DNA of 64,000 nt from Saprospira grandis str. Lewin (GTDB lineage Bacteria > Bacteroidota > Bacteroidia > Chitinophagales > Saprospiraceae), in assembly GCF_000250635.1 (NCBI RefSeq), contig NC_016940.1, positions 1,160,995 to 1,224,994 of the forward strand, written 5' to 3'. The number at the start of each line of letters is the position of its first letter. Within the stretch, counting starts at the first letter, position 1. A model generated the notes under the pieces. That model worked only from the letters and a program-made list of their open reading frames with translations, had not been told where the DNA came from and did no database searches. Both the position numbers and the translations under genes were made by a program. Below, piece after piece: positions 1-64,000 of the stretch.

Positions 1-100
1 TCGGCCCTTCAGCGCTTGCAGCGCTTCGGTCTGGCCTAACGGCCACCCTTTCACATCGCTAGGCCGTTTGGCGGCTTCGCCGCCCAAACCCAAACCTTTG
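1..100. repeat. REP-like mosaic element, partial copy cut by window edge
   Basis: GC-rich modules (gcgcttcggtctggcc..ggccac..catcgctaggcc) shared with copies at 46825-46965 and 62552-62735. Confidence 0.5.
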
Positions 101-129
101 GTCCAGCTAGCTGTTTAATACCAAAAAAG

Positions 130-303
130 ATGAAGAAAGCCTCTAGAAAAAAGCCTTGGAAAAAAGAGCAACTCCCTTCCAAAATTTGTATACATTGCGG
201 CCGCCCCTTCAATTGGAGAAAGAAGTGGGCAAAAAACTGGGATGCTGTAAAATACTGCTCTAAAGCTTGCCGCAATGGAAAAACGCCTACAACTTCAAGA
301 TAG
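130..303 (+). CDS. small C4 zinc-finger protein, DUF2256-like (57 aa, below ORF-track cutoff)
   Basis: ATG130..TAG301-303 translates MKKASRKKPWKKEQLPSKICIHCGRPFNWRKKWAKNWDAVKYCSKACRNGKTPTTSR; CxxCGRPF-WRKKW-YCSxxCR signature. Confidence 0.55.
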   Translation: MKKASRKKPWKKEQLPSKICIHCGRPFNWRKKWAKNWDAVKYCSKACRNGKTPTTSR

Positions 304-304
304 A

Positions 305-724
305 ATGCTGAGCCAAAAATGGGGCTTTTATGTCTTGCTTTTCCTCCTGCTCTTAGGAGGCAGCTACCTCAACAGACTCCTCAAAGCGGGCATCTTTGGC
401 TGGGCCCTACTCGCCTTTGGCCTCTGGCAACTTAGCCGCTCTTTTCAACTGCAATTGCGTCTGGCCAAAAAAGAAATTATCCTAGAACGACAAATTTTTG
501 GCCTGACCATCAAACGCAGAAGCTGCGCTTTCTCTCAAATGGAATGCTGGGAGCATGGCTGCCGCCTCCTCTTTTTTCAGAATGACCAAAAATGCCTAGA
601 GCTCAGCTTTGAAGAGGAAGGGCTCCGCTGGGCCGAAAATAACTACCAAAGCCTATTGACCCAAGCCAAAATAGGACAAGCCCTCTGGGGCAAAATTATG
701 CAGTATTATGGCTTTTTGCGCTAA
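305..724 (+). CDS. hypothetical membrane protein (ORF track start 275; ATG305 directly follows upstream stop)
   Basis: ORF 275..724; hydrophobic N-terminal segments FYVLLFLLLLGG, GWALLAFGLW; no recognisable domain. Confidence 0.4.
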   Translation: MLSQKWGFYVLLFLLLLGGSYLNRLLKAGIFGWALLAFGLWQLSRSFQLQLRLAKKEIILERQIFGLTIKRRSCAFSQMECWEHGCRLLFFQNDQKCLELSFEEEGLRWAENNYQSLLTQAKIGQALWGKIMQYYGFLR

Positions 725-740
725 AACTGGCCCTTTACAG

Positions 741-900
741 CGGACAGGCGGCAAAGCCGCCGCAGGCTGAGGGATGGACAAGGGTGGCCGAAGGCCAGAC
801 CTAGCAAAATGAGCGCAGCGAAATTTTGCGCAGGGCCGAGCAGACCTGCGAGCTGCGAAACGTAGCGCCGCAAGGCAAAGCCGCAGCGGAGGCCCAAAAA
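741..900. repeat. REP-like mosaic element (reverse orientation)
   Basis: contains gcagggccgagcagacctgcgagc core and ggctgagggatgga module; the track ORF 653..928 here is a repeat artefact. Confidence 0.75.
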
Positions 901-1055
901 AATCCAGATGAATATAGAAACTTAACATTTTCTTGAAACAGCCTAAGCCATATTTCCTTAGAAAAAAGCGACCTTTGTCCTCAATTTTAAGCCTTTAAGT
1001 TGGTCTAATTTGGACCGCAAAAGGATTTCTTCGAATCAATTTACTTGCAGAACCT

Positions 1056-2543
1056 ATGGATATCAAAACCACTGCTGCCCCCTTTGAGGAGCACTTGAGC
1101 AAATGGCGCGAAAATGAAAAAACAGCCCTTGAACTTCAGCGCCTAGTTGGAGAACTGCGCTTTGATCGCTCTATTGAGATTGTCCTTTTCCGTCGAGATA
1201 TTTATGATAGCCGCCCCAGCCAAATTATTAATGACCACCTTTTTGCCAAAAATTACGTCAAAAAGCCCATTACGGCTCAGATGAGTTTGGCCATTACCGA
1301 GGCCATTGCCAAATTGGACCTGGCCCCCTCTAAAATTGATATTGGGAAGTTGGCCACAGAATGGCTGAGCTTAGACCAAAGTGAAAGCCCTAGCCTAGAA
1401 GATTTTGTGGCCGATCAGCTTAAGGATTTTGTGGGACAAGCGGCCAAAGATGCTCAAAATGTAAGCCCCAAAGATGTGGTGGTTTATGGTTTTGGTCGTA
1501 TTGGTCGCCTAGCCGTTCGCATTCTTACCGAAATGATGGGCCGTGGCGAGCAACTTCGTCTGCGCGCCATCGTTTTGCGCCCCCGAAAAGGAGGCGATTT
1601 GGTGGCCGAACTCAATAAACGAGCTTCGCTTTTGCGCAAAGATTCTGTGCATGGCAAATTGAGAGGAACCGTGCAGGTTTTGCATGAAGAAAACCAACTC
1701 ATTATTAATAGCTGTAAGGTGCAGATTATCTATGCCGCCCAGCCTGAAGATATTGACTACCGAGAATATGGCATCAATGAGGCCCTCATTATTGATAGTA
1801 CTGGGGCGTGGAAAGACCGTGAAGGCCTAAGCCGCCACCTTCGTCCTGGCGTAGATCGCGTGCTCTTTACCGCTCCCGCCAAAGGCATCAAAAATGTGGT
1901 CTATGGCATCAACCAAAGCGATTTGGACCTCAGTAGCGAGGAAGATAAAGTCGTTTGTGCCGCCTCTTGTACCACCAATGCCATTGCCCCCGTGCTCAAG
2001 GTGCTCAATGATAATTTTGGGATTGAAAAAGGCCATATGGAAACTATCCATGCCTATACCAGCTCTCAGAATTTGCTCGATAACTACCACAAAAAAGAAC
2101 GCCGTGGACGTGGAGCCGCCACTAATATGGTCATCACTTCTTCTGGAGCCAGCTCGGCCCTAAAAGAAGTATTGCCCGCCTTGACAGGTAAAATTACGGG
2201 CTCTTCTGTACGGGTACCTATTCCCGACGGTTCTGTGGCCATTATGACTCTCAACCTCGATAAGGCCATCAGCCTTGAGGAGCTCAACCAAGCTATGCGT
2301 CAGGCCTCTTTGCATGGCGACCTCTTTGAGCAAATTCAATACTCTACCTCTAAAGAGTTTGTTTCTGCCGATGTAATTGGTGCCCAAGCTTGCTCTGTTT
2401 ATGATGCGCCCGCCAGCAAAATTTCTGCAGATGGCAAAACCATTACCATCTATGTTTGGTACGATAACGAATACGGCTACACTCGCCAAGTACTTCGCCT
2501 GGCCAAATATGTGAGCCAAGTACGCCGCTATCACTACTACTAG
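1056..2543 (+). CDS. glyceraldehyde-3-phosphate dehydrogenase family protein with ~150-aa N-terminal extension
   Basis: VVYGFGRIGR Rossmann motif starts at aa~150; ASCTTNAIAP catalytic Cys motif; C-terminal GAPDH domain; 495 aa vs ~335 typical. Confidence 0.8.
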   Translation: MDIKTTAAPFEEHLSKWRENEKTALELQRLVGELRFDRSIEIVLFRRDIYDSRPSQIINDHLFAKNYVKKPITAQMSLAITEAIAKLDLAPSKIDIGKLATEWLSLDQSESPSLEDFVADQLKDFVGQAAKDAQNVSPKDVVVYGFGRIGRLAVRILTEMMGRGEQLRLRAIVLRPRKGGDLVAELNKRASLLRKDSVHGKLRGTVQVLHEENQLIINSCKVQIIYAAQPEDIDYREYGINEALIIDSTGAWKDREGLSRHLRPGVDRVLFTAPAKGIKNVVYGINQSDLDLSSEEDKVVCAASCTTNAIAPVLKVLNDNFGIEKGHMETIHAYTSSQNLLDNYHKKERRGRGAATNMVITSSGASSALKEVLPALTGKITGSSVRVPIPDGSVAIMTLNLDKAISLEELNQAMRQASLHGDLFEQIQYSTSKEFVSADVIGAQACSVYDAPASKISADGKTITIYVWYDNEYGYTRQVLRLAKYVSQVRRYHYY

Positions 2544-2568
2544 ACGCTTGTCTTTATTGTATAAAAAA

Positions 2569-2596
2569 AGGACTGCCTAAGGCAGTCCTTTTTTTG
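2569..2596 (+). terminator. rho-independent terminator
   Basis: aggactgcc-taa-ggcagtcct 9-bp stem followed by TTTTTTT; A-run upstream makes it potentially bidirectional. Confidence 0.8.
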
Positions 2597-2711
2597 TGCC
2601 CTACAACAATATAAAGCACTTAGCAAAAAACAAATACATTAACCGTATCAATACTTGCAATTACAAACCTAAGTCATTAACTTAGCGATACATAACAAAA
2701 ACACAAAAATT

Positions 2712-3473
2712 ATGCATCGACTAATTATCTTTCTCCTCAGCTTTTTTCCGCTTCTTCTATTGGCCCAAATCAATACGGATCGCCCCACCCAGTCCGAGAG
2801 TTCGGCCCTTGTTTTGCCCAAGCAACTACAGCTAGAGCTGGGCAGTAGCTGGCAGCAAGCCCCCGATTTACAGGCCTATCAATTGCCTGGTTTTTCTTGG
2901 CGCTACGGCCTCATTAAAGGCTTAGAATTGCGGGCCTTGGGGCAGCTGCAGCACCTTCTGCCCGAGCAAGAGCCAGCAGAAAATCATTGGAAGCTTTCGG
3001 GCCTTCAGCTAGGCACAAAAATGCAGCTTTTTTCTAGCGCTTCTGGAGCTGCCGAAGGGGCTTGGGTCAGCCAAATAGCCCTTCCTATCCAGACTTATGG
3101 GGGAGCGAGCAACTGGGCCTGGACCAACAAATTGGCCTTTAGCCATCAGCTCAATAGCCGACACAATTTGGCCTATAATCTGGGCACTCATTATGCCGAA
3201 GGGGGCCAACATAGCTTTAACTACACCCTTTGCTGGTCCTATAGTTTGGCCAAGGGTTGGACCGTTTTCCTAGAGCCTTATGGGCAGTTTTCGCCGCAAA
3301 ACAATCCGCAACTTTGGGCCAATACGGGCCTCATTTATTTGCTCAATAACAACCTTCAGCTCGACTGTTCTTTTGGCCTAGACCTACAAACGGCCCAACA
3401 GTATTTTATTGGACTAGGCCTGAGTAGCCGCTTTTTTGCCCCTGCCAAGGCTAAAGAAGAAGAGGAAGACTAG
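2712..3473 (+). CDS. hypothetical secreted/outer-membrane protein
   Basis: N-terminal signal peptide MHRLIIFLLSFFPLLLLAQ; aromatic/Gly/Asn-rich, possible beta-barrel; ends just before T-run plus REP. Confidence 0.5.
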   Translation: MHRLIIFLLSFFPLLLLAQINTDRPTQSESSALVLPKQLQLELGSSWQQAPDLQAYQLPGFSWRYGLIKGLELRALGQLQHLLPEQEPAENHWKLSGLQLGTKMQLFSSASGAAEGAWVSQIALPIQTYGGASNWAWTNKLAFSHQLNSRHNLAYNLGTHYAEGGQHSFNYTLCWSYSLAKGWTVFLEPYGQFSPQNNPQLWANTGLIYLLNNNLQLDCSFGLDLQTAQQYFIGLGLSSRFFAPAKAKEEEED

Positions 3474-3475
3474 TT

Positions 3476-3640
3476 GTTTTTTTCTTTTTTGGGGCTGCCC
3501 CGCCCTGCGGGCGGGTCGGGCTGTATCGCAGCTCGCAGCTCTGCTCGGCCCTGCAGGCTTTTTCGCTTCGCTTCAAAAGCCTTGGGTCTGCCGCCTTGCG
3601 GCGGCCCTGCTTTCCATCCCTCAGCCGGGGCAGTTTTCTT
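3476..3640. repeat. REP-like mosaic element, archetypal full copy (forward)
   Basis: T-run, GGGGCTGCCCCGCCCTGCGGGCGGGTCGGGCTG, GCTCGCAGCTCTGCTCGGCCCTGC core, GGCG..CGCC hairpin, TTCCATCCCTCAGCC module. Confidence 0.85.
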
Positions 3641-3679
3641 CGCTCCAATGGCAATTTCTAGCCACAATCTCCCCCTTCT

Positions 3680-4159
3680 ATGCCCTATCTTATTTTTCTT
3701 TCCCTCTTCTTCAGCAGCTCTTTTCTTTTGGCCCAATTGCAGCCTCTACCCGAGGCGGGCGGCCAGTTGGTCCTTCAAAAGGATAGTATTTTTTATATCG
3801 CTCCCAAAGCCAGCTATCTTTATCAAGCAGGCCAATTTATTGCCCTAGACAAGGCCCCAAAAGCGCCCCCCAAGAAGCCTAGTCTGGCCTGGGGCGCCCA
3901 AGAGCGATACATTTTGGACCAAAGCCAAAACTTTCGAGCAGGCTATTGGGCCAAAGATTTGGACCAAAGCGAGGCCCTGCTCGAACAAAAGAAAGCCGAA
4001 AGCTGGCAGAGCTTTCGGCTTTTCCTTCCTCCTTATGAGGATGCTTACATTTATAGCCTAATAGAAAAAGAGAAACAATTGTACCTCTGTCTCTATCTAG
4101 ACGAACAACATTTTTTACAACTTATTGTGGTAGAGCCGCCGCCTCCTTCTCTAAAATAG
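3680..4159 (+). CDS. hypothetical secreted protein
   Basis: signal peptide MPYLIFLSLFFSSSFLLAQ; no known domain. Confidence 0.45.
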   Translation: MPYLIFLSLFFSSSFLLAQLQPLPEAGGQLVLQKDSIFYIAPKASYLYQAGQFIALDKAPKAPPKKPSLAWGAQERYILDQSQNFRAGYWAKDLDQSEALLEQKKAESWQSFRLFLPPYEDAYIYSLIEKEKQLYLCLYLDEQHFLQLIVVEPPPPSLK

Positions 4160-5540
4160 AGCGGTAAGTGCTGGTATCTACACAAAAAGGCATATTGTCC
4201 TGCTTTAGGTACTTATACCCCGCAGTCATATCTGGGTTTGGACCTGCTTTTTTCGTCTTAAAGTCTAGGGCTTCGGCGCAGCCTTGTTCTAATCCAGCAA
4301 TAAAGTTGGCCACTAAGCGGGCTTGCTCTGCTCGGCCTTCCCAGCCTAAGCCCACGGCTTCTACCATGCCCAAAACAAAGAGGTTATCATATTGAGGATG
4401 GAACATATTGAGGTAGAGCTTGGGCGCTCGTTCTTGCCAGTTCAGCTCCTTTTTGTCAATAAAAGGATAATCTAGCTTATAGCCCGTAGCCAACATCAAG
4501 ATATCATACTCTTCCTTTTGGCCATCTTTAAAATGGACCGTTTGCCCCTCAAACTGCTTAATATCTCCACGGATGTTAATATCACCTTGGCCAATATGCT
4601 GTAAAATCAGCGTATTCATTACTGGCCGAGACTCATACACCTTATGGTCTGGGGCAGGAAAACCAAAGTGCTGCAGATCGCCAACTACCCATTTGAGGAG
4701 CTTTCCGCCAATCCATTGCTGTAAAGGACGGGGCAGGCGCCATTTTCCACCTAAGGTATCCGAGGGTTTACCCATAATGTATTTGGGCACAAAATAATAG
4801 CCTCTACGAACAGAGACATCTACCTTGGGCGAACGGTGGGCCGCATCTACGGCAATATCGCAGCCGCTGTTTCCAGCACCAATAATCAAGACCCGCTTAC
4901 CTTCAAAGATGGCCGCATTTTTATACTGCGAAGAATGCCAAATCTCTCCAGTAAACTCCCCTTTAAACTTGGGGTAATTGGGCTGGGCCAACATGCCATT
5001 GGCAATAATGAGCCCTTTGTAAAGATGGCTAGACCTTTGGCCATTTTGCTCTACTGTTATCTCCCACTGCTCTCCTTTTCTTTCCGTCTTGATCACCTTG
5101 GTCTGAAAAGAATAGTGAGGATAAAGGTCAAACTCCTCGGCATAAGCCTGAAAATAGCTATACATCTCTCGATGAGAAGGGTAATCGGGCCAGTGTTCCG
5201 GCATTGGGAAATCCTTGAATTCCGTTTGCTTTTTAGAAGAAATCAGGTGAGCTGACTCGTAGACAATGCTATTTGGATTATTGATATTCCATAATCCGCC
5301 AACATCTACACCTAGCTCAAAGCCATCAAAAGGAATTCCTTGTTCCTTGAGTGCTTTGGCCGCAGAAATCCCCGAAGGGCCGGCACCAATAATAGCATAC
5401 TTTTCTTCTGTTTGGAGGAGGGATTTGGGGCCTTGGACATTATTCTTGCGATTGGGCACAAATATATAGTTTTGGTGAAAGCGTAAAATGCTAAGCATCT
5501 CGCTATAATAGACTTTCTGCCAATAGATAACGGTTTTCAA
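4122..5540 (-). CDS. flavin-containing monooxygenase (NADPH-dependent, FMO/BVMO class)
   Basis: GAGPSG FAD motif, GAGNSG NADPH motif, FKGEFTGEIWHSSQY = FxGxxxHxxxY FMO signature; true start may be Met at 5498. Confidence 0.8.
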   Translation of the reverse strand: MKTVIYWQKVYYSEMLSILRFHQNYIFVPNRKNNVQGPKSLLQTEEKYAIIGAGPSGISAAKALKEQGIPFDGFELGVDVGGLWNINNPNSIVYESAHLISSKKQTEFKDFPMPEHWPDYPSHREMYSYFQAYAEEFDLYPHYSFQTKVIKTERKGEQWEITVEQNGQRSSHLYKGLIIANGMLAQPNYPKFKGEFTGEIWHSSQYKNAAIFEGKRVLIIGAGNSGCDIAVDAAHRSPKVDVSVRRGYYFVPKYIMGKPSDTLGGKWRLPRPLQQWIGGKLLKWVVGDLQHFGFPAPDHKVYESRPVMNTLILQHIGQGDINIRGDIKQFEGQTVHFKDGQKEEYDILMLATGYKLDYPFIDKKELNWQERAPKLYLNMFHPQYDNLFVLGMVEAVGLGWEGRAEQARLVANFIAGLEQGCAEALDFKTKKAGPNPDMTAGYKYLKQDNMPFCVDTSTYRSILEKEAAALPQ

Positions 5541-5719
5541 AAAAAAATGAAAATTTCTACCGTTAAAAAAATCTAATGAATTCGGGAAATCGTATTAAAT
5601 AGATTTTTTTTTAAAAGATGGCTCTAAAGGGTAACAAAACCTTAAGAATTGTCATCTATATAATAAGTCTTAGGTAAATGCTTATCTAAGACCTCTTATC
5701 TCACCTAAAGCTTAATTTA

Positions 5720-6769
5720 ATGTCTAGATTATTATTTTTACCCTTACTCTTATTCTTCTTCTACCAACCGGCAGAAGCTCAACTAATGAACCGCCTTAAG
5801 AAAAAGGCAAAAGCAGGTGTTGCTGGCGTGAAGGCCCAAACAGAACAAGCTGTAGACATCAATAGTCTGCCAGCAGAAGAGCGTCGAGCACTGTATGAAA
5901 AAAAAGGCTATCAAGTTGTTGTTGGCTATCTACACTGGGCCACTGGGCAAGGTGAGCTGGCAGAAGAAGTGACTGGTGCAGCGAAAGCTATGCAACACCC
6001 TAGCGCAACTTATGCTGAATTAACATCTCCCTTAGAGGATCGTAAACTCCTTCAATACTCAGAACTTCCTGAATCTAGTGATTGGGTGGAAGCTGGAGAT
6101 AAACTTTATGCTATTGTTGGACTAAGTGGTATCATTAAAAATCCTGAAACGAACAAGGCTTTCCGTTATCAAGAACTAGATAAGGCCACTGTTCGCAAAC
6201 TTCTTTTTGAAGACGAAAGCTGGATTCTTTACCTAAACCGTCCTGGTGCAGAAGTTATGGTTATTGCTGCTGGAGCAGCAACTGTAACCAAAGCTCAAAA
6301 TCTTTTTGAGGCAGAAAGTTCTTTAGCCAAAGCTAAAGCCGTTGAAGCTAAAATCAATATCCGCTTAGAAAAAGAGAAAGCCAAAGAACTAGAAGAGCTC
6401 AATGCTGCGGCTGCCAAAGTACAAGTGCCTAAAAAAGGCGCTATGGATAAAAATAGCGACCTCCGTGCTTTGTCTAAAAAATACTTGACTGAGCTTTGTG
6501 AAAAAGACGGCACTCCCCTACTCTATTTTCACCTAGAGTCTAATGATTGGACCCCCTACATGAACCAATTGACCTCTAAGCCTTTTTACCGCTGGTGTAA
6601 GGGTGCTTTTGTTCAGAAGAATAAAGACGGAAGTTGCATGCTTCATGGCTATACGCTCAAGCAGCGTTATGTGGGTGGAAAATACCATACAGAAATTGAG
6701 TTTGGTGGAGTGATCCAGGGCCAAGTGCCTTATGGTAGCTACATCAGCTGCGATAATATTCCGAAATAA
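5720..6769 (+). CDS. hypothetical secreted protein
   Basis: signal peptide ..FFFYQPAEAQ; Lys/Glu/Ala-rich coiled region; no domain recognised. Confidence 0.5.
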   Translation: MSRLLFLPLLLFFFYQPAEAQLMNRLKKKAKAGVAGVKAQTEQAVDINSLPAEERRALYEKKGYQVVVGYLHWATGQGELAEEVTGAAKAMQHPSATYAELTSPLEDRKLLQYSELPESSDWVEAGDKLYAIVGLSGIIKNPETNKAFRYQELDKATVRKLLFEDESWILYLNRPGAEVMVIAAGAATVTKAQNLFEAESSLAKAKAVEAKINIRLEKEKAKELEELNAAAAKVQVPKKGAMDKNSDLRALSKKYLTELCEKDGTPLLYFHLESNDWTPYMNQLTSKPFYRWCKGAFVQKNKDGSCMLHGYTLKQRYVGGKYHTEIEFGGVIQGQVPYGSYISCDNIPK

Positions 6770-6791
6770 TCATTTTTCGGTTTGATGTAAA

Positions 6792-6816
6792 AGGGAGCTT
6801 AGGCTCCCTTTTTTTT
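6792..6816 (+). terminator. rho-independent terminator
   Basis: agggagc-tta-gctccct stem followed by TTTTTTTT. Confidence 0.75.
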
Positions 6817-6829
6817 GGTCCATTTTTGC

Positions 6830-6985
6830 GCCTAGAGGAGCGAAGCGACTGGCCCAGCGCTGCGGAGGGGTGGCCGAAGGCCAGACCCAAGCCGCCGCAG
6901 GCGGCTGCAGGGCCGAACAGACCTGTGAGCCCCGCAGCATAGCGGCGGCCGAACTAGGCGAAGCCTAGCCGGCCGCGGGCCCCAA
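6830..6985. repeat. REP-like mosaic element (reverse)
   Basis: gcagggccgaacagacctgtgagccccgcagcatagcggcggcc..; 3' module near-identical to 60285-60345. Confidence 0.8.
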
Positions 6986-7018
6986 AGCATAAAAAAATAA
7001 CCAACCCTAATGCTAGAG
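6981..7018 (-). terminator. rho-independent terminator of metK
   Basis: aataaccaac..gttggttatt 10-bp stem; A-run on + strand = T-run on - strand. Confidence 0.65.
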
Positions 7019-7056
7019 TTGGTTATTCTTATATCTAGAGAAGTAGAAAATTTATC

Positions 7057-8310
7057 CTAAAGACCAAAAGCCTTTTTGATATCTTCTACACGGTCCAAAC
7101 GCTCCCAAGTGAAGGTTTCCACTTGGCGTTTTTCCCAGCCCTGAGGCGTCAATACTTCTACCTCTTTCATTTCTGAAGGGCGGCCCATGTGACCATAAGC
7201 AGCAGTTTCAGAATAGATAGGATTGCGTAGGCCGAGGTTGCGAATTACGGCAGAAGGGCGAAGATCGAACAAAGTAGAAAGCGTTTTAGCGATTTCCCCA
7301 TCGTTCATATCTACTTTGGCCGTGCCATAAGTGTCTACAAAAAGACCTACGGGCTCGGCTACACCAATGGCGTAAGCCACCTGAACGAGTGCTTGATCAG
7401 CAACGCCAGCAGCCACCAAGTTTTTGGCGATATGGCGAGTTGCGTAAGCAGCAGAGCGGTCTACTTTTGAAGGATCTTTACCAGAGAAAGCGCCACCACC
7501 GTGGGCACCTTTTCCACCATAAGTATCTACAATGATCTTGCGGCCGGTCAAACCAGCATCGCCATGAGGACCACCAATAACGAACTTACCTGTGGGGTTG
7601 ACATGATAGATGATGTTGTCATCAAAAAGGGCCTGAATGCGCTCGGGCAAGCTTGCTTTTACGCGGGGCACCAAGGTTTCGATCACATCCTTTTCGATTT
7701 GATCGCGCATGTTTTTTTCCTCTGCAAAATCGTCATGTTGTGTAGACAAAACGATGGTGTTGATGCGGATCGGCTGATGGTCATCATTGTACTCAATGGT
7801 TACCTGAGACTTGGCATCGGGGCGGAGGTAAGTCATTTCTTTACCCGCCTTGCGAATGTCTGCCAACTCTCTCAACAAACGGTGAGAAAGGTCTAGGGCC
7901 AAAGGCATGTAGTTATCGGTTTCGTTGGTGGCAAAACCGAACATCATTCCTTGGTCACCAGCGCCCTGCTCCTCTTCTTCACGTCCTACATCTACGCCCT
8001 GCGCAATATCGGCAGATTGTTCGTGGATAGCAGACATGATTCCACAAGAGTTATAGTCAAATTGATATTCAGCTTTGGTATAACCGATTTTATGCAAAGT
8101 TTTGCGAATCGCTTTTTGGATATCTACATAAGCTTCTGAGCGAACTTCACCGCCCACAACCACCAAACCTGTGGTCACAAAGCTTTCACAGGCTACCTTA
8201 GAACTAGGATCATTGGCCAAAAAAGCATCTAGGATAGCATCTGAGATTTGGTCGGCTACTTTATCGGGATGCCCTTCAGAGACCGACTCTGATGTGAACA
8301 AATATGGCAT
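7057..8310 (-). CDS. metK: S-adenosylmethionine synthetase
   Basis: [26 protein letters not shown]-terminus, [21 protein letters not shown] and [17 protein letters not shown] motifs. Confidence 0.95.
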
Positions 8311-8682
8311 TATTTCTCGCTAATTTAAAGTTGTTCAAAAAATATGCAAAGGGCCAAATTTGTCTTTTGGGCGGCCTTCGCTTCATAAATGCAGCAAAGA
8401 TATAAATTTCTGCAAAGGAAGTTAAGCCCGCCCCTATTTTGCTAGAAAAAAAGCTGAGGAACAAGCGCCAAGCAATCAAAAATCAAAGGCCCGAGCAAAA
8501 CAAGCCTCGGCCCAGTTTATTTCTTCCTGCTCAAAATGACTAAATTCTTTTCCTTACAGCCGCAGGCCCCCGAAAAACAGTTATCCTTGATGAATATTGC
8601 ATAGAAAACAGCTTGTTTTATGAAAATTGCATACGATTTAAGGCTTAAGTTGTAAAACACTATCATTCGTTTCTTTTTTTGG

Positions 8683-8995
8683 GGCTGCCCCGGCCATAGG
8701 CCGGGTCGGGCTGTGTCGTGGCTCGCAGGTCTGCTCGGCCCTGCGGCGCAAAGCGCCTTGGTCTGCGGCTGCGCCGCCCCACTTTCCATCCCTCAGCCGA
8801 TGCAGGCCAGGGCCTGCATAAAAGCGGCAGGCTATCGCCTATTTAATGTAAAGCGGGCCAGGGCCCGCTTTGAATTGGACCAATTTGGCCCAGGCAGCCC
8901 GAGGGATTCCGCAAGGAATCCCGCAGAGGGGTGGCTGGGCGGGTCATCAGTACGGATGAGGAGCGAAGCGAGGAATACCGCTTTGGGCCAACCAA
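8683..8995. repeat. composite REP-like element: forward core copy plus palindromic module B (GGATTCC..GGAATCCC)
   Basis: ggggctgcccc..gctcgcaggtctgctcggccctgc..ttccatccctcagcc then gggattccgcaaggaatcccgcagaggggtggctgggcggg..gatgaggagcgaagcgaggaataccgc. Confidence 0.8.
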
Positions 8996-9027
8996 AAGCA
9001 GAAAAGACTGTTTAAGGAAAAAACGCC

Positions 9028-9423
9028 ATGAAAAAAGTAGAAAAAACCGAGGCCCAATGGAGGGCCCAACTTCAGCCAGAAGAGTACCGCATTTTGCGAC
9101 AAGCAGGTACCGAACGCCCCTTTACAGGAGCCTATTACCAAGAAGAGCGAGCTGGCCAATATAGCTGCAAAGCCTGCAATTGGCCCCTTTTTGATGCCCA
9201 ACAGAAATATCATTCGGGCTGTGGCTGGCCCAGCTTCTGGACCGAGCTAGGCAGCGCCAACATCATCCAGCGGCCAGATTATAGCCATGGCATGCAACGC
9301 ATCGAGCTGCTTTGCCCTCAGTGCGAATCGCATTTGGGCCATATCTTTAATGATGGGCCAGCCCCTACGGGCCTTCGCTATTGTATCAATTCGGCTAGCC
9401 TGAACTTTAGCCCCAAAGAATAA
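9028..9423 (+). CDS. msrB: peptide-methionine (R)-S-oxide reductase
   Basis: CKACNWPLF..CGWPSFW..CPQCESHLGHIF..RYCINS SelR/MsrB motifs, 131 aa. Confidence 0.9.
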   Translation: MKKVEKTEAQWRAQLQPEEYRILRQAGTERPFTGAYYQEERAGQYSCKACNWPLFDAQQKYHSGCGWPSFWTELGSANIIQRPDYSHGMQRIELLCPQCESHLGHIFNDGPAPTGLRYCINSASLNFSPKE

Positions 9424-9592
9424 GGTCCAAGGAGGCGGCGAAGCCGCCGAAAAGGCGCGCAGCGCCTCGGCTGAGGGGCTGTAGCAGGGCCGCCAAAGGC
9501 GGCAGACCAAAGCGCTGAAAGCGCTGCAGGGCCGAGCAGACCTGCGAGCTGCGCAATGGCCCGACCCAGCCGAAGGCTGGGGCAGCCCCAAA
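9424..9592. repeat. REP-like mosaic element (reverse)
   Basis: ggctgagggg..gcagggccgagcagacctgcgagctgcg..ggggcagcccc. Confidence 0.8.
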
Positions 9593-9597
9593 TCCTC

Positions 9598-10077
9598 CTA
9601 TAACTTAATTTCAGTCAAAATCTCCCATTCATTGGGCCGAGGAGCCGTATGCACCAACTGCAGGCGGTCAAAATGTAGCGGAATCGTCTGGCCCTTGCTT
9701 TCCTCATTAAAAATGGGCAAGGCCCCATACAAAAAGCTGAGCTGAGGCACAAAAGGATGCAACTCCAGATGTTCAAAAAGCTGCTGGGCCTCTGTTCGGA
9801 GCTGGTCGATCTTAGAATTTGCTTGCTTATTGAGAAAAAGGCAGCGATAATGCGCCTCTAGCTCGCCACAGGGATGAAAATCTAGGGCAATAGGCAATAG
9901 CTCCTCGGCCCAAGCCGCCAACTTTGGCGCGAGCAGCTCGGCTGGCTCTAGTAGGCCAGACAAAAGCGTTAGATGGGGACAAAAACGCGGCGAATCATCT
10001 AAGCTCGACAGGGCCTTAATGTGTTGGGCCAACTGCCGATAAGCCTGATGATTAGGGATTAACCAAAGAGAAAGCAT
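9598..10077 (-). CDS. hypothetical protein, possible 2H phosphoesterase-like
   Basis: 159 aa; single H-x-T-x motif (CPHLTLL); second motif not convincing. Confidence 0.35.
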   Translation of the reverse strand: MLSLWLIPNHQAYRQLAQHIKALSSLDDSPRFCPHLTLLSGLLEPAELLAPKLAAWAEELLPIALDFHPCGELEAHYRCLFLNKQANSKIDQLRTEAQQLFEHLELHPFVPQLSFLYGALPIFNEESKGQTIPLHFDRLQLVHTAPRPNEWEILTEIKL

Positions 10078-10202
10078 AGCAAATTGTGATTAGGGAAAGG
10101 AAGATACAAACTTATTAGGGAAAATTGCCCCCCTCTTCGGTCCTTAAAGAGTTTTGTTTAAATTTGCGGGCAATTTCATCTGCTCAAATACAGGCTTTTA
10201 TC

Positions 10203-11402
10203 ATGCTCAACATCATCTTATTTAGTAGCGAGGCCCAACGCATCCGTTTGCGCCCATTTAGTTATAGCCGCCCCATTGGCGCTTTTCGTTTGGGGATAGA
10301 CAACTTGGCGGACAAATGGCAGGCCTTGCTTGGCGGAGAGGTCTCGCATTTTACGGCCCCTTATTTGGCCCAAAAATATCCCTGCCAATTTGAAGAGGAA
10401 AACTTATTGATTCGGGCGACCGTCCTCCCCTCTGCAGATTTGATTTCGGCCATTGGGCAGCTACAGCTTGGCGAAAGCCTAGCCGATGCCCAAGGGCAAT
10501 CTATTGCTTTGAAGCTGAACTGCCTAGCCGCTCAACAATATTTGGCGGGCCAATTACTAGAGCCGCCCATTCAGCAAAACTATCTAGGCGAATTAGTCGA
10601 GTTAAAAGGGCCTTGGGACCTCTTTCAACTCAATGATCATCAGCTTTGGCAAGACTTTGAGCGCCTGAAGGGCCAGGGCCAAAAACTTTCGGCTAGCAAC
10701 CGTTTGATTGGGCCAGAAGATCAGCTCTATATTCATCCAACCGCCAGTGTAGAAGGCAGTATTTTGAATACCCAAACGGGGCCTATCTATATTGGTCCCA
10801 AGGCTCAGGTCTTAGAGGGTTGTATGTTGCGTGGACCCATTGCGCTAAACGAGGGGGCCGTCCTGAAAATGGGCGCTAAGGTCTATGGCGCAACAACTCT
10901 GGGCCCTTATGCTAAAATGGGCGGAGAAATCAGTAATGTCAATGTCTTTGGCTACTCGAACAAAGGACATGACGGATTTTTGGGCAATGCCGTTTTGGGC
11001 GAATGGTGCAATCTGGGTGCAGATACCAATAGCTCCAACCTCAAAAACAACTATGGCAAAGTCAAAGTATGGAACTACGCCCAAGAGCAATTTGAGCAAA
11101 CCGACTTACAATTTTGTGGGCTGCTGATGGGCGACCACAGCAAAACGGGTATCAATAGTATGCTCAATACCGCCACTACCGTAGGCTTTTCGGCCAACCT
11201 CTACGGGGCCGACTTCCCCGAAAAGTTTATCCCTTCTTTTGCCTGGGGCAGCAAAAACAACTGGCAAAGCTATAGCCTCGATAAAGCCATGCAAACCGCA
11301 GAGCGAATGATGCAACGCCGCAATATCCCCTTTGATGAAAAAGAAAGCCAGCTTTTTGAACAGCTTTTCCTACGGACCAAAAACTATCGAAAATGGGAGT
11401 AG
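10203..11402 (+). CDS. GlmU-like left-handed beta-helix protein (putative sugar nucleotidyl/acetyl transferase, DUF4954-type)
   Basis: hexapeptide repeats GPKAQVLEGCMLRGPIALNEGAVLKMGAKVYG..; Bacteroidota-typical ~400-aa family; track start 10125 probably too far upstream. Confidence 0.55.
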   Translation: MLNIILFSSEAQRIRLRPFSYSRPIGAFRLGIDNLADKWQALLGGEVSHFTAPYLAQKYPCQFEEENLLIRATVLPSADLISAIGQLQLGESLADAQGQSIALKLNCLAAQQYLAGQLLEPPIQQNYLGELVELKGPWDLFQLNDHQLWQDFERLKGQGQKLSASNRLIGPEDQLYIHPTASVEGSILNTQTGPIYIGPKAQVLEGCMLRGPIALNEGAVLKMGAKVYGATTLGPYAKMGGEISNVNVFGYSNKGHDGFLGNAVLGEWCNLGADTNSSNLKNNYGKVKVWNYAQEQFEQTDLQFCGLLMGDHSKTGINSMLNTATTVGFSANLYGADFPEKFIPSFAWGSKNNWQSYSLDKAMQTAERMMQRRNIPFDEKESQLFEQLFLRTKNYRKWE

Positions 11403-12058
11403 CCGTCACAAAAAAGCCCAACTTCTTAAAAAAAATGGCCAGCTACTTCTATAGCTTCCTTTTAGAGCAGGCAGAAAGCCCCATTAGCGGCCCTCTAGAA
11501 CTGCACTACCGCCAAGGGCGCTATATGTTGAGTACAGCCCATGCAATTTATTCTTATGAAGACCTCTATCACAATTTTCGGCTAGCTTTTGACTACCTGC
11601 AGCCCGAAAAAAAAGGCATCCAATCGGTCCTTATTTTAGGCTTTGCCATGGGCAGCATTTGTCAGCTCCTTGAAAGTAGGGGGCTAAAGGCCAATTACTT
11701 AGGAATAGAAATCGACCCTATCATCATCGATTGGAGTGAACGCTATATTTTAAGCGAATTATCGGCTAATATTTGCATTCAACAAGCTGATGCGGCCAAG
11801 TTTTTGCAAAAAAACACAGACAAATTTGAGCTGATACTCATTGACCTATTTGTAGATAATCAGGTCCCTGAAGCCTTCAGAACCATAGACTTTTTAGAAA
11901 ACATTCAAGAACATTTAGCCCCAAATGGACGTATAATATACAACAGTATGTCTGATCAAAAGGGACATCCAGCATTTTTGGAACAATTTCGGCAAGTCTT
12001 TCCGAAAATGCACAGCCTAGAAATTGGAAAGAACCAGCTCCTTTTTAATTTTGCATAA
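11393..12058 (+). CDS. spermidine-synthase-like class I SAM-dependent methyltransferase fold protein
   Basis: LILGFAMGS..GIEIDP..LILIDLF pattern; overlaps upstream stop by 10 nt (operon). Confidence 0.45.
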   Translation: MGVAVTKKPNFLKKMASYFYSFLLEQAESPISGPLELHYRQGRYMLSTAHAIYSYEDLYHNFRLAFDYLQPEKKGIQSVLILGFAMGSICQLLESRGLKANYLGIEIDPIIIDWSERYILSELSANICIQQADAAKFLQKNTDKFELILIDLFVDNQVPEAFRTIDFLENIQEHLAPNGRIIYNSMSDQKGHPAFLEQFRQVFPKMHSLEIGKNQLLFNFA

Positions 12059-12352
12059 TCAGCTGTCACAAATATTAGGCATTTCACCTAGGTGCAGATT
12101 AAAAAATCATTAGGGTAATTAAGGCTCTTGGCAAATAGACTTTTATTCCTTATTTTTAGTTAAATTAAAATAAAATTCTGAGTTGCCTAGCAGTTAGCTA
12201 ACAAAGGGTAGCTGCAAAAAGCCGTCTAATTGCAGTTAATTTCTCAAAACTCTTAATTTTCACGATATTCATTGGCTCAATAGCCCCCAAAATACTCCAA
12301 CTCAAGATAAATACAAAGACAGAAAATCGACACACTTAATATTTTAGGGAAT

Positions 12353-13432
12353 ATGAAAGCACTGTACAACCAATCACTCTTTAGTTTGCTGCTCCTTTGC
12401 AGTTTGCTGTTTTTAGGGAGCAGCTCTAAGCTAGAGGCCAACGACAAGTTTTTCGATTACCTGCCCAAGTACCGTAAGTTCAATTCCAATTATCAGATTG
12501 ATAAGATTGAATACCGAGAAAAGCGCACGGTAATTTACTTCCGCTTTGTGGTGGAAGAAGATAATAATGTAGCCTTTTATAGCGGCTCTCACCCCAATGC
12601 CTGGTACCTGCGTACACCTCCTCGTATGCGAGGCATTGAGGTGCAGTTCAAGTTGATGGAAATCACCGACATCCGTGTCAATAATGAGGTAAAAGTAGAT
12701 ATCCTCAAAGATATTCCAGAAATCGAATACGAAATGAAAAGAGGCGATGTAGTGACCTGCGAAATGCACTTTGCCCGCATTCCCCACTATATCCGTATGC
12801 TCGACCTTATTGAAGGTGCCGACGGAGATATGGATAACGACCGCTTCAACTGTTTCGATATTCTCATCAAAACGGCTCAAAGCCCTCTGCTCGGAAAAGA
12901 AAGCGAGGCCCAAAAGAATACCCAACGCTTTGAGTCTACCTTTACTTACCTGCAACCCAAAACCGCTAGCCAACCCCTAGCCGCCAAAGAAGACAGCTCC
13001 AAAGAAGCAAATAATACACATATGGCCGAGCCGATTGACTATCGCCCTCAAGCCATGACAGACCTAGCCGATATCCGCTGCAATAAACGGGTGATTCTTC
13101 CTTCTATCTCTTTTAAAGAAGATGCGGTAAATTTCAACGGAAGAGTCCGCGCTATGCAGGATATCAAAACACTTCGCCAATACCTAGAAAATTATCCCTC
13201 GGCAATGATTCGCCTACACGGACATACCGATATCTTTGGCGATGAGATCCAAAACCTTCAACTCTCTAGAGAACGGGCTATGGCCGTTAAACTAGAACTA
13301 GTCAAAATGGGCATCGACCGCGATCGTATCGAGATCCTATTCTACGGCGGAAGACAACCCCTCCAAGGCCTAGAAGAAGGCGGTATAGCAAACAGAAGGG
13401 TGGAAGCAGAAGCCATCTGTACCGACCAATAA
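12353..13432 (+). CDS. OmpA-family protein (C-terminal peptidoglycan-binding OmpA/MotB domain)
   Basis: signal peptide; C-terminus RLHGHTDIFGDEIQNLQLSRERAMAVKLELVKMGIDRDRIEILFYGG matches OmpA_C. Confidence 0.75.
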   Translation: MKALYNQSLFSLLLLCSLLFLGSSSKLEANDKFFDYLPKYRKFNSNYQIDKIEYREKRTVIYFRFVVEEDNNVAFYSGSHPNAWYLRTPPRMRGIEVQFKLMEITDIRVNNEVKVDILKDIPEIEYEMKRGDVVTCEMHFARIPHYIRMLDLIEGADGDMDNDRFNCFDILIKTAQSPLLGKESEAQKNTQRFESTFTYLQPKTASQPLAAKEDSSKEANNTHMAEPIDYRPQAMTDLADIRCNKRVILPSISFKEDAVNFNGRVRAMQDIKTLRQYLENYPSAMIRLHGHTDIFGDEIQNLQLSRERAMAVKLELVKMGIDRDRIEILFYGGRQPLQGLEEGGIANRRVEAEAICTDQ

Positions 13433-13454
13433 GCCAGACTATTCCGCAATCAAA

Positions 13455-13489
13455 AGCAGCTATTCCTATTCAGGAATAGCTGCTTTTTT
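13455..13489 (+). terminator. rho-independent terminator
   Basis: agcagctattcc-tattca-ggaatagctgct 12-bp stem plus TTTTTT. Confidence 0.8.
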
Positions 13490-13493
13490 CGAT

Positions 13494-13558
13494 TAGGGTT
13501 TCCCCTAGTTTTGCAAAGACTAGGGTTTCCCCTAACAAAAGAGAAAAGACTAGGGTAT
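13494..13558. promoter_or_regulatory. three direct copies of an operator-like palindrome CTAGGG-TTT-CCCTAG
   Basis: tagggtttcccctag at 13494-13508, gactagggtttcccctaa at 13518-13535, gactagggtat half-site at 13548-13558, immediately upstream of ATG 13607. Confidence 0.4.
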
Positions 13559-13606
13559 ATATTTGTGTCAGAAGCAAAATTCCTCTCCCACCTTAAATCT
13601 TTTGTT

Positions 13607-13957
13607 ATGCGATTAGCTATGGAAAAAATGGGTAGTCTGTTTTTTTACCTCCTTAAGGACTACCTCTATCAAGCCCTCCCTCCTATTCGGCTCTATACCA
13701 AAGTGTACCTAATTGATAATCAATCTGATTATCCGCTGACGATTGTGGGGTGGAAAGAGGGACAGAAAAAACAGGAATTTATTCCCCTTGGCCCCAACGG
13801 ACAATTAAATCTAGAAGACAGCCAACGATATTGTAAAACTAGCCTCGGCCGGTCTGTATCTATCTTTATCAATGGATGCTATACAAGCAAACGCATCAAA
13901 TATATCAACGGACAAGCCACCCTAATTATCAAGAATTCAGATTACTCATCCTTTTAA
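13607..13957 (+). CDS. hypothetical protein (start trimmed from track 13511 to ATG13607 because upstream part is repeats and a terminator)
   Basis: ORF 13511..13957; no domain recognised. Confidence 0.35.
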   Translation: MRLAMEKMGSLFFYLLKDYLYQALPPIRLYTKVYLIDNQSDYPLTIVGWKEGQKKQEFIPLGPNGQLNLEDSQRYCKTSLGRSVSIFINGCYTSKRIKYINGQATLIIKNSDYSSF

Positions 13958-13966
13958 TCGTTCATT

Positions 13967-14776
13967 ATGCAAATTAAAGAAGAGATCCAAGCCTGGAACG
14001 AGATCCGAAATAGCCAAAAAGGCTTTCAGTTCTTGCAAGCAGGTAGCGGACTCACCCTCTCTAAAGAGGAGTTCCAACAGTGGAATAACAGCTCGGATTA
14101 TGTTCACCTCTACCTAGCTAATCAAAATGATGCGCTCTGCTTCTATCTTATTGATGATTATCATGATCATGCCCAAGAGTATATCCTGGGCCAGACCATT
14201 TTCAAAAAGCAGTTTATTCATCCCACAATAAACGCTAAGCAACAGCCTCCTCTAGCAAAACAAGCAAACAACTTCCTTATCCAATTTCTTCAAGAGCTCA
14301 ATAGCCGACTACAAGCAGCTAGCAATAGCTCTCTCGAGCAACAAAAGCAAAGCCTAGAAGAAGGCTGCAAAAAGATGCTGGACCAACTCAATACGCCCCT
14401 AGCCCTCAGCCAATTTCAACAGGCTGTTCAGAACCAAATAGATGCCGTGATCCCCAGCTTCCGCTGGCTGATGTTCTCCCCACAATGGTTCGAGGAATTG
14501 GCCCAAGCCGAAAAGGTGGTGCAGGCCTTCAAAATCCCTTTCCAAGATTTTAAATTCCTCTTCGAGGAGCACAATAGCCAAGAGGCTTTCCTCTTTTTTG
14601 GCCTGAAAGATACCCCCATGGAAGATTTTTCGACCACTATTGATGTCTTTCTGACCCAATACGACCCCAGTAAGAAAAGTAGCGAGGAGATTAGCTTTGT
14701 CCTAGCCAATCGCACGGCAGATATTAGCACGCCTTGCCCCCCTTACCATAGCTACGATCTCCCCCTGCTTAATTAG
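13967..14776 (+). CDS. hypothetical protein
   Basis: 269 aa, Gln-rich, no known domain; 10 bp after upstream gene. Confidence 0.45.
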   Translation: MQIKEEIQAWNEIRNSQKGFQFLQAGSGLTLSKEEFQQWNNSSDYVHLYLANQNDALCFYLIDDYHDHAQEYILGQTIFKKQFIHPTINAKQQPPLAKQANNFLIQFLQELNSRLQAASNSSLEQQKQSLEEGCKKMLDQLNTPLALSQFQQAVQNQIDAVIPSFRWLMFSPQWFEELAQAEKVVQAFKIPFQDFKFLFEEHNSQEAFLFFGLKDTPMEDFSTTIDVFLTQYDPSKKSSEEISFVLANRTADISTPCPPYHSYDLPLLN

Positions 14777-14926
14777 GTCTAGCCCCAATACCTACTTTTT
14801 ATGCTTTTTGTTCTCCCCCTAGCCCTAAGCCAATCAAAAAGGGCTAATAAACTTTAGCTTGCCTAGGACTAGACAAAAAGCATATTTTAAGTACATTAGC
14901 CCCAATCAAATTGGGGCTTTTTACTT

Positions 14927-15580
14927 ATGATGGAATGGATAAATTTACTAGGCCGATTGATTGCCGTCTCCGCTATCGTCATCCTAACGCTAGGCGGCCT
15001 GCTCTCAATCACTACAAAACAATACGCAGAGAAAAACTGGACCCTCACTTACCTTCTTTTCTTGCTCGCCACTGAAGGCCTCGCTAGTTATATTGGCTTT
15101 TATCGCCAAGAGAGCGTCTTCTTTATGTTTATCCTCTCTTTTTTCTTGCATTTCTCCTTCCTCAATCTCTACTATAACCACTTTCTCTTTCAACATCCGC
15201 CCTGGAAAACCCTGCTCAGCGCTAGCCTCGGCCTAATCCCCTTTCTCCTCTTTGTTTTGCCCGAACCCTACTACCAGTTATTCCGATACTATGACCGCCT
15301 GCCCTTCTCTTTCTCCATTATGCTCGCTAGCCTGCTCTATTTCTACCAATTGGTCAGCGGAAAAAGAACCTACGAAAAGCCTACAACCCTACTCAACGCC
15401 AGTATTCTCCTCTTTTTTAGCCTCGATGCCTTTTTGGCCCTAGCTACAGAGTACCTGATTCATGAAAACCTGATTTTAGTCTCTGGCTTTTGGACCATCA
15501 GAGCCATTTGCCTCCAATTATTCTATAGCGCTTTAATTTATCACGGATGGGCCCGCAGCAAAATGCCTCTACAGTTCTAA
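14927..15580 (+). CDS. polytopic membrane protein upstream of two-component system
   Basis: 217 aa with ~6 hydrophobic helices; overlaps kinase gene start by 34 nt in another frame. Confidence 0.5.
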   Translation: MMEWINLLGRLIAVSAIVILTLGGLLSITTKQYAEKNWTLTYLLFLLATEGLASYIGFYRQESVFFMFILSFFLHFSFLNLYYNHFLFQHPPWKTLLSASLGLIPFLLFVLPEPYYQLFRYYDRLPFSFSIMLASLLYFYQLVSGKRTYEKPTTLLNASILLFFSLDAFLALATEYLIHENLILVSGFWTIRAICLQLFYSALIYHGWARSKMPLQF

Positions 15581-16293
15581 TCCTCCTCGCTCTAGGAACC
15601 ATTATCCTAGGGACCCTCCTCGGCCTGCTCTTTTTCTTCCTCCGCATTCACCTCAAAAGAATTAAGGCCGCCGAAGAAGAAAAACACCGCCTCGAGATTA
15701 ACCACCAAAAAGCCTTGGCCTCAGCTACTGTAGAGATTCAGGAAAGAGAACGCGCCCGTATCGCAGAAGAATTGCATGACGATCTTATCGCCCAACTTTA
15801 CCGAATTAAGCTCTCTAACTTTAATCCACAAATCAACCAGATGCTCAAAATGAGTATCCAAAAGGCCCGCGGCCTCTCTCACGATCTTAGCCCCCCTATG
15901 ATTGATCAGGTAAATATGGAAACGATTCTGCTCGATTTTATCGAGCCCTTTCGACAAAAGTATCAAATTCAATCTAATCTCAATGATGGCAATAATAAAG
16001 AACTGCCCAAGGAGGCGAAGCTCCAACTCTTCCGCATTTTTCAAGAACTCATTACCAATATAGATAAACATGCCGCGGCTAAGCAGATAGATATTTATTA
16101 CCGCTATCGCCATAATTATTTGGCCCTCCTCCTCCGCGATGATGGCCTAGGCTTTAAGGCCGAACAACAAAATGGCCTGGGCCTAAAGAATATTGCCATG
16201 CGCAGCCAAATCCTAGACGGTCAATTTAAGTTTAAACCCAATTCTCCAAACGGAACTACTTTTACTTTCCTACATTATGAGCCAAACAACTAA
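15547..16293 (+). CDS. sensor histidine kinase (HisKA_3/NarX-DegS-type H-box)
   Basis: one TM helix then RERARIAEELHDDL H-box; C-terminal ATPase region with NGLGLKNIAMR G-box. Confidence 0.75.
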   Translation: MGPQQNASTVLILLALGTIILGTLLGLLFFFLRIHLKRIKAAEEEKHRLEINHQKALASATVEIQERERARIAEELHDDLIAQLYRIKLSNFNPQINQMLKMSIQKARGLSHDLSPPMIDQVNMETILLDFIEPFRQKYQIQSNLNDGNNKELPKEAKLQLFRIFQELITNIDKHAAAKQIDIYYRYRHNYLALLLRDDGLGFKAEQQNGLGLKNIAMRSQILDGQFKFKPNSPNGTTFTFLHYEPNN

Positions 16294-16972
16294 GATTAAG
16301 ATCGCCATTACCGACGACGACTCTCTGGTGGTCCAACTACTTACCGAATACCTAGAGAAGTTCTCTCCCCTTCCCTGCCAGGTGGTCCTCCAAGCCTATA
16401 GCGGCCAAGAGTTTATAGAAAAGACCAAGCTCCCTAGCTTCCAAGAGGTCGATATTATCTTGCTCGATATGCGAATGAAGGAAGGAGACGGCCTTTGGGT
16501 GCTCAATGAATTGAGTAAGCAGTCTTTTTCGGCCAAGATTATTGTGCTCACTTCTTACTATAAAACGGCCTACATTGGCCAGATGATGAGCCTTGGAGCC
16601 CATGCTTTTTTGCCCAAAGAGATTGATAAGGAGCAATTAGTGGAAATCATCCAGGAGGTCCAGCAAAAAGGCCACTATTTTAGCAGCGAGCAGATGCAGT
16701 CGCTCCGCTCGCAAATTACGGCCAAATCGCCTAAGTTACAGCTCGATCCCAGTAGCCAGATTAGTCCCCGAGAACTAGAGGTGCTCCAACTGATTGCCCA
16801 GCAATATACCAATAAGGAGATTGCCGAAAAGCTCTGCCTGACGGTCAAGACCATTGAGGCCCATAAAAGTAATTTGCTGGCCAAAACGGGCTCTAAGAAT
16901 GCGGTGGGCCTAGTGGTCTATGCTATAGAACAGGGCCTGATTAAGGCCAGCGATTGTATCCGCCTCAACTAA
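16277..16972 (+). CDS. LuxR/NarL-family response regulator
   Basis: receiver IKIAITDDD..ILLDMRM; C-terminal HTH SPRELEVLQLIAQQYTNKEIAEKLCLTVKTIEAHKSNLLAKTG; 17-nt overlap with kinase. Confidence 0.85.
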   Translation: MSQTTKIKIAITDDDSLVVQLLTEYLEKFSPLPCQVVLQAYSGQEFIEKTKLPSFQEVDIILLDMRMKEGDGLWVLNELSKQSFSAKIIVLTSYYKTAYIGQMMSLGAHAFLPKEIDKEQLVEIIQEVQQKGHYFSSEQMQSLRSQITAKSPKLQLDPSSQISPRELEVLQLIAQQYTNKEIAEKLCLTVKTIEAHKSNLLAKTGSKNAVGLVVYAIEQGLIKASDCIRLN

Positions 16973-16989
16973 TTTTTTTTGGTCTTTTT

Positions 16990-17570
16990 GACCTTTGTTT
17001 TTTCTTTTTTCCTTTTGGGGCCCGCGGCCCAGGCAGGCCTAGGGCCTGCCTGGGCCGCCGCTATGCTGCGCGGCTCGCTGTTACTTGCTTCGCTGCGTCG
17101 GCTCCCGTTGGTCGGGTCGCTCGGCCCATCGCTTTTTCGCTTTGCTCAAAAGCTCGGTCTGGCCTGCGGCCACCGCTGCGCAGCGCTGGGCCGCTCGGCC
17201 TCTTAGCTTGGCCAGTTCTTTCTGCTGCGGCCCCCTTGGCCCCTCCTTTTAAATGGTATTCGTCGCTGCGCTCCTCATCCGTCTATATGTCCCCGCCCAC
17301 CCACCCCTCTACGGGATTCCCTAAGGAATCCCTCGGGATGGCTGGACCAACTCCTACACCTCCTCGCCCACTAAATAGGCGGCTTCGCCGCCTCTGGCCC
17401 AAAGGGACAGAACGGCCTAGTGATGCGGCGGGGTGGCCCAAAGGGCCAGACCCAGGCGGCGCAGCCGCCGCAGGGCCGAGCAGACCTGCGAGCCCCAAAG
17501 CGTAACGGCGCAAGGCGAAGCCGCAGCGCAGGCCCCAACTCCTCCCCTCAGAAAAATAGCGGAAATAAAA
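16990..17570. repeat. ~580-bp composite of REP-like modules: two core copies in opposite orientation flanking a reverse module B
   Basis: ggggcccgcggccc.. at left, module B reverse at 17256-17332, gcagggccgagcagacctgcgagcccc core reverse at ~17480; track ORFs 16954..17505 and 17283..17663 are repeat artefacts. Confidence 0.8.
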
Positions 17571-17587
17571 CACAAAACCTCTAGCCC

Positions 17588-18718
17588 CTAGCGCCCAACA
17601 TAAGCCCCCAGCGCCTCCAACAAAGCCGAAATATCCCCCAAATCCATATCCGCCCGCAGGCAAATGCGCAGGCGCTCCTGCCCCCTAGGCACCGTAGGGT
17701 ATCGAATGGGACGCAAATCAAAACCCTGCCCCTCCAAATGCTCCGAAAGGGCCAAAACCTCCCGATTTCCTGGCCAAAAAATAGCCTGAATCGGTCCCTG
17801 ATTGGCCGTCAAAATAGTCGAAAGGGCCAGTTTTTCCCTTAAGGCCAAATAATGGGCTAAACGCTGCTGCAGTTCGGCCCGCAGCCGCGCCCCCTCCCGC
17901 TCCAAATAGCGATAAACCAAGCGCAAATGCCCAATCTGAGGCAATGACATGGCCGTACTATAGATCAAAGGACGGGCAAAATTGATGAGATACTGCCGCA
18001 GGGTCGAGCTGCCCAAAATCACCGCCCCATGGCTGCCCACCGCCTTGCCAAAGGTATGCAGACGGGCAAAAATGCGCTGGCTCAGGCCTAATTCCTGAAC
18101 CAAACCGCCCCCATTTGGACCAAAACAGGCCGTCGCATGCGCCTCATCGACCAAAAGGGCCGCCCCATAACGCTCCGCCAAATCGGCCAAGGCCCCCAAA
18201 GGCGCCCGATCGCCATCCATGGAATAAAGCGACTCCACCCAAATGTAGCGCAGCCCCTTGGGCGCAAGCGCCAACTGCCTCTCCAAATCCTGCAAATCAT
18301 TGTGCGCAAAGGCAAAAGCCTGCCCCTTGGCCAGCTTTAGGGCATCATGCAAACTCGCATGGGCCAAGGCATCATAATATAAGGTATCGCCCCGCTGCAA
18401 AAGGGCCGAAACCAAGCCCAAATTGCCCAGATAACCCGTGTTAAACAGCAAAGCCGTTTCCGCCTCATGGAATTGGGCCAACTGCTGCTCCAACTCCAGC
18501 ATAGCAGGATGATGGCCCGAAAGCAAGCGGGAACCCGTGGCCCCCATTTGCTCATATTTTTCTTGCCCCAACTGCAAAAGGAGCTCCCGATTCCTAGCCA
18601 AGCCCAAATAGTCATTCGAGCTAAAGCTAATGAGCTCTGGCCGATGGCGCAAACTGCGTTGCATCCCCCGCTTCGCATAGGCCGCAAGACGCTCTTGCAG
18701 CCGTTCTTCATGCTTCAT
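17588..18718 (-). CDS. 8-amino-7-oxononanoate synthase family PLP-dependent acyltransferase (BioF/Kbl/SPT-like)
   Basis: 376 aa; HTFGKAVGSHGAVILGS lysine-PLP region; class-II aminotransferase fold; markedly GC- and Ala/Leu/Arg-rich relative to neighbours. Confidence 0.75.
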   Translation of the reverse strand: MKHEERLQERLAAYAKRGMQRSLRHRPELISFSSNDYLGLARNRELLLQLGQEKYEQMGATGSRLLSGHHPAMLELEQQLAQFHEAETALLFNTGYLGNLGLVSALLQRGDTLYYDALAHASLHDALKLAKGQAFAFAHNDLQDLERQLALAPKGLRYIWVESLYSMDGDRAPLGALADLAERYGAALLVDEAHATACFGPNGGGLVQELGLSQRIFARLHTFGKAVGSHGAVILGSSTLRQYLINFARPLIYSTAMSLPQIGHLRLVYRYLEREGARLRAELQQRLAHYLALREKLALSTILTANQGPIQAIFWPGNREVLALSEHLEGQGFDLRPIRYPTVPRGQERLRICLRADMDLGDISALLEALGAYVGR

Positions 18719-18721
18719 GAC

Positions 18722-21052
18722 TTACTCAATTCTGGCTACCGTATTGACCGCATCCAAGTTCTTAATCGACATAATAATCTGCTTGAGCTGGTCCTTATTT
18801 TGCACCATCAAACTAATCCGTCCTTCAAAATGACCCTCTAGGCCCTCCATAGAAAATGAACGCATATTGACGCCCAACTCATTGGTAATGATGTTAGACA
18901 ACTGCTGCACCACCCCCATATCATCCATGCCCGTAATCAAGAGATCGGCCACAAAAGAGGTTTCGCCAGACTCTACCCATTCCGCCTTTTTTATCCGATA
19001 GCCATAAGTGGCCTGCATATGCTCGGCATTGGGGCAGGTGGTCCGATGAATTTTTAAGCCATGCTTAGAGGTCACATAAGCAAAAATATCATCGCCCATA
19101 ACGGGATTGCAGCAGGTGGCCAAGGAGTAGGTATAATTGCTGGCATCTTCGCCATCTACCATCAATTTGGGCTTCTTAAACTGCTTGCGACTGGCCAAGG
19201 GACGTAATTTGGGGCCCTTGGGCTTTTCTATCTGTGCAATTTCCTCCTTAGGCGTATCGGCCAACTCTGGGAACAGCTTTCCCTGCTCCTGCCGCAAGAG
19301 CTTAATCTCATTTAAGTTGTACTGCCCCTGATAAATCCCATAATAAAGAGCGGGGCGATTCTCTAGGCCATAGTATTTGACCAGTACGTCTATATTCTCA
19401 TCGGCATCTAGCTTGAGGGTTTTTAGTTTGCGCTCTAGGGTTTCTTTGCCCAGGGCGCCCAACTTCATACGCTCCTCACGGAGCGCCTGACGGATCTTAT
19501 GTCGAGCCCGTCCAGTCTCCACCATCTTCAACCAACCCTTTGAGGGCTTTTGGTTGGGACTGGTCACCACCCTCAATTGGTCGCCATTTCGGAGGCGATA
19601 GCTAAGAGGAACAATCTTTTCGGCCACCTTGACCGCCTTACAATGATAGCCCACCTCCGAGTGAATATCAAAGGCAAAATCTAGGGCCGTGGCTCCTTTA
19701 GGGAAAAAGCGGAGGTCTCCCTTGGGCGTAAATACATAAACCTCCTCGGCAAAAAGGTTTGACTTAAAGCTGTTTAGAAACTCAATGGCATTGGTTTCTG
19801 GATTCTCTAACATTTCTCGGGCTTTGGTCAGCCAGCGTTCAAAGGTACTGCTTTGGCTGGATTTAACGCCCTTGTATTTCCAGTGTGCCGCAAAGCCCAT
19901 TTCGGCAATTTCATCCATGCGCTCCGAGCGAATTTGCACCTCGACAAAGCGGCCCTTGGGCCCCATAACTGTCGTATGCAAAGATTCATAGCCATTGGTC
20001 TTTGGCATAGATACCCAATCTTTTAGGCGTTCGGGCACGGGGGTATAGTAATCGGTAATGATAGAATAGACATTCCAACAGGCGGCCTTTTCTCTTTCAA
20101 TGGGTAAATCTAAAACAATCCGAATAGCAAAGAAATCATATATCTCCTCAAAGGCCAGTTGCTTCTTCTTGAGTTTGTTGTTAATGGAAGAAATGGATTT
20201 GGCTCGGCCAAAGATGCGGGCCTTATAGCCTGCAGCTTCTACAGCCTTGCGCACGGGAGCAATAAAATCTTCAATATAAGCCTCTCGCTCGTCCTTCGTT
20301 TCTTGTAATTTCTTGACAATGTCTTGGTACTCTGTAGGCTCGATGATCTTCATGACCAAATCTTCCATTTCCGTCTTTATGGAGTAGAAACCCAGACGGT
20401 GGGCCAAAGGCGCATAGATATAAGAGGTTTCTGAAGCAATCTTTAGCTGCTTATGATGAGGCATAGAGCCTAGGGTCCGCATATTATGTAGGCGGTCCGC
20501 CATCTTAATGAGCACCACCCGCACATCCTTGGCAATGGTCAAGAGGATCTTTTTAAAGTTTTCGGCCTGTGGGCTACTCATCTTATCGCCCTGTACATTA
20601 TTGGCATTGGCAATACCCGAAAACTTAGTCAGGCCATCTACAATAGAACTTACCTTTTGGCCAAACAATAACCGAATTTGGGCTAAATTAACCTCCGTAT
20701 CTTCTACCACATCATGCATAAGGGCCGCTTTGATAGAGCGAGGGGCCAAGCCTAACTCATCGGCACAAATACGGGCTACCTCTATGGGATGCAGAATATA
20801 AGGCTCTCCTGACTTTCGTCTTTGGCCCGCATGCGCCCGAAAAGCTAAAGTAAAAGCCAGACGCATTTCTCTTTCTTCCTCTGGCGGATAATCCATCCGC
20901 AGGCTGCCTAACAAATGCTCAAAGGCCGCATAGACTTCTTTTTCTTCATCGGCATTGAGATCGGTGGTTGGGTCTGGCAAATTTAAAGGCGCCAGCTTTT
21001 CTTCTATATAGTCTACCATAGTCTTATTCTTTTTATACAGGGCCCTACTCAT
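18722..21052 (-). CDS. relA: bifunctional (p)ppGpp synthetase/hydrolase RelA/SpoT-family
   Basis: 776 aa; HD hydrolase motif HDVVEDT, RelA/SpoT synthetase region, C-terminal TGS and ACT regions. Confidence 0.9.
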   Translation of the reverse strand: MSRALYKKNKTMVDYIEEKLAPLNLPDPTTDLNADEEKEVYAAFEHLLGSLRMDYPPEEEREMRLAFTLAFRAHAGQRRKSGEPYILHPIEVARICADELGLAPRSIKAALMHDVVEDTEVNLAQIRLLFGQKVSSIVDGLTKFSGIANANNVQGDKMSSPQAENFKKILLTIAKDVRVVLIKMADRLHNMRTLGSMPHHKQLKIASETSYIYAPLAHRLGFYSIKTEMEDLVMKIIEPTEYQDIVKKLQETKDEREAYIEDFIAPVRKAVEAAGYKARIFGRAKSISSINNKLKKKQLAFEEIYDFFAIRIVLDLPIEREKAACWNVYSIITDYYTPVPERLKDWVSMPKTNGYESLHTTVMGPKGRFVEVQIRSERMDEIAEMGFAAHWKYKGVKSSQSSTFERWLTKAREMLENPETNAIEFLNSFKSNLFAEEVYVFTPKGDLRFFPKGATALDFAFDIHSEVGYHCKAVKVAEKIVPLSYRLRNGDQLRVVTSPNQKPSKGWLKMVETGRARHKIRQALREERMKLGALGKETLERKLKTLKLDADENIDVLVKYYGLENRPALYYGIYQGQYNLNEIKLLRQEQGKLFPELADTPKEEIAQIEKPKGPKLRPLASRKQFKKPKLMVDGEDASNYTYSLATCCNPVMGDDIFAYVTSKHGLKIHRTTCPNAEHMQATYGYRIKKAEWVESGETSFVADLLITGMDDMGVVQQLSNIITNELGVNMRSFSMEGLEGHFEGRISLMVQNKDQLKQIIMSIKNLDAVNTVARIE

Positions 21053-21368
21053 CCAAAAATTTGATCCTCGGCCACCGCTTGCTCTTTTGCTTTCTTCTTT
21101 TAATAGAAAATCATTCTATTACAGAAAAAAATGCCCCTGCCCTAGCCCATAGGCTAAGCAGAGCACAACAACAAAAAAGAAATTTAGAGAGAAGCCCTTG
21201 CTTTTCCAAACTTTTTTAAGCTATTGTCTGCATCACTATATATTATATGTATAAAAGAAATAGGAAGCACTGCTTTTTTGCCCCTAAGTCAATTGATGAA
21301 TAAAGCAGAAAGCTCTTTTTATCAGCGGACTAGCATCCCTTAGGCTAAAAACAAGGCGCCAGAGGCCT

Positions 21369-21665
21369 CTGGATTGTTACATTTAACCGTGGGGATTCCC
21401 CACAGCCATCTGGATTGTTACATTTAACCGTGGGGATTCCCCACAGCCATCTGGATCGTTACATTTAACCGTGGGGATTCCCCACAGCCATCTGGATCGT
21501 TACATTTAACCGTGGGGATTCCCCACAGCCATCTGGATTGTTACATTTAACCGTGGGGATTCCCCACAGCCATCTGGATTGTTACATTTAGCCGTGGGGA
21601 TTCCCCACAGCCATCTGGATCGTTACATTTAGCCGTGGGGATTCCCCACAGCCATCTGGATCCTT
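21369..21665. repeat. tandem array, 41-bp unit x ~7.2, each unit containing palindrome GTGGGGA-T-TCCCCAC
   Basis: ctggattgttacatttaaccgtggggattccccacagccat repeated head-to-tail with point variants (gattg/gatcg, aacc/agcc) in AT-rich intergenic region. Confidence 0.95.
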
Positions 21666-21841
21666 AGATCATTATCTATAGTCTACACTTCCGTAACGAC
21701 CACAAAAACAGCCTTAATTTTTCTACGTAAACAACAAAAGTTAAAAAAGTTGTGTTTTTTTCTGCAAAAGACTTGACCTTATAAAATCGTTTACCTATAT
21801 TTATAACGTCAACTAATTAGTAAACTAATAAACGCAATCCA

Positions 21842-22825
21842 ATGGTAGAAACTACTGGCTGGATCAAGACGGAAAACTTCGTCTATACGACCACCAAAGA
21901 AAACAAAAAGAAGATGTACCTTTTAGCGAAGGATCATGTTCACAAATTGACAGAAAAAGCGAGCAGCGATCCTGTCATTCAAGACATCTTGAACTTTATT
22001 CTTCCTGCCTATGAGGACTTTCTTCTTCAGTATCGTAAGAATACGGTAGAGAGAAGAGACTATCAGCAGAAAACAGCAACATTTAAGTCCCTGATTGCTC
22101 AATTGTCTGGCGTTGAAATTCGCCGCTGGGATGTTGAAATTCAGATGACCTATGATATTGTTACCAATGATTACCGTCTATTTCTTCCCTACGGACGAGA
22201 GCCCTTCCAAAAAGGGACCTATGATATGCGCATTGAGGCAGTCATGACCTTGGGAGATTTGTTGAGCGCCGATCCGCAGCTTCAGGGCTTGGGGGCTCGT
22301 GTACTTGCCTTTGGCCAGCAGCTAGATGATCTTCGTGGCCAGCAGCAGGGAGTAGAAGGTAATAACGATGACAATGTAGATGATTTGGAAGCCAAGCGTG
22401 AAGAGCTCGCTATTATACTTTATGGTGCTTTTGCTCGCCTATTGGCCCATTATTATCGTACGCCCAAGCGGGTAGATAACTTTTATGAGCTCAAGTATTT
22501 CCGCCGCAGCCGAAATAGCAGCCCAGAGCAAGAAGAAGAAAACGACAACTTTAGCAACTTTGAAGTGGCCCTAAGTCCTGGCAGCAGCCAGCAGCAACTA
22601 GAGGGCCTACTTATTGGTGGCGAGCGCTTGCGTTTGCAGCATATTAGCGGAGAGCCCGTCTTGTACTACTTCTTGGTTAATTCTAGCGATAGCCCAGGCC
22701 AACAGTATGAGTTGCAGCCCAACCAAAGCGTTGAAGTGATTGTCCCGCTTGGCCATCGTCTTATTGTGCTAGAGAATCCTAGCCGCCAAGACAGCCTTGT
22801 CGAGATTGAGCTACTGCCTAGCTAG
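21842..22825 (+). CDS. hypothetical protein (327 aa) in AT-rich island
   Basis: long ORF, no domain recognised; followed by hairpin terminator. Confidence 0.5.
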   Translation: MVETTGWIKTENFVYTTTKENKKKMYLLAKDHVHKLTEKASSDPVIQDILNFILPAYEDFLLQYRKNTVERRDYQQKTATFKSLIAQLSGVEIRRWDVEIQMTYDIVTNDYRLFLPYGREPFQKGTYDMRIEAVMTLGDLLSADPQLQGLGARVLAFGQQLDDLRGQQQGVEGNNDDNVDDLEAKREELAIILYGAFARLLAHYYRTPKRVDNFYELKYFRRSRNSSPEQEEENDNFSNFEVALSPGSSQQQLEGLLIGGERLRLQHISGEPVLYYFLVNSSDSPGQQYELQPNQSVEVIVPLGHRLIVLENPSRQDSLVEIELLPS

Positions 22826-22840
22826 ACTTAGCAACAGAAC

Positions 22841-22870
22841 AGCCATCCAAGACTATGGATGGCTTTTTCT
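22841..22870 (+). terminator. rho-independent terminator
   Basis: agccatcc-aagactat-ggatggct stem plus TTTTT. Confidence 0.7.
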
Positions 22871-22901
22871 TTGTTTGGGTCTTTGGCCCAAGAGCTGGCC
22901 C

Positions 22902-22939
22902 AAAAAGAAAGCGGCCTAGGAGAAATTCTCCTAGGCCGC
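22902..22939 (-). terminator. rho-independent terminator of sppA
   Basis: gcggcctaggaga-aat-tctcctaggccgc 13-bp stem; A-rich on + = T-rich on -. Confidence 0.65.
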
Positions 22940-22961
22940 TACTTATTATGGTCCTATTGCC

Positions 22962-24776
22962 TTAATCTAGCTTTAATTCAAAAGGCAGGCGCATTTGTGG
23001 TCCTTGCATGCTTCGCAAGTCTTTCACCTGCTTCATCCAGATCAAAAGCTCGGGATCTAGATCTTGAAGCAATTGATTTTTCTGCCATTCGCTGGGCGAG
23101 AAATCAACTTTTTTGCCTCCTGTCAAGCTTTCCATCAGCTCTTCTTCAAAGTTTTTGATCTTGGGGTAATGCACGGCATCATAGCTTTCGCCCAAATTGG
23201 CCAAGGCGGCAGCTTCTGTAATAGCGGCATCTAGGCCCGCAAGGCTATCGACCAATCCAATTTCTAGAGCGGCAGTGCCCAGCCATACACGGCCCTGAGC
23301 AATGCTATCTACATGGGCGCGCTTGAGGCCACGGCCCTCGCTCACTCGGTTTTTGAACAAGTCGTAAATCTCCTCAATAGATTGGGTAATGATGGCCCCC
23401 TCCTCTTCATTGAAGGCGTAATATTGGCCCATATCCCGACTCATGATTGAGAACTTGCCCGTTTTTACAGTATCCATGCTCAAGCCCAATTTCTCTTCAT
23501 AGAGGCCGCGCATATTGGGGATCATACCGAATACCCCAATTGAACCCGTAATGGTATTGCTTTCGGCAAAGATTTTATCCGAGTTAGAAGCAATATAATA
23601 GCCGCCCGAAGCCGCTACATCTCCCATAGAGGTCACTACCTTAATGCCCTGTTCTTTGGCCAACTCAATTTCTCTCCAGATGACCTCAGAGGCAAAGGCA
23701 GAGCCCCCACCAGAATTTACTCGCAAAACAATGGCTTTCACCTTATCATCTTCACGGATTTCGCGGATGGTGCGAGCATAGAACTCGCCCCCAATACTCC
23801 CGCGATCGCCTTCGCCATCAACGATGCTTCCTTCTGCAAAGATGACGGCTACCTTATCCGAGCCCGCAGAGCGTTCCCGCAAGGCCTTTTTCTTCACATC
23901 ATAGTAGCCAGAAAGCCCCACAAACTTCAGTTTGGCCTTTTTGTCATCCTGAATCCCGACTAGCTCACGCAACTCCTTAATGACTTCATCCTTATACTTC
24001 AGGGCATCTACCATACCGTATTGTAGGGCCGCATTGGCATTGCGAATCTTAGCCTGATTGGCCAATTGGTATAGACTATCGGCAGAGATGCCACGGCTCT
24101 CGCCAATGACCTCCAAATACTGCATATAGGCCCCATTGAGGTACTCCCGCACTTGCTTGCGGTTGGCCTCGCTCATATCCGTTCTGCGGAAAGGCTCGGT
24201 AGCGCTCTTAAATTTTCCTGCATAGTAGATCTGTGCTTTTACACCCAGCTTATCCATTAGGCCCTTATAGTACATAATTTGGCCCCCAAAGCCCATGAAA
24301 TCAATACCGCCCATAGGGTGCAAATACAACTTATCTGCGGCAGAGGCTAGGTAGTAAGTAGACTGCGAATAGCTATTGGCATAACCCAAGACAAACTTCC
24401 CTGAGGCCTGAAAATCGGCTAGGGCTTCGCGGACCTTTTTCATGCTAGCAAAACCACCGGGGCTGCTCTTGGGAGAAAGGTAAATCCCCTTGATATTGGG
24501 GTCCTCCTTGGCCATGGCAATCAACTGCAAAAGGTCGGCTAGACCTACATTCTCGGCAAAGAGGCTTTCTAGGTCGGTGGCCCCACTTTTGTCCAAATTA
24601 TTGCTCAATTCTGGAACAGCGGCCCCAAAATCTAGCTTCAAGATGCTGTTTTCCTCTACCTCAGGATCGCCGGGCTGGTTGAGCAGCACAATAGTCATAA
24701 TAATAGCCCCCAAACCAAAGAGACCGACAATGGTCCCGAAGCAGGAAGCAAAAAACTCACGGATAAAATTCTTCAT
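22962..24776 (-). CDS. sppA: signal peptide peptidase SppA (67K type, tandem S49 domains)
   Basis: 604 aa; N-terminal TM; two ClpP-fold S49 regions (VAASGGYYIASN, SGGGSAFASE). Confidence 0.85.
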   Translation of the reverse strand: MKNFIREFFASCFGTIVGLFGLGAIIMTIVLLNQPGDPEVEENSILKLDFGAAVPELSNNLDKSGATDLESLFAENVGLADLLQLIAMAKEDPNIKGIYLSPKSSPGGFASMKKVREALADFQASGKFVLGYANSYSQSTYYLASAADKLYLHPMGGIDFMGFGGQIMYYKGLMDKLGVKAQIYYAGKFKSATEPFRRTDMSEANRKQVREYLNGAYMQYLEVIGESRGISADSLYQLANQAKIRNANAALQYGMVDALKYKDEVIKELRELVGIQDDKKAKLKFVGLSGYYDVKKKALRERSAGSDKVAVIFAEGSIVDGEGDRGSIGGEFYARTIREIREDDKVKAIVLRVNSGGGSAFASEVIWREIELAKEQGIKVVTSMGDVAASGGYYIASNSDKIFAESNTITGSIGVFGMIPNMRGLYEEKLGLSMDTVKTGKFSIMSRDMGQYYAFNEEEGAIITQSIEEIYDLFKNRVSEGRGLKRAHVDSIAQGRVWLGTAALEIGLVDSLAGLDAAITEAAALANLGESYDAVHYPKIKNFEEELMESLTGGKKVDFSPSEWQKNQLLQDLDPELLIWMKQVKDLRSMQGPQMRLPFELKLD

Positions 24777-24811
24777 AGATGATTGATTTATTAGATATGT
24801 TCTTTTTCTGA

Positions 24812-25040
24812 TGATTTGGGGCTGCCCCGCCCTGCGGGCGGGTCGGGCTGTCTCGCAGCTCGCTGTTCGCTCGGCCCTGCGCGGGCTGCGCCCGCTGGGT
24901 CTGGCCTTCGGCCACTGCTGCCCATCCCTCAGCCTCTGCGGCTAAAGCCGCAGCCAAGCGGCATAGCGCTTTGCGCTATTGGCTAAGATGGCGGGCTGGG
25001 GCCCGCCATATCGGCGGCTTCGCCGCCTCTTTGGACCAAA
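24812..25040. repeat. REP-like mosaic element (forward) with extra 3' hairpin modules
   Basis: ttggggctgccccgccctgcgggcgggtcgggctgtctcgcagctcgctgttcgctcggccctgc..cccatccctcagcc. Confidence 0.85.
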
Positions 25041-25144
25041 AAGGCCGCCTTGCTCAATTCATTAGAGAAAATAGTCAAAGTTTTTGGGACAAAAAAAGGG
25101 CTGCCCCTAAAAGTCGACAGCCCCACAGATATTTCGGACAAAAC

Positions 25145-25921
25145 TTAGTGCCCTTTAAAATTGGGCGCACGTTTCTCCAAGAAAGCCGAGGCCCCTTCCT
25201 TAAAGTCTTCGGTATTCACGGCATTGGCAAACTCGATTACTTCTTTCTCGAAGCCGCCCTTGCTAAAGTGGCTATTGACACATTCGATCACTTTTTGGAT
25301 AGCGATAGGGGCTTTAGTAGCAATCTTCTCTAGGAGTTCTTTGGCCTTAGCGACCTCCTCTCCTGCGGGCGTGACATAATTCAGCAAGCCGAGGCGGTAA
25401 GCCTCTTCGGCCTTAATCATATCGCCGGTCATGAGTAATTCGATGGCTTTGGTTTTGCCCAAGTATTGGATCAAGCGTTGGGTTCCGCCATAGCCGGGGA
25501 TAATGCCCAGATTTACCTCGGGTTGGCCAAAGCGGGCCTTCTCGCTAGCTACACGAAGGTGGCAAGCCATGGCCAGCTCACAGCCACCGCCCAAGGCAAA
25601 ACCATTGATCGCAGCGACAACAGGAACCTTAAACTCTTCAATCAAAAAGAAAATATCTTGGCCATGTTGGGCCATCTCCAAACCAGCCTGAGCGTCTAGT
25701 CCAGTAAACTCGCTAATATCGGCACCGGCCACAAAAGACTTGGGGCCTGCTCCAGTAAGGACCACCCCTTTAAGGCCTTCTACGGCTAGGGCATCTTGGC
25801 CAAAAAACTGCTTGAGCTCCTTCAAAGTTTGTTGATTGAGGGCATTGAGCGCTTTAGGGCGATTGATAGTTAGTGTAATGATGCCGTTTTCTTCAACGGC
25901 CAAAAGATTCTGATAAGTCAT
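25145..25921 (-). CDS. enoyl-CoA hydratase/isomerase (crotonase family)
   Basis: MTYQNLLAVEENGIITLTINRPKALNALN, AAINGFALGGGCELAMACH; the track ORF (to 26299) runs upstream into a REP element, so trimmed to ATG 25921. Confidence 0.85.
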   Translation of the reverse strand: MTYQNLLAVEENGIITLTINRPKALNALNQQTLKELKQFFGQDALAVEGLKGVVLTGAGPKSFVAGADISEFTGLDAQAGLEMAQHGQDIFFLIEEFKVPVVAAINGFALGGGCELAMACHLRVASEKARFGQPEVNLGIIPGYGGTQRLIQYLGKTKAIELLMTGDMIKAEEAYRLGLLNYVTPAGEEVAKAKELLEKIATKAPIAIQKVIECVNSHFSKGGFEKEVIEFANAVNTEDFKEGASAFLEKRAPNFKGH

Positions 25922-25957
25922 AATGATATCTGATTGATCAAATGGATGTTTTTCTAT

Positions 25958-26112
25958 TGTGCTGCGTCTAGAGGCGGGCGCAGCCCGCCGGCCTAGCGAT
26001 GGTAGGCAGTGCGGCGCAGCCGCAGACCCAGGCGCTGAAAGCGCCGCAGGGCCGAGCGAATAGCGAGCTGCCGAACGTAGCGCCGACGAGCGAAGCGAGG
26101 CGGAGGCCCCAA
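25958..26112. repeat. REP-like mosaic element (reverse)
   Basis: gcagggccgagcgaatagcgagctgccgaacgtagcgccg..gaggcggaggcccc. Confidence 0.75.
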
Positions 26113-26120
26113 ACAGAAGG

Positions 26121-28526
26121 CTATCGCTTTCTTTGCCAGAACAGCAAGCCCCCAAAGATAAGAAAGCCGAGCAAACTCCCCAAGAGGGCGGGCTGCCAAT
26201 AAGGGGGGGAAAACTGCAATTCGATTTGGTGCTGGCCTGCAGGCAGCGGAAGGGCCATAAAACCCAGTTGGGCCCGATAAATCGGCTGCGCCTCCCCATT
26301 GACCAAAAGTTGCCAATTTGGATCGAAGGGAATAGAGAGGAAGAGGGCTGCGGGCTGCTCTAAGGCTATTTCGCCTTGGAGCTGCTTTTGGCCCAACTTG
26401 CTCCAGCGAACGACTTGGCGACTTCGGTTGGCGACATCTTGGCCCAGCTCATTTGGGCCATAAGCCTGAGGGTTGAGATTATTCAAGGGGTTGTCCTGCA
26501 GAGCAGTAAAAGCCCCTAGATCCTCTTGGGCCAGCACCAAAGTTTTGAGCAAAGCCATCTGTTGTCTAATTGATTGATTATCCTTGGGCAGGGCCTCCCA
26601 TTGCTTTTCCGAGCATTTTGTATCGTAAGTGAAGCCTAGGGGAAGAAACATACTATTCTTCCAAATCTTGACGGCCCCCACACTATCTTGCAAAACATAA
26701 AAGAAAGGATTGAGGGGTTCCTTAGCCAGCCAATACTTGCTGCTAGCTAGGACCTGCAAAAGGGGCCGTTGGCGAATGCCGGGGGCCCAGCGGGTTTGGT
26801 TTTCGTCCTGGGGATCAATCACTGCAGTTTTGGCCAAAAAGCGGATATAATTCTTTTGGTTGAAAGAGTGATAAGAGGAGGAGCCCTTGAAGTTTTGGAC
26901 CTTGGCATCATTGAGGCCATTGTGCATAGCGGGGCTAGAACTATACATCTTCTCTATGCGATAAAAGCCAGAGTCTTGGGCTTCAATTTTGGCCAAAGCG
27001 GTCATGCTCTCATCTTGGTAGCCTATATTTTTGGACCATTCTTCTTTGCTGATCATTTGGCGGTCGCTGCTATAGACCTGCTTAGCCGAGAAAATCAGCT
27101 CCGCCAAAAAGAGCAGGGCCAGAAAACCAAAGGCCTGCAAGCGATATTTTTCAACGGCTAGGGCCGCAATGGCTAGCGCGCTCCCCAGCAAAAAGATAAA
27201 GAGCAAATTCTGCAAAGGCTGATCGACCTCTACCTCTTTGGCCGATAGAAAAGGAACATAGAGCAGAGCCGCCCAAAAGACCAGGCTAAAAATGAGCAGC
27301 CAAATATTGGGTTTGGCTCCCTGCAACAGCTTAGAGAGTCCCTTTAGGGCCAAAAGCAGCAAGCCCGTGGCCACAAAAAGCGAGTAAATGCGGTAATAAT
27401 TTCCTGCGTACAGCCAAATGCTATATCGGAAAAAGGGAATAAAAAGCGGGAGCAAGAGTAAAATCAAGGCGGCCAAGCTCAGGTAGCGTTGCTTGCCCTT
27501 TTGGAAAAAGAGCGCTTGGGGCAAAAGCAAGAGCAAAGGGAGAGCGATATAGAGACTAGGGGCCTCTAGGTAATTATTCCAACCCTTATAGGCCAGAACA
27601 TTTTGGCCATTGGGCAACTGCTCATAGGCAGCCCCAAAGAAAAAGTTGGGAGAAAAGAGTCGGCCAAGGATCGTTAGGGCCTCTGCCTTTTGGGTACTGC
27701 CGAGGCCTTCCTGCATCAATTGGGCAAAAAAGGCGGATTCTCCGCCCACACGGGGGCTGTTGAGAATTTGGTCAATAGTACTAATTAGGAGGACCGAGCT
27801 CATGAGTAGGCCAACCGCTCCCCAGATCATTAGCCAGAGGTAGAGTTGGATAATGGCTTTTTTATCTTTCTCCCCCAACTCCAAGAGGCGAAAAACGCTA
27901 TAAACGCCTACAAAGAGGCCAATAATATAGAGATCTACCGGCATATTGAGGGCCAAGAAAAAGACCGAAAGGCCGAAAGTCTCTCCTTTTTGTTTGGCCA
28001 GTAGGCGCTCAAAGCCCCAGAGGCAAAGCGCCATAAAAACGGCTTGAGTGCTGAAGACATACCAGCCTGCGCCAATGAGCAGAAAGCCAGAGAAAGCGAA
28101 GGCTAGTCCCCCCGCCATTTGGGCCAGGGGCGCCAGCTGTCTATAGCCTAAAAAGCGAAAGAAAAAGAAAGCCGCCAAAAGCAGCTTGAGTGCTTCCATC
28201 CAAGCGATGCCATAGGCCAGTTGTTTTGGGCCGAGGAGATAGAGCGGCCATTGGAAGGGGTCGCCTAGGCTAAGGGGGAGAATATTTTGTCCCATTCCTT
28301 GTTGGAAAGACCAAGTAGGGAGTCCCTCTTTTTGGAGGTAGTCTGCTACATGATGGAGTTGGGGATAAAACACATTGAGCGTATCGCTTCCAATATCTTT
28401 AAAGAGAAAGAGGTCTGGGCCAAAGAGAAAAGCGCTAAAGGCCAGCAGAAGCAAGATAGTCGTCAGGCCCAAAAAGATATAGGTTTTATGGGGCAGCCAT
28501 TTTTGGGGAATAAGCGAAGAGGACAT
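26121..28526 (-). CDS. YfhO-family polytopic membrane protein
   Basis: 801 aa; N-terminus ..FKDIGSDTLNVFYPQLHHVADYL.. typical YfhO; many TM helices then C-terminal soluble domain. Confidence 0.7.
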   Translation of the reverse strand: MSSSLIPQKWLPHKTYIFLGLTTILLLLAFSAFLFGPDLFLFKDIGSDTLNVFYPQLHHVADYLQKEGLPTWSFQQGMGQNILPLSLGDPFQWPLYLLGPKQLAYGIAWMEALKLLLAAFFFFRFLGYRQLAPLAQMAGGLAFAFSGFLLIGAGWYVFSTQAVFMALCLWGFERLLAKQKGETFGLSVFFLALNMPVDLYIIGLFVGVYSVFRLLELGEKDKKAIIQLYLWLMIWGAVGLLMSSVLLISTIDQILNSPRVGGESAFFAQLMQEGLGSTQKAEALTILGRLFSPNFFFGAAYEQLPNGQNVLAYKGWNNYLEAPSLYIALPLLLLLPQALFFQKGKQRYLSLAALILLLLPLFIPFFRYSIWLYAGNYYRIYSLFVATGLLLLALKGLSKLLQGAKPNIWLLIFSLVFWAALLYVPFLSAKEVEVDQPLQNLLFIFLLGSALAIAALAVEKYRLQAFGFLALLFLAELIFSAKQVYSSDRQMISKEEWSKNIGYQDESMTALAKIEAQDSGFYRIEKMYSSSPAMHNGLNDAKVQNFKGSSSYHSFNQKNYIRFLAKTAVIDPQDENQTRWAPGIRQRPLLQVLASSKYWLAKEPLNPFFYVLQDSVGAVKIWKNSMFLPLGFTYDTKCSEKQWEALPKDNQSIRQQMALLKTLVLAQEDLGAFTALQDNPLNNLNPQAYGPNELGQDVANRSRQVVRWSKLGQKQLQGEIALEQPAALFLSIPFDPNWQLLVNGEAQPIYRAQLGFMALPLPAGQHQIELQFSPPYWQPALLGSLLGFLIFGGLLFWQRKR

Positions 28527-28642
28527 AAGGCGAAGAATTAGGGAAGCCCATTATGCTAGGGGCTTCCGTTGCGCTAAAATTGACTAAAAAAAGGCCCTTC
28601 TCAGCCAAGAGAAGAGCCTATAGAAAAGATTGCTTGTTATAA

Positions 28643-29110
28643 CTAGTTAGAGCGTTTGTTGGCCAAATAGCTTACTCGGCGGAAGTTGGCTTTACGCAGC
28701 TCTGTTTTTACATCGGTGATGAGTCCCATTTTCACTTCCCCATCAATTTTCATGGCACAAGTCATTTCGTTGTGGCGTTCGGGGTTAATGGCCGAACGTT
28801 CTACATTGACAAACTGCATGATATCATCAGGAGTAGCAAAAGCATCGTTAAGTTGGATCTTAGGAGCCGAACCAAACTGAGCTTGATAAACGGGAGAAGG
28901 AGGACCGATGAAGATATGGCTCACCATAGATTTCTTCTCTAGCTTTTGAAGTTCAGTAGCTTGAGGAATTCTGACGCGCACCTTTACATCTGCATCACGC
29001 ATTTTTGTTACTACCATAAAGAAACAGAGCAACATAAAAACGATATCGGGTAAAGAGGCGGTGGTGATACCGGGGGCATCCTTCTTTTTATTCTTCTTAA
29101 ATTTAGACAT
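28643..29110 (-). CDS. exbD: biopolymer transport protein ExbD/TolR
   Basis: 155 aa; single N-terminal TM (ITTASLPDIVFMLLCFFMVVT) plus periplasmic domain. Confidence 0.75.
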   Translation of the reverse strand: MSKFKKNKKKDAPGITTASLPDIVFMLLCFFMVVTKMRDADVKVRVRIPQATELQKLEKKSMVSHIFIGPPSPVYQAQFGSAPKIQLNDAFATPDDIMQFVNVERSAINPERHNEMTCAMKIDGEVKMGLITDVKTELRKANFRRVSYLANKRSN

Positions 29111-29128
29111 GGTCTAGTGGTTTAAGAT

Positions 29129-29662
29129 TTAATCAAATCGAGTGGGCTCCGCTTCAGAGAGGAACTTGGGATAATCCTCACGGATAGCCATACGGTCCTC
29201 TTTTTCGAGAGTTTGGTATGGGCGGCCAAAGCGGCGCTGGGCTTCTGACTCCCAAATGGCATTATAGGCAGCTTGTAGTTCGTTGTAGACCCCTAGGTAG
29301 GTAGCATAATCGGTTCCATCATCATTTTGCAGCGAGATCACTGCTGCTTTGGGGTTATCTGACATAGTAGGGTCAGAACCATTGTTGGTGATAAAACGGA
29401 TAGCTTTTTCCTTAAGGCTTTCTACGGGAAAGCCGGGCTCTCCTTCTACAGCAAGCTGATTAGCCCCATTGATGACCACTTCTAGAACGTTACGAGAGTT
29501 TTTATCCTGAGGTTCTGGGGGTTCATCTACCCATTGGGGTAGGGTTACCTGTAGTCCAGAATCTGTTTGAATAGTCGTAGTAACGAGGAAGAAAACCAAA
29601 AGCAGGAAGGCGATATCGGCCATAGAGCCTGCGTTGATTTCTGGGATTTGTCTTTCAGCCAT
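29129..29662 (-). CDS. exbD: biopolymer transport protein ExbD/TolR (second copy)
   Basis: 177 aa; [23 protein letters not shown] segment. Confidence 0.75.
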
Positions 29663-29680
29663 AATTCTTGATTTCTATGA

Positions 29681-30163
29681 TTATGATTTAATGGTATCCC
29701 AAACTGCGGAGAAGACCCAGGCAGCGATACTGAGGAAAATCATGACCACAGCGAATAGGAGGAGGCCATCGACAAAAGCGACATCGCCAGCTTCTAGGTG
29801 GTGGTTATGGTTTCCTTGAAAGACTACCAATTCTTCGGCAGTGGGAGTAGTACCCATTGCTTTAGTGACAAAGAAAACAACCAACATTGCTCCGGCGGTA
29901 GCTAGGAACTTGATTGATTCTTTGATATTGAACGCCATGTAAAGGACGGGGCCTACAATAGCGACAATAGTACAAATAAAAATGAGTAGATAAGTAATAT
30001 TTAGCGCAGGGTTGAAGATTCCTGAAGCATAAAGCGTAGGCCGATCTGCTTCCTCTGGAAAACCTCCAACGATTGCGAAGATAGAGATGAGAGACAATAA
30101 GGCACCTAAAGAGAAGCTAATTGTCACCCCATGCTTTTTCAAAAACTGATATGCACCGTTCAT
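29681..30163 (-). CDS. hypothetical 4-TM membrane protein between exbB and exbD
   Basis: 160 aa, four hydrophobic helices, HNHH motif in loop. Confidence 0.5.
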   Translation of the reverse strand: MNGAYQFLKKHGVTISFSLGALLSLISIFAIVGGFPEEADRPTLYASGIFNPALNITYLLIFICTIVAIVGPVLYMAFNIKESIKFLATAGAMLVVFFVTKAMGTTPTAEELVVFQGNHNHHLEAGDVAFVDGLLLFAVVMIFLSIAAWVFSAVWDTIKS

Positions 30164-30203
30164 AAGGCATTTCTGATTTTTGGATGTGAATGGAGAAAAT
30201 CAA

Positions 30204-31088
30204 TTAGGCTTCTTTGCCATTATTGTTATAGCCGTTATCTAGGAGGATGTCAATCATAGAGATTGTAGCATCTTCCATTTTGTTAGATAGAGAGTCTACT
30301 TTGTTGGTAATCAAGTTGTAGAAAATCTGAAGGATAATCGCTGTGATCAGACCGAATACGGTAGTCAAAAGGGCTACTTTAATACCACCTGCTACATCAG
30401 AGGGGCGGATATCACCGGCGGCTTCGATCGCATCAAAGGCCGAGATCATACCGATTACCGTACCCATAAAGCCCAACATGGGAGCGAGAGCGATAAATAG
30501 TGCCAACCAAACCAAACCTTTTTCTAGAAGGCCCATTTGTACGCTACCGTTAGAAACGATGGCTTTTTCTACAGCGTCTAGGCCGTTATCTACGCGGCGG
30601 AGGCCTTCTCCGAGTACTTCGGCGGTGGGGCCAGGAGTAGCTTTGCAAAGCTCGTGAGCACCAGAAATATCGTTGGCGCGAACATGGTCCTCAATTTTGG
30701 TCAACAACTTTTTGGTGTTAATAGTGGCCAAGCTAAGCGTGATGATACGCTCAATAGCTACAGCCAAACCAAGGATCAAACAAACCAATACGAAGGTCAT
30801 GAATTCCCAACCTCCATCAATATAGTATTTCTTAATTTGCTGGTAGAAAGTTACTTTTTCTGTTTCAGCATCTGCGGTTTCTACATCAGCGCCAGATTCT
30901 TCTTCAGGGGCGGCTTCTGGAGTTTCTTCAGGAGTAGCAGCGGGATCAGTTCCCTCTTCTGCAGTTCCTTCTTCTACTTGTTCAGTAGGCTCGCCGTTAT
31001 CAGCGGGAGGATCTTGGGCATAAAGCGCCGTGGTTGAAATCGTTGCTCCCAAAACAAGCACAAGCAACAAAGCAAACAATCTTTTCAT
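30204..31088 (-). CDS. exbB: MotA/TolQ/ExbB proton-channel protein with acidic N-terminal extension
   Basis: signal peptide, Glu/Pro/Thr-rich linker, then 3-TM MotA/ExbB core (..LAPMLGFMGTVIGMISAF..). Confidence 0.8.
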   Translation of the reverse strand: MKRLFALLLVLVLGATISTTALYAQDPPADNGEPTEQVEEGTAEEGTDPAATPEETPEAAPEEESGADVETADAETEKVTFYQQIKKYYIDGGWEFMTFVLVCLILGLAVAIERIITLSLATINTKKLLTKIEDHVRANDISGAHELCKATPGPTAEVLGEGLRRVDNGLDAVEKAIVSNGSVQMGLLEKGLVWLALFIALAPMLGFMGTVIGMISAFDAIEAAGDIRPSDVAGGIKVALLTTVFGLITAIILQIFYNLITNKVDSLSNKMEDATISMIDILLDNGYNNNGKEA

Positions 31089-31234
31089 AATAGATGTGCG
31101 ATTTAACAGTTTTTCGGAAAATTACTTTTCGTCTTTACCAAGAAGCAAGAAATCACTTCTTAGAAAGCAGCTTTAAAGTTAAAGTGTAGTTGAAAATTTG
31201 AGCGCCTAAATTACTTCAGGCGCTCGGGAATTAG

Positions 31235-31321
31235 CGGAGAGAGCGGGATTCGAACCCGCGGTACCCGTAAAGGCACACACGCTTTCCAGGCGTGCCCGTT
31301 CGACCGCTCCGGCACCTCTCC
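31235..31321 (-). tRNA. tRNA-Ser (GGA)
   Basis: cloverleaf on minus strand: ggagagg acceptor, GGTTCGAATCC T-loop, anticodon loop cTGGAaa, long variable arm. Confidence 0.9.
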
Positions 31322-31589
31322 TGTTCTTTCCTCTGCCCTCGGGGCTTTCGGAACCGCACAAAATTTGTAAAATAAAGTTATAAAACAAAATTTTTTTTAA
31401 GCCTAAATTAACAAGCGCCTTTTTTTAGCTTTCATTTTGCTTTATTTCCTTCATTTTCAGGAGCCGCCTAATTTCCTCTTATCCTTAGCCTTTTGGGCCA
31501 ATATTTGTTTTATAGACGCCTCTTTTTCAAAAAGGGGTGTGCGCCCCCTCTTTTTTTTCTAAAAAAACTGATTTGGAGTAGCTCCTTGC

Positions 31590-31750
31590 GTTTAGGGAGG
31601 GCCGAAGGCCCGACGGCTGAGGGATGGAAAAGGGGGGCCGAAGGCCAGACCAAGCAAAACGAGCGCTAGCGAAGTTTTGCGAAGGGCCGAGCAGACTTGC
31701 GAGCCCTGACACAGCCCGACCCGACCAAAGGGAGGGGCAGCCCCAAAACA
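31590..31750. repeat. REP-like mosaic element (reverse)
   Basis: ggctgagggatggaa..gaagggccgagcagacttgcgagccctgacacagcccgacccgacc..ggggcagcccc. Confidence 0.85.
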
Positions 31751-31776
31751 AAAACGACCTACTCCAAATCATCATC

Positions 31777-32871
31777 TTAAAGGGTTCCTCTTAGCTCTTG
31801 CTCCCGCTCGATGGCTTCAAACAAGGCCTTGAAGTTTCCTTTGCCAAAAGATTGGGCGCCACAACGCTGAATGATTTCATAGAAAACGGTGGGGCGATCC
31901 TGTACCGGCTTGGTAAAAATCTGTAGCAAATAGCCATCTTCATCTCGGTCGATCAAAATATTGAGTTTTTTCAACTCTTCCAAATCCTCTTCAATTTTGC
32001 CTACCCGATCCAAGACCGTATCATAGTAGTTGTCGGGCACATAAAGGAAGTCTACCCCATTGGCTCTCAACTGACTAACGGTCTCGATGATATTATCGGT
32101 AGCCACGGCAATATGTTGTACACCGCCGCCCTGATAAAAGTCAATATACTCCTCAATTTGCGACTTCTTACGGCCTTCGGCGGGTTCGTTAATGGGAAAC
32201 TTCACATAGCCGTTTCCATTAGATACCACCTTGCTCATCAGGGCTGTATATTCGGTAGAAATATCATTATCATCAAAGGTAATCAGGAGGTTAAAGCCCA
32301 TCACTTTTTGGTAGTATTCTACCCATTTATTCATCTCGCCCCAACCGACATTGCCCACGCAATGGTCAATATATTTTAGGCCAACTGGCTGGATTTTCAT
32401 AGGGCTTTCTTTGGCCATATAGCCCGGCATAAATGCGCCCTTATAATTTTTGCGCTCGACAAAAGTGTGCACGGTTTCGCCATAAGTATAAATACCGGCC
32501 AGCTTCACTTCTCCATCTTCATCGCTCAAGGTTTTAGGCTCAAAAGCCGATTTTGCCCCTCTTTCTAGGGCCACTTTATAGGCATTTTCTGCATCATCTA
32601 CCCAAAGGGCCAAGGTTTTTACCCCATCGCCATGCTTTTTCACATGCTCCGCCACGGGATGATCGGGCACTAGAGCCGAAGTTAAAAGCAAGCGGATTTT
32701 GCCCTGCTCCAATACATAGGTACAAAGCTCCTTATCGCCAGTCTCCAAACCTCTATAAGCTACCAACTTATAGCCAAAAGCCGTTTGATAATAGTGGGCC
32801 GATTGCTTGGCATTTCCCACATAAAACTCCACATGATCGGTCCCCAATAGGGGCATTGCATCTTGGTTCAT
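31777..32871 (-). CDS. hppD: 4-hydroxyphenylpyruvate dioxygenase
   Basis: 364 aa; two VOC domains; GGVQHIAVATDNI and FYEIIQR motifs. Confidence 0.85.
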   Translation of the reverse strand: MNQDAMPLLGTDHVEFYVGNAKQSAHYYQTAFGYKLVAYRGLETGDKELCTYVLEQGKIRLLLTSALVPDHPVAEHVKKHGDGVKTLALWVDDAENAYKVALERGAKSAFEPKTLSDEDGEVKLAGIYTYGETVHTFVERKNYKGAFMPGYMAKESPMKIQPVGLKYIDHCVGNVGWGEMNKWVEYYQKVMGFNLLITFDDNDISTEYTALMSKVVSNGNGYVKFPINEPAEGRKKSQIEEYIDFYQGGGVQHIAVATDNIIETVSQLRANGVDFLYVPDNYYDTVLDRVGKIEEDLEELKKLNILIDRDEDGYLLQIFTKPVQDRPTVFYEIIQRCGAQSFGKGNFKALFEAIEREQELRGTL

Positions 32872-32944
32872 GTTACTGTTTTTTTTAACGTATTTAGATG
32901 ATCTTGCTGTTCAGCGCCTAAACTTAAGGAATTTTTAGCGCTTT

Positions 32945-33185
32945 TTACTGTTTTTTGGGGCTGCCCCTTCCGCCGGGTTAAAACCCAGCGCAAAGCGGCA
33001 TCGCTTTGCGAGCTTATACAAAATGAGGGTTAAAACCCTCATGAATTATCGGCCGGGTCGGGCTGTGTCGTGGCTCGCAGGTCTGCTCGGCCCTGCGGGG
33101 CTTTCGCTTCGCTTCAGCCCCTGGGTCTGCGGCTTCGCCGCACCACTTTCCATCCCTCAGCCTGCGGCCCTTCGGGCCTGTAGGA
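32945..33185. repeat. REP-like mosaic element (forward) with ~80-bp internal insertion
   Basis: ttggggctgcccc..[insert gggttaaaaccc..gagggttaaaaccctc]..cgggtcgggctgtgtcgtggctcgcaggtctgctcggccctgc..ttccatccctcagcc. Confidence 0.8.
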
Positions 33186-33186
33186 C

Positions 33187-34842
33187 CTAAAAATCTTGCC
33201 CTCGCTCTAGCATATTCCAACGCAAGCCTAGGCGGCCCCAAAGCGCCTGCGGGCTTTCTATTAGGCCCGTTATCTTTTCTTGGCGGAAAGATAGGCCCAG
33301 GTCTACAAATAAATTGTGGCGCAGCTGATAACTGCCCAATAGGTCCAGATACAATAAATGAGTGGCCAGCCCCTGCCCTATTTGGTTGCCATACTCCTGT
33401 TCTCTTGTAATATAAGAAAGGTGGATATTGCTGCCCCAATTGCTGCCGCTGCTATCCTGCCCATAAAAGGCATAGGTACATTGGGCCCGAAGCTGTAGTT
33501 TGGGCATTGGCTGATAGCGAATAATGGCCAAAAACTCTCTAAAGTTGGCCCCTAGCGGATGGGCCAAAGGCTGATTATAATGCGTATAACTAGCCGAGCT
33601 ATCTCTAAAGGTATAGGTATAGGGACGAACCGTATTAAACTCCAATTGCAGATCTAGATGATTGATATTGGCTACATTTCGGTATTTGAGGCCCAATTGC
33701 AGGCCTTGTTTGTTGGCCCACCAGCCGCCATTGGCCGCAGAGGGCGAACGGAAGACCTCTGAAAACACAAACTCATCAATGACCACTTGTCCATAAAAGG
33801 CAAAGCGCCGCAGAAAATCCCAGCGGAAATTTAGGCCCAGCATAGCATTATCTGGGCTGCCTAGGCCTTGCTCTACTGCCCGATAAAAAATAAGGGGATT
33901 GAGATATTGCAATTCAAAACCTTGCTCTCGACCGAAAACGATGGCCTCAAACAAGCCAATTTGTAGGTTTTTGCTCAGTTTGAGGTCCAGATAATGCGCT
34001 GCCAAATACTTTTTGGGATAGAGCCCATTGGCTACGGGTGCATGATCCTGCGTCAATTCCGCAAAGATATTGCGGTAATGAAAGCGCCAAATGCGAGTAT
34101 CTAATTGCAGATAAAAATAATTGTTTGAGAAATCGGACAAGAGCAAAGAGCGGTGCCCATCGCCAATAAAATGGCGGCCATGGCCCAAGCGGGCCGAGAT
34201 ATAGGGCATAATCTGAAAGCCAATATGTCCTTGGGCCAATAGATAATCTACCCCATCTTCTGGGGCATCGGTCAGTTGGCTATCATAGACCTTATAAAAG
34301 CCCGCTCTGGGCACCGCCCCAAACTGGCTAATTCGGTTTTGGATATGGCGGGGAAAAGCTGCCTGATTTTCGGTAAGGGTTGTCGAGAAAAACAAACGTT
34401 TAGCAATATCCCCCTCTAGGCGCAAGCCTCTGCGGTTGAGGAAAAGCAGGTTTTGGCTTCCATCTTCTAGGCGCTCCCCTCCTGCTTGCAGATGCAATAA
34501 AGGATTGACCGAAAAATAGAAATCGCCAGTTTGCAAGGCATATAGATTGGCCTTTTGTCTGTAAAAATGCGACCAAAAACTTTTGGGCGCGGGGGCCAGG
34601 CTATCCCAAAGGGCATTATCGGTTAAAAGATAGCTAGAGTCTGGACTTTGGCTGGCCAGCTTGCGCAGATCGCTGCGCAAAAAGGGCCGCAGGCTCGTAT
34701 GCGCGCCTTCTAATTGTGGAGCAAGGGTCTGTGCTCGGTCCAAATAATCATCAGCAGGGCCCTGCAGGGGGCTATATTGGCTAGTTTGGGCCCAAACACT
34801 GGCCGAAAGCAGCAAGGGCAGAAAATAAATGAGCGTTTTCAT
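33187..34842 (-). CDS. hypothetical outer-membrane beta-barrel protein
   Basis: 551 aa; signal peptide MKTLIYFLPLLLSASVWAQ; Tyr/Gly/Asn-rich alternating pattern. Confidence 0.55.
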   Translation of the reverse strand: MKTLIYFLPLLLSASVWAQTSQYSPLQGPADDYLDRAQTLAPQLEGAHTSLRPFLRSDLRKLASQSPDSSYLLTDNALWDSLAPAPKSFWSHFYRQKANLYALQTGDFYFSVNPLLHLQAGGERLEDGSQNLLFLNRRGLRLEGDIAKRLFFSTTLTENQAAFPRHIQNRISQFGAVPRAGFYKVYDSQLTDAPEDGVDYLLAQGHIGFQIMPYISARLGHGRHFIGDGHRSLLLSDFSNNYFYLQLDTRIWRFHYRNIFAELTQDHAPVANGLYPKKYLAAHYLDLKLSKNLQIGLFEAIVFGREQGFELQYLNPLIFYRAVEQGLGSPDNAMLGLNFRWDFLRRFAFYGQVVIDEFVFSEVFRSPSAANGGWWANKQGLQLGLKYRNVANINHLDLQLEFNTVRPYTYTFRDSSASYTHYNQPLAHPLGANFREFLAIIRYQPMPKLQLRAQCTYAFYGQDSSGSNWGSNIHLSYITREQEYGNQIGQGLATHLLYLDLLGSYQLRHNLFVDLGLSFRQEKITGLIESPQALWGRLGLRWNMLERGQDF

Positions 34843-34851
34843 GAAAACGAA

Positions 34852-35475
34852 TTAGAGCGTAAAGATAGCCCGCAGGCTAAACATATAGGGATTGAAATAA
34901 GTATCCTTTCGGATATTCATGGGGGCTCTTTGCCAGCGAACATTGAGGCCCCAATTTTTGGTAAAATAAAAGGTCAGGTCGGCCACAATCATGACATAAT
35001 CCTTGCGAAAATTATCAATTACTGCGGGATCATCCTGCCCATTTACTTCTACGGTGGCATTGAGGATACGATTATAGGAAAGCCCCGCCCCAAACTGCAT
35101 GCGGTGGTAGCTATCCTTGCCATCTTCTGTGGAAATTTCCCAATCTTTGAGTAAGATAAGGACGGGCACCTCTATATTATTAAGGTGTAGATAAAAATTG
35201 CGAGGCGCTCCCTGAAGAGAGGGAGACTGGCTGCCTTGCTGAGAAAAAAGAATCTCTACCCCTAGGTCCCAAATGGGCGCCAAACGGGCCGTTCCTCTGG
35301 CGCCAAGATTTAGGCCGGGCTTGGTATAGCCTGCGGCATCATCGCCATCTATTTGGGCCATATTTATTCCAGCAATAATACTAGCCGAAAAGCGATTCTG
35401 ATAATCTGAAGATTGGGCCTGAAGCTGTAGTGCTCCAATCCATAAGGCAAGAAAGCATAAGATATTAAGTCGCAT
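34852..35475 (-). CDS. small outer-membrane beta-barrel (porin-like) protein
   Basis: 207 aa; signal peptide; amphipathic strands; C-terminal aromatic ..RAIFTL. Confidence 0.55.
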   Translation of the reverse strand: MRLNILCFLALWIGALQLQAQSSDYQNRFSASIIAGINMAQIDGDDAAGYTKPGLNLGARGTARLAPIWDLGVEILFSQQGSQSPSLQGAPRNFYLHLNNIEVPVLILLKDWEISTEDGKDSYHRMQFGAGLSYNRILNATVEVNGQDDPAVIDNFRKDYVMIVADLTFYFTKNWGLNVRWQRAPMNIRKDTYFNPYMFSLRAIFTL

Positions 35476-35649
35476 AGTAAATATTTTAGCGTGAAAGCCT
35501 CAAAATACTGCGCTTTTAGGGGATTGGGAAGGCGGGGGCTGTTTTTTATCCCTTAAACTCTGGCTGGGACTATTTAAAATTTTGGGTCTGCCCTTTCCTG
35601 CGCCTAGGGACAAGCCCCTAGGCTAGCTTTTCAGACAGCCCTCTAAAGA

Positions 35650-35800
35650 GGGCCTTTGGATAAAGCTAGCTGCAGCCTAAAGGCCGCAGCCAATCTTGTT
35701 GGGCCATCATCTTGCTCGCCGCAGGAGCTTAAAAGCCCCTGCTTTTTTAGGGTTGAGCAAATTAGGTTTTGTTTTCAGGTCCTGCGGGTTTTAAGCTGCA
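35650..35800. repeat. second repeat family (~145 bp), copy 1, forward, abutting a REP element
   Basis: gcagcctaaaggccgcagccaatc..ggccatcat..ctcgccgcaggagcttaaaagcccctgc..ttttcaggtcctgcgggttttaagctgcag matches reverse complement of 48457-48600. Confidence 0.75.
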
Positions 35801-35821
35801 GATCTATATATACATCCTACA

Positions 35822-35960
35822 GGCCCGAAGGGCCGCAGGCCTAGCGATGTGGAGGGGTGGCCGAAGGCCAGACCGAGGAGCGGAGCGACGAAGGGCCGAG
35901 CAGACCTGCGAGCCCCGCAACGTAGCGCCGCAAGGCGAAGCCGCAGCGGAGGCCCCAAAG
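35822..35960. repeat. REP-like mosaic element (reverse)
   Basis: gaagggccgagcagacctgcgagccccgcaacgtagcgccgcaaggcgaagccgcagcggaggcccc. Confidence 0.8.
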
Positions 35961-36012
35961 CATCCCAATAAACACAAAAAAAAAGCTGAATAACTCTAAA
36001 GTTATTCAGCTT

Positions 36013-36089
36013 TTGGTCGGGATGACTGGACTTGAACCAGCGACCACTCGCCCCCCAGACGAGTACTCTACCAACTGAGCTACATCCCG
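36013..36089 (-). tRNA. tRNA-Pro (GGG), CCA encoded
   Basis: minus-strand cloverleaf: cgggatg acceptor, tagctcagttggtagag D-arm, anticodon stem ctcgt/gcgag with loop cTGGGgg, GGTTCAAGTCC T-loop. Confidence 0.85.
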
Positions 36090-36169
36090 ATTCGCTAGTA
36101 GCGTTGTTGTTTGTGGTCACAAATATAGGGCAATATTTTTTAGATCCAAACTTCTAGCGATTATTTTTT

Positions 36170-37348
36170 CTAATTTCCTCCAAAAACATCTCGGAGACGG
36201 TCCAAAAAGCCCTTTCTACCGCCTTTTTCCTTGGCATTGGGAATGAAATTTTTGCTGTCGCGCATTTTTTCTAAAGCACGGCGCTCATCCGAAGACACAT
36301 TTTTAGGCACCCAAACCTTAACATGAATGAGCTGATCGCCCTGGCCATATCCTCTTAGAGAAGGAAGGCCCTTGCCTCTTAGACGGAAGACCTTGCCGCC
36401 CTCGGTGCCCGCAGGTAGCGTCACCTTGACCTTGCCCGTTAGGGTGGGGACCTCCACGGCGGTACCTAGGACCAAATCAGCAAAGTTGACGTCTAGCTCA
36501 TAATGAATATTATTGCCATCTCGAGCAAAGAGCTCATGCTCCTTTTCTTGGATATTGATGAGCAGATCGCCCGCAGGACCACCATTCATGCCCGCATTTC
36601 CTTTGCCATGCATAGAAAGCTGTAGGCCTTCCGATACCCCAGCAGGGATCTCAATCTCTAGGGTTTCTTCGCCATAAGTACGGCCCTCGCCTCCACAGCT
36701 GCCGCATTTGCTCGTAATGCTTTTTCCAGAGCCATTACATTGGGGACAAGCCACGGTGGTTTGCATTTGGCCCAAAAAGGTGTTTTGCACCCGACGCACA
36801 TAGCCGCTGCCATTACAAGTACCACAGGTCTTGATTGAACTGCTATCTTTGGCTCCAGAACCGCCACAGCTAGCGCAATTGACGTACTTCTTAACCTTAA
36901 TCTTCTTTTTGGCGCCCTTGGCAATTTCTTCTAAGGTTAGGCCAACCCGAATACGAAGATTAGAGCCCTTTTGGCCACCTGCAGCCCTACGGCCACGGCC
37001 CCCTTGCTGCTGACCAAAGAAGTCGAAACCTCCTCCTCCGCCACCACCAAAGATGTCGCTAAACTGAGAGAAAATATCTTCCATAGAGAAGCCGCCTGCA
37101 CCGCCAGGTCCAGCGCCCTGATTCACGCCAGCATGCCCATAACGGTCATAAGCTGCCCGCTTTTGGTCATCATTGAGCACCTCATAGGCTTCGGCTGCCT
37201 CCTTAAATTTTTCTTCTGCCTCGGGGTTATCGGGGTTGCGGTCTGGGTGGTACTTCATGGCCACCTTGCGGTAGGCCTTTTTGAGTTGCGCCTTTTCCAC
37301 ATTCCGATCTACGCCCAACACTTCATAATAATCTCTTTTCTGCGCCAT
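36170..37348 (-). CDS. dnaJ: molecular chaperone DnaJ
   Basis: J-domain [13 protein letters not shown], Gly/Phe-rich linker, four CxxCxGxG zinc-finger repeats, C-terminal substrate domains. Confidence 0.95.
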
Positions 37349-37366
37349 GACTCTTTATCTTCTTTT

Positions 37367-37924
37367 TTATTGGCCCACTACAACCTTAGCGTAGCGGATG
37401 ATTTTTTCATTCAAAATGTATCCTTTTTCCACGGTATCAATCACCTTGCCCTTGAGCTCTTCTGTGGGAGCGGGTACCTTGGTGAGGGCCTCATGAAAAT
37501 CGGGATCAAAGGCTTGGCCAGTAGATTCCATTTCTTCCAATCCTTTTTGGGCCAAAGCTTTTTTCATTTTTTCATAGATGAGCATAATGCCATCATCTAG
37601 CTCTTGGCCAGCTTTTACCGCCCGATCAAAATCATCGAGTACGGGCAAAAGCGACTTAATCGTATCGGCCGCAGCAGTTTGGATCAGCTGCAGTTTTTCT
37701 CTGGCATTGCGCTTTCTAAAGTTGTCAAATTCAGCATAAATACGCAGGTATTTATCCTTCATTTCGGCCAGTTCTTGGGCCAATCTTTCTTTTTCGTCTT
37801 TGGGAGCTGCCGTTTCCTTCACGGTCTCCTCTTCCTGAGTTTGTGCATCTGCTTGCAACTGCTCTTCTTGCTGCTGTTGCTCCTCCTGAGGATCTAGTTG
37901 TTCCTCCTGCTTCTTTTCTTCCAT
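37367..37924 (-). CDS. grpE: nucleotide exchange factor GrpE
   Basis: 185 aa; acidic N-terminus; LRIYAEFDNFRKRNAREK GrpE signature; 18 bp upstream of dnaJ. Confidence 0.9.
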   Translation of the reverse strand: MEEKKQEEQLDPQEEQQQQEEQLQADAQTQEEETVKETAAPKDEKERLAQELAEMKDKYLRIYAEFDNFRKRNAREKLQLIQTAAADTIKSLLPVLDDFDRAVKAGQELDDGIMLIYEKMKKALAQKGLEEMESTGQAFDPDFHEALTKVPAPTEELKGKVIDTVEKGYILNEKIIRYAKVVVGQ

Positions 37925-38032
37925 GATAATATATATATAGTATGACGGTGTTTAAACGATTTCACTTTGGCCCTTGTCAAGTTTTTTGCCAGCCGCAAGA
38001 TAAAGACATCTTGTCAGTTTTTTCTTGCTTTT

Positions 38033-38060
38033 TGGCAGTTTGTCAGTTTAGCCTGACAGG
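38033..38060. promoter_or_regulatory. candidate heat-shock operator: TGGCAGTTTGTCAG plus inverted repeat TGTCAG-N6-CTGACA upstream of grpE-dnaJ
   Basis: 14-mer TGGCAGyTTGTCAG also present upstream of dnaK (42284-42297); additional cttgtcaag at 37973 and cttgtcag at 38010. Confidence 0.35.
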
Positions 38061-38094
38061 CCGAGGGGGAGCCATTATTTTTTTGTTGATTTTT

Positions 38095-38415
38095 TTGGGG
38101 CCTCCGCAGCAAAGCTGCGGCGCTACGTTTCGGGGCTCGCAGGTCTGCTCGGCCCTGCGGCCTGACGGCCTTGGTCTGCGGCTTCGCCGCCCCCCTACAC
38201 ATCGCTAGGCCATGAACGAGCGCAGCCAGCTGCGCCCAGCAGGCGGCAAAGCCGCCGCAAAGGCGCGAAGCGCCTCGGCTGAGGGATGGATAGGGGGGCC
38301 CGCAGGGCCAGACCCAAGTTTTTTGAAGCGAAGCGAAAAAAACTGCAGGGCCGAGCAGACCTGCGAGCCCGGCACAGCCCGACCCAAGGCCGTAGGCCGC
38401 AGGGGCAGCCCCAAA
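38095..38415. repeat. inverted pair of REP-like elements
   Basis: forward partial copy 38095-38200 (gctcgcaggtctgctcggccctgc) and reverse full copy 38205-38415 (ggctgagggatgga..gcagggccgagcagacctgcgagccc..ggggcagcccc). Confidence 0.85.
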
Positions 38416-38504
38416 TAAAACTTCTTCAATTCCTGTTAAAGCCCTAAGTTTGTCCCCTCCTATTTAGATCAAGAGTGAGCAACTCATTTTAAAAAAAACA
38501 AACT

Positions 38505-39119
38505 ATGCGTTTATTTCAAATCGGGCTATTTTTGGCCCTCTTTTCTGGTATTTTCCTTTTTTCTTGCCAAGATAATGCCCCTCAACAAAGCGAGGGCGAA
38601 GCAACCGTAGCCGCCGATAGCAGCCAAGAAGGAAGCAGCGCCTCGCCTAGCCCCTTGAGCCCTGAAGAGCAATTGGCTAAGATGGAGCCCGCCGCCCAAG
38701 CCGAAATGGCCAAGCTCAATGAAACGGCCTGCGCTTGCCTGCAAGAACATGCCGAGGCCATCACTAATTTTACCGATAAGGCCCTGCCCGCTATTGCCGA
38801 AGCCAAAGAAAAAGGAGGCGTTAGCCTAATGGAAGTTCTGGGGCCCTTGATGCCCGATATGCGCAAGATGAAAGGCTATCGCGAATGTGGCAGCCAGGCA
38901 GATAGTAGCATCAATCAAAACCTAATTGATGAGGCCATGGCCAAAATTTTGGGCGAAAACATGGACCCCAAAGCCGCTAGCGAAAGCAAAATAGCCATTA
39001 TGAACGCCCAACTTAAACAAAACTGTCCCGATGGTTTTGCCATTCAGGAAAAAATTACCGCCTTTGCCGAGGCTGGCCAAAGCTTGCAAGGAGATCAGCC
39101 CGCTGCCCCTCATAAATAG
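38505..39119 (+). CDS. hypothetical lipoprotein
   Basis: lipobox ..IFLFSCQDN; Ala/Glu-rich; no domain. Confidence 0.55.
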   Translation: MRLFQIGLFLALFSGIFLFSCQDNAPQQSEGEATVAADSSQEGSSASPSPLSPEEQLAKMEPAAQAEMAKLNETACACLQEHAEAITNFTDKALPAIAEAKEKGGVSLMEVLGPLMPDMRKMKGYRECGSQADSSINQNLIDEAMAKILGENMDPKAASESKIAIMNAQLKQNCPDGFAIQEKITAFAEAGQSLQGDQPAAPHK

Positions 39120-39253
39120 GCACTGTCCCGTCCTGAAAAACTGATACAGAATTTAAAGCAATAAAATTCTGATTAAATACGGGTGAAAAGTTATTCTGGA
39201 AGATTTTGACCTCCTTCAAAAAGGTCAAAAAATCTTACGGAAATAACTTGTTG

Positions 39254-40118
39254 TCAATTTAACAACTCTGGCTTAAGATGATCTTGGGCTAGAGTTGTTT
39301 TCTTTTTATAGCTCTTATATTCGAGCTCTTGTTGTTGGTGCATTTCAGCAGGCGGCATAAATTGACAAGACCAATGTGGCCGCGCTTGGTTGTAAATATC
39401 AATACTTTGAGCCACTATTTTCTTCATCGCATCTAGCCCTAAATGGAAAAAATCTGCAATAAACTCTTGCTTTAATATTCCATTTATTCGCTCTGCTACG
39501 GCATTTGCATAAGGGTCATAAGACTCAGTCATAGAGCAACTTATGCCTAGCTCTTTGAGTACTTGCTGATAATCATTTGAGCAGTACTGAATGCCCCGAT
39601 CAGAATGATGAATCAGCTCTTCGTTAGGATATAGACGACGCTTTGCAGCCTGTTTTAAGGCTCGAATAGAGCCAATACTGCTCAAGCTGTCAGAGACATC
39701 ATATCCCATTATTTGCTTAGAATAAGCGTCTGTGACCAAGGCTAAATACATTGGATTTTCTCTCGTTCCAATGTAAGTAATATCTGAAACCCCAGACTTG
39801 CTCTGGCCGATAAATTTTCAAATCAGCTATCTTGTTCTTATGCTTTCTGTAGTGGTGGAAGGAATTTGTCGTTGTATGATAGTTCTTTCGAGGTCGAACT
39901 AGCAGATTGTTGGCCCGCAAAATAGTAAAAAACTTATCTCGGCCTACTCGCAGAGCCTTCAACTCAGATTGAAGTAAATGGTACAATTTGCGGCCTCCTA
40001 AGCGAGGCATTTTGTTCCGTACTTCTTGAACTAAGGCAACTACTTTTTCTGCCAAACCCTGATTAGATCTATGTTTCGCCTTCGATCTATAGTACTGCTG
40101 ACGATTTATCCCGACCAA
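39254..40118 (-). pseudogene. IS3-family transposase OrfB (DDE/rve) disrupted by 1-bp frameshift
   Basis: split into 133-aa and 165-aa ORFs; cccc at ~39785 vs ccc in intact copy (47640); also one a/t substitution (M vs L). Confidence 0.8.
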
Positions 40119-40138
40119 TCGACATAAGCCACTTAAGC

Positions 40139-40561
40139 TTATTTTTTCTTCTTTTTGGAATTTATCAACTGTTCGGGTAAAGACTTTTTTCTGATTGGAA
40201 TTTCAAACTCTTCTTCCGCTATATCTATCATCATATCAAAAAACAAGGCCTTCTTATCTGCCTGATTTAGCTCCTTTTCCAAGCGACGATTTTTCTTCTC
40301 TAAAAGCTTCAATTGCTGACGCAACTCCATCAATTCTTGTTCTGGACTCTTCTTCATACTTCTTAATTTATAGCTTTTATCGTATTGGCCATGTTTCTCG
40401 ATCCATGTCCGAATTGTACTGTCTCCTTGTATCCCATACTTCCGTTGAGCCGCCCTTAATCCAATCTCGCCATTTTCTACTTCCGACACAACTTGGAGCT
40501 TAAAAGCTAAGGTATAATCTTTTTGCGTCCGCTTAACATACTGACCTTCTTTATTTTCCAT
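40139..40561 (-). CDS. IS3-family transposase OrfA (HTH)
   Basis: 140 aa, identical to 47992-48414; ends ..NSKKKKK over A-rich slippery region. Confidence 0.85.
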   Translation of the reverse strand: MENKEGQYVKRTQKDYTLAFKLQVVSEVENGEIGLRAAQRKYGIQGDSTIRTWIEKHGQYDKSYKLRSMKKSPEQELMELRQQLKLLEKKNRRLEKELNQADKKALFFDMMIDIAEEEFEIPIRKKSLPEQLINSKKKKK

Positions 40562-40693
40562 CTATCTTCTGTTTTTGTTGTATCAGTATATCAGGACAAG
40601 ACACACTGAAGTAGAAAAAGGCTAGTGATTTTTATCGCTAGCCTTTTTTTTGGGCAAAAAAAAACCTCCAAGCCAAAAGCTTGAAGGTTAAAG

Positions 40694-40766
40694 TGGTTTC
40701 GGGCGGGCTCGAACCGCCGACACACGGATTTTCAGTCCGATGCTCTACCAGCTGAGCTACGAAACC
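40694..40766 (-). tRNA. tRNA-Phe (GAA), CCA encoded
   Basis: minus-strand cloverleaf ggtttcgtagctcagctggtagagc..ggacTGAAaatcc..GGTTCGAGCCC..cgaaacca. Confidence 0.9.
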
Positions 40767-40971
40767 AGCTGTTTTTGTTTTGCGTGGCACAAATATAAGG
40801 CAGTTTTTTAAACTTCCAAAGGTTTTCTGAAAAAAACTATACTTTTTTGTGAATTCAGAGCCTGGCCTTAAAGTTTTTTAAAAATTTAAGATTAGTGAGG
40901 CCTTTTATTAAATTTGCGCAAGTCCTTTTTTGCCCAAAAATGTTTGGTCTCATCCTTAGAATTTAAAATCT

Positions 40972-42189
40972 ATGTACTTAAAAAGATGGAGTGTACTGGC
41001 CCTACTCCTTTGTTTTGGCCTGTTGAATAATAGTTGCGATAATGAAGTTGATGTAGTTGGCGACTGGAAAGAGGTGCCTATTGTTTATGGCGTAATTAAC
41101 CCCCTGCCTTTATTTTCGCCTATGGAGCCGCACTATATTCGTATTGAAAAGGCCTTTTTGGACCCTCGTACGGATGCCTTTCAGATTGCGCAGCGGGCCG
41201 ACTCCCTTTATTATGGTCCTTTTGACCTAGAAGTAATTTTGTATGAGCAAACGCAGCAGGGCTCTCAGGTCATCAACACCCCTCTAGATACTTTTGAGCG
41301 GGTAAATGCCACCGATGAAGGCTTTGCGGACCGAGAAGAGGGTATTTTTGCGGCTAGTCCCAACTATATTTATAAGAGTGATGCCGTTTTGCCTGTAGGC
41401 AGCTATTTCTTACTCAAGGTAAAGAACTTGGCTACGGGCAAAGAGTACGATATATATACAAAGAGCATTCAACCTGGCAATCGTGATTTTACCGACTCGA
41501 CCTTTAATGAGTTTAGAGTGACCACGCCCTCCACTAGTTTGGGGATTAAGTGGGCCAACTATGATCAGGGCAGCCAAGACTGGATCTTTAGAGATATCCG
41601 CTTCAACTGGGCCACCCCAAGCGATGCGGCTATTTATGATCTTTCATTGGATATTCATTATTATGAATTTGAGGTAGACCAAAGCCAAACGGGCGAGCCC
41701 GAGATTCCTGGCACTCGAGTCCGTAAAACCCTCAAGTGGACCCCCTTCCGCTCTGTTTTGGCCTCGGGTACTTCAGAGCCTAGAGGACTTTGCAATGCTT
41801 GTCCACAAACCTATGAGCGTTTTATTGAAGGCGATGGAACCGTGGCCCAAGAAATCAATGGCGAGAGCTTCTTCCGCTATTTGGCCAACAACCTATCGAG
41901 CACTACAGATAATAATATTCGCCGCTGCTTTAGCGAATTGGATATTCGGGTAGATGCCGCTGGCGTAGAGCTGGCCAACTACCTTAAGGCCAATGCCGCC
42001 AACCAAAGCCTAGTGGGCGGACTGTTTCCGGCAGAACCCTACACGAATGTTCCTGATGGCTATGGCATTTTTACCACAAAAATGTTTACCACTAGAAATG
42101 GCTATGAATTAGACGATGAAGTTTTGGAGTACCTCAAATTTGGGGAAATCACTCGAGATCTTGGTTTTAGAGATTATAGCTGCAACTAA
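40972..42189 (+). CDS. hypothetical lipoprotein
   Basis: 405 aa; lipobox LLNNSCDNE; no recognised domain. Confidence 0.55.
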   Translation: MYLKRWSVLALLLCFGLLNNSCDNEVDVVGDWKEVPIVYGVINPLPLFSPMEPHYIRIEKAFLDPRTDAFQIAQRADSLYYGPFDLEVILYEQTQQGSQVINTPLDTFERVNATDEGFADREEGIFAASPNYIYKSDAVLPVGSYFLLKVKNLATGKEYDIYTKSIQPGNRDFTDSTFNEFRVTTPSTSLGIKWANYDQGSQDWIFRDIRFNWATPSDAAIYDLSLDIHYYEFEVDQSQTGEPEIPGTRVRKTLKWTPFRSVLASGTSEPRGLCNACPQTYERFIEGDGTVAQEINGESFFRYLANNLSSTTDNNIRRCFSELDIRVDAAGVELANYLKANAANQSLVGGLFPAEPYTNVPDGYGIFTTKMFTTRNGYELDDEVLEYLKFGEITRDLGFRDYSCN

Positions 42190-42197
42190 AATATAAA

Positions 42198-42221
42198 AGG
42201 CCCTTTGGAGGGCCTTTTTTT
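42198..42221 (+). terminator. rho-independent terminator
   Basis: aggccc-tttgga-gggcct stem plus TTTTTTT. Confidence 0.75.
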
Positions 42222-42252
42222 ATGCCCTGCAAGCCAGGCCGCCAAGCAATCA

Positions 42253-42298
42253 CTGACAAGAGAGCGGACAAAAACTGAAAAAATGGCAGCTTGTCAGG
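42253..42298. promoter_or_regulatory. candidate heat-shock operator upstream of dnaK: CTGACAAG ... TGGCAGCTTGTCAGG
   Basis: shares 14-mer TGGCAGyTTGTCAG and CTTGTCAG/CTGACAAG half-sites with grpE upstream region; no CIRCE element found. Confidence 0.35.
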
Positions 42299-42452
42299 CC
42301 AAAATGCAGGCAAAACAGCCGATTTGGCAAAAAAAAGGGCAAAAAAGAGAAAAAATTCTGTTGGTACAAGCCTTGATCTTAGGGCAGTGTCGCTCAATGA
42401 GGCGAACAACAATAATTGACTATCAAACTAACAAATTCAATATCTACAAGTT

Positions 42453-44357
42453 ATGGGTAAGATTATAGGAATCGACTTAGGAACTACCAACTCCTGCGTA
42501 TCTGTAATGGAAGGAAACGAACCTGTAGTGATTACCAACGAAGAGGGTAAGCGCACTACGCCTTCTGTTATTGGTTTTTTGGATAATGGCGAACGCAAAA
42601 TCGGTGATCCCGCTAAGCGTCAGGCAATTACCAACCCGCACAAAACAATCATGTCTATCAAGCGCTTTATGGGCTTGCGCCACAGCGAAGCTGGCGATGA
42701 TGTGAATCAGGTCCCCTATGAAATTTTGAAAGGGGCCAACGATACTATTCGCGTAAAAATTGACGACCGCGAATATAGCCCACAAGAGATTTCGGCCATG
42801 ACGCTACAAAAAATGAAGCGCATTGCAGAAGAGTACTTGGGCCAAGAAGTGACTGAAGCTGTAGTTACTGTACCTGCTTACTTTAACGACTCTCAGCGTC
42901 AAGCCACTAAAGAAGCTGGCGAAATTGCCGGCCTAAAAGTTCGTCGTATCATCAACGAACCTACTGCCGCAGCTCTTGCTTACGGTATGGATAAAGCTGA
43001 TGAGGATGTAACTATTGCTGTTTATGACCTTGGTGGAGGAACTTTTGACGTTTCTATCCTTGAACTAGGCGGTGGCGTTTTTGAAGTAAAATCAACAAAT
43101 GGTGATACACACCTTGGTGGTGACGACTTTGACCGTGTGATCATGGACTGGCTCATTAGCGAGTTCAAACAACAAGAAGGTATTGACCTTAGCAAAAATG
43201 CAGAGGCCATCCAACGTCTAAAAGAAGCTTCAGAAAAAGCTAAGATTGAGCTTTCTGGTGGTTCTTCTACAGATATCAACCTTCCTTATATCTCTTTCAA
43301 TGAAAGTGGCGCTAAGCACTTGGTCCGCCAATTGAGCCGCTCTAAATTTGAGCAACTCATTAGCGACTTGGTACAGCGTACCCTTACGCCCTGCCAAAAA
43401 GCACTAGATGATGCTGGCCTTTCTATCGGCGATATTGATGAGATTATCCTAGTAGGTGGTTCTACTCGTATTCCTGCCATTCAGGAAGCTGTAGAAAAAT
43501 TCTTCAACAAGAAGCCCAATAAGAGCGTAAACCCCGATGAAGTAGTGGCCGTAGGTGCTGCTATCCAAGGTGGTGTATTGACTGGTGAGGTGAAAGATGT
43601 TCTTCTCCTAGATGTTACTCCCCTTTCTTTGGGTATCGAAACTTATGGTGGCGTATTCACTCGCCTAGTTGAGGCCAATACGACTATTCCTAAGCGTGCT
43701 TCTCAGGTATTTTCTACCGCTCAAGATAACCAGCCTTCTGTAGAGATCCACGTTTTGCAAGGAGAGCGCCCCATGGCCAACCAAAACCGCACAATCGGTC
43801 GCTTCCAACTAGAGGGTATCCCCGCTATGCGCAAAGGTGAACCTCAAATTGAAGTAGTTTTTGACATTGACTCTAACGGTATCCTTAGCGTTTCTGCTAA
43901 AGAGAAAACGACCGGAAAAGAACAGAAGATCCGCATCGAGGCTTCTACTGGACTTTCTCAAGAGGAAATCGATAAGATGAAGCAAGAAGCCGAGGCCAAT
44001 GCCGAAGCCGACCGCCAAGCTCGCGAAAAAGTAGATAAGCTCAATGAGGCCGACTCTATCATCTACCAAACAGAACGTCAGATGACAGAACATGGCGAGA
44101 AATTGCCCGAAAACCTCAAAGCCGATATCGAAAAAGCAGTCACTGAGCTTAAAGCAGCTCATCAAGCACAAGACCTAGATGCCATCAACAAAGGGATCGA
44201 GGCCGTAAATAACGCTTGGGCTGCAGCTAGCCAGCAAATGGGTGGACAGCCCGGCGCCGGTGGCCCCGAAGCAGGCCCCCAAGGCCCCGCCAATGACGGC
44301 CAAGCCGGTGGCGATGATGTAACCGATGTAGAATTTGAAGAGGTAGACAATAAGTAG
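42453..44357 (+). CDS. dnaK: molecular chaperone DnaK (Hsp70)
   Basis: 634 aa; [35 protein letters not shown] Hsp70 signatures; C-terminal Gly/Ala-rich tail ..EEVD-like. Confidence 0.97.
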
Positions 44358-44384
44358 TCGCCTACTCAAAAACTCCAATAATGA

Positions 44385-44416
44385 GGCGAGTCAACTTAGG
44401 TTGACTCGCCTTTTTT
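44385..44416 (+). terminator. rho-independent terminator of dnaK
   Basis: ggcgagtcaac-tta-ggttgactcgcc stem plus TTTTTT. Confidence 0.85.
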
Positions 44417-44464
44417 ATGTCTTGGCTTTCTATTCTTTATTATCTTTGGACCAAAATCTAACTT

Positions 44465-45115
44465 ATGGCGACATCCCCCAGGCTCCGCTACTTTCTGCTT
44501 ATACCTATGCTAATTTATTTCCTTTTCCTCTTTTGGTTCCACTGGATTCAGCCCAAAACGCCGACTAAAGCCGAGAAAATTGCGGCCAATAATGAAGCCA
44601 TTGCCGCCTATGTCGAACGCTTCCACCCCCTCGCTATTGCCGAGATGCACAGACTAGGCGTGCCCGCTAGTATTACCCTGGCCCAAGGGATCCTAGAGTC
44701 TCAATACGGAAAAAGCGAATTGGCCCAACAAGCCAATAATCACTTCGGCATGAAATGCGGCGGCAACTGGGAAGGCGATAGCTACTCTAAGTTTACTGGA
44801 GAATGGAATAATGAAGCCCAGTCTTACCGACAATTGGCCTGCTTCCGCGTTTTTGATTCTGCCGAAGCCTCTTTTAGAGCACATTCCGACTTCCTGCGCT
44901 ACCGCAAGTATTACCAAAAACTCTTTCTCCTCCCCTCCAAAGATTATAAGGCCTGGGCCAAAGGCCTACAAGCCGCAGGCTATGCTACCGACCCCAAATA
45001 CCCCGATAAACTCATTTCTCTCATCGAACGATTTGAACTGGACCAATATGATCAGCTCCTGCTCCGCCCAGAATCGCCCTGGGTGCTGGCTCCAGATACC
45101 CTCTCTTTCGACTAA
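44465..45115 (+). CDS. glucosaminidase-domain protein (FlgJ-like mannosyl-glycoprotein endo-beta-N-acetylglucosaminidase)
   Basis: N-terminal TM; LAQGILESQYGKSELAQQANNHFGMKC matches glucosaminidase domain. Confidence 0.7.
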   Translation: MATSPRLRYFLLIPMLIYFLFLFWFHWIQPKTPTKAEKIAANNEAIAAYVERFHPLAIAEMHRLGVPASITLAQGILESQYGKSELAQQANNHFGMKCGGNWEGDSYSKFTGEWNNEAQSYRQLACFRVFDSAEASFRAHSDFLRYRKYYQKLFLLPSKDYKAWAKGLQAAGYATDPKYPDKLISLIERFELDQYDQLLLRPESPWVLAPDTLSFD

Positions 45116-45127
45116 CGATTATATGTT

Positions 45128-46822
45128 ATGCGCTTGCTCTCTTTTTTTGCCCTTTTCTTGCTCCTCGCCTGCCAAAATGAATCCCAAAAAGCGGAGCTGC
45201 TCATCTTTAATGGCCCTATTTATACCGTAGATAGTAGCCAATCTCAGGTGGAAGCGCTGGCGGTGGCCAATGGGAAAATTATCGCCCTGGGAAATTGGAG
45301 CGATCTCCAAAAGTTTCAAAGCCCTAGTACCGAACTGCTGGACCTTAAAGGCAAAACCCTGATTCCCGCCTTTATTGAAAGCCATGCCCATATTCTGGGC
45401 CTAGGGCAGTTTAAACGAGAACTGGACCTCAGCCAAGTCAAAAGCTATGAGGAGCTGATCCAATTGGTCCAAGAACAAGCTGCCAAAACGCCAAAAGGCG
45501 AATGGATTCTTGGCCGCGCCTGGCATCAAAGTAAATGGGATTCTCTCCCCTTTTCGATCAAAGGCTACCAAACGCATGATGCCCTCAGCCAAGCCGTCCC
45601 CGATCATCCCGTTTTGCTGATGCACGCTAGCGCCCACGCCCTGATGGCCAACGAAAAAGCCATGCAGCTGGCGGGCCTAACGCCCGAAACCCAAATGAAT
45701 GAGGAAGGCGAGATTATCCGCTTTCCCAATGGCCGCCCCACAGGCATTTTTACCGAAAATGCCATGACGATGATTAAGGAGGCCCTGCCGCCCGCCGATG
45801 AAAATAGCCGCTATCAAGATCTACTAGCGGGTATCCAAGAGGCCCTTAGCTACGGTATTGGCAGCCTGCAAGATGCCGGCTCCGATTCTGCCGCTATTGC
45901 GCTTTACCGAAAAGCCCTGGCCCAAAATGAACTCCCGCTCCGCCTTTGGGTAATGCTGGCCTATAATAATTATGCTGCCGATGTCCAAGGCCAAGACGAT
46001 CCTTTCCTAGAAAAATGGCTGAAAAAAGGTCCCGAAAAAGGCGATTTTCTCAGTATCGGAGGCATTAAGCTTTATGCCGATGGCGCCCTAGGCTCTAGAG
46101 GCGCTTGGATGCTCGAGGAGTATAGCGACCGAGCTGGCCATTTTGGCCACCCTACTCTCCCCCTAAAAACTATTGAGGAGATTGCCGAAAAAGCCCTGCT
46201 GGCCGACTTCCAACTTTGTACTCACGCTATCGGCGACCGAGCCAACCGAGAGCTGCTCAATATTTATGAACGGGTCCTAAAAGCCCAGCCCCAAGCCGCC
46301 AAAGACCACCGCTTCCGAATTGAACATGCCCAACATATTGCCCCCAAAGATATTCCCCGCTTTGCCCAGCTAGATGTTATTGCCTCGGTCCAAGGGATCC
46401 ACTTTTCTTCCGATCGCCCCTGGGCCCAAAGCCGCCTGGGCCGCCTGCGCATCGCTATGGGCGCCTACCGCTGGAAACAATTGCTGGCCTCTGGCGCCAA
46501 ACTGATTAACGGCACCGATGCCCCCGTCGAGTCGATCAATCCAATCGCCTGCTTTTATAGCCTGGTCAGCCGCCAAGCCAATGATGGCCAAGTCTATGAA
46601 GCCGACCAAAAGCTGAGCCGCCTGCAGGCCCTAAAGGCCTATACCCTAGATGCCGCCTATGGCGCTTTTCAAGAAAAGGAAAAAGGCAGCCTAGAGGTCG
46701 GAAAGTTTGCCGATTTTGCCATCCTTTCCCAAGATATTATGCAGGTCCCCCTCCAAGATATTCCCCAAACTAAGGTCCTGCAAACTATTGTAAACGGTAA
46801 AACGGTCTATTTGAGGGAGTAG
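45128..46822 (+). CDS. amidohydrolase-3 family metal-dependent hydrolase (lipoprotein)
   Basis: 564 aa; lipobox LLLACQNE; HAH..H metal-binding pattern IESHAHILG; family length and C-terminal region. Confidence 0.7.
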   Translation: MRLLSFFALFLLLACQNESQKAELLIFNGPIYTVDSSQSQVEALAVANGKIIALGNWSDLQKFQSPSTELLDLKGKTLIPAFIESHAHILGLGQFKRELDLSQVKSYEELIQLVQEQAAKTPKGEWILGRAWHQSKWDSLPFSIKGYQTHDALSQAVPDHPVLLMHASAHALMANEKAMQLAGLTPETQMNEEGEIIRFPNGRPTGIFTENAMTMIKEALPPADENSRYQDLLAGIQEALSYGIGSLQDAGSDSAAIALYRKALAQNELPLRLWVMLAYNNYAADVQGQDDPFLEKWLKKGPEKGDFLSIGGIKLYADGALGSRGAWMLEEYSDRAGHFGHPTLPLKTIEEIAEKALLADFQLCTHAIGDRANRELLNIYERVLKAQPQAAKDHRFRIEHAQHIAPKDIPRFAQLDVIASVQGIHFSSDRPWAQSRLGRLRIAMGAYRWKQLLASGAKLINGTDAPVESINPIACFYSLVSRQANDGQVYEADQKLSRLQALKAYTLDAAYGAFQEKEKGSLEVGKFADFAILSQDIMQVPLQDIPQTKVLQTIVNGKTVYLRE

Positions 46823-46824
46823 GA

Positions 46825-46965
46825 TTTGGGGCCTCCGCCTCGCTTCGCTCGTCGGCGCTACGTTTCAGGGCTCGCAGGTCTGCTCGGCCCTTCGCCAGCT
46901 TCGCTGGCTCGGTCTGGCCTACGGCCACCCTTGCACATCGCTAGGCCTGCGGCCCTTCGGGCCTG
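46825..46965. repeat. REP-like mosaic element (forward, partial module set)
   Basis: ggggcctccgcctcgcttcgctcgtcggcgctacgtttcagggctcgcaggtctgctcggccc..ggtctggcctacggccacc..catcgctaggcc. Confidence 0.8.
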
Positions 46966-47107
46966 CTATCCGTAGCTTGTCCCGTCCTGAAAAACTGATA
47001 CAGAATTTAAAGCAATAAAATTCTGATTAAATACGGGTGAAAAGTTATTCTGGAAGATTTTGACCTCCTTCAAAAAGGTCAAAAAATCTTACGGAAATAA
47101 CTTGTTG

Positions 47108-47971
47108 TCAATTTAACAACTCTGGCTTAAGATGATCTTGGGCTAGAGTTGTTTTCTTTTTATAGCTCTTATATTCGAGCTCTTGTTGTTGGTGCATTTC
47201 AGCAGGCGGCATAAATTGACAAGACCAATGTGGCCGCGCTTGGTTGTAAATATCAATACTTTGAGCCACTATTTTCTTCATCGCATCTAGCCCTAAATGG
47301 AAAAAATCTGCAATAAACTCTTGCTTTAATATTCCATTTATTCGCTCTGCTACGGCATTTGCATAAGGGTCATAAGACTCAGTCATAGAGCAACTTATGC
47401 CTAGCTCTTTGAGTACTTGCTGATAATCATTTGAGCAGTACTGAATGCCCCGATCAGAATGATGAATCAGCTCTTCGTTAGGATATAGACGACGCTTTGC
47501 AGCCTGTTTTAAGGCTCGAATAGAGCCAATACTGCTCAAGCTGTCAGAGACATCATATCCCATTATTTGCTTAGAATAAGCGTCTGTGACCAAGGCTAAA
47601 TACATTGGATTTTCTCTCGTTCCAATGTAAGTAATATCTGAAACCCAGACTTGCTCTGGCCGATAAATTTTCAAATCAGCTATCTTGTTCTTATGCTTTC
47701 TGTAGTGGTGGAAGGAATTTGTCGTTGTATGATAGTTCTTTCGAGGTCGAACTAGCAGATTGTTGGCCCGCAAAATAGTAAAAAACTTATCTCGGCCTAC
47801 TCGCAGAGCCTTCAACTCAGATTGAAGTAAATGGTACATTTTGCGGCCTCCTAAGCGAGGCATTTTGTTCCGTACTTCTTGAACTAAGGCAACTACTTTT
47901 TCTGCCAAACCCTGATTAGATCTATGTTTCGCCTTCGATCTATAGTACTGCTGACGATTTATCCCGACCAA
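47108..47971 (-). CDS. IS3-family transposase OrfB (rve integrase core, DDE)
   Basis: 287 aa; ..HSDRGIQYCSNDYQ..ESYDPYANAVAERINGILKQEF.. integrase core; likely expressed by -1 frameshift from OrfA. Confidence 0.9.
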   Translation of the reverse strand: MVGINRQQYYRSKAKHRSNQGLAEKVVALVQEVRNKMPRLGGRKMYHLLQSELKALRVGRDKFFTILRANNLLVRPRKNYHTTTNSFHHYRKHKNKIADLKIYRPEQVWVSDITYIGTRENPMYLALVTDAYSKQIMGYDVSDSLSSIGSIRALKQAAKRRLYPNEELIHHSDRGIQYCSNDYQQVLKELGISCSMTESYDPYANAVAERINGILKQEFIADFFHLGLDAMKKIVAQSIDIYNQARPHWSCQFMPPAEMHQQQELEYKSYKKKTTLAQDHLKPELLN

Positions 47972-47991
47972 TCGACATAAGCCACTTAAGC

Positions 47992-48414
47992 TTATTTTTT
48001 CTTCTTTTTGGAATTTATCAACTGTTCGGGTAAAGACTTTTTTCTGATTGGAATTTCAAACTCTTCTTCCGCTATATCTATCATCATATCAAAAAACAAG
48101 GCCTTCTTATCTGCCTGATTTAGCTCCTTTTCCAAGCGACGATTTTTCTTCTCTAAAAGCTTCAATTGCTGACGCAACTCCATCAATTCTTGTTCTGGAC
48201 TCTTCTTCATACTTCTTAATTTATAGCTTTTATCGTATTGGCCATGTTTCTCGATCCATGTCCGAATTGTACTGTCTCCTTGTATCCCATACTTCCGTTG
48301 AGCCGCCCTTAATCCAATCTCGCCATTTTCTACTTCCGACACAACTTGGAGCTTAAAAGCTAAGGTATAATCTTTTTGCGTCCGCTTAACATACTGACCT
48401 TCTTTATTTTCCAT
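47992..48414 (-). CDS. IS3-family transposase OrfA
   Basis: 140 aa HTH protein identical to copy A. Confidence 0.9.
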   Translation of the reverse strand: MENKEGQYVKRTQKDYTLAFKLQVVSEVENGEIGLRAAQRKYGIQGDSTIRTWIEKHGQYDKSYKLRSMKKSPEQELMELRQQLKLLEKKNRRLEKELNQADKKALFFDMMIDIAEEEFEIPIRKKSLPEQLINSKKKKK

Positions 48415-48456
48415 CTATCTTCTGTTTTTGTTGTATCAGTATATCAGGACAAGACA

Positions 48457-48600
48457 GCTGCAGCTTAAAAGCCGCAAGACCTGAAAACCGAATGCTTGCG
48501 CCCATCTCCAATAAAGCAGGGGCTTTTAAGCTCCTGCGGCGAGAAAAATGATGGCCCAAGAGATTGGCTGCGGCCTTTAGGCTGCAGGAATAGGATTTTG
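48457..48600. repeat. second repeat family (~145 bp), copy 2, reverse orientation
   Basis: reverse complement matches 35650-35800 (shared SCSLKAAANL in artefactual ORFs 35656..35844 and 48404..48607). Confidence 0.75.
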
Positions 48601-48675
48601 GCCCCAATTGTTAGGGAATTGTTAAAAATGAAAATAATGTAACAAAATCAAAAAGGGGGAAAGTTCGGTATTTTA

Positions 48676-49130
48676 CCGAACTAGTTCAGCTCCAGACCGA
48701 AGCAGTTCACCTCCAGACCGAACTAGTTTACCTCCAGACCGAAGCAGTTTACCTCCAGACCGAACTAGTTTACCTCCAGACCAAACTAGTTTACCTCCAG
48801 ACCAAACTAGTTCAGCTCCAGACCAAACTAGTTCACCTCCAGACCGAACTAGTTCAGCTCCAGACCGAACTGGTTCACCTCCAGACCGAAGCAGTTCACC
48901 GCCAGACCGAACTAGTTCACCGCCAGACCGAAGCAGTTTACCTCCAGACCGAACTGGTTCACCTCCAGACCGAAGCAGTTCACCTCCAGACCGAACTAGT
49001 TCACCTCCAGACCAAACTAGTTCAGCTCCAGACCAAACTAGTTCACCTCCAGACCAAACTAGTTCACCTCCAGACCAAACTAGTTCACCTCCAGACCAAA
49101 CTAGTTCACCTCCAGACCGAAGCAGTTCAC
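48676..49130. repeat. minisatellite: 21-bp unit x ~22 (CTCCAGACCGAACTAGTTCAC and variants)
   Basis: head-to-tail repeats with alternating GAACTAGTTC (10-bp palindrome) and GAAGCAGTT variants; track ORF 48673..49182 (SGGELVW heptads) lies on it. Confidence 0.95.
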
Positions 49131-49204
49131 GGGACTGTTCAGGATTTTGTGTATCCAGATAGGCAACAAAAAGGGCAAGCAAAAAATGTTAAACAAAAAA
49201 GCCC

Positions 49205-49300
49205 AGCCACTCCCCTAAGGGATTCCTTAGGGAATCCCGCAGAGGGGTGGGTGGGCGGGTTATATTGCGAATGAGGAGCGCAGCGACGAATACCGCTTTT
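49205..49300. repeat. isolated REP module B (GGATTCCTTAGGGAATCCC palindrome module)
   Basis: cccctaagggattccttagggaatcccgcagaggggtgggtgggcgggttatattgcgaatgaggagcgcagcgacgaataccgc; homologous to 8895-8978 and 17256-17332 (reverse). Confidence 0.8.
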
Positions 49301-49322
49301 GGGCCTCCTCTAGAGCAGCGCA

Positions 49323-50531
49323 TTAGGCTAATTTTTGAACGGCAGTACTCGCATCTCCATAGTTTTGGCCGGGCGCAACGCTAAGTAGATTAACGCCAGG
49401 TTTTTTGCCTGGAGCAAAGCTGCCCAATTCCTCCTCAAAGCCGAGGGCTTCGGCACCGTTTAGGGTGGCCCATTGCAAAAGCGTCTCAAAAGGGACATAA
49501 GACTGGTAGCGGCGGATAGTCTTTATCTCCTCTAGAATAGAAAGGGACCAATTAGAGGTAAGGCTATCGGTACCTAAACAAACCTTAGCGCCTTTTTTCA
49601 AAAATGCCTGATAATTGGGCAAGCGATTTTCAATATATAGATTGGCATTGGGGCAGCTGGCCCAATAAACCGATTTGCCCCAGCTTTTGGCAAAAGCAAT
49701 ATCCTGCTCAGAAGTAAGGGTATTATGCACAAAAAGCGTTCGTTGTTCGGGGTCCATTTGCGAGAGGGCATAATGAATGGCCGTGCGGCCATTAGGCTGG
49801 AATTGGTCCAGAGAAAAACCAAACTGCCCATAGAAATCGACAAAGCCGCCTGTTCCTGTCAAAAAGAGTTCTTGTTCTGGGGGTGTCTCTTGGTTGTGAA
49901 TGCTTACCGTATGGGCTTCTCCTTGGTTGGCGGCATTGATGCGCTCGAACAATTGGGGAGAAACAGAATAAGGGGCATGAGGCACCATCACCTTTTTGCT
50001 CCCTTCTGCTAGGGGGAGAGCATCATAAACGGCCTTATATTTTTCAAATTCGGCCTCGGCATTGGCGGTTTGTAGAAAATCGAAGCATTCGACAAAGCTA
50101 TAATAGCGCAGGCGGCCCTTGGCCTTTTGGGCAAAGGTATCGGGAACATTAGTAATATCGCCTACGGCCACAATACCATTAGCGATCATTTGGTCCTCGG
50201 CCCAAGCGATAGCCTCGGCAATTTCGGTTTCGGGCGCATTGCGTCTAGACACCACCTGCTTAATAAAGTCGATGAGGCCCGTGCCCGTTTCTACTTTTCC
50301 GAGCATATGAGAGAGCTCTAGGTGGCAATGGGCATTGATAAAGCCGGGGACCAAAATCCCTTCATGAATCTCGATCTCTTCATCGGGATAATCGGCTCTT
50401 TGGCCTATTTCTAGGATGCGGCCCTCATCATCAAGGACCAAAACGCCCTCTTTGATGGGAGCTTCGCTAATTGGGTAAATATAATCGGCGCTTATTTTTC
50501 TCATGATAGATGTCTTTAATTTGAGGGGCAA
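49323..50531 (-). CDS. amidohydrolase family protein (metal-dependent hydrolase/deaminase-like)
   Basis: 402 aa; [12 protein letters not shown] HxH metal motif; start may be Met at 50504. Confidence 0.7.
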
Positions 50532-50564
50532 AAATAGCTAAAACTATTGATTTTATCCTTAAAA

Positions 50565-50900
50565 ATGCGGTGGACAGGCGGCGAAGCCGCCGCAGGCTGA
50601 GGGATGGACAGCAGTGGCCGTCAGGCCAGACCCAGCCGCCGCAGGCGGCGCAGGGCCGAGCGAAGAGCGAGCTGCGAAACAGCCCGACCCGACCGCAGGG
50701 AGGGGCAGCCCCAAAATAGCAGCGAGCTGCGACAACCAGCCCCAAAGGGGCGCCAGTTCGATGACCAAGGGGAATAAACAGCCCGACCCGACCGCAGGGA
50801 GGGACAGCCCCAAAATAGCAGCGAGCTGCGACAACCAGCCCCAAAGGGGCGCCAGTTCGACAACCGAAGGGCGTAGCGGCAGCCCCAAAATAGCCGCATA
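50565..50900. repeat. REP-like element (reverse) followed by tandem duplication of a ~95-bp module
   Basis: ggctgagggatggacag..gcagggccgagcgaagagcgagctgcg then aacagcccgacccgaccgcagggaggg(g/a)cagccccaaaatagcagcgagctgcgacaaccagccccaaaggggcgccagttcga twice (50681-50775, 50776-50870). Confidence 0.85.
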
Positions 50901-50935
50901 AAAAAAGCCTCCCTAGGGAAGCTTTTCCTTAATAT

Positions 50936-51979
50936 TTAGAGTAGCCTTAATTTCTCGGGGCCGCAGCCTAATTCATCGGCTAGATGGCCGCCATTTTCGC
51001 AGAGGGGGAGCAACTCCTCCTGGAGGAAAGGCTGCACCTTAGGCTGCATCGATTTGGGGTAAAGCAGATGCAAATTGGGGCCTGCATCTAGGGTAAAATA
51101 GAGCGGGAGTTTTGTTTGTTGGCGCCAATCTCGGACCTTCTCGATCAGGGCCAAACTATTGGGCTGCATCAGCAAATAAGAAGGGCGAGAAGTCATCATG
51201 AGAGCGTGTAGCATCAGGGCCTCTTCCTCGGCAATTTGGCCAAAGGTGGCCCAATCGCCAGCTTGGAGAGCGGGCAAAAGTTTGCCCAAATTCTCTTCCG
51301 CCAATTGGTAGCGAAGGGGGGCAAAAGGGTTGCCCTCCATCAGTTTGTGGCCGGCGGTACTAGAGACCGATTTCTCGGCCCGGCTCACCAGCAAAATAGT
51401 ATCTTGGACCGCCTTAAAATCATCATGCAAGAGCTCGCCGCAGGGGCTAGCCCAGAGATTAGAGCTCCCCTTTAGCTGCTTAGACTCGCCCCAAGAGGCG
51501 GCCATAGGGTAAAGCGATCGGCAGGCAGAGCCAGAGCCTAGGCGGGCAAAATAGCTGGCCTTTTGCCAAAACTCGGCCTGATCGGAAGTGGGGCCAAGGC
51601 CCAATTCGGCGGCCATATCGCAGAGGCAGAGAGCCAGAGCGCTCATGCTAGAAGCGGAAGAAGCGATGCCCGCAGAATGGGGAAAAGAATTCTTAGAATC
51701 CAGTTCTAGGGCGTATTCATCGAGGAAAGGCAGCTCCTCGAGAATACTTTCTAGAAAGCCCTGAATACGTTGGGCAAAAGCTGGTTTTTCTTGGCCTTCA
51801 AACAAAAAGCGCAACTGAATACCGCCCTTAGCTTTGGGGCTATAGCGGAGCGTCGTTTGGCTATAGGCGGCAGAAAGCGTAAAGCTGAGCGAAGCATTTT
51901 TGGGAAGTTGGCGGCCGTATTTGCCCCAATACTTAATAATGGCAATATTGGAGGGGCTTTTCCAGCAAGTTTGATTCAT
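50936..51979 (-). CDS. mvaD: diphosphomevalonate decarboxylase (GHMP kinase family)
   Basis: SNIAIIKYWGKYG N-terminal signature; GHMP Gly-rich motif ..PHSAGIASSAS..; 347 aa. Confidence 0.8.
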   Translation of the reverse strand: MNQTCWKSPSNIAIIKYWGKYGRQLPKNASLSFTLSAAYSQTTLRYSPKAKGGIQLRFLFEGQEKPAFAQRIQGFLESILEELPFLDEYALELDSKNSFPHSAGIASSASSMSALALCLCDMAAELGLGPTSDQAEFWQKASYFARLGSGSACRSLYPMAASWGESKQLKGSSNLWASPCGELLHDDFKAVQDTILLVSRAEKSVSSTAGHKLMEGNPFAPLRYQLAEENLGKLLPALQAGDWATFGQIAEEEALMLHALMMTSRPSYLLMQPNSLALIEKVRDWRQQTKLPLYFTLDAGPNLHLLYPKSMQPKVQPFLQEELLPLCENGGHLADELGCGPEKLRLL

Positions 51980-51986
51980 GATATAC

Positions 51987-53489
51987 TTATTTTGATGTTG
52001 ATTCAGGGGCTTCCATAAAGCTTTGGGGCTCTAGAAAAGCAAATTGATAATATCTGAAATAAAGGGATTGCAGACCGAGAAATAGGCGGCCATCCTCTAG
52101 GGGGTAGCTCAATTCGGGGCAGAGCAATTCATCTTTAAATTCGTAAGATAATAACTGTTTCTCTTTTAGCTTGCCTTGGGCATCTATTTGGGCTAGGTAG
52201 GCGCCTGATTCGCGGCCATAGAGGCCTCGATTGAAGAGCAGATACAGCTTGCCGGCCTTCTCCCAAAGGTAAGGGCGTAAAAAGCTAGCCTTAGACTTGG
52301 GAAAAGAGTTGTGTTTGAGGATACTCTGCTCCCAGAGTAGCTCTCCAGCTTCAGAGAAGCAGAGCAGAAAAATATTGTGGCTTTTAAAGTTATGAATGCC
52401 ATAGGGACGTTCTTCAGCTAGGAGGATCAAGCGACCATCGGCCAGTTGTCGGAAGCTGATCGTTTTGTAATTTCGCAGCTCTGTTTTCTCCTTAATTCGC
52501 CCTAATTTCCGCTGCAATAATTGGGCTTTTAGCGAGTCGGAAAAGGACTGCTTGTACTTAGTGAGCACCTGATTTCGGGCGGCATTTATTTTAATAAAAA
52601 AATAGCCGCCTTGTTTATAATATTTTTTCTGAGAGTAGAGGCCGGTCCAATAAATATTGCCCTCTGCATCAAAAAGGAGATCCATTTCATTATAGAAAAA
52701 ATCGCCTAATTTGGGACTAAAGTGGGTAAACTCCCCTGCATTTGGGCCTAAGAAATAGACCAGGGGGTCTGCCGTTACCTTTTTGAGCTGATAAGAGCGT
52801 TTTTCTCGAAATCGATCGCAGAGAATAGCAATAATTCCTTGATTACTAATCTTCAGCTTTTGAATAGCGACCACTCTTTTTCCGCTTTGATGAAGAGAGA
52901 GATCCAGCTTGCGCTCCCAGAGCAGCTGAAGACGGGCATCGAGCACCCGCAGGCGGATGCTATTGGTAAGTCCCCGAATATCTTCAATATCGCCTTCTTC
53001 CTCATAATCATAAAGCAGCAATTTGCTACCATCTGGAGAAAGGACAAAATTGCCTCGGTAGAGGCGTTCTTTCATATCAAAGGGCGGAATCAGGGCAATA
53101 CTATCGGGAGATAAGCGAAAGCTATCGGGCAAAATTTCTTTGGCATAGAGGCTCACATCCTCATAGCGCTGAAGAGCCTTATTGTCTATATAGTAGGAAT
53201 AGAGCAAATAGTTTTTGTCCTGAATGTGCATGGCTCCGCCATATTTTCGCTTTCGGTCGCTTGAAATATAGCGGCCCTTTAGCTTGAGCTGCCCATCGTA
53301 AATTTCGGTTTCGGCCTTATCGAATTGCTTATTAAAGCGCAAAATCTGAAAGCGATTCTCCTCATACTCTAAAAGCGCATAGGTTTTATAGTTACCTAAT
53401 CGCTCTTGGCGCTCGCCCAAAAATAGCGCTTGTGCGCCCAAGAATAAAGGGAAAAAGCTGATCAATAATAGAAGTATAATTTTATGCAT
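51987..53489 (-). CDS. hypothetical secreted protein
   Basis: 500 aa; signal peptide MHKIILLLLISFFPLFLGAQA; Tyr/Leu/Lys-rich; no domain. Confidence 0.5.
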   Translation of the reverse strand: MHKIILLLLISFFPLFLGAQALFLGERQERLGNYKTYALLEYEENRFQILRFNKQFDKAETEIYDGQLKLKGRYISSDRKRKYGGAMHIQDKNYLLYSYYIDNKALQRYEDVSLYAKEILPDSFRLSPDSIALIPPFDMKERLYRGNFVLSPDGSKLLLYDYEEEGDIEDIRGLTNSIRLRVLDARLQLLWERKLDLSLHQSGKRVVAIQKLKISNQGIIAILCDRFREKRSYQLKKVTADPLVYFLGPNAGEFTHFSPKLGDFFYNEMDLLFDAEGNIYWTGLYSQKKYYKQGGYFFIKINAARNQVLTKYKQSFSDSLKAQLLQRKLGRIKEKTELRNYKTISFRQLADGRLILLAEERPYGIHNFKSHNIFLLCFSEAGELLWEQSILKHNSFPKSKASFLRPYLWEKAGKLYLLFNRGLYGRESGAYLAQIDAQGKLKEKQLLSYEFKDELLCPELSYPLEDGRLFLGLQSLYFRYYQFAFLEPQSFMEAPESTSK

Positions 53490-53665
53490 GTATAGATGAT
53501 TTGATGTAAATGTACTGACTTCTTATAGAAGTCTAAACTTAGCCCCAAAGCAAATAGATGAATCTCTGAAACAATCTGGTGGTTTTAAATTAACTAAGCA
53601 AAAGAGAAACTAATTTTGACCTTTTACATTTATCCGACTTTCTATTTATCAAAACCCCTTATAGA

Positions 53666-53980
53666 ATGATTAGTCTTATTATACTTATTGGCGTAATTCG
53701 CAATTATTGGAATTTAGCCAAAGCAAAAGGCAAAAATGCTTATTTATGGGCATTTCTAGCTTTTATTATTTATTATGGCTTAGTTATACTCATATCTGTC
53801 CCCCTTATGTTTTTCCTAGAAGAACAGATTACAGGAGAACCCGGCTTTGAACTCCTCTTCAATTTAGTTATTGGATTTCTATCTTTACTTTTCACTTATT
53901 TACTAGGTCCGGTCCTTATTAAAGATGATAAGGCCCTCTCTTTGGAGGAGCAAAACGACATCTTAGATGCTGGCCTTTAA
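53666..53980 (+). CDS. small 3-TM membrane protein, paralog 1 of tandem family (C-terminal NDILDAGL)
   Basis: 104 aa; KNAYLWAFLAFIIYYGL motif shared with paralogs. Confidence 0.55.
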   Translation: MISLIILIGVIRNYWNLAKAKGKNAYLWAFLAFIIYYGLVILISVPLMFFLEEQITGEPGFELLFNLVIGFLSLLFTYLLGPVLIKDDKALSLEEQNDILDAGL

Positions 53981-53989
53981 TTTATCATT

Positions 53990-54313
53990 ATGATCATACT
54001 CACTATTATCCTTGCGGGCGCCTTGGCCATTGGCAAATGGTACTGGGATAGCGCCGCCGAGCAATCTCTGCCCAAACTCAAATGGCTACTCATTGGTATG
54101 GGCCTATTTATTGGCAGCTATATCCTCATTGGAATAATTGTCTCCCTAGTCTTTCAGTTTGTTTTTGGCGATCTGGCCATTGGTATACATGAAATTGGCA
54201 AAATTCTCATTACCGCCTCTTTGGCTATTAGTGTCTGCAAATGGGGCAACAAACGCTGGCTAGAAAATTATAGCCCTCCCCAAAAGTCAGATATTCTAGA
54301 TGCGGATATATAA
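53990..54313 (+). CDS. small 3-TM membrane protein, paralog 2 (C-terminal SDILDADI)
   Basis: 107 aa; 10 bp after paralog 1; 3'-terminal 22 nt cagatattctagatgcggatat identical to paralog 4. Confidence 0.55.
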   Translation: MIILTIILAGALAIGKWYWDSAAEQSLPKLKWLLIGMGLFIGSYILIGIIVSLVFQFVFGDLAIGIHEIGKILITASLAISVCKWGNKRWLENYSPPQKSDILDADI

Positions 54314-54324
54314 ACCAGTTTCCT

Positions 54325-54636
54325 ATGCAATTGACTATTTATTTACTCCTGTTCTCTTTTTTTCTGGCCTTAGTTCTTTACGGACATTACCGCCTCAAAG
54401 CTCAAGCTGCTAGACTAAATCCAGAAATTTGGGGCCTAGCTGGCCCCATGCTTTTCTTTGGGCTCAATCATTACCTCAGTCTGCTCATCATTGCCCTTCG
54501 GGAGAGCATCAGTAATATTGATTTATTTCTCGCCCTCAGTATAGCAGGCAGCCTCCTTAGCTTTGCAACCATTTTCTTTATGGCCCCTTACCTAATTTCT
54601 ACGGTCCAAACAACAGCAGAACATGAACGCGATTAG
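54325..54636 (+). CDS. small 3-TM membrane protein, paralog 3 (lacks DILDADI tail)
   Basis: 103 aa; PEIWGLAGPMLFFGLNH motif region. Confidence 0.5.
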   Translation: MQLTIYLLLFSFFLALVLYGHYRLKAQAARLNPEIWGLAGPMLFFGLNHYLSLLIIALRESISNIDLFLALSIAGSLLSFATIFFMAPYLISTVQTTAEHERD

Positions 54637-54973
54637 CCCCCATCTTCTCACGTATATCCTTAGCCTAATCAGCCTATTTTATTATGCTTCTCTTGCCCCT
54701 AAACACAGCAAGAATGCCTTGCTATGGGCGGCTTTTGGCTTTCTTTTTCAGACAGGCCTCTCTCTCCTTTTCATCCTATTCAGTAAGGTATTTATCGCCC
54801 TATTCAAAATCCTTTCTTGGCCCATCAATGATTATTGGGCGATTGGCCTGCTCCTTCTCCCCCTAATCGCCTGCGTCCTTAGCCTTAAGCTAGCCCCTTC
54901 TTTTGTTGCGCCCCAAGCAAAAAGCCCCGCTCCTTCCTCCTCCAATTCAGATATTCTAGATGCGGATATTTAG
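54623..54973 (+). CDS. small 3-TM membrane protein, paralog 4 (C-terminal SDILDADI)
   Basis: 116 aa; KNALLWAAFGFLFQTGL; overlaps paralog 3 by 14 nt. Confidence 0.55.
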   Translation: MNAISPHLLTYILSLISLFYYASLAPKHSKNALLWAAFGFLFQTGLSLLFILFSKVFIALFKILSWPINDYWAIGLLLLPLIACVLSLKLAPSFVAPQAKSPAPSSSNSDILDADI

Positions 54974-55140
54974 GGGCCCGCGGCCGCCCTTTATAAGGGG
55001 GGCGGCCGCCGCTAGGCTCCGCCGCTCGCAGGGCTGCTCGGCCCTGCAGCGCTTTCAGCGCTTTGGTCTGGCCCTTCGGGCCACGGCTGCGCAGCGCTGG
55101 GCCATTTGGCCCTGCGGGCCAAGGGGGCTTCGCCCCCTAG
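54964..55140. repeat. REP-like mosaic element (forward, variant 5' module)
   Basis: ggggcccgcggccgccc..gctcgcagggctgctcggccctgcagcgctttcagcgctttggtctggcccttcgggccac.. Confidence 0.8.
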
Positions 55141-55168
55141 ATTCCTAAACCTAGCATAAAACACAACC

Positions 55169-55372
55169 ATGATCAACTACTATGCTTATTACATCCCCTT
55201 CCTACTTATGCTTGGCCTCAACTTTTATATGTACAGAAAGAAAGCCATTCGCTACAATAAAAATCCACTAAATTGGGGACTTATTAGCCTCCTTATCTAT
55301 TACGTTTGCTTTGAACTACTCTTTCATCTGGCCAATTTGTTGTTTGCATTTGTTGGTGTAGCCTACCCGTAA
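55169..55372 (+). CDS. small membrane protein, paralog 5, apparently truncated by IS insertion
   Basis: 67 aa; KNPLNWGLISLLIYYVC motif; ORF ends 3 bp before inferred IS left end. Confidence 0.45.
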   Translation: MINYYAYYIPFLLMLGLNFYMYRKKAIRYNKNPLNWGLISLLIYYVCFELLFHLANLLFAFVGVAYP

Positions 55373-55389
55373 GGTGCAACCAAAAAATA

Positions 55390-56172
55390 CTATACATCTA
55401 ACATCGTCCTTTCAAAGTCATATGGGCTAATATTTCCCAGACTTTGGTGGGGACGATTAAAATTGTAGTGCTGAAACCAATTTTGAATTTCCTCATTTAG
55501 TTCTTCTAAAGAGTGGAACCAAGATAAGTTTAAACACTCTGTTCTCAAAGTTTTATTTAATCGCTCAATAAATGCATTTTGGGTAGGTTTTCCTGGCTGG
55601 ATGAACTTTAATTCAATATCATGTTTTTGGGCCCAAGCAGCTAACTTTTTAGAGATGAATTCTGGCCCATTATCGCAACGAATATAGTCAGGTTTACCTC
55701 TGTAATCCAGTACTTTATCAAGTACATCAGTAAGCTTTTTTGCAGAGATACTTTGATGGGCTTCTGTCCACAAAGCTCGCCTTGAGGTCTCATCCATAAT
55801 GTTGATAATTCGGACCGATTTCTTATCTGAGCTCATGACCCAATCGCTTAAAAAATCCATAGACCAACCCTTATTTACCTCCTTGGGCAAAGAGATAGGT
55901 TCAAATTTTCGGCGAATACGCTGACGCTTTGGGCGCTGTCTTAAGTTTAATTTTTCTCTCTTCCAGATTCTATACACCTTCTTATGATTGAAGGTAACAC
56001 CTTGATTTCTAATGTAATGAAAAACCTTCCAAAAGCCCCAAGCTAAATATTCTTTCGTGACTTCATGCAGTAATTTAGCGATTTGATCATCGACTACTTC
56101 TGGCCGATGACCTGACTTTCGTTTATAGTATGTTTGACGACGAAACCCCAAAACGACACAGATTCGACGCAC
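55390..56172 (-). CDS. IS3-family transposase OrfB (rve integrase core)
   Basis: 260 aa; ..YIRCDNGPEF..ERLNKTLRTE..HQSLG integrase-core pattern. Confidence 0.8.
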   Translation of the reverse strand: MRRICVVLGFRRQTYYKRKSGHRPEVVDDQIAKLLHEVTKEYLAWGFWKVFHYIRNQGVTFNHKKVYRIWKREKLNLRQRPKRQRIRRKFEPISLPKEVNKGWSMDFLSDWVMSSDKKSVRIINIMDETSRRALWTEAHQSISAKKLTDVLDKVLDYRGKPDYIRCDNGPEFISKKLAAWAQKHDIELKFIQPGKPTQNAFIERLNKTLRTECLNLSWFHSLEELNEEIQNWFQHYNFNRPHQSLGNISPYDFERTMLDV

Positions 56173-56195
56173 ACTGTACTTCTTGGACAGCTCGT

Positions 56196-56495
56196 CTATG
56201 ACTCTTTCTTGTCTTTTGGGGTTAAGTGCTTTTTTGCCATTGCATAGCCCTCTTCTAAAATTTCATAATTCATGCTTAAGTCTGCATACATCTTTTTTAA
56301 ACGAGCATTTTGGGCCTCTAATTCCTTGATTAAACGCTCTTTATCGTCAACTTCTTGCTCTTTGGATCTTTTCCATTTATAGAAAGTGGCTGGGCTTATT
56401 TGGTGCTTTCTACACAAATCTGCCACGCTAAGGCCGCTGTCGTGCTCAGCTAAAATTGATAACTTCTGCTTTTCCGTGAATTTACTTTTTCGCAT
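56196..56495 (-). CDS. IS3-family transposase OrfA (HTH)
   Basis: 99 aa; SVADLCRKHQISPATFYKWKR HTH; leucine-zipper-like C-terminus. Confidence 0.8.
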   Translation of the reverse strand: MRKSKFTEKQKLSILAEHDSGLSVADLCRKHQISPATFYKWKRSKEQEVDDKERLIKELEAQNARLKKMYADLSMNYEILEEGYAMAKKHLTPKDKKES

Positions 56496-56778
56496 CCTTT
56501 TAGTTTTTGTTCTTTAAGATAATTATTTTCTATAACTAATGGTTGCTTTTTTGGGCAGGCTACATTGGGTACAGCTACGTTTTTTACACAGAGCAGCTTT
56601 CAGAAAAAGAAGAGGGACCTCAGGTTATGTATATTCTACTTTATAGTCGCCAAGCAATAGCCTTCCTTTCCGCCTTATGGCTAAGTTTGCGCATAGGAGA
56701 ATTCCTTATCCGCCCTAGTAAAAATCAGTCTAATGCCGACAATCAGCAGCCCTAGGCCATCTGCTAAAAAGGACTGCC

Positions 56779-57804
56779 CTAAGACAACCTTCTCGCTGTC
56801 TTCCTCCTATCTATCTTGCTCTTCCCTAAGCTCCGCAATAAGCTTCCATAAGCAAAGGCCGATTTTAATTTTTGCTCCCCTGACCGTATCCGCATTTCTT
56901 CCATCGGAAAGCGCTGTATGTGCCGCCCCAACTGCATTTCTTCCTTAATCCCCGCCCCGCCAAAACTAAGGTCCAAATTGGACCGATCAAAAAAATCTAG
57001 CCCCACTTCATGGTCCGTAAAGGGAAAGGCAAAAGCCCGAATAGGTTGCCGCAACCAAAGGGCCAACTGCTGCTGGTTTTTCTCTGTCTGAAGCAATTGC
57101 TCTTCTAACGAAAGCTTTTTGTATAAAGGATGATCCCAACTATGCCCCCCTATGCTAAAGCCCATTGTTTGCAGGGCTCTTAGCTCTTCTAGCTTTAAAT
57201 AAGGTTGTTTTTGGACCAAAAAGTCAGGGACCGAGCAGCCAATTCGATCCGCCCAGGCCAAAAGCTCAGCTTCCTGAGCATGCCCCGCCGAAAAAAGCAG
57301 CTTTGCATCTTTTGGAGCCAAGACTTTCTGTGCCGCCAAATGGCTGTAAATCAGGGCCGCCAAATGCCTAAACATCAAGCGCTTATTATCAATAAAAGCC
57401 CCATTGATAAAAAAAGTAGCAGGAACCCCCAAACGCAACAAAATAGGCGCAATAACATGATAACAACTACTCAGGCCATCATCAAAACTCAAATGAAAAA
57501 ATGGCTTTCGAGCAGGGCGACCCGCTTCTACCCAAGCCAACAGTTCTCCTAAATCTATGGGCTCAAAATGGGCCAAAATGAGCTTTAGCTCGGCCTCAAA
57601 TTGCTGAGGCGAAATAAGCGGATAAAGGGGCGAAATATGGGGCTGCGGCTCCGCTTCTACCGCATGATAAAAGGGAAAAAAAGCCGCTACCTTTGCTTTT
57701 TCTTGCCAAAAAGAAAGGGAAAAGGCCTGAGCCAATTGGTCCAGACCTTTTTTCATATTATTCTTTATCCAAGGACCTAAGCCTTGTCTTTGGGCATAGT
57801 ACAT
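56779..57804 (-). CDS. polysaccharide deacetylase (NodB homology domain) family protein
   Basis: FFHLSFDDG and GGHSWDHP motifs; start may be Met at 57756; 5' end overlaps bactofilin gene. Confidence 0.7.
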   Translation of the reverse strand: MYYAQRQGLGPWIKNNMKKGLDQLAQAFSLSFWQEKAKVAAFFPFYHAVEAEPQPHISPLYPLISPQQFEAELKLILAHFEPIDLGELLAWVEAGRPARKPFFHLSFDDGLSSCYHVIAPILLRLGVPATFFINGAFIDNKRLMFRHLAALIYSHLAAQKVLAPKDAKLLFSAGHAQEAELLAWADRIGCSVPDFLVQKQPYLKLEELRALQTMGFSIGGHSWDHPLYKKLSLEEQLLQTEKNQQQLALWLRQPIRAFAFPFTDHEVGLDFFDRSNLDLSFGGAGIKEEMQLGRHIQRFPMEEMRIRSGEQKLKSAFAYGSLLRSLGKSKIDRRKTARRLS

Positions 57805-58154
57805 TGGCCATTAAATATTGCTCCTTGTTCAACCTGCAATCGCTCACAGTCAATATCTCCTTTCAATTGAGCCGAAGCCTGCAAATAGACCAAAGCACTG
57901 GCTTTTACATTCCCCTTGCTCTCGCCCTCAGAAATCATTTCTTTGCAGTTAATCTGGCCCATCACCTTGCTTTTAGGCGCCATCACTAGGCGGCCCCCAC
58001 AAGAAATTGTTCCATGCACCTCTCCTTCCAAACGAATGTTGGCATTGGTCTCTAAACTCCCCTCGATAATGGTCCCCTGCGCCAAAATACATACATCCTT
58101 GGCGCCAATAGCTTTATTCTCTTCCATAAAATTTAATTCAAATTTGGTCTTCAA
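57777..58154 (-). CDS. bactofilin (DUF583) cytoskeletal protein
   Basis: 125 aa; repetitive beta-helical pattern GTIIEGSLETNANIRLEGEVHGTISCGGRLVMAPKSKVMGQINC.. Confidence 0.75.
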   Translation of the reverse strand: MKTKFELNFMEENKAIGAKDVCILAQGTIIEGSLETNANIRLEGEVHGTISCGGRLVMAPKSKVMGQINCKEMISEGESKGNVKASALVYLQASAQLKGDIDCERLQVEQGAIFNGQCTMPKDKA

Positions 58155-58189
58155 GATAAGAACTTCTCCTTAATAGGCCAAGTTTTTCC

Positions 58190-58345
58190 TCTTTTTGGGG
58201 CTGCCCCGCCCTGCGGGCGGGTCGGGCTGTCCGCAGCTCGCTGCTCGCTCGGCCCTGCGGCGGCTTTGCCGCCTAGGTCTGCCGCCTTCGGCGGCCCTGC
58301 TCTCATCCCTCAGCCGAGGCGCTTCGCGCCTGCAAAACGCAGTTG
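58190..58345. repeat. REP-like mosaic element (forward)
   Basis: ttggggctgccccgccctgcgggcgggtcgggctgtccgcagctcgctgctcgctcggccctgc..ctcatccctcagcc. Confidence 0.85.
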
Positions 58346-58348
58346 GAC

Positions 58349-59107
58349 CTATTTCAGACCCCGCTTTTCACAAATCGTATCATAGGCCTCTTGCAAGCGC
58401 TTAAACTTAGACTCCCCCACTTTCTGAAATTCCTCTCCCAAACTCGCCAAACTATCCGGATGATACTTCTTCACCATCTTGCGATAGGCGGCCTTTAATT
58501 TGGCATCAGAGGCAGAAGGGGGTAACTCTAAGATCTTATAATGGCTGTCCATTTCATCATAAAACATCGCCTTAATCGATACAAAATCACTATGCGGTAG
58601 GTCCAACTCCAAACTAATGCGCTTGATGGTATCCACCTCCACCTGGTCAATACTATAATCTGCATTGGCAATGCCAAACAGAAAATAGAGCATCTGCAAG
58701 CGGGTTTCATAGCTACTGCTCAAATAAATCTGCCGACAAGTTTTGGCCATATCCCAATCTTGCTCTAAGGCGGCACTCAAAATGCCCATATACTCCTGCA
58801 AGTTATCTTGGCCAAACTGCTCGACCAAAAACTTTTGAATATAGCTCAGCTCCAACTCTTCTACCTCTCCATCTGATTTGACCACCGCAGCGGCCAAGAT
58901 GAGGGAGCTCAAAATAAAGTTGGTGCTGTCGTTGGGTTGTGGCAATTGTTTTTTGCGCCTTTTTGGGCCTGCCCCCCCTCCTTTTTGAAGCAGTATATCT
59001 AGAAAAAAGCCAATACCTAAACCCAGTAAAAGACCAATTGGAAAGTAGAGCAAGCCACCCAACAGCAAGCCTAGAATCTTCCCTATATGTTGTTTTAGTA
59101 TCTTCAT
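58349..59107 (-). CDS. DjlA-like membrane co-chaperone (TerB-like region plus C-terminal J-domain)
   Basis: N-terminal TM; C-terminal J-domain YKILELPPSASDAKLKAAYRKMVKKYHPD. Confidence 0.6.
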   Translation of the reverse strand: MKILKQHIGKILGLLLGGLLYFPIGLLLGLGIGFFLDILLQKGGGAGPKRRKKQLPQPNDSTNFILSSLILAAAVVKSDGEVEELELSYIQKFLVEQFGQDNLQEYMGILSAALEQDWDMAKTCRQIYLSSSYETRLQMLYFLFGIANADYSIDQVEVDTIKRISLELDLPHSDFVSIKAMFYDEMDSHYKILELPPSASDAKLKAAYRKMVKKYHPDSLASLGEEFQKVGESKFKRLQEAYDTICEKRGLK

Positions 59108-59112
59108 CTATG

Positions 59113-60144
59113 CTATTTTTTACCCAAGGACCAACTTTGCTGCAGCCACTCACTACTTTTTTGCCACCATTCTACAAAGGGCTGGCTTTTTTCTTCCGTT
59201 TCGGCCAATTGTTCTAAAATGGGTTGTTCGGCGCTGGGGTTTTGCTCTTCGCTCAGGATAGCCAAAAAGCGACTAATCTTGTCTATGGCCTGTTGGGCCT
59301 CGGGGACATAGGCCCAAGCAAACTGCCAAACATGTGGCATGCCCTCCCAAAGGTCGACCCAAATTTTGGCCCCAGCTGCCACCGCTTTTTCTCCTAAGCG
59401 GCGGCTATCATCTAATAAAATTTCATCTGTACCGACCTGGACCAAAATCGGGGCCGTATCTTTCCAGTCTCCAAACAAAGGAGAGACCAAGGGCGACTTA
59501 GGGTCTGCCGAGCCATAATAAGACCTGGCCCAACTGCCCGCATGCTCGGCCCGCAGAATTGGGTCATTTTTTTGGCAACGCTCTAGGCTATCTCCAGACA
59601 AAGTCAGGTCGGTCCAGGGCGAAAGCACTACTGCCCCCAAAGGCTGCGGCAACTCCAAGCTTTTTAGTTTTAGGAGCAAGCTAAGGACCAGCCCGCCCCC
59701 TGCCGAATCGCCCATAAAAAATATATCTTTTGGTCCATAGCCTTGGTCCAATAAATAATGATAGGCAGAAAGGGCATCATTTAGGCCAGCAGGAAAAGGA
59801 TGCTCCGGCGCCAAGCGATAATTTACACTTAAAGCAGGAATACCCGACTGCGAGACAATTTTGCCCACCAAGGCCCGATGTGCCCTAGCCGAGCCCAACA
59901 AAAAGCCCCCACCATGCAGGTATAAAATGACTTTTGGGTTCTTTTCTGCAGCAGGATGACAAAACTCAGCCGAGCAAGTAGGCAGCTCAACTTCTTGGTA
60001 ATGCAAGCCCTTGGGGGCGGGCAAACGACAAAGGGCTTTATCATGCTCTAGGCGCATTCGGTCAATATCATCTAAATAGATGAGACTCATTTGGCGCATG
60101 GCACGCATGGCATATTTTACAAAAGTGGATTGTATACTTGGCAT
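59113..60144 (-). CDS. alpha/beta-hydrolase fold esterase/lipase (HSL/Aes family)
   Basis: LHGGGFLLGS oxyanion motif and FMGDSAGGGL nucleophile elbow. Confidence 0.8.
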   Translation of the reverse strand: MPSIQSTFVKYAMRAMRQMSLIYLDDIDRMRLEHDKALCRLPAPKGLHYQEVELPTCSAEFCHPAAEKNPKVILYLHGGGFLLGSARAHRALVGKIVSQSGIPALSVNYRLAPEHPFPAGLNDALSAYHYLLDQGYGPKDIFFMGDSAGGGLVLSLLLKLKSLELPQPLGAVVLSPWTDLTLSGDSLERCQKNDPILRAEHAGSWARSYYGSADPKSPLVSPLFGDWKDTAPILVQVGTDEILLDDSRRLGEKAVAAGAKIWVDLWEGMPHVWQFAWAYVPEAQQAIDKISRFLAILSEEQNPSAEQPILEQLAETEEKSQPFVEWWQKSSEWLQQSWSLGKK

Positions 60145-60192
60145 AATTCTGACTTAATTAAAGGATGATTCCAAAACGGCAGAGAAAGACGC

Positions 60193-60348
60193 AAATGGCC
60201 CAGCGCTGCGGAGCGGGTGGCCGCAGGCCAGACCAAAGGCAGGCTACGCCTGCCTGCAGGGCCGAGCAGACCTGCGAGCCCCGCAGCATAGCGGCGGCCG
60301 ACCTAGGCGCAGCCTAGCCGGCCGCGGGCCCCAAAAAAAACGAAATCG
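60193..60348. repeat. REP-like mosaic element (reverse)
   Basis: gcagggccgagcagacctgcgagccccgcagcatagcggcggccgacctaggcgcagcctagccggccgcgggcccc. Confidence 0.8.
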
Positions 60349-60492
60349 TATAGGGCTTTAAGTCTTTAGAAACAGAAAAATAACAAAGATAAAGAAGGCA
60401 CAGTTAAAAAATCGGTTATTTTGCTTTTTAGCGCCCCAGTTGCGCCTTATCTTTTGCCAGCTAATTGAGTTTCACCTAATTTAATAGAACTT

Positions 60493-62499
60493 ATGCCAAA
60501 CTTATTAAAACTTGCCCTACTGGCTCTCCTCTTCTTGCCGCTTCATTTGAGCGCTCAAGACTCGGATGGTCTTTATAATGTCAATATGAAATTTTATCAT
60601 CTCGACTTGGATATAGACATCGACAAGCCTCAAATTAAGGGCTCGGTCTATATTGAATTTGTGGCCGTGAAGGACCAAATAGACGAGCTCTACTTGGACC
60701 TTGGCGAGGGGATGAAAATAAGTAAAATTGATGGGGCCAGCGCTTTTGAGCGAGAAGGCGAAGAAATTCTGGTCAAATTATCGGGCCGCCCATTACGCAA
60801 AGAAGAAAGAGGCAAAATTACGGTTCATTATGAGGGCGTTCCGCAAAACGAACAGCTGGATGTAGACGGAGAAACCGTGACCAAGGGCCTATTGGTTAAA
60901 AACCGTGGAAAAGATAAATTTCAGAGTCGCTTAGTGGCCCTAGCGGCCTATCCGCAGGCGGGTTACCGTTGGTTTCCCTGCCGTAGAGGCATTGGCGACA
61001 AAGTCGATTCGGTTTATGTAGATGTGACAATTCCCGTTCGTTTTAGTACGGCTATGGTGCAAGAAAAAGAGCGCAAAATTCCTTATACGGCTGTTTCTAA
61101 TGGCGTTTTGGAAGGGACCGAAATCTTGGAAGATGGCAAAAAAAGAAAGTTCAAATGGCGGCATCGCCACCGCATTGCGCCTCATCATTTGACCGTGGCC
61201 GTTTCTAATTTTGCCAAAATGGAAGTGGAATACAAGGCCAAGGGCTACAGCTTCCCAATCAACTTTTACATCTTTCCCGAGCATCTAGAAGAGGCCAATG
61301 CAACCATCAACCGCTCTAAGGAAATCATGGCTTGTTTGAGCCGCACCTTTGGTCCCTACCCCTACAGAGACGAGGGTTTTAGCGTGATAGAACTGGGCTT
61401 GCCCTTAGGCTTGGACGGTATGCCGACCCAAACCGCCGTTTTGGTCGAAGACCTCAAGAGTTTCCATATGTACCAAGTGGTGCACCAAGCCGCCAATATG
61501 TGGTTTGGCAACCATATTTCGCCCGAGGCTTGGCAGGATGCCTGGATCACCGAAGCCCTAGCCACCTATGCCGAGGCCACTTGGCAGGAGTATAAGCGGG
61601 GGCTCAATGTTTACCAAATCATTTTGGACCAAAAAGAATACTATGAGGGTGGCAAACTCTATCTGGACAATATCAATGAGTACTCTCAAGAACGCCTTTC
61701 TAAAAAGGGAATGTACGTCATTCACATGCTTCGGGGCATGATGGGCGATGAGTATTTTTATGAAACCCTAAAAGGAATTACGGAGCTCAAAAGAGGCAAA
61801 AGCACCTATTTGAGTACCCAGCGCTTTAGAGAAATTTGTGAATATTACGCCAGCGAAAATGAGCCCAAAGACTTTAAATACTTCTTTGACCAATGGGTCT
61901 TTGGCGAATACTACCCCACTTATAAAGTAGAATATGAAAAAAACCGCAGCGGCGTCAACCTTCGGGTCCTACAAGAAAAAGTAGAGGGCCAAAAACAGTT
62001 TTTCGAGATGCCCGCCCGCATCCGTTTTACCCTAGAAGATGGCAGCACGATAGAAAAGGTCGTGCAACTCAAGGCCCTAGCCGATCAAACGATAGAAATT
62101 GAGCTCGATAAAGACTTTAATCAACTTGAGTTCGATCCCTTCAACTGGATTTTTAAAGACCTCCAATATAGCCGAGAAATCTTATCGGGCCGTAGCCCCA
62201 TCGAAAACATGAGCATCAAGACCAGCCAGGGCCGCCGCAAAATTGCCCTCAGTTTTGATAGCCCCAAAAAACAAAATATCGAGATTCAGCTTATCCAGAA
62301 AGCCAATGGCGTAGATATTCTAGAGGACAAAATTCTCCAAAGCCAAGAAATCAAAAAGGTAAAAGGCAAAAAAGAGCTAAGCTTCAAATTGCCTGTTCCG
62401 CCCAAAAGCCGAGGCGTTTTTGAGCTCAAAATTATCGGAAAATCAGATATTTTCTCTAAAACAATTCGCGTGACGCAATTAGAAAAGCGCTTTAAGTAA
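60493..62499 (+). CDS. secreted M1-aminopeptidase-like protein with degenerate zinc motif (HQAAN in place of HExxH)
   Basis: signal peptide; VVHQAANMWFGNHISPEAWQDAWITEALATYAE aligns to M1 HExxHxWFGN..WLNEGFATY but Glu/His replaced. Confidence 0.5.
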   Translation: MPNLLKLALLALLFLPLHLSAQDSDGLYNVNMKFYHLDLDIDIDKPQIKGSVYIEFVAVKDQIDELYLDLGEGMKISKIDGASAFEREGEEILVKLSGRPLRKEERGKITVHYEGVPQNEQLDVDGETVTKGLLVKNRGKDKFQSRLVALAAYPQAGYRWFPCRRGIGDKVDSVYVDVTIPVRFSTAMVQEKERKIPYTAVSNGVLEGTEILEDGKKRKFKWRHRHRIAPHHLTVAVSNFAKMEVEYKAKGYSFPINFYIFPEHLEEANATINRSKEIMACLSRTFGPYPYRDEGFSVIELGLPLGLDGMPTQTAVLVEDLKSFHMYQVVHQAANMWFGNHISPEAWQDAWITEALATYAEATWQEYKRGLNVYQIILDQKEYYEGGKLYLDNINEYSQERLSKKGMYVIHMLRGMMGDEYFYETLKGITELKRGKSTYLSTQRFREICEYYASENEPKDFKYFFDQWVFGEYYPTYKVEYEKNRSGVNLRVLQEKVEGQKQFFEMPARIRFTLEDGSTIEKVVQLKALADQTIEIELDKDFNQLEFDPFNWIFKDLQYSREILSGRSPIENMSIKTSQGRRKIALSFDSPKKQNIEIQLIQKANGVDILEDKILQSQEIKKVKGKKELSFKLPVPPKSRGVFELKIIGKSDIFSKTIRVTQLEKRFK

Positions 62500-62516
62500 T
62501 TCTAATTTATTTTTCT

Positions 62517-62555
62517 ATAGGCTAGTTCTTGATTCAGGACTAGCCTATTTTTTTG
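62517..62555 (+). terminator. rho-independent terminator
   Basis: ataggctagt-12nt loop-actagcctat stem plus TTTTTTT, merging into REP T-run. Confidence 0.75.
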
Positions 62556-62735
62556 GGGCCTGCCGCCTTTGGCGGCCGGGCCCTTGCGGGGCTCGCAGGT
62601 ATGCTCGGCCCTGCGCCGCTTTCAGCGGCTGGGTCTGGCCTACGGCCACCCCTTCAGGCCCCTAGGCCGACGGGCCTTCGGCCCTCTATTTGGCCTTTGC
62701 TTGCGGCGGCTTCGCCGCCTGCAAAACCCAGAAAA
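62552..62735. repeat. REP-like mosaic element (forward, variant)
   Basis: ttttggggcctgccgcc..ggggctcgcaggtatgctcggccctgcgccgctttcagcggctgggtctggcctacggccacc.. Confidence 0.8.
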
Positions 62736-62847
62736 CGAATAGCTAGAATAATTTCAAATCAGAACTAACAATAATAAAAAGCAAATTTCAGCTAATAAAA
62801 TTTTAAATTAGAGGGCAAACCAATTCATCATTACAACCTTATAGTAT

Positions 62848-64000
62848 ATGCGTATACTTTATGCTTTTGCAGCTGCACTTTTGCTCTCTAGTTTTGGTCT
62901 ACAAGCCCAAACGACAGCAGGAGACTGGCTAGCGCTGAAGTCGGGCCGAGAATTTATTGCCGCCGACCTCAGTAGCTTTAGCAGCCCGCAGCAACAAGAT
63001 GTTTATCAAGGCAAGCTGTTTCGCTTGGCCAACTTTAAAGAACTGCCCAACGCCAAAAAACGGGCAGCCATGCAAGACCAAGGCATTGTATTTTTAGAAT
63101 ACTTGCCCAAAAATAGCTACCTGCTTGCTATTCCGAGCCGCCTAACTGTTCAAGATTTAGAAGGCTTTGGTATTCGTGGACTCAAACTGCTCGCTCCCAA
63201 ACATAAAATGGACGCCCGACTAGAGGAGCGTCCATTTCCTATTTGGGCCATGCAAGGGCAAAAACTTAAGCTTTTTGTCCAAATTCATCAAAGCGTCAAC
63301 TGGGAGCAGGCCCTCCAAGAGCTACAAACAGAAGGCTATCCCCTGCTGTTTGTCAACCCCCTAAGTAGAACCCTAGTTACGGCCCTGCCTCCTAGCCAAA
63401 TTGAACAACTGGCCCAAAAACCCTTTGTTCGCTACTTAGACTTACCCTCTGATCCCGGACAGCCAGAATCAGATGATGGCCGTAATCTTCACCGCGCCAA
63501 CCTTATCGATGGCGATTATTATGGGGCCTATGCCTATAATGGCGCTGGCGTGGCCGTCGCTATTAACGATGACGGTTTTGCTGGTCCACATATCGACTTT
63601 AAAGGCCGAGCCAACCAACAAGATGTAGCTGGCGACTTTACTGGCTCTCATGGCGATATGACCGTGGGCATTGTGGGTGCCGCAGGAAACCTAGACCCTG
63701 TAATGAGAGGAATGGCCCCGCATGCTTATTTGCACGTTCGCCAATATAATAGTAGCCTGCCTGGCACGGTGGCTCTCCACCAAGATAGCGCCGTCATGGT
63801 TTTCTCTAGCTCTTATTCTAATGGCTGTAATGCGGGCTATACCACCCTAGCCAGAACCGTGGACCAAGAGATCTATAGCAACCCTAGCCTCATTCAGGTC
63901 TTTTCGGGCGGAAATAGCAACGGCAGTGACTGTGGCTATGGCGCTGGTAGCCAATGGGGAAATATTACTGGAGGCCATAAAGTAGGAAAAAATGTCTTGG
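62848..64000 (+). CDS. secreted subtilisin-like serine protease (peptidase S8), 5' partial, continues beyond window
   Basis: ATG62848 MRILYAFAAALLLSSFGLQAQ signal peptide; VAVAINDDGF Asp motif and GSHGDMTVGIVGA His motif; no stop before window end. Confidence 0.7.
   Translation, partial: MRILYAFAAALLLSSFGLQAQTTAGDWLALKSGREFIAADLSSFSSPQQQDVYQGKLFRLANFKELPNAKKRAAMQDQGIVFLEYLPKNSYLLAIPSRLTVQDLEGFGIRGLKLLAPKHKMDARLEERPFPIWAMQGQKLKLFVQIHQSVNWEQALQELQTEGYPLLFVNPLSRTLVTALPPSQIEQLAQKPFVRYLDLPSDPGQPESDDGRNLHRANLIDGDYYGAYAYNGAGVAVAINDDGFAGPHIDFKGRANQQDVAGDFTGSHGDMTVGIVGAAGNLDPVMRGMAPHAYLHVRQYNSSLPGTVALHQDSAVMVFSSSYSNGCNAGYTTLARTVDQEIYSNPSLIQVFSGGNSNGSDCGYGAGSQWGNITGGHKVGKNVL

Follow-up and report, generated by a model that had tools for sequence, protein, structure and literature searches.

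The genome of the marine bacterium Saprospira grandis carries a family of GC-rich repeats of ~120 bases that is apparently undescribed so far. The copies are stable in position across species, the constraint on the family acts on DNA and not on RNA, and neighboring copies alternate in orientation in a pattern that is accounted for by no known repeat family. The units do not look like sRNA genes or terminators. Interspersed palindromic repeats are common in bacteria, and their origin and function are unsettled. To this picture the present family adds a fold that is long and branched, that covaries, and on which the constraint is at the level of DNA instead of RNA.

We analyzed a 64-kb stretch of the genome (the window) with a covariance model (CM) trained solely on the copies of another strain. 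The census gave 20 full-length copies and two to three fragments, with E values of the full-length matches ranging from 8e-22 to 5e-10. The 24-nt core GCTCGCAGGTCTGCTCGGCCCTGC, at up to three mismatches, occurs 15 times in the window against 0 expected, and the GC content of the copies is 0.64-0.78 in a window of ~0.47. The CM and the core counts bear out an earlier note on this DNA, which had described a dense, modular family of GC-rich elements in lower-GC surroundings. Each of the intervals listed there holds at least one copy according to the CM, and those at 16990-17570, 38095-38415 and 50565-50900 each hold two copies, or a copy and a fragment. The copies in the window are as follows.

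1-65, plus strand: partial copy (inner domain and tail CATCGCTAGGCC), truncated by the window start; CM match at 1-45 (model positions 47-102), tail motif at 54-65.
765-896, minus strand: full copy, chimeric, with a type-2 head and hairpin A and a type-1 tail; 82.0 bits.
3476-3626, plus strand: focal full copy, type 1 (GGGGCTG...CAGCC), T-run at 3476-3490 and unit at 3491-3626, beginning 3 nt past the stop codon of the gene at 2712-3473; 91.7 bits.
6851-6983, minus strand: full copy, type 3, its head coming after the T-run of the metK terminator hairpin (7030-6993) found in the terminator scan; 85.2 bits.
8681-8798, plus strand: full copy, type 1, with accessory GC hairpins beyond it to about 8995; 102.8 bits.
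9469-9589, minus strand: full copy, type 1, forming with 8681-8798 a tail-to-tail pair around msrB (9028-9423; Pfam SelR); 90.9 bits.
17017-17192, plus strand: full copy, type 3, left arm of a doublet, core with a 35-nt insertion (17082-17116), aligned with its ortholog in L180 (see below); 58.4 bits.
17414-17536, minus strand: full copy, type 2, right arm of the same doublet; 98.8 bits.
24818-24934, plus strand: full copy, type 1, second core variant, conserved in L180; 89.0 bits.
25990-26110, minus strand: full copy, type 2, second core variant; 97.5 bits.
31615-31744, minus strand: full copy, type 1, at one of the window's two breaks in strand alternation; 104.4 bits.
32957-33162, plus strand: full copy, type 1, in which the alignment with DSM 2844 reveals a 76-nt strain-specific insertion (32972-33047) in the loop of hairpin A, itself another hairpin cassette; 87.0 bits over 33026-33162.
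35584-35636, plus strand: doubtful degenerate fragment; 16.7 bits, E 0.21.
35838-35956, minus strand: full copy, type 2; 95.7 bits.
38097-38211, plus strand: full copy, type 2, left arm of a tail-to-tail doublet; 101.9 bits.
38277-38412, minus strand: full copy, type 1, right arm of the doublet with 38097-38211; 93.1 bits.
46828-46947, plus strand: full copy, type 2; 115.3 bits; an IS3-family element (46978-48456) is located 30 nt past its tail.
50595-50712, minus strand: full copy, type 1, second core variant; 94.3 bits.
50763-50811, minus strand: fragment (head and hairpin A), which arose from a 99-nt tandem duplication across 50677-50860 seen in the tandem repeat scan; 19.5 bits, E 0.057.
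54973-55103, plus strand: full copy, type 3; 87.9 bits.
58197-58315, plus strand: full copy, type 1; 66.7 bits.
60197-60332, minus strand: full copy, type 3; 72.6 bits.
62555-62668, plus strand: full copy, type 2, head after a terminator-like hairpin and T7; 91.8 bits; in the DSM 2844 counterpart a different element of ~135 nt is inserted right behind the tail.

Some features of the earlier description have to be revised. The element size of 150-230 bp includes the T-run and extra tail-side hairpins, and the unit proper is 115-140 nt. The core had been called invariant, but about a quarter of the copies have another common form of it, CTCGCT(G/A)TTCGCTCGGCCCTGC. The statement that almost every intergenic gap larger than 150 nt holds a copy is overstated, the count being about 18 of 28 (two thirds). 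Copies were also said to abut stop codons; the head side does tend to adjoin gene ends (median 40 nt), and the other side does not.

The family is not confined to the window. It extends genome-wide in S. grandis and is also present in a second species. At least 120 stretches of 8 kb contain an exact 22-mer of the core; among the matches listed, 115 are tiles of S. grandis DSM 2844 and the remaining five come from four related MAGs. A metagenome scan added at least 120 further stretches, which, among the matches listed, belong nearly all to one related species. The density is ~0.3 copies per kb genome-wide in S. grandis and is the same in the second species, and extrapolation to a 4.4-Mb genome gives an estimated ~1,000-1,400 copies. 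The family is extragenic, with six of 238 copies lying within called genes. No viral contig that we searched with the core gave a match.

A common module order runs through the copies: T-run with GGGGC head, hairpin A, 24-nt core, hairpin B, GGTCTG, hairpin C and tail. The oligo-T with its GGGGC head, the core, GGTCTG and the CC(N)NRGCC tail are fixed single-stranded blocks, and the three hairpins between them are free in sequence. Head and tail pair over long range and a 4-bp stem shuts the inner domain, so that the whole unit is one branched structure. Analysis of 53 diverse copies (RNAalifold and pair counts) showed that 98.1% of the modelled pairs are formed, compared with 77.7% after shuffling (0/500) and 33-63% in slid controls. 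The result was replicated in 142 copies of the second species (99.0% against 76.4% after shuffling). Besides the three hairpins, the fold has two to three long-range helices, and they covary. Several complementary pair types are found in each of P1, the 55-56/157-158 helix and P2. Head and tail are strongly coupled, with GGGGCCT-TAGGCC in 108 copies, GGGGCTG-TCAGCC in 88, GGGGCCC-TGGGCC in 30 and fewer than 10 off the diagonal; a fourth version, GCGUG/CACGC, is present in a Lewinellaceae MAG. The head/tail complementarity of a single unit is merely 5 bp. Extra solitary GC hairpins lie beyond the tail in 157 of 293 copies.

The copies form inverted tail-to-tail pairs with their T-run heads outward, at a spacing of 40 nt to a few kb, and the strands therefore alternate along the chromosome. 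Only 24 of 180 neighbors in the sampled S. grandis tiles share a strand (p = 7e-25), and the count for the second species is 25 of 195 (p = 1e-27); exceptions thus amount to about 13% of neighbors. Among pairs no more than 600 nt apart, 28 are tail-to-tail, two head-to-head and none direct, and the second species has 41 tail-to-tail pairs, no head-to-head pair and one same-strand pair. The tail-to-tail intervals are short and mostly enclose 0-2 co-directional genes, and 34 of them are gene-free. No degenerate partner was detected at the two non-alternating sites of the window. This strand alternation is absent from the earlier note and adds interest to its idea of an insulator.

The two arms of a pair are of the same subtype in 9 of 29 cases, compared with 41% expected (p = 0.35). 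An impression of heterotypic doublets, as in BIME Y/Z, had come from 14 cases and was lost at n = 29. The enclosed genes were considered as cargo as well. Their GC3 is 0.481 within tail-to-tail units and 0.507 outside (p = 9e-4), and other measures were not significant; the difference is too weak to support this idea.

Comparison across strains and species indicated that the copies keep their places. In L180, a 15-kb ortholog at ~82% identity, four of four copies are at the same site and on the same strand. Cross-species alignments of 207 kb cover 39 elements, of which 34 are conserved by pattern. Eight cases of presence or absence were flagged; of the seven that were aligned, six proved to be conserved copies whose cores vary and one is a place occupied by a different repeat, and the eighth is the window copy at 17017-17192, which the core insertion had hidden from the pattern. 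None of the ortholog comparisons, between strains or species, revealed a copy gained or lost or a site left empty. Present-day mobility of the family is doubtful: in comparisons between species with ~82% identity, all of about 40 copies were at the same sites. Copies that have not been converted diverge by 8.5-11%, compared with 33.6% at third codon positions.

Sequence is exchanged between the copies while they stay in place. Those at 17414-17536 and 25990-26110, 8.5 kb apart, show a reciprocal swap of the inner domain relative to the other species, with identities of 92% and 90% crosswise against 70-74% between orthologous positions. Relative to DSM 2844, the inner domain of 58197-58315 has been replaced en bloc (P2 is GCAG/CTGC versus GTGG/CCAC, and hairpins B and C differ), and 60197-60332 carries a symmetrical change at the hairpin tips. 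Linker blocks are near-invariant and hairpins vary freely. What the earlier note called module shuffling is this exchange of hairpins and whole inner domains among copies. The repeats are thus able to stay at fixed sites across species while swapping hairpin modules, and persistence together with module exchange explains the upkeep of palindromes that are perfect but hypervariable.

We see about an even chance that the family consists of old, high-copy, non-autonomous, palindromic, two-ended DNA elements of the Saprospiraceae that are maintained by ectopic recombination. The functional unit would be two-ended, similar to a MITE or a REPIN doublet, with ~120-nt structured repeats as its ends. 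It might have been spread in the past by an enzyme recognizing folded (hairpin or cruciform) DNA, the head being placed beside oligo-T tracts. The later uniformity may have come about through ectopic gene conversion, and direct-repeat neighbors were possibly eliminated by recombination. As neither gain or loss nor an empty site was seen, the case for past mobility comes down to the number of copies, their dispersal and the structure of the family.

Several observations speak against this reading. The two arms of a pair resemble each other no more closely than copies drawn at random, contrary to what the fresh insertion of a two-ended transposon would lead one to expect. Many tail-to-tail pairs enclose housekeeping genes such as msrB, which would be an odd cargo. 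No mobilizing enzyme was found in ~1.9 Mb, and the slow evolution and cross-species retention could reflect a host function instead.

Such a function is at the center of another, unlikely explanation, in which the units have been adopted by the host as architectural or recombination sites. A putative protein would bind the core and linkers on folded or duplex DNA, convergent pairs would anchor loops, form topological barriers or be partners in recombination, and selection would keep position and orientation. This would agree with the strand alternation and short tail-to-tail intervals in two species, the alternation being independent of gene orientation and arm subtype, and with the retention of site and strand despite a genome divergence of ~18%, over which no turnover was observed. 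The near-invariance of linkers between free hairpins and the presence of the same 22-nt core in other genera point the same way. However, the 34 gene-free intervals mean that many pairs enclose nothing, and gene conversion among about 1,000 copies could yield the linker invariance without selection. The non-alternating ~13% of neighbors, with no remnant partner detectable, also weigh against it.

More speculatively, and with a probability that we would put on the low side, the units may be orientation-coded DNA sites in convergent pairs that split the chromosome into hundreds of bracketed segments of typically 0-2 genes. They would be used by a machinery of DNA folding or recombination as its anchors or barriers, or would form the ends of a new two-ended cassette of a single transcription unit. 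To our knowledge, there is no previous description in bacteria of such a genome-wide bracketed arrangement retained from one species to another. Alternation far beyond chance in two species points to a physical interaction or a co-origin of neighbors. If it is functional, the family offers a tractable system for orientation-dependent organization of the bacterial chromosome; if it stems from recombination, it is a gauge of the force of ectopic exchange on repeat layout.

The likeness to REP and BIME elements suggested in the earlier note holds for the organization of the family (extragenic copies, inverted close pairs, conserved linkers with variable hairpins, exchanged modules) and not for membership in a REP family. 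The REP/BIME elements of Enterobacteria, the REPIN doublets of Pseudomonas and the Saprospira units are alike as extragenic GC-rich palindromes with hundreds to thousands of copies. All of them are mosaics of linkers and hairpins with inverted close pairs, rare direct pairs and no target duplication, and other mobile DNA tends to insert alongside them. In REP families, the unit is a single short imperfect palindrome of 20-40 bp, GTAG/CGTC tags are kept in >90% of the members of most families, dimers are close inverted pairs with direct pairs rare, and the genome has a RAYT (Y1 transposase) gene that is typically flanked by the repeats (PMC3733652). The Saprospira family is likewise extragenic and high-copy, with inverted close pairs and rare direct ones. 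Its unit is no single short palindrome but a multi-branched fold of 115-140 nt with long-range stems, and it has no conserved tag. Of 157 tail-side hairpins, 21 have a GTAG no more than 7 nt away on the 3' side and none has one on the 5' side, and CGTC was not found at all. Unlike in REPs and REPINs, the strand alternation spans kilobases and genes, beyond single clusters.

A strict REP/BIME system, with the hairpins as REPs that a RAYT mobilizes and maintains by acting on ssDNA hairpins, therefore appears quite unlikely. It would fit the high extragenic copy number, the near absence of direct pairs, as among REP dimers (PMC3733652), the variable GC hairpins between conserved linkers with extra ones on the tail side, and the lack of target duplication. 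Against it stand the rarity of the tags, the long branched fold and the failure to find a RayT homolog in ~1.9 Mb. Searches by phmmer and jackhmmer with a single distant query, E. coli RayT, gave no match at E up to 10 among 13,521 ORF segments (~1.9 Mb of a partial genome), and the database matches to this query were all enterobacterial. In addition, the survey of REP families did not list Bacteroidetes among the sources of GTAG REPs (PMC3733652).

It is very unlikely that the units are ordinary MITEs of DDE transposons, or PATEs derived from IS200/IS605 and still transposing. In favor of this reading, the units are small and scattered, code for nothing, come in many copies and fall into subfamilies; the doublets have inverted ends of ~120 nt, and oligo-T (T3-T8), which precedes the head in most copies and is found at both outer ends of pairs, could represent a target preference. 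However, the outer ends of 153 pairs showed no direct repeat of at least 3 nt, i.e., no target-site duplication, beyond the shuffled control. The multi-copy proteins in 1 Mb belong only to IS3, IS4/5 (DDE types), RHS, CHAT and LRR families, and in the part of the genome examined no cognate autonomous IS has unit-like ends, those of the IS3 element being unrelated to head or tail. No insertion polymorphism was seen between the strains and species compared.

Correia elements, like most MITEs, end in inverted repeats and are flanked by a duplication of their target, which for Correia is TA; several elements of this kind are transcribed and act on mRNA. Correia elements (CREE, Neisseria), ERIC, RUP and BOX resemble the Saprospira units as very dense, non-coding intergenic repeats of ~100-150 nt with subfamilies, and BOX elements are also modular. 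The Saprospira units differ from CREE and MITEs in the lack of duplication and of transcription-linked orientation, and in their hypervariable but perfectly paired hairpins. The ends of IS200/IS605 and the PATEs are similar to them in other respects, namely folded ssDNA signals, no inverted termini at the level of the unit, no target duplication and a short specific flank (oligo-T in Saprospira). Single-strand transposition of the IS200/IS605 type is known to leave a replication-strand orientation bias, with insertion into the lagging-strand template. Such a bias is not seen in Saprospira, since 50-60% of the copies are on the plus strand in each 400-kb bin of the DSM 2844 scaffold. The inverted alternating pairs and the lack of a Y1 transposase in ~1.9 Mb are further differences from IS200/IS605 and PATEs.

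The sRNA and terminator roles that the earlier note considered are not supported. Hairpin B of 308 copies has 186 distinct sequences, with 1117 Watson-Crick, 3 GT and 2 AC pairs. The entire structure has 3712 Watson-Crick, 12 GT and 11 AC among 3,765 pairs. The internal hairpins are hypervariable yet perfectly paired; wobble pairs are not in excess, and the two strands show no asymmetry. First counts had hinted at wobble pairs favoring the complementary strand, a tendency that was not replicated (12 versus 11). The modelled helix GGCC/GGTC does carry an invariant G.T, which is at odds with strict strand symmetry. Orientation shows no transcription bias (55 sense and 61 antisense copies in tandem intergenic regions). 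The elements had no match in Rfam 15, either at the gathering threshold or at E up to 1, and the matches elsewhere were only tRNAs and chance ones. An intrinsic terminator is a hairpin followed by a U-run; here the T-run is 5' of the hairpins and the opposite strand finishes in an A-run. Neighboring genes have canonical terminators of their own, and the terminator scan placed strong sites beside the elements but outside them, the elements themselves barely registering. A model with terminators as targets, in which doublets lie mostly between convergent genes with heads toward gene 3' ends, is not supported, as 8 of 25 doublets are convergent and 109 heads face 3' ends versus 96 facing 5' ends.

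We take the units as DNA-level elements because the stems are essentially Watson-Crick only, the strands are equivalent, orientation is indifferent to transcription and replication, and the T-run comes before the hairpins. A structured RNA family, i.e., many sRNA genes or cis modules stabilizing, processing or terminating neighboring transcripts, would suit the well-supported branched structure with its many compensatory changes and conserved unpaired blocks and the intergenic sites often tens of nt from gene ends, but is highly improbable given wobble as rare as any other mismatch, the indifferent orientation, the misplaced T-run, the terminators that neighbors already possess, the empty Rfam search and a strand alternation that has no RNA rationale.

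GC hairpin repeats are also known from organelles, for instance the GC clusters of yeast mitochondria and the mitochondrial repeats of Volvox and sponges (PMC2670323, PMC2800124). Like the Saprospira units, these are nested, non-coding, GC-rich hairpins in lower-GC spacers that have no known enzyme and apparently evolve at the DNA level (PMC2670323, PMC2800124). The organelle repeats are mostly simple or double hairpins, whereas the Saprospira units have a fixed order of several modules, a conserved core of 24 nt and a paired orientation. On the practical side, the units generate spurious ORFs and will mislead gene calling, assembly and the search for RNA motifs in Saprospiraceae.

The repeat typified by the copy at 3476-3626 (plus strand) belongs, with high confidence, to a new and very dense family of Saprospiraceae repeats that are structured at the DNA level. 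A search with the 24-nt core at three mismatches or fewer returned 15 occurrences in the window and none in shuffled sequences. Copies anchored on GCTCGGCCCTGC and oriented share a layout of oligo-T, GGGGC head, hairpin A, core, hairpin B, GGTCTG, hairpin C, a short linker and tail. The unit proper is 115-140 nt long, its tail ends in CAGCC, AGGCC or GGGCC, and one to three extra small GC hairpins often lie beyond it. Three subfamilies are distinguished by head and tail, and their differences are complementary: GGGGCCT with TAGGCC (108 copies), GGGGCTG with TCAGCC (88 copies) and GGGGCCC with TGGGCC (30 copies), with fewer than 10 copies in mismatched combinations. A fourth complementary pair, GCGUG/CACGC, is present in a copy from a Lewinellaceae MAG.

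A covariance model trained on 53 copies from another strain identified 20 full-length matches (E 8e-22 to 5e-10) in the window, along with two or three fragments. The GC content of the copies is 0.64-0.78, that of the window about 0.47. The model recovers every location listed in the earlier note, three of which contain two copies or a copy and a fragment. About two-thirds of the intergenic gaps above 150 nt are occupied, so the claim that almost every such gap holds a copy was somewhat overstated. The repeat finding is real and of more interest than that first description. We found no published description of these repeats; two S. grandis genome papers possibly mention them briefly.

The family is not confined to the window. 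A 22-nt core was scanned against 8-kb stretches from one genome per species, and at least 120 stretches matched; among the matches listed, 115 are tiles of S. grandis DSM 2844 and four MAGs of Saprospiraceae or Lewinellaceae supply the remaining five. The window and DSM 2844 represent different strains of S. grandis, with orthologous stretches 92-96% identical. Among the listed matches of a metagenome core scan, nearly all are from one sample, in which a Saprospira-like species shares about 82% identity with the window; we call it the second species. No viral contig was found to contain the core. Copies number 0.31 per kb in the window and 0.33 per kb in the second species; extrapolated, this would amount to about 1,000-1,400 copies in a 4.4-Mb genome, occupying 3-4% of its DNA.

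We conclude with high confidence that the family is old and positionally stable and evolves by exchange between copies. All five orthologous copies compared occur in the window strain as well as in DSM 2844. Divergence is 1.5-7% in four of them, against 13.5% at third codon positions. The copy at 58197-58315 is 22% different from its DSM 2844 orthologue: its inner domain (P2 5' arm, hairpins B and C, P2 3' arm) is swapped as a block, with a coherent P2 switch from GCAG/CTGC to GTGG/CCAC, and the outer parts are identical. The copy at 60197-60332 has symmetric hairpin-tip changes, such as GGCC-TGC-GGCC versus GGCCC-TTC-GGGCC between the two strains. All four copies in a 15-kb orthologous region of the second species keep site and strand. 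The two copies there without block replacement diverge by 8.5-11%, compared with 9.8%, 4.1% and 33.6% at first, second and third codon positions and 26.1% in other intergenic DNA. The copies at 17414-17536 and 25990-26110, both minus and 8.5 kb apart, have reciprocally exchanged inner domains of about 72 nt relative to L180, a stretch of the second species, and the genes between them are intact. Outside the inner domains both copies share 95% identity with their orthologues; inside, identity is 92% and 90% crosswise versus 70-74% with the orthologues. Such a swap requires two conversions or one double exchange.

A simple pattern test scores 34 of the 39 units in a further 207 kb of cross-species alignments as conserved. 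Seven aligned apparent exceptions comprise six conserved copies with variant cores and one site taken by a different repeat; an eighth, the window copy at 17017, was missed by the pattern because of a 35-nt core insertion. No clean gain, loss or empty site was found in the five-copy strain comparison, the 15-kb region or the 207 kb of alignments. The module shuffling described earlier is explained by the inner domains and hairpins exchanged among copies in the cross-strain and cross-species alignments, with short-patch exchange anchored on the conserved linkers. These linkers would provide homology among about 1,000 copies, the hairpins would be handed around as ready-made perfect palindromes, and the exchange could hold linkers uniform without selection.

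Neighbouring copies alternate in orientation. In the DSM 2844 tiles and window, 24 of 180 subfamily-typed neighbour pairs are on the same strand versus 50% expected (p = 7e-25), and 29 of 192 when all pairs are counted. The second species independently gives 25/195 (p = 1e-27), and the strand switches at 18 of the 20 transitions between model hits in the window. The two inverted arrangements are unequal, as tail-to-tail pairs, with T-run heads outward, prevail up to 3 kb and head-to-head pairs beyond it.

Orientation of neighbouring copies by distance (distance; same-strand pairs in DSM 2844 tiles + window; tail-to-tail : head-to-head in DSM 2844 tiles + window; the same ratio in the second species)
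up to 600 nt; 0/30; 28:2; 41:0
600-1500 nt; 1/26; 20:5; 24:6
1500-3000 nt; 5/63; 38:20; 33:16
beyond 3 kb; 23/73; 13:37; 8:42

Alternation is independent of flanking-gene orientation, chromosome position and arm subfamily. No gene lies in 34 of the tail-to-tail intervals, one in 31 and two in 26; the enclosed genes are mostly co-stranded, on either strand. Recombination that deletes direct-repeat neighbours would leave alternating strands, and the exchanges observed indicate that copies do recombine, but such removal leaves the short tail-to-tail intervals unexplained. Most simply, almost every unit can be described as one terminus of a two-ended entity, E(+) ... E(-), whose heads point outward. 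An oligo-T tract is present at both outer ends of the pairs, and no target duplication was found there. With moderate confidence, we regard the copies as termini of non-autonomous elements that are two-ended and were formerly mobile. The units may also have a role for the host, in recombination or in organising the chromosome. Genes enclosed by tail-to-tail pairs in the DSM 2844 tiles and window are slightly lower in GC3 than those of the other intervals (0.481 versus 0.507, p ~9e-4); no significant difference was seen in length, GC or codon score.

In organisation the family is closest to the REP/BIME and REPIN systems, which are extragenic and high-copy, with close pairs inverted and direct ones rare, linkers alternating with hairpins, and insertions nearby (PMC3733652, PMC1525189). 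The Saprospira units are likewise extragenic and high-copy, with inverted close pairs and linker/hairpin alternation, and to this extent the earlier label of REP/BIME-like holds; they also have insertions nearby. The label fails for the tags and the REP-type unit. Among 157 tail-side hairpins, just 21 have GTAG beside them, on the 3' side, and none has CGTC; the fold of the Saprospira unit is long and branched. In the approximately 1.9 Mb examined, which is part of the genome, no RayT-like ORF was found. GC-rich hairpin clusters of organelles offer a looser parallel (PMC2670323, PMC2800124). A DDE-type MITE is not supported, with no target duplication and no cognate IS found in the part of the genome searched, nor is an IS200/IS605 derivative, with no replication-strand bias.

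RNAalifold analysis of 53 diverse copies predicted eight helices per unit.

Predicted helices of the unit
P1, terminal stem
hairpin A
P2, four-pair stem closing the inner domain
two-pair helix inside the core, in invariant sequence
another two-pair helix
GGCC/GGUC helix carrying hairpin B, invariant
hairpin B
hairpin C

Among these copies 98.1% of cells are paired versus 77.7% in column shuffles, none of 500 of which is as high. Covariation scores 0.456 versus 0.122, and 33-63% remain paired when partners are shifted by one to three columns. Within single subfamilies, three of the four P2 positions show GC, AU, CG and UA. In 142 second-species copies outside model building, 99.0% versus 76.4% are paired, in an alignment that is itself model-fitted. 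Hairpin B has 186 distinct sequences in 308 copies, nearly all perfect palindromes. Most B and C hairpins have TNC triloops, which are GNA triloops on the other strand; GNA triloops give very stable DNA mini-hairpins.

Several independent results point to constraint at the level of DNA, not RNA. Hairpin B contains 1117 Watson-Crick, 3 G.T and 2 A.C pairs, and the whole structure in the second species 3712, 12 and 11. Wobble pairs are thus as rare as other mismatches and both strands are equivalent. As structural selection on an RNA would tolerate G.U on its own strand, this scarcity points to DNA. The single misfit to strand symmetry is an invariant G.T in the predicted GGCC/GGTC helix, which is without any variation and may not be real. 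Units occur in convergent, divergent and tandem spacers, with 55 sense and 61 antisense in tandem gene pairs, and nothing in Rfam resembles them at E up to 1. With no wobble excess either, the sRNA role proposed earlier is not supported. The suggested terminator role is also contradicted: the T-run is 5' of the hairpins, the complementary strand ends in an A-run, the units barely register in a terminator scan, and neighbouring genes keep canonical terminators (e.g. 6789-6812 and 7030-6993, the T-run of the latter continuing directly into the head of the next unit). Pair types, orientation, Rfam and T-run position rule out a structured RNA or terminator with high confidence.

Other small elements near the units are mobile. 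An AT-richer element of about 135-160 nt lies exactly after the unit tail at two sites in DSM 2844 tiles (L083 ~4975-5115, L116 ~3635-3905) and is missing at window 62668/62669 and 33162/33163; this polymorphism is a genuine insertion at a precisely defined target. This second repeat family (...TTCTGCGCTTCGGCCAT.CTTTGATAAAAATTT...CATAGCC.TAGCTAT...GAGAAAAAT...) has more copies after tails in tiles L005, L016 and L024. At 32972-33047, in the window strain only, a 76-nt cassette with hairpins GGGTTAAAACCC, GCAAAGCGGCATCGCTTTGC and GAGGGTTAAAACCCTC occupies the loop of hairpin A. Akin cassettes, ...GGTTGAAACC... and ATTGCTTCGCAAT, follow tails in DSM 2844 loci including L003, L012, L014, L019, L024 and L026. 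The copy at 17017-17192 has its 35-nt core insertion at 17082-17116, and the second-species orthologue is without it. Elsewhere, several units follow a truncated fragment of the core (...GTTGTCGCAGCTCGCTGCT with a T-run), suggesting that the core itself is a point of insertion or breakage. Another repeat (...CTCCCTATGGTCGTCGAACTGGCGCCCCTATAGGGGC...) occurs in DSM 2844 tiles L004 (~1700-1850) and L016 (~2600-2680) and at window 50677-50860, where its relative lies within a 99-nt tandem duplication beside the unit at 50595-50712. In DSM 2844 it fills the exact site of a main unit of the second species (stretch L188, 8456-8576).

Insertion sequences and tRNA genes in the window
39120-40604, IS3-family insertion sequence, transposase ORF split, rve integrase domains
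46978-48456, IS3-family insertion sequence, 30 nt beyond a unit tail, rve integrase domains
31235-31321, minus, tRNA gene in the same spacer as unit 31615-31744
36017-36089, minus, tRNA gene in the same spacer as unit 35838-35956
40694-40766, minus, tRNA gene

A third IS3 copy (96% identity) is in DSM 2844 tile L039. The window also contains two tandem arrays. At 21368-21661, 7.2 copies of the 41-nt unit TCTGGATTGTTACATTTAACCGTGGGGATTCCCCACAGCCA (98% identity), with a GTGGGG-ATT-CCCCAC hairpin within, lie between genes 18722-21052 and 21842-22825 in a 790-nt spacer, where the orthologous region of the second species aligns at just ~70%. At 48675-49130, within ORF 48673-49182, 21.7 copies of a 21-nt repeat (90% identity) encode 7-residue repeats, and the product has a weak match, under the curated cut-off, to an ice-binding-type beta-roll (Pfam PF21300).

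Follow-up and report, generated by a model that had tools for sequence, protein, structure and literature searches.

An array of 41-bp repeats in Saprospira grandis is very probably one half of a gene-plus-repeat module

We analyzed a tandem repeat array in a window of Saprospira grandis DNA (the whole stretch analyzed, 64,000 nucleotides). We conclude with high confidence that the array is half of a self-contained module made up of a 41- or 42-bp repeat array, a conserved promoter and a gene for a protein of ~320-340 aa. This module is inherited and relocated as one piece and is unrelated to relA, plasmids or partition. The conserved presence, side and period of the array, its paralogue-specific unit and the selection on its linker show, at the level of comparative sequence analysis, that the array is a functional partner inherited along with the gene. 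The first-pass annotation of this DNA had treated the flanking genes as scenery; the array is in fact linked to the downstream gene in every relative examined.

Tandem Repeats Finder placed the array at 21368-21661, with a period of 41, 7.2 copies, 98% matches and no indels. Read directly in register, seven full 41-bp units lie head to tail at 21369-21655. An eighth unit begins after 21655 and decays beyond CTGGATC into unrelated sequence; the unit listing and an 8-locus alignment assign this degenerate unit (CTGGATCCTTAGATCATTATC...) to 21656-21696. Only positions 7 (T/C) and 18 (A/G) vary among the units of the window. Seven direct repeats with two variable positions, phased at about four helical turns, are what the first-pass annotation had described, and it was also right that this is not a CRISPR, since the units abut without spacers and just 2/41 positions vary. 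Its AT-rich island is modest: GC content is 0.40 at 21001-22000, within a range of 0.37-0.60 (mostly 0.44-0.50) elsewhere in the window.

Each unit contains a linker, which is the conserved part (unit 1: CTGGATYGTTACATTTRRC, 21369-21387, plus strand), and the palindrome GTGGGGA-T-TCCCCAC (unit 1: 21389-21403), and both recur every 41 bp. The 7+7 inverted repeat noted earlier is present, but pairing reaches further than that, through G-U pairs, to an 11-bp stem on the minus strand (about 21384-21408 in unit 1). At the far end of the array, a terminator scan identified a remnant half-unit (21345-21372, minus strand) as a weak terminator-like hairpin, CCAGAGGCCTCTGG followed by a T-run. This hairpin is kept in S. 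grandis DSM 2844 and missing from the syntenic locus L083, and its role is uncertain. (W denotes the window array and DSM the DSM 2844 locus, L002; other L-numbers are fetched loci.) The orthologous DSM 2844 array (L002 5387-5694) was scored at 7.5 copies by Tandem Repeats Finder, and repeat number agrees between the strains, with seven full units in each.

The unit is confined to the array. Within the 64-kb window, GTGGGGATTCCCCAC occurs in 7 exact copies, all in the array, versus 0.07 expected in shuffles, and neither the 20-nt linker nor the palindrome, for which copies elsewhere had been proposed as a check, was found outside it. The exact 21-mer CCGTGGGGATTCCCCACAGCC gave 0 matches in genome-contig and metagenome-contig collections. 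We therefore rejected a dispersed repeat on the basis of the 21-mer and window searches; REP/BIME elements, in contrast, have many dispersed intergenic copies. A coding repeat was also rejected because a 41-bp period cannot hold frame and there is no ORF of at least 60 aa in 21053-21841. ORFs called over the 42-bp arrays of other loci are spurious, with 2-3 of 6 frames open on both strands. Rfam returned nothing at the gathering threshold, and only miRNA-like hairpin noise below it (E up to 10).

The 790-bp intergenic region around the array separates two divergent genes. The first is a RelA/SpoT gene (18722-21052, minus strand; domains HD_4, RelA_SpoT, TGS and ACT), whose product is 98% identical to RelA of DSM 2844, which places the window in the chromosome of another S. 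grandis strain. The second is the 327-aa gene (21842-22825, plus strand), and 181 bp separate the array end from its ATG. The neighbours are housekeeping genes: an aminotransferase, a two-component system, SppA, enoyl-CoA hydratase, YfhO, ExbBD and DnaJ. This chromosomal context is conserved in other Saprospira, with synteny to L083. Following the suggestion that plasmid or ICE-like genes might lie nearby, we searched ~10 kb on either side and found no rep, par, relaxase or integrase gene. No DnaA box (≤1 mismatch) occurs in 15831-28359 and cumulative GC skew does not turn at the array, and we rejected a replication origin on these two grounds. Mobile DNA in the window is limited to two copies of an IS3-type element, more than 17 kb from the array. 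Its two IS3-family (rve) transposase segments, 39124-40087 and 46978-47940 (~960 bp each), are virtually identical (99-100% identity over two 300-nt stretches compared), and the ORF is shorter in the first copy (165 aa vs 287 aa).

This setting bears on the reading suggested by the first-pass annotation, in which the array would be a set of iterons, a sopC-like plasmid or ICE partition site, or an operator array for a dimeric repressor reading the 15-bp palindrome. Iteron origins carry phased direct repeats beside the gene for a ~300-aa cognate protein, and their repeats co-evolve with that protein. Iterons, however, are 17-22 bp long at ~22-bp spacing, whereas the period here is 41, and the other features of such origins (a winged-helix Rep or Rep_3 match, DnaA boxes, an AT-rich unwinding element) are missing from this chromosomal context. 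The resemblance to a partition site is closer in form: sopC of plasmid F is a set of 43-bp direct repeats, 12 in all, and SopB, encoded next to them, binds the inverted repeat of every copy (PMC3177203), and here too direct repeats about four helical turns apart each contain an inverted repeat. Unlike in sopC, the part of the unit that varies is the inverted repeat, and the stems of the DSM 2844 array do not carry the same motif in every repeat; palindrome sequence is thus unconserved even within one array. There is also no plasmid and no ParA/ParB (or ParM/ParR) partner, and the neighbouring protein lacks an HTH, RHH or ParB fold. With no plasmid or phage homologues of the gene and a housekeeping chromosomal location that is syntenic in another Saprospira, the iteron and partition-site readings are largely refuted, and we consider this whole group of explanations very improbable.

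We compared the loci of relatives of the 327-aa protein. An upstream array with a 41- or 42-bp period is present at 12 of 12 independent family loci, representing 12 inspected lineages out of a family of ~765 clusters. These arrays have 2.7-15 copies, always lie 5' of the gene, at 140-440 bp from the start codon. The loci come from Saprospira and from distant Bacteroidota-like genomes, cover protein identities down to ~25% and represent seven or more distinct gene neighbourhoods. The window and DSM 2844 arrays are each 41 bp x 7. The syntenic Saprospira contig L083, whose array recurs in L089, has 41 bp x 5.5 and a protein 80% identical to that of the window. In Saprospira sp. CCB-QB6 (CP116808; L082) the array is 41 bp x 2.7, the protein is 74% identical, and the module adjoins a type I restriction-modification system with no relA nearby. 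The L084 and L085 contigs (protein 73%) start inside the array. L086 (protein 69%), which adjoins cysS, carries a completely different unit at 41 bp x 9.9, and the same array in another sample (L090) is 41 bp x 14.9. Among proteins of 42-50% identity, the arrays are 41 bp x at least 3.9 (L091), 42 bp x 6.9 (L087) and 42 bp x 6.4 (L088). At 25-29% identity they are 42 bp x 5.7 (L092), x 4.8 (L094-96) and x 4.5 (L097/98); L092, L094 and L097 belong to AT-rich genomes and have type IX secretion neighbours. A further subfamily has 41 bp x 4.3 (L099) and x 6.3 (L100).

The boundaries of the module are indicated by the window and L082, which are not syntenic. Homology between them begins at the first array unit and ends ~100 nt before the stop codon, and these limits identify the array, promoter and gene as the inherited unit. 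We considered a mobile element with defined ends and rejected it: homology stops at the first unit and near the gene end, and no terminal repeats were found. In Saprospira sp. CCB-QB6, the module and an IS200-type Y1 transposase gene are bracketed by ~200-bp tandem repeats (L082 8757-9653 and 11530-12349, ~3-4 copies each). The Y1 transposase and ~200-bp repeats flank the module in this genome only; the L086 module has a further copy of this ~200-bp element on its upstream side.

The array is not tied to relA. Among 79 control relA loci from other Saprospiraceae (~0.95 Mb) we found 0 family genes and 0 arrays of 41-42 bp, and a relA-linked element was rejected on this basis. The sole control array of comparable period, in a Saprospiraceae MAG (L054 1960-2251, 40 bp x 7.2, 72% matches), is unrelated; it lies near relA in a locus without a homologue of the 327-aa protein. 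These controls also address the proposal that the array is either a neutral minisatellite (VNTR) located by chance in a large intergenic gap or a leader that regulates relA. Units that are 98% identical do suggest recent homogenisation, and copy number varies in related loci, as expected of a VNTR. Yet all 12 lineages have an array with a matching period beside the gene, even in unrelated neighbourhoods that lack relA, and the units show linker conservation and compensated stems. Relatives with only ~25% protein identity still share the presence of the array, its position and the 41-42-bp period, which refutes a neutral VNTR, and we give the combined proposal almost no credence. The array is very probably a recognition array rather than junk, as had been supposed.

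While the period stays at 41-42 bp, the sequence of the units turns over completely. Units are mostly unalignable between subfamilies, and paralogues within one genome or sample bear unrelated units (L082 vs L087 in Saprospira sp. CCB-QB6; L083 vs L086 in ERZ27248187), which argues for cognate specificity. A motif common to all arrays was rejected, as unit similarity is marginal beyond the S. grandis group, and a YGUAAR-like motif proved statistically indefensible. Copy number differs at near-identical loci (9.9 vs 14.9; 4.3 vs 6.3), with the reservation that several arrays come from short-read metagenome assemblies in which copy numbers may be collapsed or artefactual.

The gene downstream of the array encodes a protein with no match in Pfam, PHROGs, PADLOC or NCBIfam. 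A profile search recovered a family of 765 clusters at 50% identity, nearly all ~320 aa long. Saprospira sp. CCB-QB6 alone has three paralogues, all annotated as hypothetical. Searches of plasmid, phage and viral collections gave no homologues. It is an acidic protein (pI 5.0). An AlphaFold model built from 16 sequences (pLDDT 81.5) predicts a bundle of very long helices (residues ~13-212), a disordered acidic linker and a ~90-residue cupin-like/jelly-roll domain. No nucleic-acid-binding fold was recognised in the model, and no ToxN-like, HTH, RHH, ParB or winged-helix Rep fold. Contigs with family members often start or stop inside the array (L001, L084, L085, L091), and most are only 1-4 kb long.

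We examined the parts of the unit by comparing the window with DSM 2844, with units aligned in register. The linker part is 93% identical between the two strains, the flanking non-coding DNA 89-91% and the palindrome part 69%; the 327-aa gene is 96.7% identical in nucleotides. Within the linker, AAATGTAA is invariant in 16/16 distinct units (W, DSM, L082, L083 and L084 group), and among 100 loci this motif was found inside arrays only. The linker is, by these comparisons, under purifying selection within the Saprospira group. Its conservation relative to the flanks and the invariant AAATGTAA suggest that the unit is read in a sequence-specific manner.

The palindrome behaves differently. The hairpin part evolves ~3x faster than the flanking non-coding DNA, with pairing retained. 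The DSM 2844 array mixes three stems, CTCTGGCG/CGCCGGAG, CTCCGGGGA/TCCCCAGAG and a window-like type. The first-pass annotation had proposed the palindrome as a site for a dimeric DNA-binding protein, but it is the fastest-changing part of the unit (69% vs 93% for the linker) and its substitutions are compensatory. A single sequence-specific dimer would not give three stem types coexisting in one array. The palindrome, judging from its divergence, is not a fixed binding sequence.

Stem pairing was assessed with a covariation test on 16 distinct units of the S. grandis group. In the 11-bp minus-strand stem, 89% of cells are paired vs 79% in shuffles (0/500 reach the observed value), and pairing falls to 24-59% if the partner column is shifted by 1-3 positions. 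Four stem pairs are altered on both sides (G-C to C-G), although the independent events behind the covariation are few, about 2-4. Template-switch mutation at quasi-palindromes could symmetrise the stem arms without selection. Folding is also strand-biased. In the Saprospira group, 23 cells with G-U pairs favour the minus strand vs 6 for the plus strand, an asymmetry seen in the W, DSM, L082 and L086 arrays. Minus-strand folds of individual units have energies of -16.6 to -19.1 kcal/mol, plus-strand folds -10.5 to -12.7, and the array z-scores are -10.2 and -6.9, respectively. The better-folding strand varies across the family: it is the plus strand in L087, L091 and L088. L092 and L094 are among the arrays that fold weakly and have perfect palindromes with no loop instead; examples of such palindromes are TATGTACATA in L092 and TGCAGCTGCA in L088. 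In reverse orientation, the L088 unit is marginally similar to that of S. grandis.

The interval between array and gene contains a putative promoter. At 21773-21809 on the plus strand, TTGACC and TATATT are separated by 17 nt (alternatively TTG-N20-TATATTTA) and followed by TATAACGT. A consensus scan of 20900-22000 found this as the sole promoter-like site. The element occupies an equal position in L082, L083, L087, L088, L090 and L091. All Saprospira-type loci share a near-consensus TTGACA, 17 nt, TATACT/TATATT, which can also be read in the Bacteroidetes form TTG-N20-TAnnTTTA, again followed by TATAACGT; at the equivalent place in distant loci, TACATTGTATAT is common. Between array and promoter, the 8-locus alignment revealed conserved blocks at 21704-21754: AAAAACAGCCTTAA (21704-21717), TACGTAAAC (21724-21732) and TTAAAAAAGTTGTG (21741-21754). 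These blocks may be regulator sites or a minus-strand -7-like box; such a box, TGTTTTTG, at 21703-21710, is kept in W, DSM, L083 and L086. Sigma-70-type and Bacteroidetes-type consensus scans found no array promoter, on either strand, that was consistent across loci. Isolated candidates upstream of the array appeared in L083 and L092, and scans of this kind carry little weight in either direction. In the window, L082, L083 and L090, the interval from array to gene gave no plus-strand terminator-like site; all of these promoter and terminator calls are consensus matches only. A plus-strand terminator-like hairpin does lie between the relA start and the array, at 21189-21215 (GAGAAGCCCTTGCTTTTC then a T-run), and recurs at L083 5546-5572. 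No plus-strand gene precedes it whose transcript it could end, and it may be part of the relA promoter or leader.

We tentatively favour, at somewhat under even likelihood, a model in which the array is a phased, four-helical-turn set of cognate DNA sites that controls the gene's promoter in cis. One recognition site per 41-42 bp would place all sites on the same face of the helix, and the array lies 100-250 bp before the promoter. Cooperative loading of a co-evolving protein on the units would set promoter activity. The module's own product is the most economical candidate for this protein because no other gene is linked to the array. The conserved 16-19-bp linker (TTACATTT core in S. grandis) would provide the specific contact, and the adjacent palindrome would serve as a spacer, symmetric or prone to form structure, with little constraint on its sequence. 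Slippage or unequal recombination would alter the number of units and tune the dose. Since each period spans whole helical turns, adding or losing units would leave the helical phase between array and promoter unchanged. Comparable systems include ParR/parC and omega-type repeat operators, which lie upstream of their own operons; repeat operators can also autoregulate an adjacent promoter.

Several observations favour a role at the DNA level. The period stays at 41-42 down to ~25% protein identity, which is tighter than in type III antitoxin repeats. The array is upstream, not downstream, of the conserved promoter, and there are no consistent transcription signals for the array and no terminator between array and gene. 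The loop-less palindromes of some lineages suit dimer sites over hairpins, and strand and orientation look unfixed across the family, as far as the marginal reverse likeness of L088 indicates. Against phased DNA sites, the covarying stems, the three stem types per array and the minus-strand G-U bias fit an RNA or single-strand hairpin, and the protein is acidic, with no nucleic-acid-binding fold in its model.

We compared the module with known pairs of repeat arrays and proteins. In layout it is closest to type III toxin-antitoxin systems and in unit geometry to sopC, and it departs from both in their defining features. Type III loci (toxIN, cptIN, tenpIN) have cognate-specific repeats, are chromosomal, evolve fast and often occur in several divergent copies, and their antitoxin repeats are 31-62, 40-48 or 39-57 nt long depending on the family (PMC3401426). 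The array could be the RNA partner of the protein, as in a type III-like or other repeat-RNA/protein pair, which we regard as the main rival and a genuine but doubtful possibility. A region transcribed as a structured RNA is also what the first-pass annotation had named as refuting its own reading. In S. grandis, a minus-strand transcript divergent from the gene would form hairpin-plus-linker units. The 327-aa protein would bind these units and perhaps cut the transcript into 41-nt pieces, and the units would neutralise or guide the protein. An array beside a stand-alone cognate gene, with divergent copies per genome and fast co-evolving repeats, is a type III-like architecture (PMC3401426), and a tandem array in the 31-62-nt range upstream of a stand-alone protein gene was found at 12/12 family loci. 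The RNA explanation also accounts better for the compensated stems, for stem types that coexist in one array and for the G-U asymmetry: stems covary while the linker is conserved, and the hairpin evolves fast yet stays paired. The -7-like box at 21703-21710 and the terminator-like hairpin at 21372-21345 would make a plausible minus-strand transcription unit in W and DSM.

Other features distinguish the module from type III systems. Type III loci have a palindromic terminator between the repeats and the toxin gene, whereas here that interval holds a conserved promoter, the reverse of the type III layout. In type III loci a promoter upstream of the array drives array and gene together; here the consensus scans, which say little either way, gave no consistent site upstream of the arrays. 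The gap between array and gene is 140-440 bp instead of mostly 1-50 bp, copies number 2.7-15 instead of 1.9-5.6, and the period is fixed at 41-42 bp where that of type III families is variable. The 320-340-aa acidic protein, a helical bundle with a cupin-like domain, is twice the usual toxin size, is unrelated to ToxN/AbiQ, CptN and TenpN, and has no PADLOC match. For an RNA more generally, the -7-like box and end-hairpin signals are weak and not kept family-wide, no consistent array promoter or terminator was found, the better-folding strand flips among lineages (with L092 and L094 folding weakly), and Rfam gave no match. The hairpin-forming repeat, with its stem kept by compensatory change, is also reminiscent of CRISPR repeats, but there are no spacers, the whole 41 bp repeats, and no cas genes are present in the window regions scanned.

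The array might instead be a structural DNA element at the promoter that acts independently of sequence and has no dedicated binding protein. Negative supercoiling in the wake of a strong promoter would make phased palindromes or direct repeats extrude, slip or bend, and the element would serve as a topological buffer, an insulator or a copy-number contingency switch for expression. This would be consistent with a conserved period combined with free sequence, with the maintenance of the palindromes, with copy-number differences between near-identical loci and with the constant position upstream of a near-consensus promoter. Purifying selection on the linker, however, implies sequence-specific reading, and a purely structural role leaves unexplained why this gene family alone bears the element. 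Stems of 7-11 bp are also short for cruciform extrusion. We consider it unlikely that structure alone explains the array.

A broader proposal is that these loci represent a widespread two-part system: a family of at least 765 clusters at 50% identity, each member tied to its own fast co-evolving 41/42-nt hairpin array, with a mechanism that is neither type III, CRISPR-like, partition nor iteron. We offer this as a speculation that is more apt to be wrong than right. One possible form would be a scaffold, either repeat RNA or structured DNA, along which the protein would polymerise with a subunit every 41-42 nt. Cognate pairs of repeat arrays and proteins have repeatedly proved important, as in CRISPR, type III toxin-antitoxin and abortive infection systems, plasmid centromeres and iterons. 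The array described here, whose sole invariant is its 41-42-bp period, goes with an unannotated protein family that counts hundreds of clusters. If the array is read as DNA, Bacteroidota, where promoter biology is poorly known, would have a phased upstream control element of a new class; if it acts as RNA, it would form a new protein-RNA module with a toxin-unlike protein. A literature search for Saprospira tandem repeats, 41/42-bp bacterial repeats and Bacteroidetes repeat arrays found nothing relevant, and our analysis points to an undescribed gene-plus-repeat module. Short-read assemblies break at the arrays, so metagenomes strip the family of its context and hide the link between gene and array, and this may be why the family went unnoticed.

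Other repeats were noticed in the window. An abundant dispersed GC-rich mosaic repeat lies at gene ends, built from the modules GGGCCGAGCAGACCTGCGAGC, GGCCGAAGGCCAGACC, TTTGGGGCTGCCCC and CATCCCTCAGCC with variable GC hairpins between them. It occurs at 760-920, 3476-3631, 6846-6986, 8666-8803, 9503-9592, 17415-17560, 24803-24934, 31610-31747, 33022-33167, 35833-35980, 38084-38368, 46853-46964, 50595-50715, 55007-55103, 58182-58320, 60197-60346 and 62540-62685. This repeat looks REP/BIME-like and unrelated to the 41-bp unit. A 99-bp x 1.9 repeat (50677-50860) falls within it. The 384-aa enoyl-CoA hydratase ORF (25145-26299) crosses a dispersed GC repeat at 26023-26076 and overlaps the YfhO gene (26121-28526) by ~180 bp, both on the minus strand. 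Since the L083 orthologue is called at 258 aa, the true start probably lies well downstream. A 21-bp x 21.7 tandem repeat (48675-49130) fills a 169-aa ORF (48673-49182, minus strand) as a 7-residue coding repeat; the ORF has a weak grass antifreeze beta-roll match below the Pfam cut-off.

A second family of small hairpins with A/T loops is densely clustered upstream of several arrays, at L086 6060-6660, L087 5240-5470 and L088 940-1210, and only twice in the window, at 32975 and 33027. Its hairpin types (CTGTGGGTTTCAACCCACAG, TGAGGGTTGAAACCCTCA and GCTGCAGCTTAAAAGCCGCAGC) have stems that vary by compensatory change, and they resemble the S. grandis array hairpin in form (minus strand GGCTGTGGGGAATCCCCACGG).

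Follow-up and report, generated by a model that had tools for sequence, protein, structure and literature searches.

The window analysed in this study is a 64,000-nucleotide stretch of DNA from Saprospira grandis str. Lewin. In the window, a gap between two convergent genes, an Amidohydro_3 gene on the plus strand (stop at 46822) and an Amidohydro_1 gene on the minus strand (stop at 49323), was found to contain a tandem array of 21-bp units. The array is bordered by a short AT-rich module on its left, hereafter the leader, and by a shorter module on its right, hereafter the trailer. A 21-nt palindrome spans the junction between the leader and the array, and a module of three hairpins and an IS3-family element lie further to the left. 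The coordinates of these features, together with those of other repeats in the window, are collected in Table 1.

Table 1. Features of the array locus and other repeats in the window (L001, locus of S. grandis DSM 2844; L008 and L010, metagenomic contigs)
Feature	Position	Strand	Description and basis
Tandem array	48675..49130	.	21 bp x 21.7 copies; consensus CCGAACTAGTTCACCTCCAGA; 11 variants; Tandem Repeats Finder, pattern search against shuffles, unit table
AT-rich left module (leader)	48602..48665	plus	CCCCAATTGTTAGGGAATTGTTAAAAATGAAAATAATGTAACAAAATCAAAAAGGGGGAAAGTT; about 64 bp; six copies, alignments, composition
Junction palindrome, 21 nt	48662..48682	.	AGTTCGGTA-TTT-TACCGAACT; pairing and centroid folds
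Right module (trailer)	49131..49154	plus	GGGACTGTTCAGGATTTTGTGTAT; BLAST and alignment with L001, L008 and L010
Three-hairpin dispersed module, 130 bp	48457..48587	.	Abuts the leader; e.g. hairpin CTGCGGCCTTTAGGCTGCAG
Reverse-complement copy of the three-hairpin module	35670-35801		In the dnaJ hot spot
Spurious ORF, 169 aa, TTG start	48673..49182	minus	In the ELVRSGG frame; arises from the array and belongs to no gene
IS3-family copy B	46978..48456	minus	Has terminal inverted repeats; flanked by a 3-bp target duplication, GCT; adjacent to the element but outside it
IS3-family copy A	39124-40603		Same orientation as copy B; target duplication CAC
Imperfect hairpin	49201-49256		26-nt arms, 81% complementary, 4-nt loop
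Sequences like the imperfect hairpin	17255-17345, 8902-9001
Second minisatellite	21368-21661		7.2 copies of the 41-bp unit TCTGGATTGTTACATTTAACCGTGGGGATTCCCCACAGCCA, 98% identity; palindrome GTGGGGATTCCCCAC within the unit
G+C-rich dispersed element, examples	46825-46970, 35820-35959, 38090-38211, 25985-26113, 17396-17546, 60193-60344
G+C-rich dispersed element, further copies	62545-62693, 8674-8817, 50574-50723, 24810-24943, 58193-58333

The tandem array and its intergenic gap

Tandem Repeats Finder reported a period of 21, 21.7 copies, 90% matches and 0% indels for the array, with a score of 681. Counted in register from 48676, the array consisted of 21 full units and a truncated 22nd, which agreed with the head-to-tail minisatellite of about 22 units described in the first-pass annotation. 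When the window was searched with the unit at three mismatches or fewer, 20 matches were obtained, every one of them inside the array, and dinucleotide-preserving shuffles gave 0.00; the array was unique within the 64-kb window. The 11 distinct unit variants differed at 7 of the 21 positions (3, 6, 7, 8, 12, 14 and 16). The spacer CCAGACC was invariant across the units. The core, GAACTAGTTC, was a perfect palindrome in most of them, and its variants kept near-dyad symmetry, with the central core bases being the most variable unit positions within the window. The order of the units along the array, given by variant, was abcdcefgahijdhbkfgggg. This order contained local block duplications and ended in a homogeneous run, and since such a 3' run is the expected trace of local slippage duplication, we infer that this process acted on the array. 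An alternation of CTA-core and GCA-core units had also been proposed; it was seen in parts of the array, but the 3' part consisted of identical units.

Two further observations were made on the units. On the plus strand, CACCTCC was present in 17 of the 21 units and was read as GGAGGTG on the minus strand. CACCTCC is the anti-Shine-Dalgarno core of the 16S rRNA 3' end. The likeness is probably a coincidence, because the array of S. grandis DSM 2844 mostly carries CACCCCC where the units of the window carry CACCTCC. In addition, 14 of the 18 ACTAGT (SpeI) sites of the whole 64-kb window were located inside the array.

The array had been placed next to IS3 copy B in the first-pass annotation. 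This copy is indeed a neighbour, but it ends 218 bp from the array and has an intact 3-bp duplication of its own; it was inserted precisely at the edge of the three-hairpin module. Copy A was 99.9% identical to it. Both copies were absent from the WH(T) strain and each carried its own target duplication, which identifies them as recent and independent transpositions; copy B is a simple insertion. An array borne or generated by IS3 was rejected on the basis of the separate GCT duplication, the distance of 218 bp, and the absence of the insertion from the WH(T) locus, which still has an array. A composite transposon formed by copies A and B was likewise rejected, as their target duplications differ and the array lies outside the pair. 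On the other side of the array, an imperfect hairpin was observed just downstream of the amidohydrolase stop. Similar sequences recur at two other positions of the window (Table 1), and the hairpin may be a terminator or a further dispersed palindromic module.

The orthologous locus (L002) was examined in the complete genome of S. grandis WH(T), CP110854.1, which was retrieved by exact match of the DnaK of the window and whose strain identity is given in PMC10508125. The flanking genes of WH(T) were 96-98% identical to those of the window, and synteny around the array broke at 46832 and 49182 in the window and at 14380 and 15089 in L002. In the orthologous gap of WH(T), no 21-bp array was found; the gap instead held a 42-bp array of 9.5 copies with an unrelated unit. 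Homology of this array to the 21-bp unit was considered and rejected, as similarity at the unit level was not detectable. The 42-bp array was followed by a 45-nt sequence 89% identical to the extended form of the trailer found by the 21-bp arrays. Because the WH(T) array carries this extended trailer, an element of the same group was probably already present at the site, with subsequent turnover of its array content between strains differing by 2-4%. Exact-protein look-ups for further strains at the orthologous locus gave only WH(T) and short contigs ending before the array.

Reading frames of the array

Six-frame translation indicated that three frames were open across the whole array of the window, two on the plus strand (PPDRTSS and LQTELVH) and one on the minus strand (ELVRSGG). 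One open frame per strand had been claimed before; this held for the minus strand, but the plus strand has two. The 169-aa ORF with its TTG start was present on the minus strand as the first-pass annotation described it, and on this basis it had been proposed that the array could encode a heptapeptide-repeat protein. The open frames and the ORF itself are what this proposal has in its favour, and the following results argued against it. The start codon of the ORF, at 49182, coincided exactly with the boundary of the strain-variable segment, the point from which the window is again syntenic with WH(T), and was located in a non-conserved flank; it also lies outside the segment common to the window and DSM 2844. 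As both open plus frames lacked ATG, GTG and TTG, neither had been listed as an ORF. Five of the six frames were open in the array of DSM 2844, and the longest ORF was in another frame than that of the window (VNQFGLG).

No homologue of the array frames was detected among 5.8 billion proteins, including in a search with a chimera query of all open frames. The Pfam scan of these frames gave nothing above the curated cut-off, only sub-threshold coiled-coil or low-complexity matches, and the PADLOC scan was negative for the coding hypothesis. The exact-protein look-up found no record of the 169-aa product as a called gene. In every open frame of the array, five or six of the seven variant sites changed the amino acid (five of the seven in the minus frame), which supported the earlier statement that the array is not under purifying selection at the protein level. 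Furthermore, the array was inverted in other copies, as described below. A heptad-repeat gene would be recognised by a conserved ORF with a start, by homologues and by protein-level selection, and none of these was found for the array. These results demonstrated that the array is not a gene. A heptapeptide-repeat protein encoded on either strand is almost certainly not the explanation, and the 169-aa ORF should not be called a gene in annotation.

Copies, flanking modules and array orientation

In a scan of one genome per species, the array unit was found only in S. grandis DSM 2844 (locus L001). In a metagenome scan, five contigs (L006 to L010), all from sample Ga0193958, were found to carry the unit, the leader or the trailer. 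The syntenic genes of these contigs were about 88% identical to the window at the DNA level, and the contigs were therefore assigned to a related species. The DSM 2844 array consisted of 12.7 copies of ACCGAACTGGTTCACCCCCAG with 97% matches, compared with 21.7 copies in the window, and its core, GAACTGGTTC, was not a perfect palindrome. Its flanks resembled those of the window over about 100 bp on the left (about 92-96% identity) and about 25 bp on the right (96%). Beyond these shared flanks the neighbourhoods differed, and the DSM 2844 array was at a non-syntenic locus. It was located between a PD-T4-4 defence operon (L001 3-1767; PADLOC E values of 1e-84 for the A subunit and 1.5e-4 for the B subunit) and type I hsdS/hsdM genes (2668-5855). 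With PD-T4-4 and restriction-modification genes on either side, the array lies inside a defence island. The suggestion that the array is hypervariable was borne out by the two copy numbers and by the different 42-bp array at the orthologous locus of WH(T).

Judged by their unit variants, L006 and L008 are opposite ends of one array, and L009 and L010 are those of another. Contig L007 carried two elements, so that the metagenomic relative has at least four. The first element of L007 (L007a) comprised a leader and about 2.5 array units. The second leader of L007 was 91% identical to that of the window and preceded a different array, whose 42-bp unit, ACATAACTAGCTATGTCCGGAACATAACTGGCTTACTAAAAA, was weakly similar to the 21-bp unit (13 of 21 positions, p about 0.01). 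Every multi-copy array that was found had a period of 21, 41 or 42 bp. All element copies were intergenic, and no gene type was consistently adjacent to them across the loci compared.

Contig L007 was syntenic with positions 32113-35575 of the window. A strain-variable hot spot was observed between the OMP_b-brl gene and dnaJ (window 35551-35837, L002 2648-4868, L007 3373-4336). This gap held a 287-bp mosaic of hairpin modules in the window, HEPN (RiboL-PSP/MAE_28990) and GmrSD defence genes in WH(T), and the two leader-array elements in the metagenomic contig. The reverse-complement copy of the three-hairpin module also lies in this hot spot. The last hairpin of that module at the array locus (48568-48587) was common to the window and the DSM 2844 copy.

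The leader was searched for with nhmmer using a 68-nt profile covering positions 48602-48669 of the window. Exactly six copies were detected in all the DNA examined, with E values from 4e-20 to 3e-16: one each in the window, L001, L006 and L009, and two in L007, giving five loci in all. The pairwise identity of the six copies was 75-96%, and the four leaders that bear the junction palindrome formed a subgroup with 90-96% identity. The GC content of the leader was 0.30, and that of its core, directly beside the array, was 0.21 (79% A+T). The trailer was truncated in the window; in L001, L008 and L010 it continued as ...TAGAATAAAATTTGGGCCTTTAGCT. Terminal inverted repeats of the MITE type were looked for at the ends of the element and none were found, nor were inverted repeats found bracketing the array. 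The longest inverted match between leader and trailer was 7-8 nt. Their duplex energy was no better than that of shuffles in L001 (77% at least as good) and marginal in the window, where 3% of shuffles were at least as good. In a comparison by eye, no common short duplication was visible outside the leaders and trailers. As neither terminal inverted repeats nor target-site duplications were found, no mobility mechanism is assigned to the element.

The left arm of the junction palindrome is an inverted partial unit, and its right arm is the start of the first unit. Across the four copies with the array orientation of the window, all 36 of the 36 base-pair cells were paired, and compensatory changes were found in three of the nine pairs (CG to AU, GC to AU or UA, and AU to UG). 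Depending on the measure, 6 to 16 of 500 shuffles reached the observed values. The palindrome was kept in the centroid folds, and in L001 its loop was reverse-complemented. Both copies with inverted arrays (L006/L008 and L009/L010) were without it. The upkeep of pairing could be due to selection, or to self-correction of a quasi-palindrome by template switching.

The junction hairpin also bears on whether the element is transcribed, with the array yielding a repetitive non-coding RNA or with the hairpin and the complement of the leader, which is T-rich, acting as an intrinsic terminator on the minus strand. In the window, such a terminator would be a candidate for serving the 3' end of the amidohydrolase mRNA. 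Read on the minus strand, the hairpin has a stem of 9 bp and a loop of 3 nt, after which comes TTTCCCCCTTTTTGATTTTG. Compensatory changes preserve this stem in the four copies, and in both the window and L001 the trailer lies 170-280 bp downstream of the end of a co-oriented gene. The stem contains four G-C pairs and its tail is UUUCCCCCUUUUU. However, the consensus terminator scan made no call because the U-run is broken by C5, and the hairpin is missing from both inverted-array copies. Gene orientation around the copies was inconsistent, and an inverted array would give a complementary RNA. No promoter-like site was found with a tool that does not cover the Bacteroidota promoter type. No Rfam family matched the element; a known RNA family was rejected because the matches were at chance level (mir-96 with 24 bits against a gathering score of 65, and a Phe_leader elsewhere). 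Considering both sides, we judge a transcript or a terminator to be improbable as the role of the element.

In L006/L008 and in L009/L010, the whole unit, including its asymmetric GCA core, was reverse-complemented relative to the leader and the trailer. Both orientations of the array relative to its flanks therefore occur, at different loci. The first-pass annotation had raised the possibility of a contingency or phase-variation locus, in which copy number or orientation at a single locus would reversibly alter the expression of a neighbour. The differences in copy number and orientation among copies are in line with this, as is the location of several copies 100-350 bp upstream of gene starts at other loci. 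Against it, the array of the window lies between convergent 3' ends, and gain or loss of 21-bp units, their length being divisible by 3, leaves a reading frame unchanged. The long bracketing inverted repeats that an invertase would require were not found around the array, and the two orientations were seen only between loci and never as two states of one locus. A reversible switch is therefore very unlikely, and the array should not be read as one. A classical contingency locus was rejected on the same unit length and on the position of the array outside both coding sequence and promoter spacer.

The phasing and symmetry of the units were also consistent with a set of phased sites for a dimeric DNA-binding protein, beside which the AT-rich leader would serve as an unwinding or bending region. 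The candidate models included iteron-like titration of a Rep protein, a centromere-like site, a site for a nucleoid-associated protein and a decoy for a mobile-element protein. One period of 21 bp spans two turns of the helix, and periods of 42 and 41 bp were found for the other arrays of the group. The core is a perfect palindrome in most units and near-dyad in the variants, a dyad-symmetric site would tolerate the inversion seen between copies, and the 79% A+T core of the leader lies right beside the array. In addition, the DSM 2844 copy has PD-T4-4 on one side and type I restriction-modification genes on the other, and one metagenomic copy occupies the site of the HEPN/GmrSD genes in WH(T). 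On the other hand, no rep, par or other DNA-binding gene was consistently adjacent. Matches to the DnaA box were at chance level in the window, with none near the array, and no similarity to any plasmid, phage or viral contig was detected. Within the window it was the central core bases that varied most, while the spacer was invariant, and the DSM 2844 core is an imperfect palindrome. We therefore regard a binding array as a rather unlikely role. Two related origins were rejected: a plasmid, phage or viral source, which gave no match in the respective searches, and a replication origin at the array, for which there were neither DnaA boxes nor a rep gene.

The probable repeat family and its relation to known systems

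Taken together, the array is probably the non-coding, expandable core of a modular interspersed intergenic repeat family specific to Saprospira. An element would consist of an AT-rich left module of about 64 bp, an array phased at 21 bp and a right module of about 25-45 bp. Several copies of the element exist, with modules recombined in different ways, and they occupy intergenic hot spots that vary between strains. From copy to copy and from strain to strain there are differences in the number of units, in the sequence of the array and even in its orientation, and no reading frame is conserved. That the array is one module of such a dispersed family, with conserved modules on its flanks, had escaped the first-pass annotation. 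As far as the databases show, the family is restricted to Saprospira, and it is previously undescribed; a literature search on Saprospira tandem repeats and on such arrays found nothing relevant. The copy number would change by slipped-strand mispairing or by unequal recombination between units, a mechanism that fits the stretch of identical units and the duplication of unit blocks. Elements might spread or be exchanged between loci by recombination through the dense dispersed repeats, or by some transposition mechanism. At the locus of the window, the array would have no effect on coding sequence.

Several of the observations are not readily accounted for by a satellite that is purely selfish or neutral. 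These are the leaders that remain 75-96% identical across loci and across species with about 12% difference in coding DNA, the perfect pairing of the palindrome through three compensatory changes, and the restriction of the periods to 21, 41 and 42 bp. The conserved leaders, the compensation in the palindrome, the array inversion and the 21/42-bp phasing leave room for a DNA-binding or RNA role. It is a minor possibility that the leader-linked, 21-bp-phased arrays of Saprospira are not junk but functional array loci of a new class. In such a locus, the AT-rich leader and a selected junction hairpin would nucleate the binding of a dedicated protein or the production of a repetitive RNA. The array could diversify into 21- and 42-bp types behind one leader, invert, and be swapped between hot spots that collect defence genes. 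Its role might be that of a decoy or titration array against DNA-binding proteins of mobile elements, or of a chromosome-structuring site.

Read as a modular repeat family, the Saprospira element is by analogy closest in behaviour to the BOX elements of pneumococci. BOX elements are composite repeats of the form boxA-boxBn-boxC in which the copy number of boxB varies, and large BOX elements create spurious ORFs (PMC3049150). Both are small non-coding intergenic elements with conserved end modules around a tandem central module, and in both the central module is repeated a different number of times at different loci and in different strains (21.7 and 12.7 copies in Saprospira). Both are multi-copy and clustered with other small repeats, and in both the large arrays give spurious ORFs. 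However, the host phylum differs and no sequence relationship is expected. The Saprospira unit is 21 bp long, whereas the boxB unit is about 45 bp. The leader and trailer show neither terminal inverted repeats nor mutual pairing, arrays of different types can follow the same leader, the orientation of the array between its flanks can be reversed, and a junction palindrome is present. Among the features that define BOX- and MITE-like classes, terminal modules around a variable tandem core were found, as was a dispersed, multi-copy and intergenic distribution; terminal inverted repeats were not.

REP/BIME and Neisseria mosaic elements are intergenic mosaics of short palindromic modules that are strain-variable and lie at rearrangement hot spots, and the DNA around the Saprospira array is likewise full of hairpin modules of this kind. 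BIMEs, however, alternate inverted REPs with linkers at roughly 70-80 bp, whereas the Saprospira array consists of up to 22 direct 21-bp units placed head to tail. The features not described for the BOX, BIME and MITE families include the lack of terminal inverted repeats and the use of one leader for different array types. They further include the inversion of the array between fixed flanks, the covarying 21-nt palindrome and the strict 21/42-bp phasing.

Iterons of theta plasmids and phage origins are 17-22-bp repeats spaced at 21-22 bp beside an A+T-rich region. The Saprospira array resembles them in its direct repeats at two helical turns, its partial dyad symmetry and its adjacent 79% A+T segment, so that the phase of the repeats and the A+T-rich neighbour of an iteron array were both found. 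In contrast to iterons, it lacks an initiator (rep) gene, DnaA boxes, a replicon context and similarity to plasmids or phages, and it has 12-22 units at several chromosomal loci per genome. The array also resembles VNTR and MIRU loci, in that it is an intergenic tandem repeat whose copy number differs between strains, which makes it a useful typing marker. MIRUs lie within operons at fixed loci, whereas the Saprospira array is part of a dispersed modular element and was replaced outright at the orthologous locus of another strain. A conserved AT-rich leader beside a strain-variable array, with some copies in defence islands, is also reminiscent of CRISPR. The Saprospira units, however, abut head to tail with a period of 21 bp and 0% indels and leave no unique spacers, so that a CRISPR array was rejected; cas genes were not seen adjacent to the element in any locus that was read.

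Taken alone, the array is non-coding VNTR DNA of an ordinary kind. Unusual properties of the family, which can be tested, are the conservation of the leader, the swapping and inversion of arrays and the covarying palindrome. The family adds an example from Bacteroidota of a modular interspersed repeat with a VNTR core. Its elements mark intergenic hot spots whose content differs between close strains, with different arrays, an IS element or defence genes present; for this reason, the elements may be useful for strain typing and for locating recombination hot spots. The discovery of a binding protein or a transcript would turn the family into a tractable new system.

Other repeats were observed in the window. 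The genes on either side of the second minisatellite, which has a 41-bp unit, are divergent (18722-21052, minus strand; 21842-22825, plus strand), and the repeat has neither the leader nor the trailer of the 21-bp family. Its unit has GTTACATT in common with the complement of the leader, an overlap that may be due to chance. A G+C-rich dispersed element of about 120-150 bp was found in well over ten copies in the 64 kb. Every related locus also carries it, and it takes up many of the intergenic gaps and yields spurious ORFs rich in Ala, Arg, Gly and Pro. A 99-bp repeat of 1.9 copies at 50677-50860 overlaps one of its copies (50574-50723) and may be a partial tandem duplication of that copy.

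Follow-up and report, generated by a model that had tools for sequence, protein, structure and literature searches.

Organization of the array

The window analysed here, a stretch of 64,000 nucleotides from Saprospira grandis str. Lewin (NC_016940.1, positions 1,160,995 to 1,224,994), carries five co-directional open reading frames on the plus strand at 53666-55372. All five were found where the initial annotation had placed them, and they correspond to SGRA_1197 to SGRA_1200 and one interrupted gene, here called p1 to p5. The features of the array are as follows.

53490-53665, no strand: divergent intergenic region of 176 bp between the array and a conserved 500-aa gene on the minus strand
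53666-53980, plus strand: p1 (SGRA_1197), 104 aa, identical to S. grandis Lewin AFC23932
53990-54313, plus strand: p2 (SGRA_1198), 107 aa, C-terminus SDILDADI
54325-54636, plus strand: p3 (SGRA_1199), 103 aa, without the acidic tail
54623-54973, plus strand: p4 (SGRA_1200), 116 aa, 116 of 116 residues identical to AFC23935
54974-55150, no strand: GC-rich, strongly structured intergenic repeat that parts p1-p4 from p5
55169-55356, plus strand: 5' part of p5, codons 1-62 and two bases

The genes p1 and p2 are separated by 9 nt and p2 and p3 by 11 nt, p3 and p4 overlap by 14 nt, and 195 nt lie between p4 and p5. No spare small ORFs were present between these tightly packed genes in the list of ORFs. 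As read, the ORF of p5 spans 55169-55372 (67 aa), and its end runs into an insertion sequence. Comparison between species gave dN/dS values of 0.2-0.33 for all five genes, indicating purifying selection, and all five ORFs are real genes.

The intergenic repeat had a folding energy of -122 kcal/mol (z -5.1). Further copies of this repeat are scattered over the window, and its modules recur at many other sites; 19 islands with a GC content of at least 68% were counted in the window, and the GC-rich repeat occupies the corresponding position in the sister Saprospira species. The divergent region upstream of p1 is presumed to be the promoter region of the array; the sigma-70 model used to scan for promoters at the array is not informative for Bacteroidota. 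From this layout, p1 to p4 would form one tight unit, and p5, which lies beyond the structured repeat and is translationally coupled in the sister species to a further gene (gene 6, see below), may belong to a second unit.

Interruption of the fifth gene by an IS3 element

The fifth copy had been described as cut short by an IS3 element. Mapping of the element and the empty site in strain WH-T confirmed this, with the following features.

55357-56564, minus strand: IS3-family insertion sequence, 1,208 bp, with inverted repeats and transposase ORFs
56196-56495, minus strand: IS3 orfA, 44 bits against NCBIfam transpos_IS3
55390-56172, minus strand: IS3 orfB, 212 bits against NCBIfam transpos_IS3 (cut-off 160)
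55353-55356 and 56565-56568, no strand: TTGG target-site duplication flanking the element on both sides
56569-56755, plus strand: 3' part of p5, ending in SKNQSNADNQQP, without the acidic tail

The inverted repeats TGTAGCCTaCCC and GGGcAGGCTACA were located at 55357-55368 and 56553-56564, and they start with TG and end with CA. When the element was excised in silico, the two halves of p5 fused in frame to a protein of 124 aa that was 91% identical to P0003. Intact orthologues of 124 aa were found (P0003, L015, and L096), and strain WH-T carried an uninterrupted 124-aa p5 gene with a single TTGG. The local annotation is corrected in that the fifth gene is an IS-split pseudogene, the other half of which lies 1.2 kb downstream.

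Paralogy and the wider family

The proposed paralogy of the five proteins proved to be real but remote when profiles were compared. Pairwise identity among the paralogues was 17-30%, most BLASTP E-values were above 1e-3, and the matches p1-p4 (2e-4), p1-p3 (8e-3), and p3-p5 (6e-3) were weak and came from a tiny database. Profile-profile comparison gave E-values of 1e-6 for p1-p4 and 1e-5 (82%) for p1-p3. Against the wider family, hhalign aligned p1 over its full length (97.4%, E 1e-11), making it the clearest member in the array, followed by p2 (92.5%, E 5e-7) and p4 (92.3%, E 5e-7), while the best E-value among the reversed-sequence controls was 7e-3. The p3 protein joined the family solely through p1 (E 1e-5). 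For p5 the E-value of about 2e-3 was not significant beside the best reversed control; family members made up nine of the ten top matches when a p5 HMM was searched against 1,114 ORFs, and its membership appears to be only weakly supported.

The family was defined from alignments A4 and A5 and comprised 737 cluster representatives at 50% identity, nearly all of them stand-alone proteins of 100-125 aa. At 80 other loci the family was mostly single-copy with varying and unrelated neighbours, and a second adjacent copy occurred in six of them; Saprospira has five genes. The array proteins resembled this uncurated family of about 110 aa (e.g. MEL7532730.1 from a Bacteroidota MAG; P0017-P0237) in length, in the three helices, in helix 1, in the K-[NS]-x-x-W and YY-x-G motifs, and in the [DE][IV]LDA[DN]L tail, but p3 and p5 have lost the tail together with the greater part of the sequence signature.

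In line with the earlier statement that no known domain could be recognised, searches of Pfam, NCBIfam, PHROGs, and PADLOC with the array proteins returned merely sub-threshold transmembrane noise. Profile search of the PDB sequences gave nothing specific (E of at least 0.6), Foldseek had no match at E <= 1 against PDB or viral structures, and no relative of the family was present in 2.9 million viral contigs. Fold searches overall produced generic helical matches only, so that structure neither backs nor refutes the adaptor mechanism proposed below. A profile scan of genome contigs with the p5 group had S. grandis DSM 2844 as its sole match. The suggestion of an undescribed family was thus right as to the curated libraries, from which the family is absent, but the array is no Saprospira orphan: the uncurated family is widespread in Bacteroidota-type contigs, and its expansion in tandem is specific to Saprospira.

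Architecture and distribution of conservation

Hydropathy and AlphaFold2 supported the three transmembrane helices noted at the outset. The helices of the p1 model covered residues 2-20, 25-50, and 59-84 (pLDDT 84), and the model of a p5 orthologue had the same architecture of three long helices. Hydropathy analysis showed that Lys and Arg were enriched in loop 1, and a tight basic turn with K-[NS]-x-x-W joined helix 1 to helix 2. The predicted topology has the N-terminus outside and the C-terminus in the cytoplasm. The shared motif was present, although K-N-x-x-x-W describes it better than K-N-x-L-x-W-(A/G)-(F/L) as first proposed. It occupied an equivalent position in each of the five proteins, being clear in p1 (KNAYLW), p4 (KNALLW), and p5 (KNPLNW) and degenerate in p3 (LNPEIW) and p2 (LPKLKW).

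The mean column information of the family was 3.1-3.3 bits in helix 1 and the N-terminal half of helix 2, 2.9 bits in the last half of helix 3, 2.4 bits in the tail, and 1.4 bits in loop 2. As far as the alignment and the predicted topology indicate, conservation in the family is concentrated towards the cytoplasm and in the acidic tail, and the predicted periplasmic half varies. Between species, p4 had the reverse pattern, with loop 2 (KILSWPIND) conserved and helices 1 and 2 variable.

The acidic tail and its relatives

The C-termini were as reported, NDILDAGL in p1 and SDILDADI in p2 and p4, but the stretch identical between p2 and p4 is TCAGATATTCTAGATGCGGATAT, which has 23 nt and not 22. 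No acidic tail was present in p3 or p5. The consensus of the tail in the family was [DE]-[IV]-L-D-A-[DN]-L, and in the array the motif, taken as [DE]-[IV]-L-D-A-[DN]-[LI], was present in p1, p2, and p4. The L and D residues were more than 90% conserved in the wider family. Across the family the tail was kept with varying codons, which marks it as a feature at the protein level. The tail of p2 shared 23 of 24 nucleotides with that of p4 and only 14 of 24 with that of its own orthologue; it is plausible, in line with the gene conversion suggested earlier, that the tail evolves in concert within S. grandis. In the sister species, the tail of p2 has decayed to NIPNADL. Since the tail is also missing from p3 and p5, it is not indispensable.

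The possibility that membrane proteins of Bacteroidota more generally end in this motif was rejected, because among 1,114 ORFs from 80 loci it was confined to family members, with one likely chance match as the exception; it was therefore treated as a feature of the family. One diverged family copy with two helices, L010 (= L039), carried the tail as well. An RDD-family membrane protein (PF06271) was the next gene in 7 of 61 family loci, and also in L007, and its N-terminus, M..D[QHE]ILDAP, contained the ILDA core of the family tail in a looser version. No homology was found between the two families beyond this short motif, and no RDD gene lies beside the Saprospira array. The RDD link was restricted to one sub-clade, a point against the adaptor model proposed below. 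A conserved intramembrane site facing the cytoplasm was reported for RDD proteins in 2025, in a paper itself citing unpublished work (PMC12419801). No relevant literature was found on the tail peptide or the locus tags of the array.

Divergence and selection

The rapid diversification ascribed to the array applied to p1, p3, and p4 between species and to p1 between strains, but not to p2. Between Lewin and the sister Saprospira species, the flanking genes were 88-91% identical and p1, p3, and p4 were 44-56% identical, their dN being five to eight times that of the flanking genes. The p2 protein was 83% identical to the copy of the sister species and 99% identical to that of WH-T. Between Lewin and WH-T, p1 differed by 22% and p2-p4 by 1-3%.

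The changes in p1 between the two strains clustered in codons 38-64, where 17 of 27 residues differed, with 19.5 non-synonymous and 2.5 synonymous changes (dN 0.40; dS 0.15, which is the background level). The dN/dS of this patch was about 2.7, not significantly above 1 (binomial p = 0.09), and the patch was chosen after the data had been seen. The Fisher test set the patch apart from the remainder of p1 (p = 0.003) and from the flanking genes (p = 2e-5). An imported recombination tract was considered for this hot spot and rejected, since such tracts in the flanking genes had dS of 0.6-0.7 and dN/dS of 0.17-0.34, whereas dS in the patch was only at background.

Genomic context and decay

In all the Saprospira genomes examined, the array lies on the chromosome in conserved synteny. 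It is surrounded by core genes, and its five genes follow one another in the same order across species. In Lewin, IS3 interrupts p5; in DSM 2844, transposase remnants replace p3 and p4; in WH-T, all five genes are intact. The array is therefore dispensable enough for strain-specific decay.

A Pfam search of ORFs of at least 150 aa over 33187 to 62499 detected housekeeping and IS genes only, with no toxin-trafficking domain, and no gene for a toxin, a bacteriocin, or secretion lay within about 20 kb. The neighbours included MVD, amidohydrolases, a polysaccharide deacetylase, a bactofilin, a TerB-DnaJ protein, and DnaK/DnaJ/GrpE, and in all genomes the polysaccharide deacetylase gene is convergent with the array. 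About 7.8 kb downstream in the sister species lies the gene of an S8 peptidase with a T9SS tail, an ordinary protease. The sister species adds gene 6, which encodes a multi-pass protein of 385 aa resembling GT-C glycosyltransferases; p5 overlaps its start by 23 nt. Over profile positions 7-155 of 160, gene 6 scored 25.7 bits against PMT_2, just short of the cut-off of 26.1. It was absent from all three S. grandis genomes and from the 80 family loci, and in 5.8 billion proteins it matched only itself and one variant of 88% identity.

Proposed function and alternatives

Our best guess, to which we give a probability of about 0.45, is that the proteins are small inner-membrane adaptors that dock through the tail, with a shared contact inside and variable contacts outside. 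Each protein would span the membrane with the N-terminus facing outward and the C-terminus in the cytoplasm. Four conserved parts, namely the G-K-x-F-Y-x-L-A of helix 1, the K-[NS]-x-x-W turn, the P-x-G...C-W...Y...L...W that closes helix 3, and the amphipathic acidic tail, would jointly provide a surface on the cytoplasmic side at which a common partner docks, leaving the half that faces the periplasm free to vary. The paralogues may be isoforms of a single small adaptor or regulator in the membrane that share the inside connection and differ in their contacts outside or within the membrane. The reverse conservation pattern of p4, the loss of the tail in p3, p5, and the p2 of the sister species, and the dN/dS of the p1 patch, which is not significantly above 1, count against this model.

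The initial annotation named immunity cassettes among the readings of such an array. Each paralogue would then guard the inner membrane against one of several membrane-acting toxins released by competitors (pore-formers, or enzymes acting on lipids or the lipid carrier), with toxin recognition assigned to the variable periplasmic half. The array does resemble colicin and bacteriocin immunity proteins and the immunity arrays of polymorphic toxins in its small, multi-helix tandem paralogues, in the fast divergence of some copies (the raised dN of p1, p3, and p4, and the dN/dS of 2.7 between strains in the outward-facing patch of p1), and in its gene content, which varies by strain; adjacent duplicates at 6 of the 80 other loci fit as well. 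Nevertheless, the reading was not upheld and appears unlikely. No toxin, bacteriocin precursor, Rhs/PAAR/VgrG, CDI, or T9SS-cargo gene was found within about 20 kb, no delivery gene is linked, and no sequence or fold relation to immunity proteins was detected, with no match to the Pfam immunity families or PADLOC. The five-gene order is kept between species in a core-genome context, unlike a swapped cassette, and the family is mostly single-copy beside unrelated housekeeping genes. Moreover, the most conserved parts, the predicted cytoplasmic side and the tail, face the cytoplasm, which is contrary to expectation for the neutralisation of toxins in the periplasm.

Genes of GT-C enzymes often adjoin small multi-pass proteins, and the array proteins might be accessory or flippase-like subunits, comparable to GtrA or ArnE/ArnF, that act with gene 6 and the polysaccharide deacetylase on a polyprenyl-linked sugar. 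The overlap of p5 with gene 6, the near-threshold PMT_2 score, and the converging deacetylase gene are in favour of such an envelope-glycan role. The likeness, a small membrane protein beside a GT-C-like gene, is limited to the sister species and holds directly for p5 only. Three S. grandis genomes keep the array without gene 6, gene 6 itself is very rare, the structured repeat parts p1-p4 from p5 and gene 6, and the proteins have three helices instead of four, with no homology to GtrA or ArnE/ArnF and no match to GtrA, EamA, or SMR models. Taken together, these points make the role rather improbable.

Class I holins have three transmembrane helices, with the N-terminus out, the C-terminus in, and a charged C-terminal tail, and the array proteins resemble them in size (about 100 aa), predicted topology, and hydrophilic charged tail. 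It is very doubtful that they are holin-like or other self-assembling pore-formers: the array tail is acidic and not basic, no endolysin, other lysis gene, or prophage lies nearby, and searches of PHROGs, the viral contigs, and viral structures (Foldseek, E <= 1) found no relative. Finally, that the similarity is merely one of hydrophobic composition, the ORFs being no true paralogues or no genes, is hardly credible and already contradicted for p1-p4, because the low pairwise identities, the mostly weak BLASTP E-values, and the non-significant hhalign result of p5 are set against real E-values of 1e-5 to 1e-11 (reversed controls 7e-3 at best), orthologues of every ORF under purifying selection, the turn motif equivalently placed in each protein, the same tail in three copies, and the family members heading the p5 HMM matches.

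The adaptor reading could be carried further. The proteins might belong to an undescribed class of small inner-membrane proteins in Bacteroidota in which the ILDA-D/P motif, a short linear motif in the cytoplasm common to the RDD neighbour, plugs different membrane proteins into one partner, and in which diversifying selection acts on the outward half. In that case the array would be a set of variants for recognition or protection, with membrane-acting toxins or phage as examples of the target, all feeding into one response inside the cell. We regard this extended version as improbable.

The uncurated family, missing from Pfam and NCBIfam, now has boundaries in the form of its 737 representatives. 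Within Saprospira, cultured strains are losing the array piece by piece. If the proposed mechanism is true, there would be two testable leads: the 27-codon patch of p1, predicted to face outward, in which 17 residues differ between two strains of one species against 97-99% identity over the remainder of the locus, and the conserved acidic tail motif, common to two unrelated families of membrane proteins.

Organization of the array

All five co-directional ORFs described in the initial annotation were found in place, together with a structured repeat and an insertion element.

53666-53980, + strand: p1, ORF of 104 aa
53990-54313, + strand: p2, ORF of 107 aa
54325-54636, + strand: p3, ORF of 103 aa
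54623-54973, + strand: p4, ORF of 116 aa
54974-55150: GC-rich structured repeat between p4 and p5 (fold -122 kcal/mol, z -5.1)
55169-55372, + strand: p5, ORF of 67 aa as read
55357-56564: IS3-family element of 1,208 bp, orfA and orfB on the - strand (inverted repeats, transposase match)

The window belongs to Saprospira grandis str. Lewin, and the products of p1-p4 (SGRA_1197-1200) were identical to AFC23932-AFC23935, all four annotated as hypothetical proteins. Gaps of 9 and 11 nt followed by a 14-nt overlap packed these genes into one tight unit, from which p5 was set apart by the repeat within a 195-nt spacer; the sister Saprospira species carried the repeat at the same position. The shared DILDA-type tails were confirmed as NDILDAGL in p1 and SDILDADI in both p2 and p4, the latter two having 23 identical nucleotides in common. 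The dN/dS between species was 0.2-0.33 for all five genes, and this purifying selection indicated that they are real genes.

The fifth copy is indeed cut short by an IS3 insertion. The element was bounded by the inverted repeats TGTAGCCTaCCC / GGGcAGGCTACA, its TTGG target was duplicated at both sides, and its orfB matched NCBIfam transpos_IS3 with 212 bits (cut-off 160). Excision of the element with one TTGG joined 55169-55356 to 56569-56755 in frame, giving a 124-aa protein with 91% identity to intact orthologues; the second half of p5 (56569-56755) lay outside 53666-55372, the extent first given for the array. In WH-T, another S. grandis strain, p5 was intact with only one TTGG at the insertion position. 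The restored frame and this empty site therefore identified p5 as a recent IS-split pseudogene. Many IS elements occurred around the array, and further integrase-core (rve) ORFs, in DNA unrelated to the p5 element, were located on the - strand at 39254-39751 and 47108-47971.

A GC-rich modular repeat, similar to REP/BIME-type elements, was dispersed through the 47% GC genome, mostly between genes, with 19 islands in the window, across which six-frame scans yielded spurious ORFs. Islands of at least 68% GC included:

3491-3590, 6821-6990, 8671-8830, 9431-9590, 17011-17560, 24801-24980, 25951-26120, 33041-33180
35811-35970, 38091-38330, 44191-44330, 46821-46970, 50561-50880, 58171-58350, 60181-60350, 62541-62730

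Paralogy and the wider family

Pairwise sequence similarity among p1-p5 was weak, and paralogy was assessed by profile-profile comparison, with one profile per orthologue group and reversed-sequence controls (best control E 7e-3). The p1 profile matched those of p4 (E 1e-6) and p3 (E 1e-5), and the profile of the wider family was matched by p1 across the full length (E 1e-11) and by p2 and p4 (both E 5e-7). The proposed paralogy thus held for p1-p4 by profiles. For p5 the profile comparison was not significant (about 2e-3), but paralogy was supported by the local motif RKKAIRYNKNPLNWGLISLLIYY, by the predicted fold of a p5 orthologue, and by a search of 1,114 ORFs from unrelated loci with the p5 HMM, in which family members made up nine of the top ten hits.

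The wider family was reached through one weak match of the array profile (cluster representative P0017), its members being proteins of 105-118 aa without Pfam domains. In an exhaustive profile search across 1.84 billion cluster representatives, 737 members were found at E <= 1e-3 (407 of them at E <= 1e-10), and nearly all members were stand-alone proteins of 100-125 aa. The consensus read M-x-G-L-x-L-I-Y-F-x-G-K-A-F-Y-x-L-A...K-[SN]-x-W-G-F-A-I-L-G-V-x-S-Y-Y-x-G in the N-terminal part, continuing ...P-F-G-x-L-x-C-W-G-F-Y-K-x-L...W-S-K...[DE]-[IV]-L-D-A-[DN]-L to the C-terminus. Pfam, NCBIfam, PHROGs and PADLOC contained no model for the family and the PDB no sequence relative, which agreed with the earlier suggestion of an undescribed family; none was found among 2.9 million viral contigs either. 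Limited evidence assigned the family to Bacteroidota: NCBI lists a Bacteroidota MAG as the source of one member, and several loci carried phylum-typical markers (for example, Por_Secre_tail and CarboxypepD_reg-type outer-membrane proteins).

No neighbour was generally shared across 80 metagenomic loci of the family, and a second adjacent copy was present in only 6 of them. The sole recurrent neighbour, about 146 aa long, belonged to the RDD family and was encoded directly downstream in 7 of the 61 loci with enough downstream DNA (L018, L019, L021, L027, L040, L045, and L085) and in L007, its gene beginning 26-55 nt after the family gene. Its conserved N-terminus, M..D[QHE]ILDAP followed by YAGFWIR, contained the ILDA core of the upstream small protein's tail, and the two sequences may share a short linear motif. 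At L010:5678-5989 (the same locus as L039, ORF 4639-4977), a diverged copy with apparently two helices was observed directly upstream of a canonical member. It ended in TTLDADLIDQQ; tail-keeping tandem duplication therefore recurs outside Saprospira.

Predicted structure and topology

The three-TM architecture was reproduced by AlphaFold2. The p1 model (pLDDT 84, pTM 0.69) contained helices at residues 2-20, 25-50, and 59-84, with the tail modelled as a low-confidence helix, and the p5 orthologue model (pLDDT 82) repeated this arrangement of three long helices, turning tightly at N-K-N-P. Loop 1 was rich in lysine and arginine in all five paralogues, loop 2 was acidic in most, and the segment right after helix 3 was basic, ahead of the acidic tail. 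On the positive-inside rule, these loop charges predict an outside N-terminus and a cytoplasmic C-terminus. In a 76-sequence alignment, mean column information was 3.1-3.3 bits for helix 1 and the first half of helix 2, 2.9 bits for the last half of helix 3, 2.4 bits for the tail, and 1.4 bits for loop 2; under the predicted topology, the conserved surface would thus face the cytoplasm and the outer half would be variable.

Evolution between species and strains

Slow and fast genes are mixed within the array, whose history is mosaic.

Divergence between Lewin and the sister species (identity; dN; dS)
p1: 44%; 0.51; 1.8
p2: 83%; 0.08; 0.36
p3: 56%; 0.33; 1.55
p4: 51%; 0.35; 1.07
p5: 91%; 0.05; 0.19
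Flanking genes: 88-91%; about 0.06; 0.65-1.07

The expected rapid diversification was evident in p1, p3, and p4 (44-56% against 88-91% in the flanks). Relative to the flanking genes, dS was well below for p5 and p2 and above for p1 and p3, which could be explained by lineage-to-lineage recombination or by synonymous-site constraint. Between Lewin and WH-T, p2, p3, and p4 were 97-99% identical and p1 only 78%. Most p1 differences (17 of 23) fell within codons 38-64, a stretch that runs from the outer half of helix 2 through loop 2 into the start of helix 3. Changes in these codons amounted to 19.5 non-synonymous against 2.5 synonymous (dN 0.40, dS 0.15, dN/dS 2.7). Where the flanking genes diverged in patches (dS 0.6-0.7, dN/dS 0.17-0.34), the pattern was the one expected for imported recombination tracts; such an origin was rejected for the p1 patch, where dS stayed at the background level. 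The patch, chosen post hoc, differed from the rest of p1 (Fisher p = 0.003) and from the flanking genes (2e-5), and its dN/dS excess over neutrality, in codons picked after the data were seen, was not significant (p = 0.09).

Over the final eight codons, 23 of 24 nt were identical between p2 and p4, against 20 for p4 and 14 for p2 when each was compared with its own orthologue; the p2 tail of the sister species has decayed to NIPNADL. Since the two tails are closer to each other than to their own orthologues, concerted evolution by gene conversion, as previously proposed, is plausible, although the tract is very short and its flanks are non-homologous.

Locus context and interpretation

The array was flanked by genes for a conserved, probably secreted protein of 500 aa and a polysaccharide deacetylase, both on the - strand. 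The former (51987-53489), divergent from the array, had a hydrophobic N-terminus resembling a signal peptide and no Pfam or NCBIfam match; its gene kept synteny with the array in every Saprospira genome and contained a recombination-like divergent patch between Lewin and WH-T (52707-52946). The surrounding core genes encoded mevalonate diphosphate decarboxylase, amidohydrolases, bactofilin, a TerB-DnaJ protein, an esterase, an M1 peptidase, DnaK, DnaJ, and GrpE. The five genes kept their order in the sister species (L002, L003) and WH-T. In S. grandis DSM 2844 (L015:4512-6000), about 1.4 kb with transposase-remnant-like ORF fragments and a GC-rich repeat replaced p3 and p4, a second, independent decay of the array.

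In the sister species, a sixth gene (L003:5200-6357; L002:5210-6367) overlapped the p5 end by 23 nt and encoded a 385-aa multi-pass protein with almost no homologues anywhere. It resembles a GT-C glycosyltransferase, as judged from a near-cut-off PMT_2 score (25.7 bits, cut-off 26.1) across nearly the whole profile. Because of this coupling and the separating repeat, p5 may belong to a second unit. A role of the small proteins as GT-C accessories is weakened by the absence of the sixth gene from all three S. grandis genomes (Lewin, DSM 2844, WH-T) and all 80 family loci. At its junction in the window (about 56756-56778), only the parts where it overlaps p5 and the deacetylase gene could be aligned, which fits a deletion or an insertion.

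The immunity-cassette reading of the initial annotation, to which the fast, outward-facing divergence lends some weight, was not supported: a search from 33187 to 62499 revealed no gene for a toxin, a bacteriocin, or secretion, and every contextual hallmark tested was missing. A holin function had no phage support.

Our results showed that, in the array, an uncurated family of small three-helix membrane proteins has expanded five-fold in one lineage; the locus is chromosomal and syntenic, and in cultured strains part of it is decaying. Through the conserved surface on the cytoplasmic side and through the acidic tail, the proteins would dock one common partner, and since the outer half would differ among paralogues and alleles, the copies would serve as isoforms of one small adaptor or regulator. 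The advance is a modest one; what is new is the family itself and its local expansion in Saprospira.
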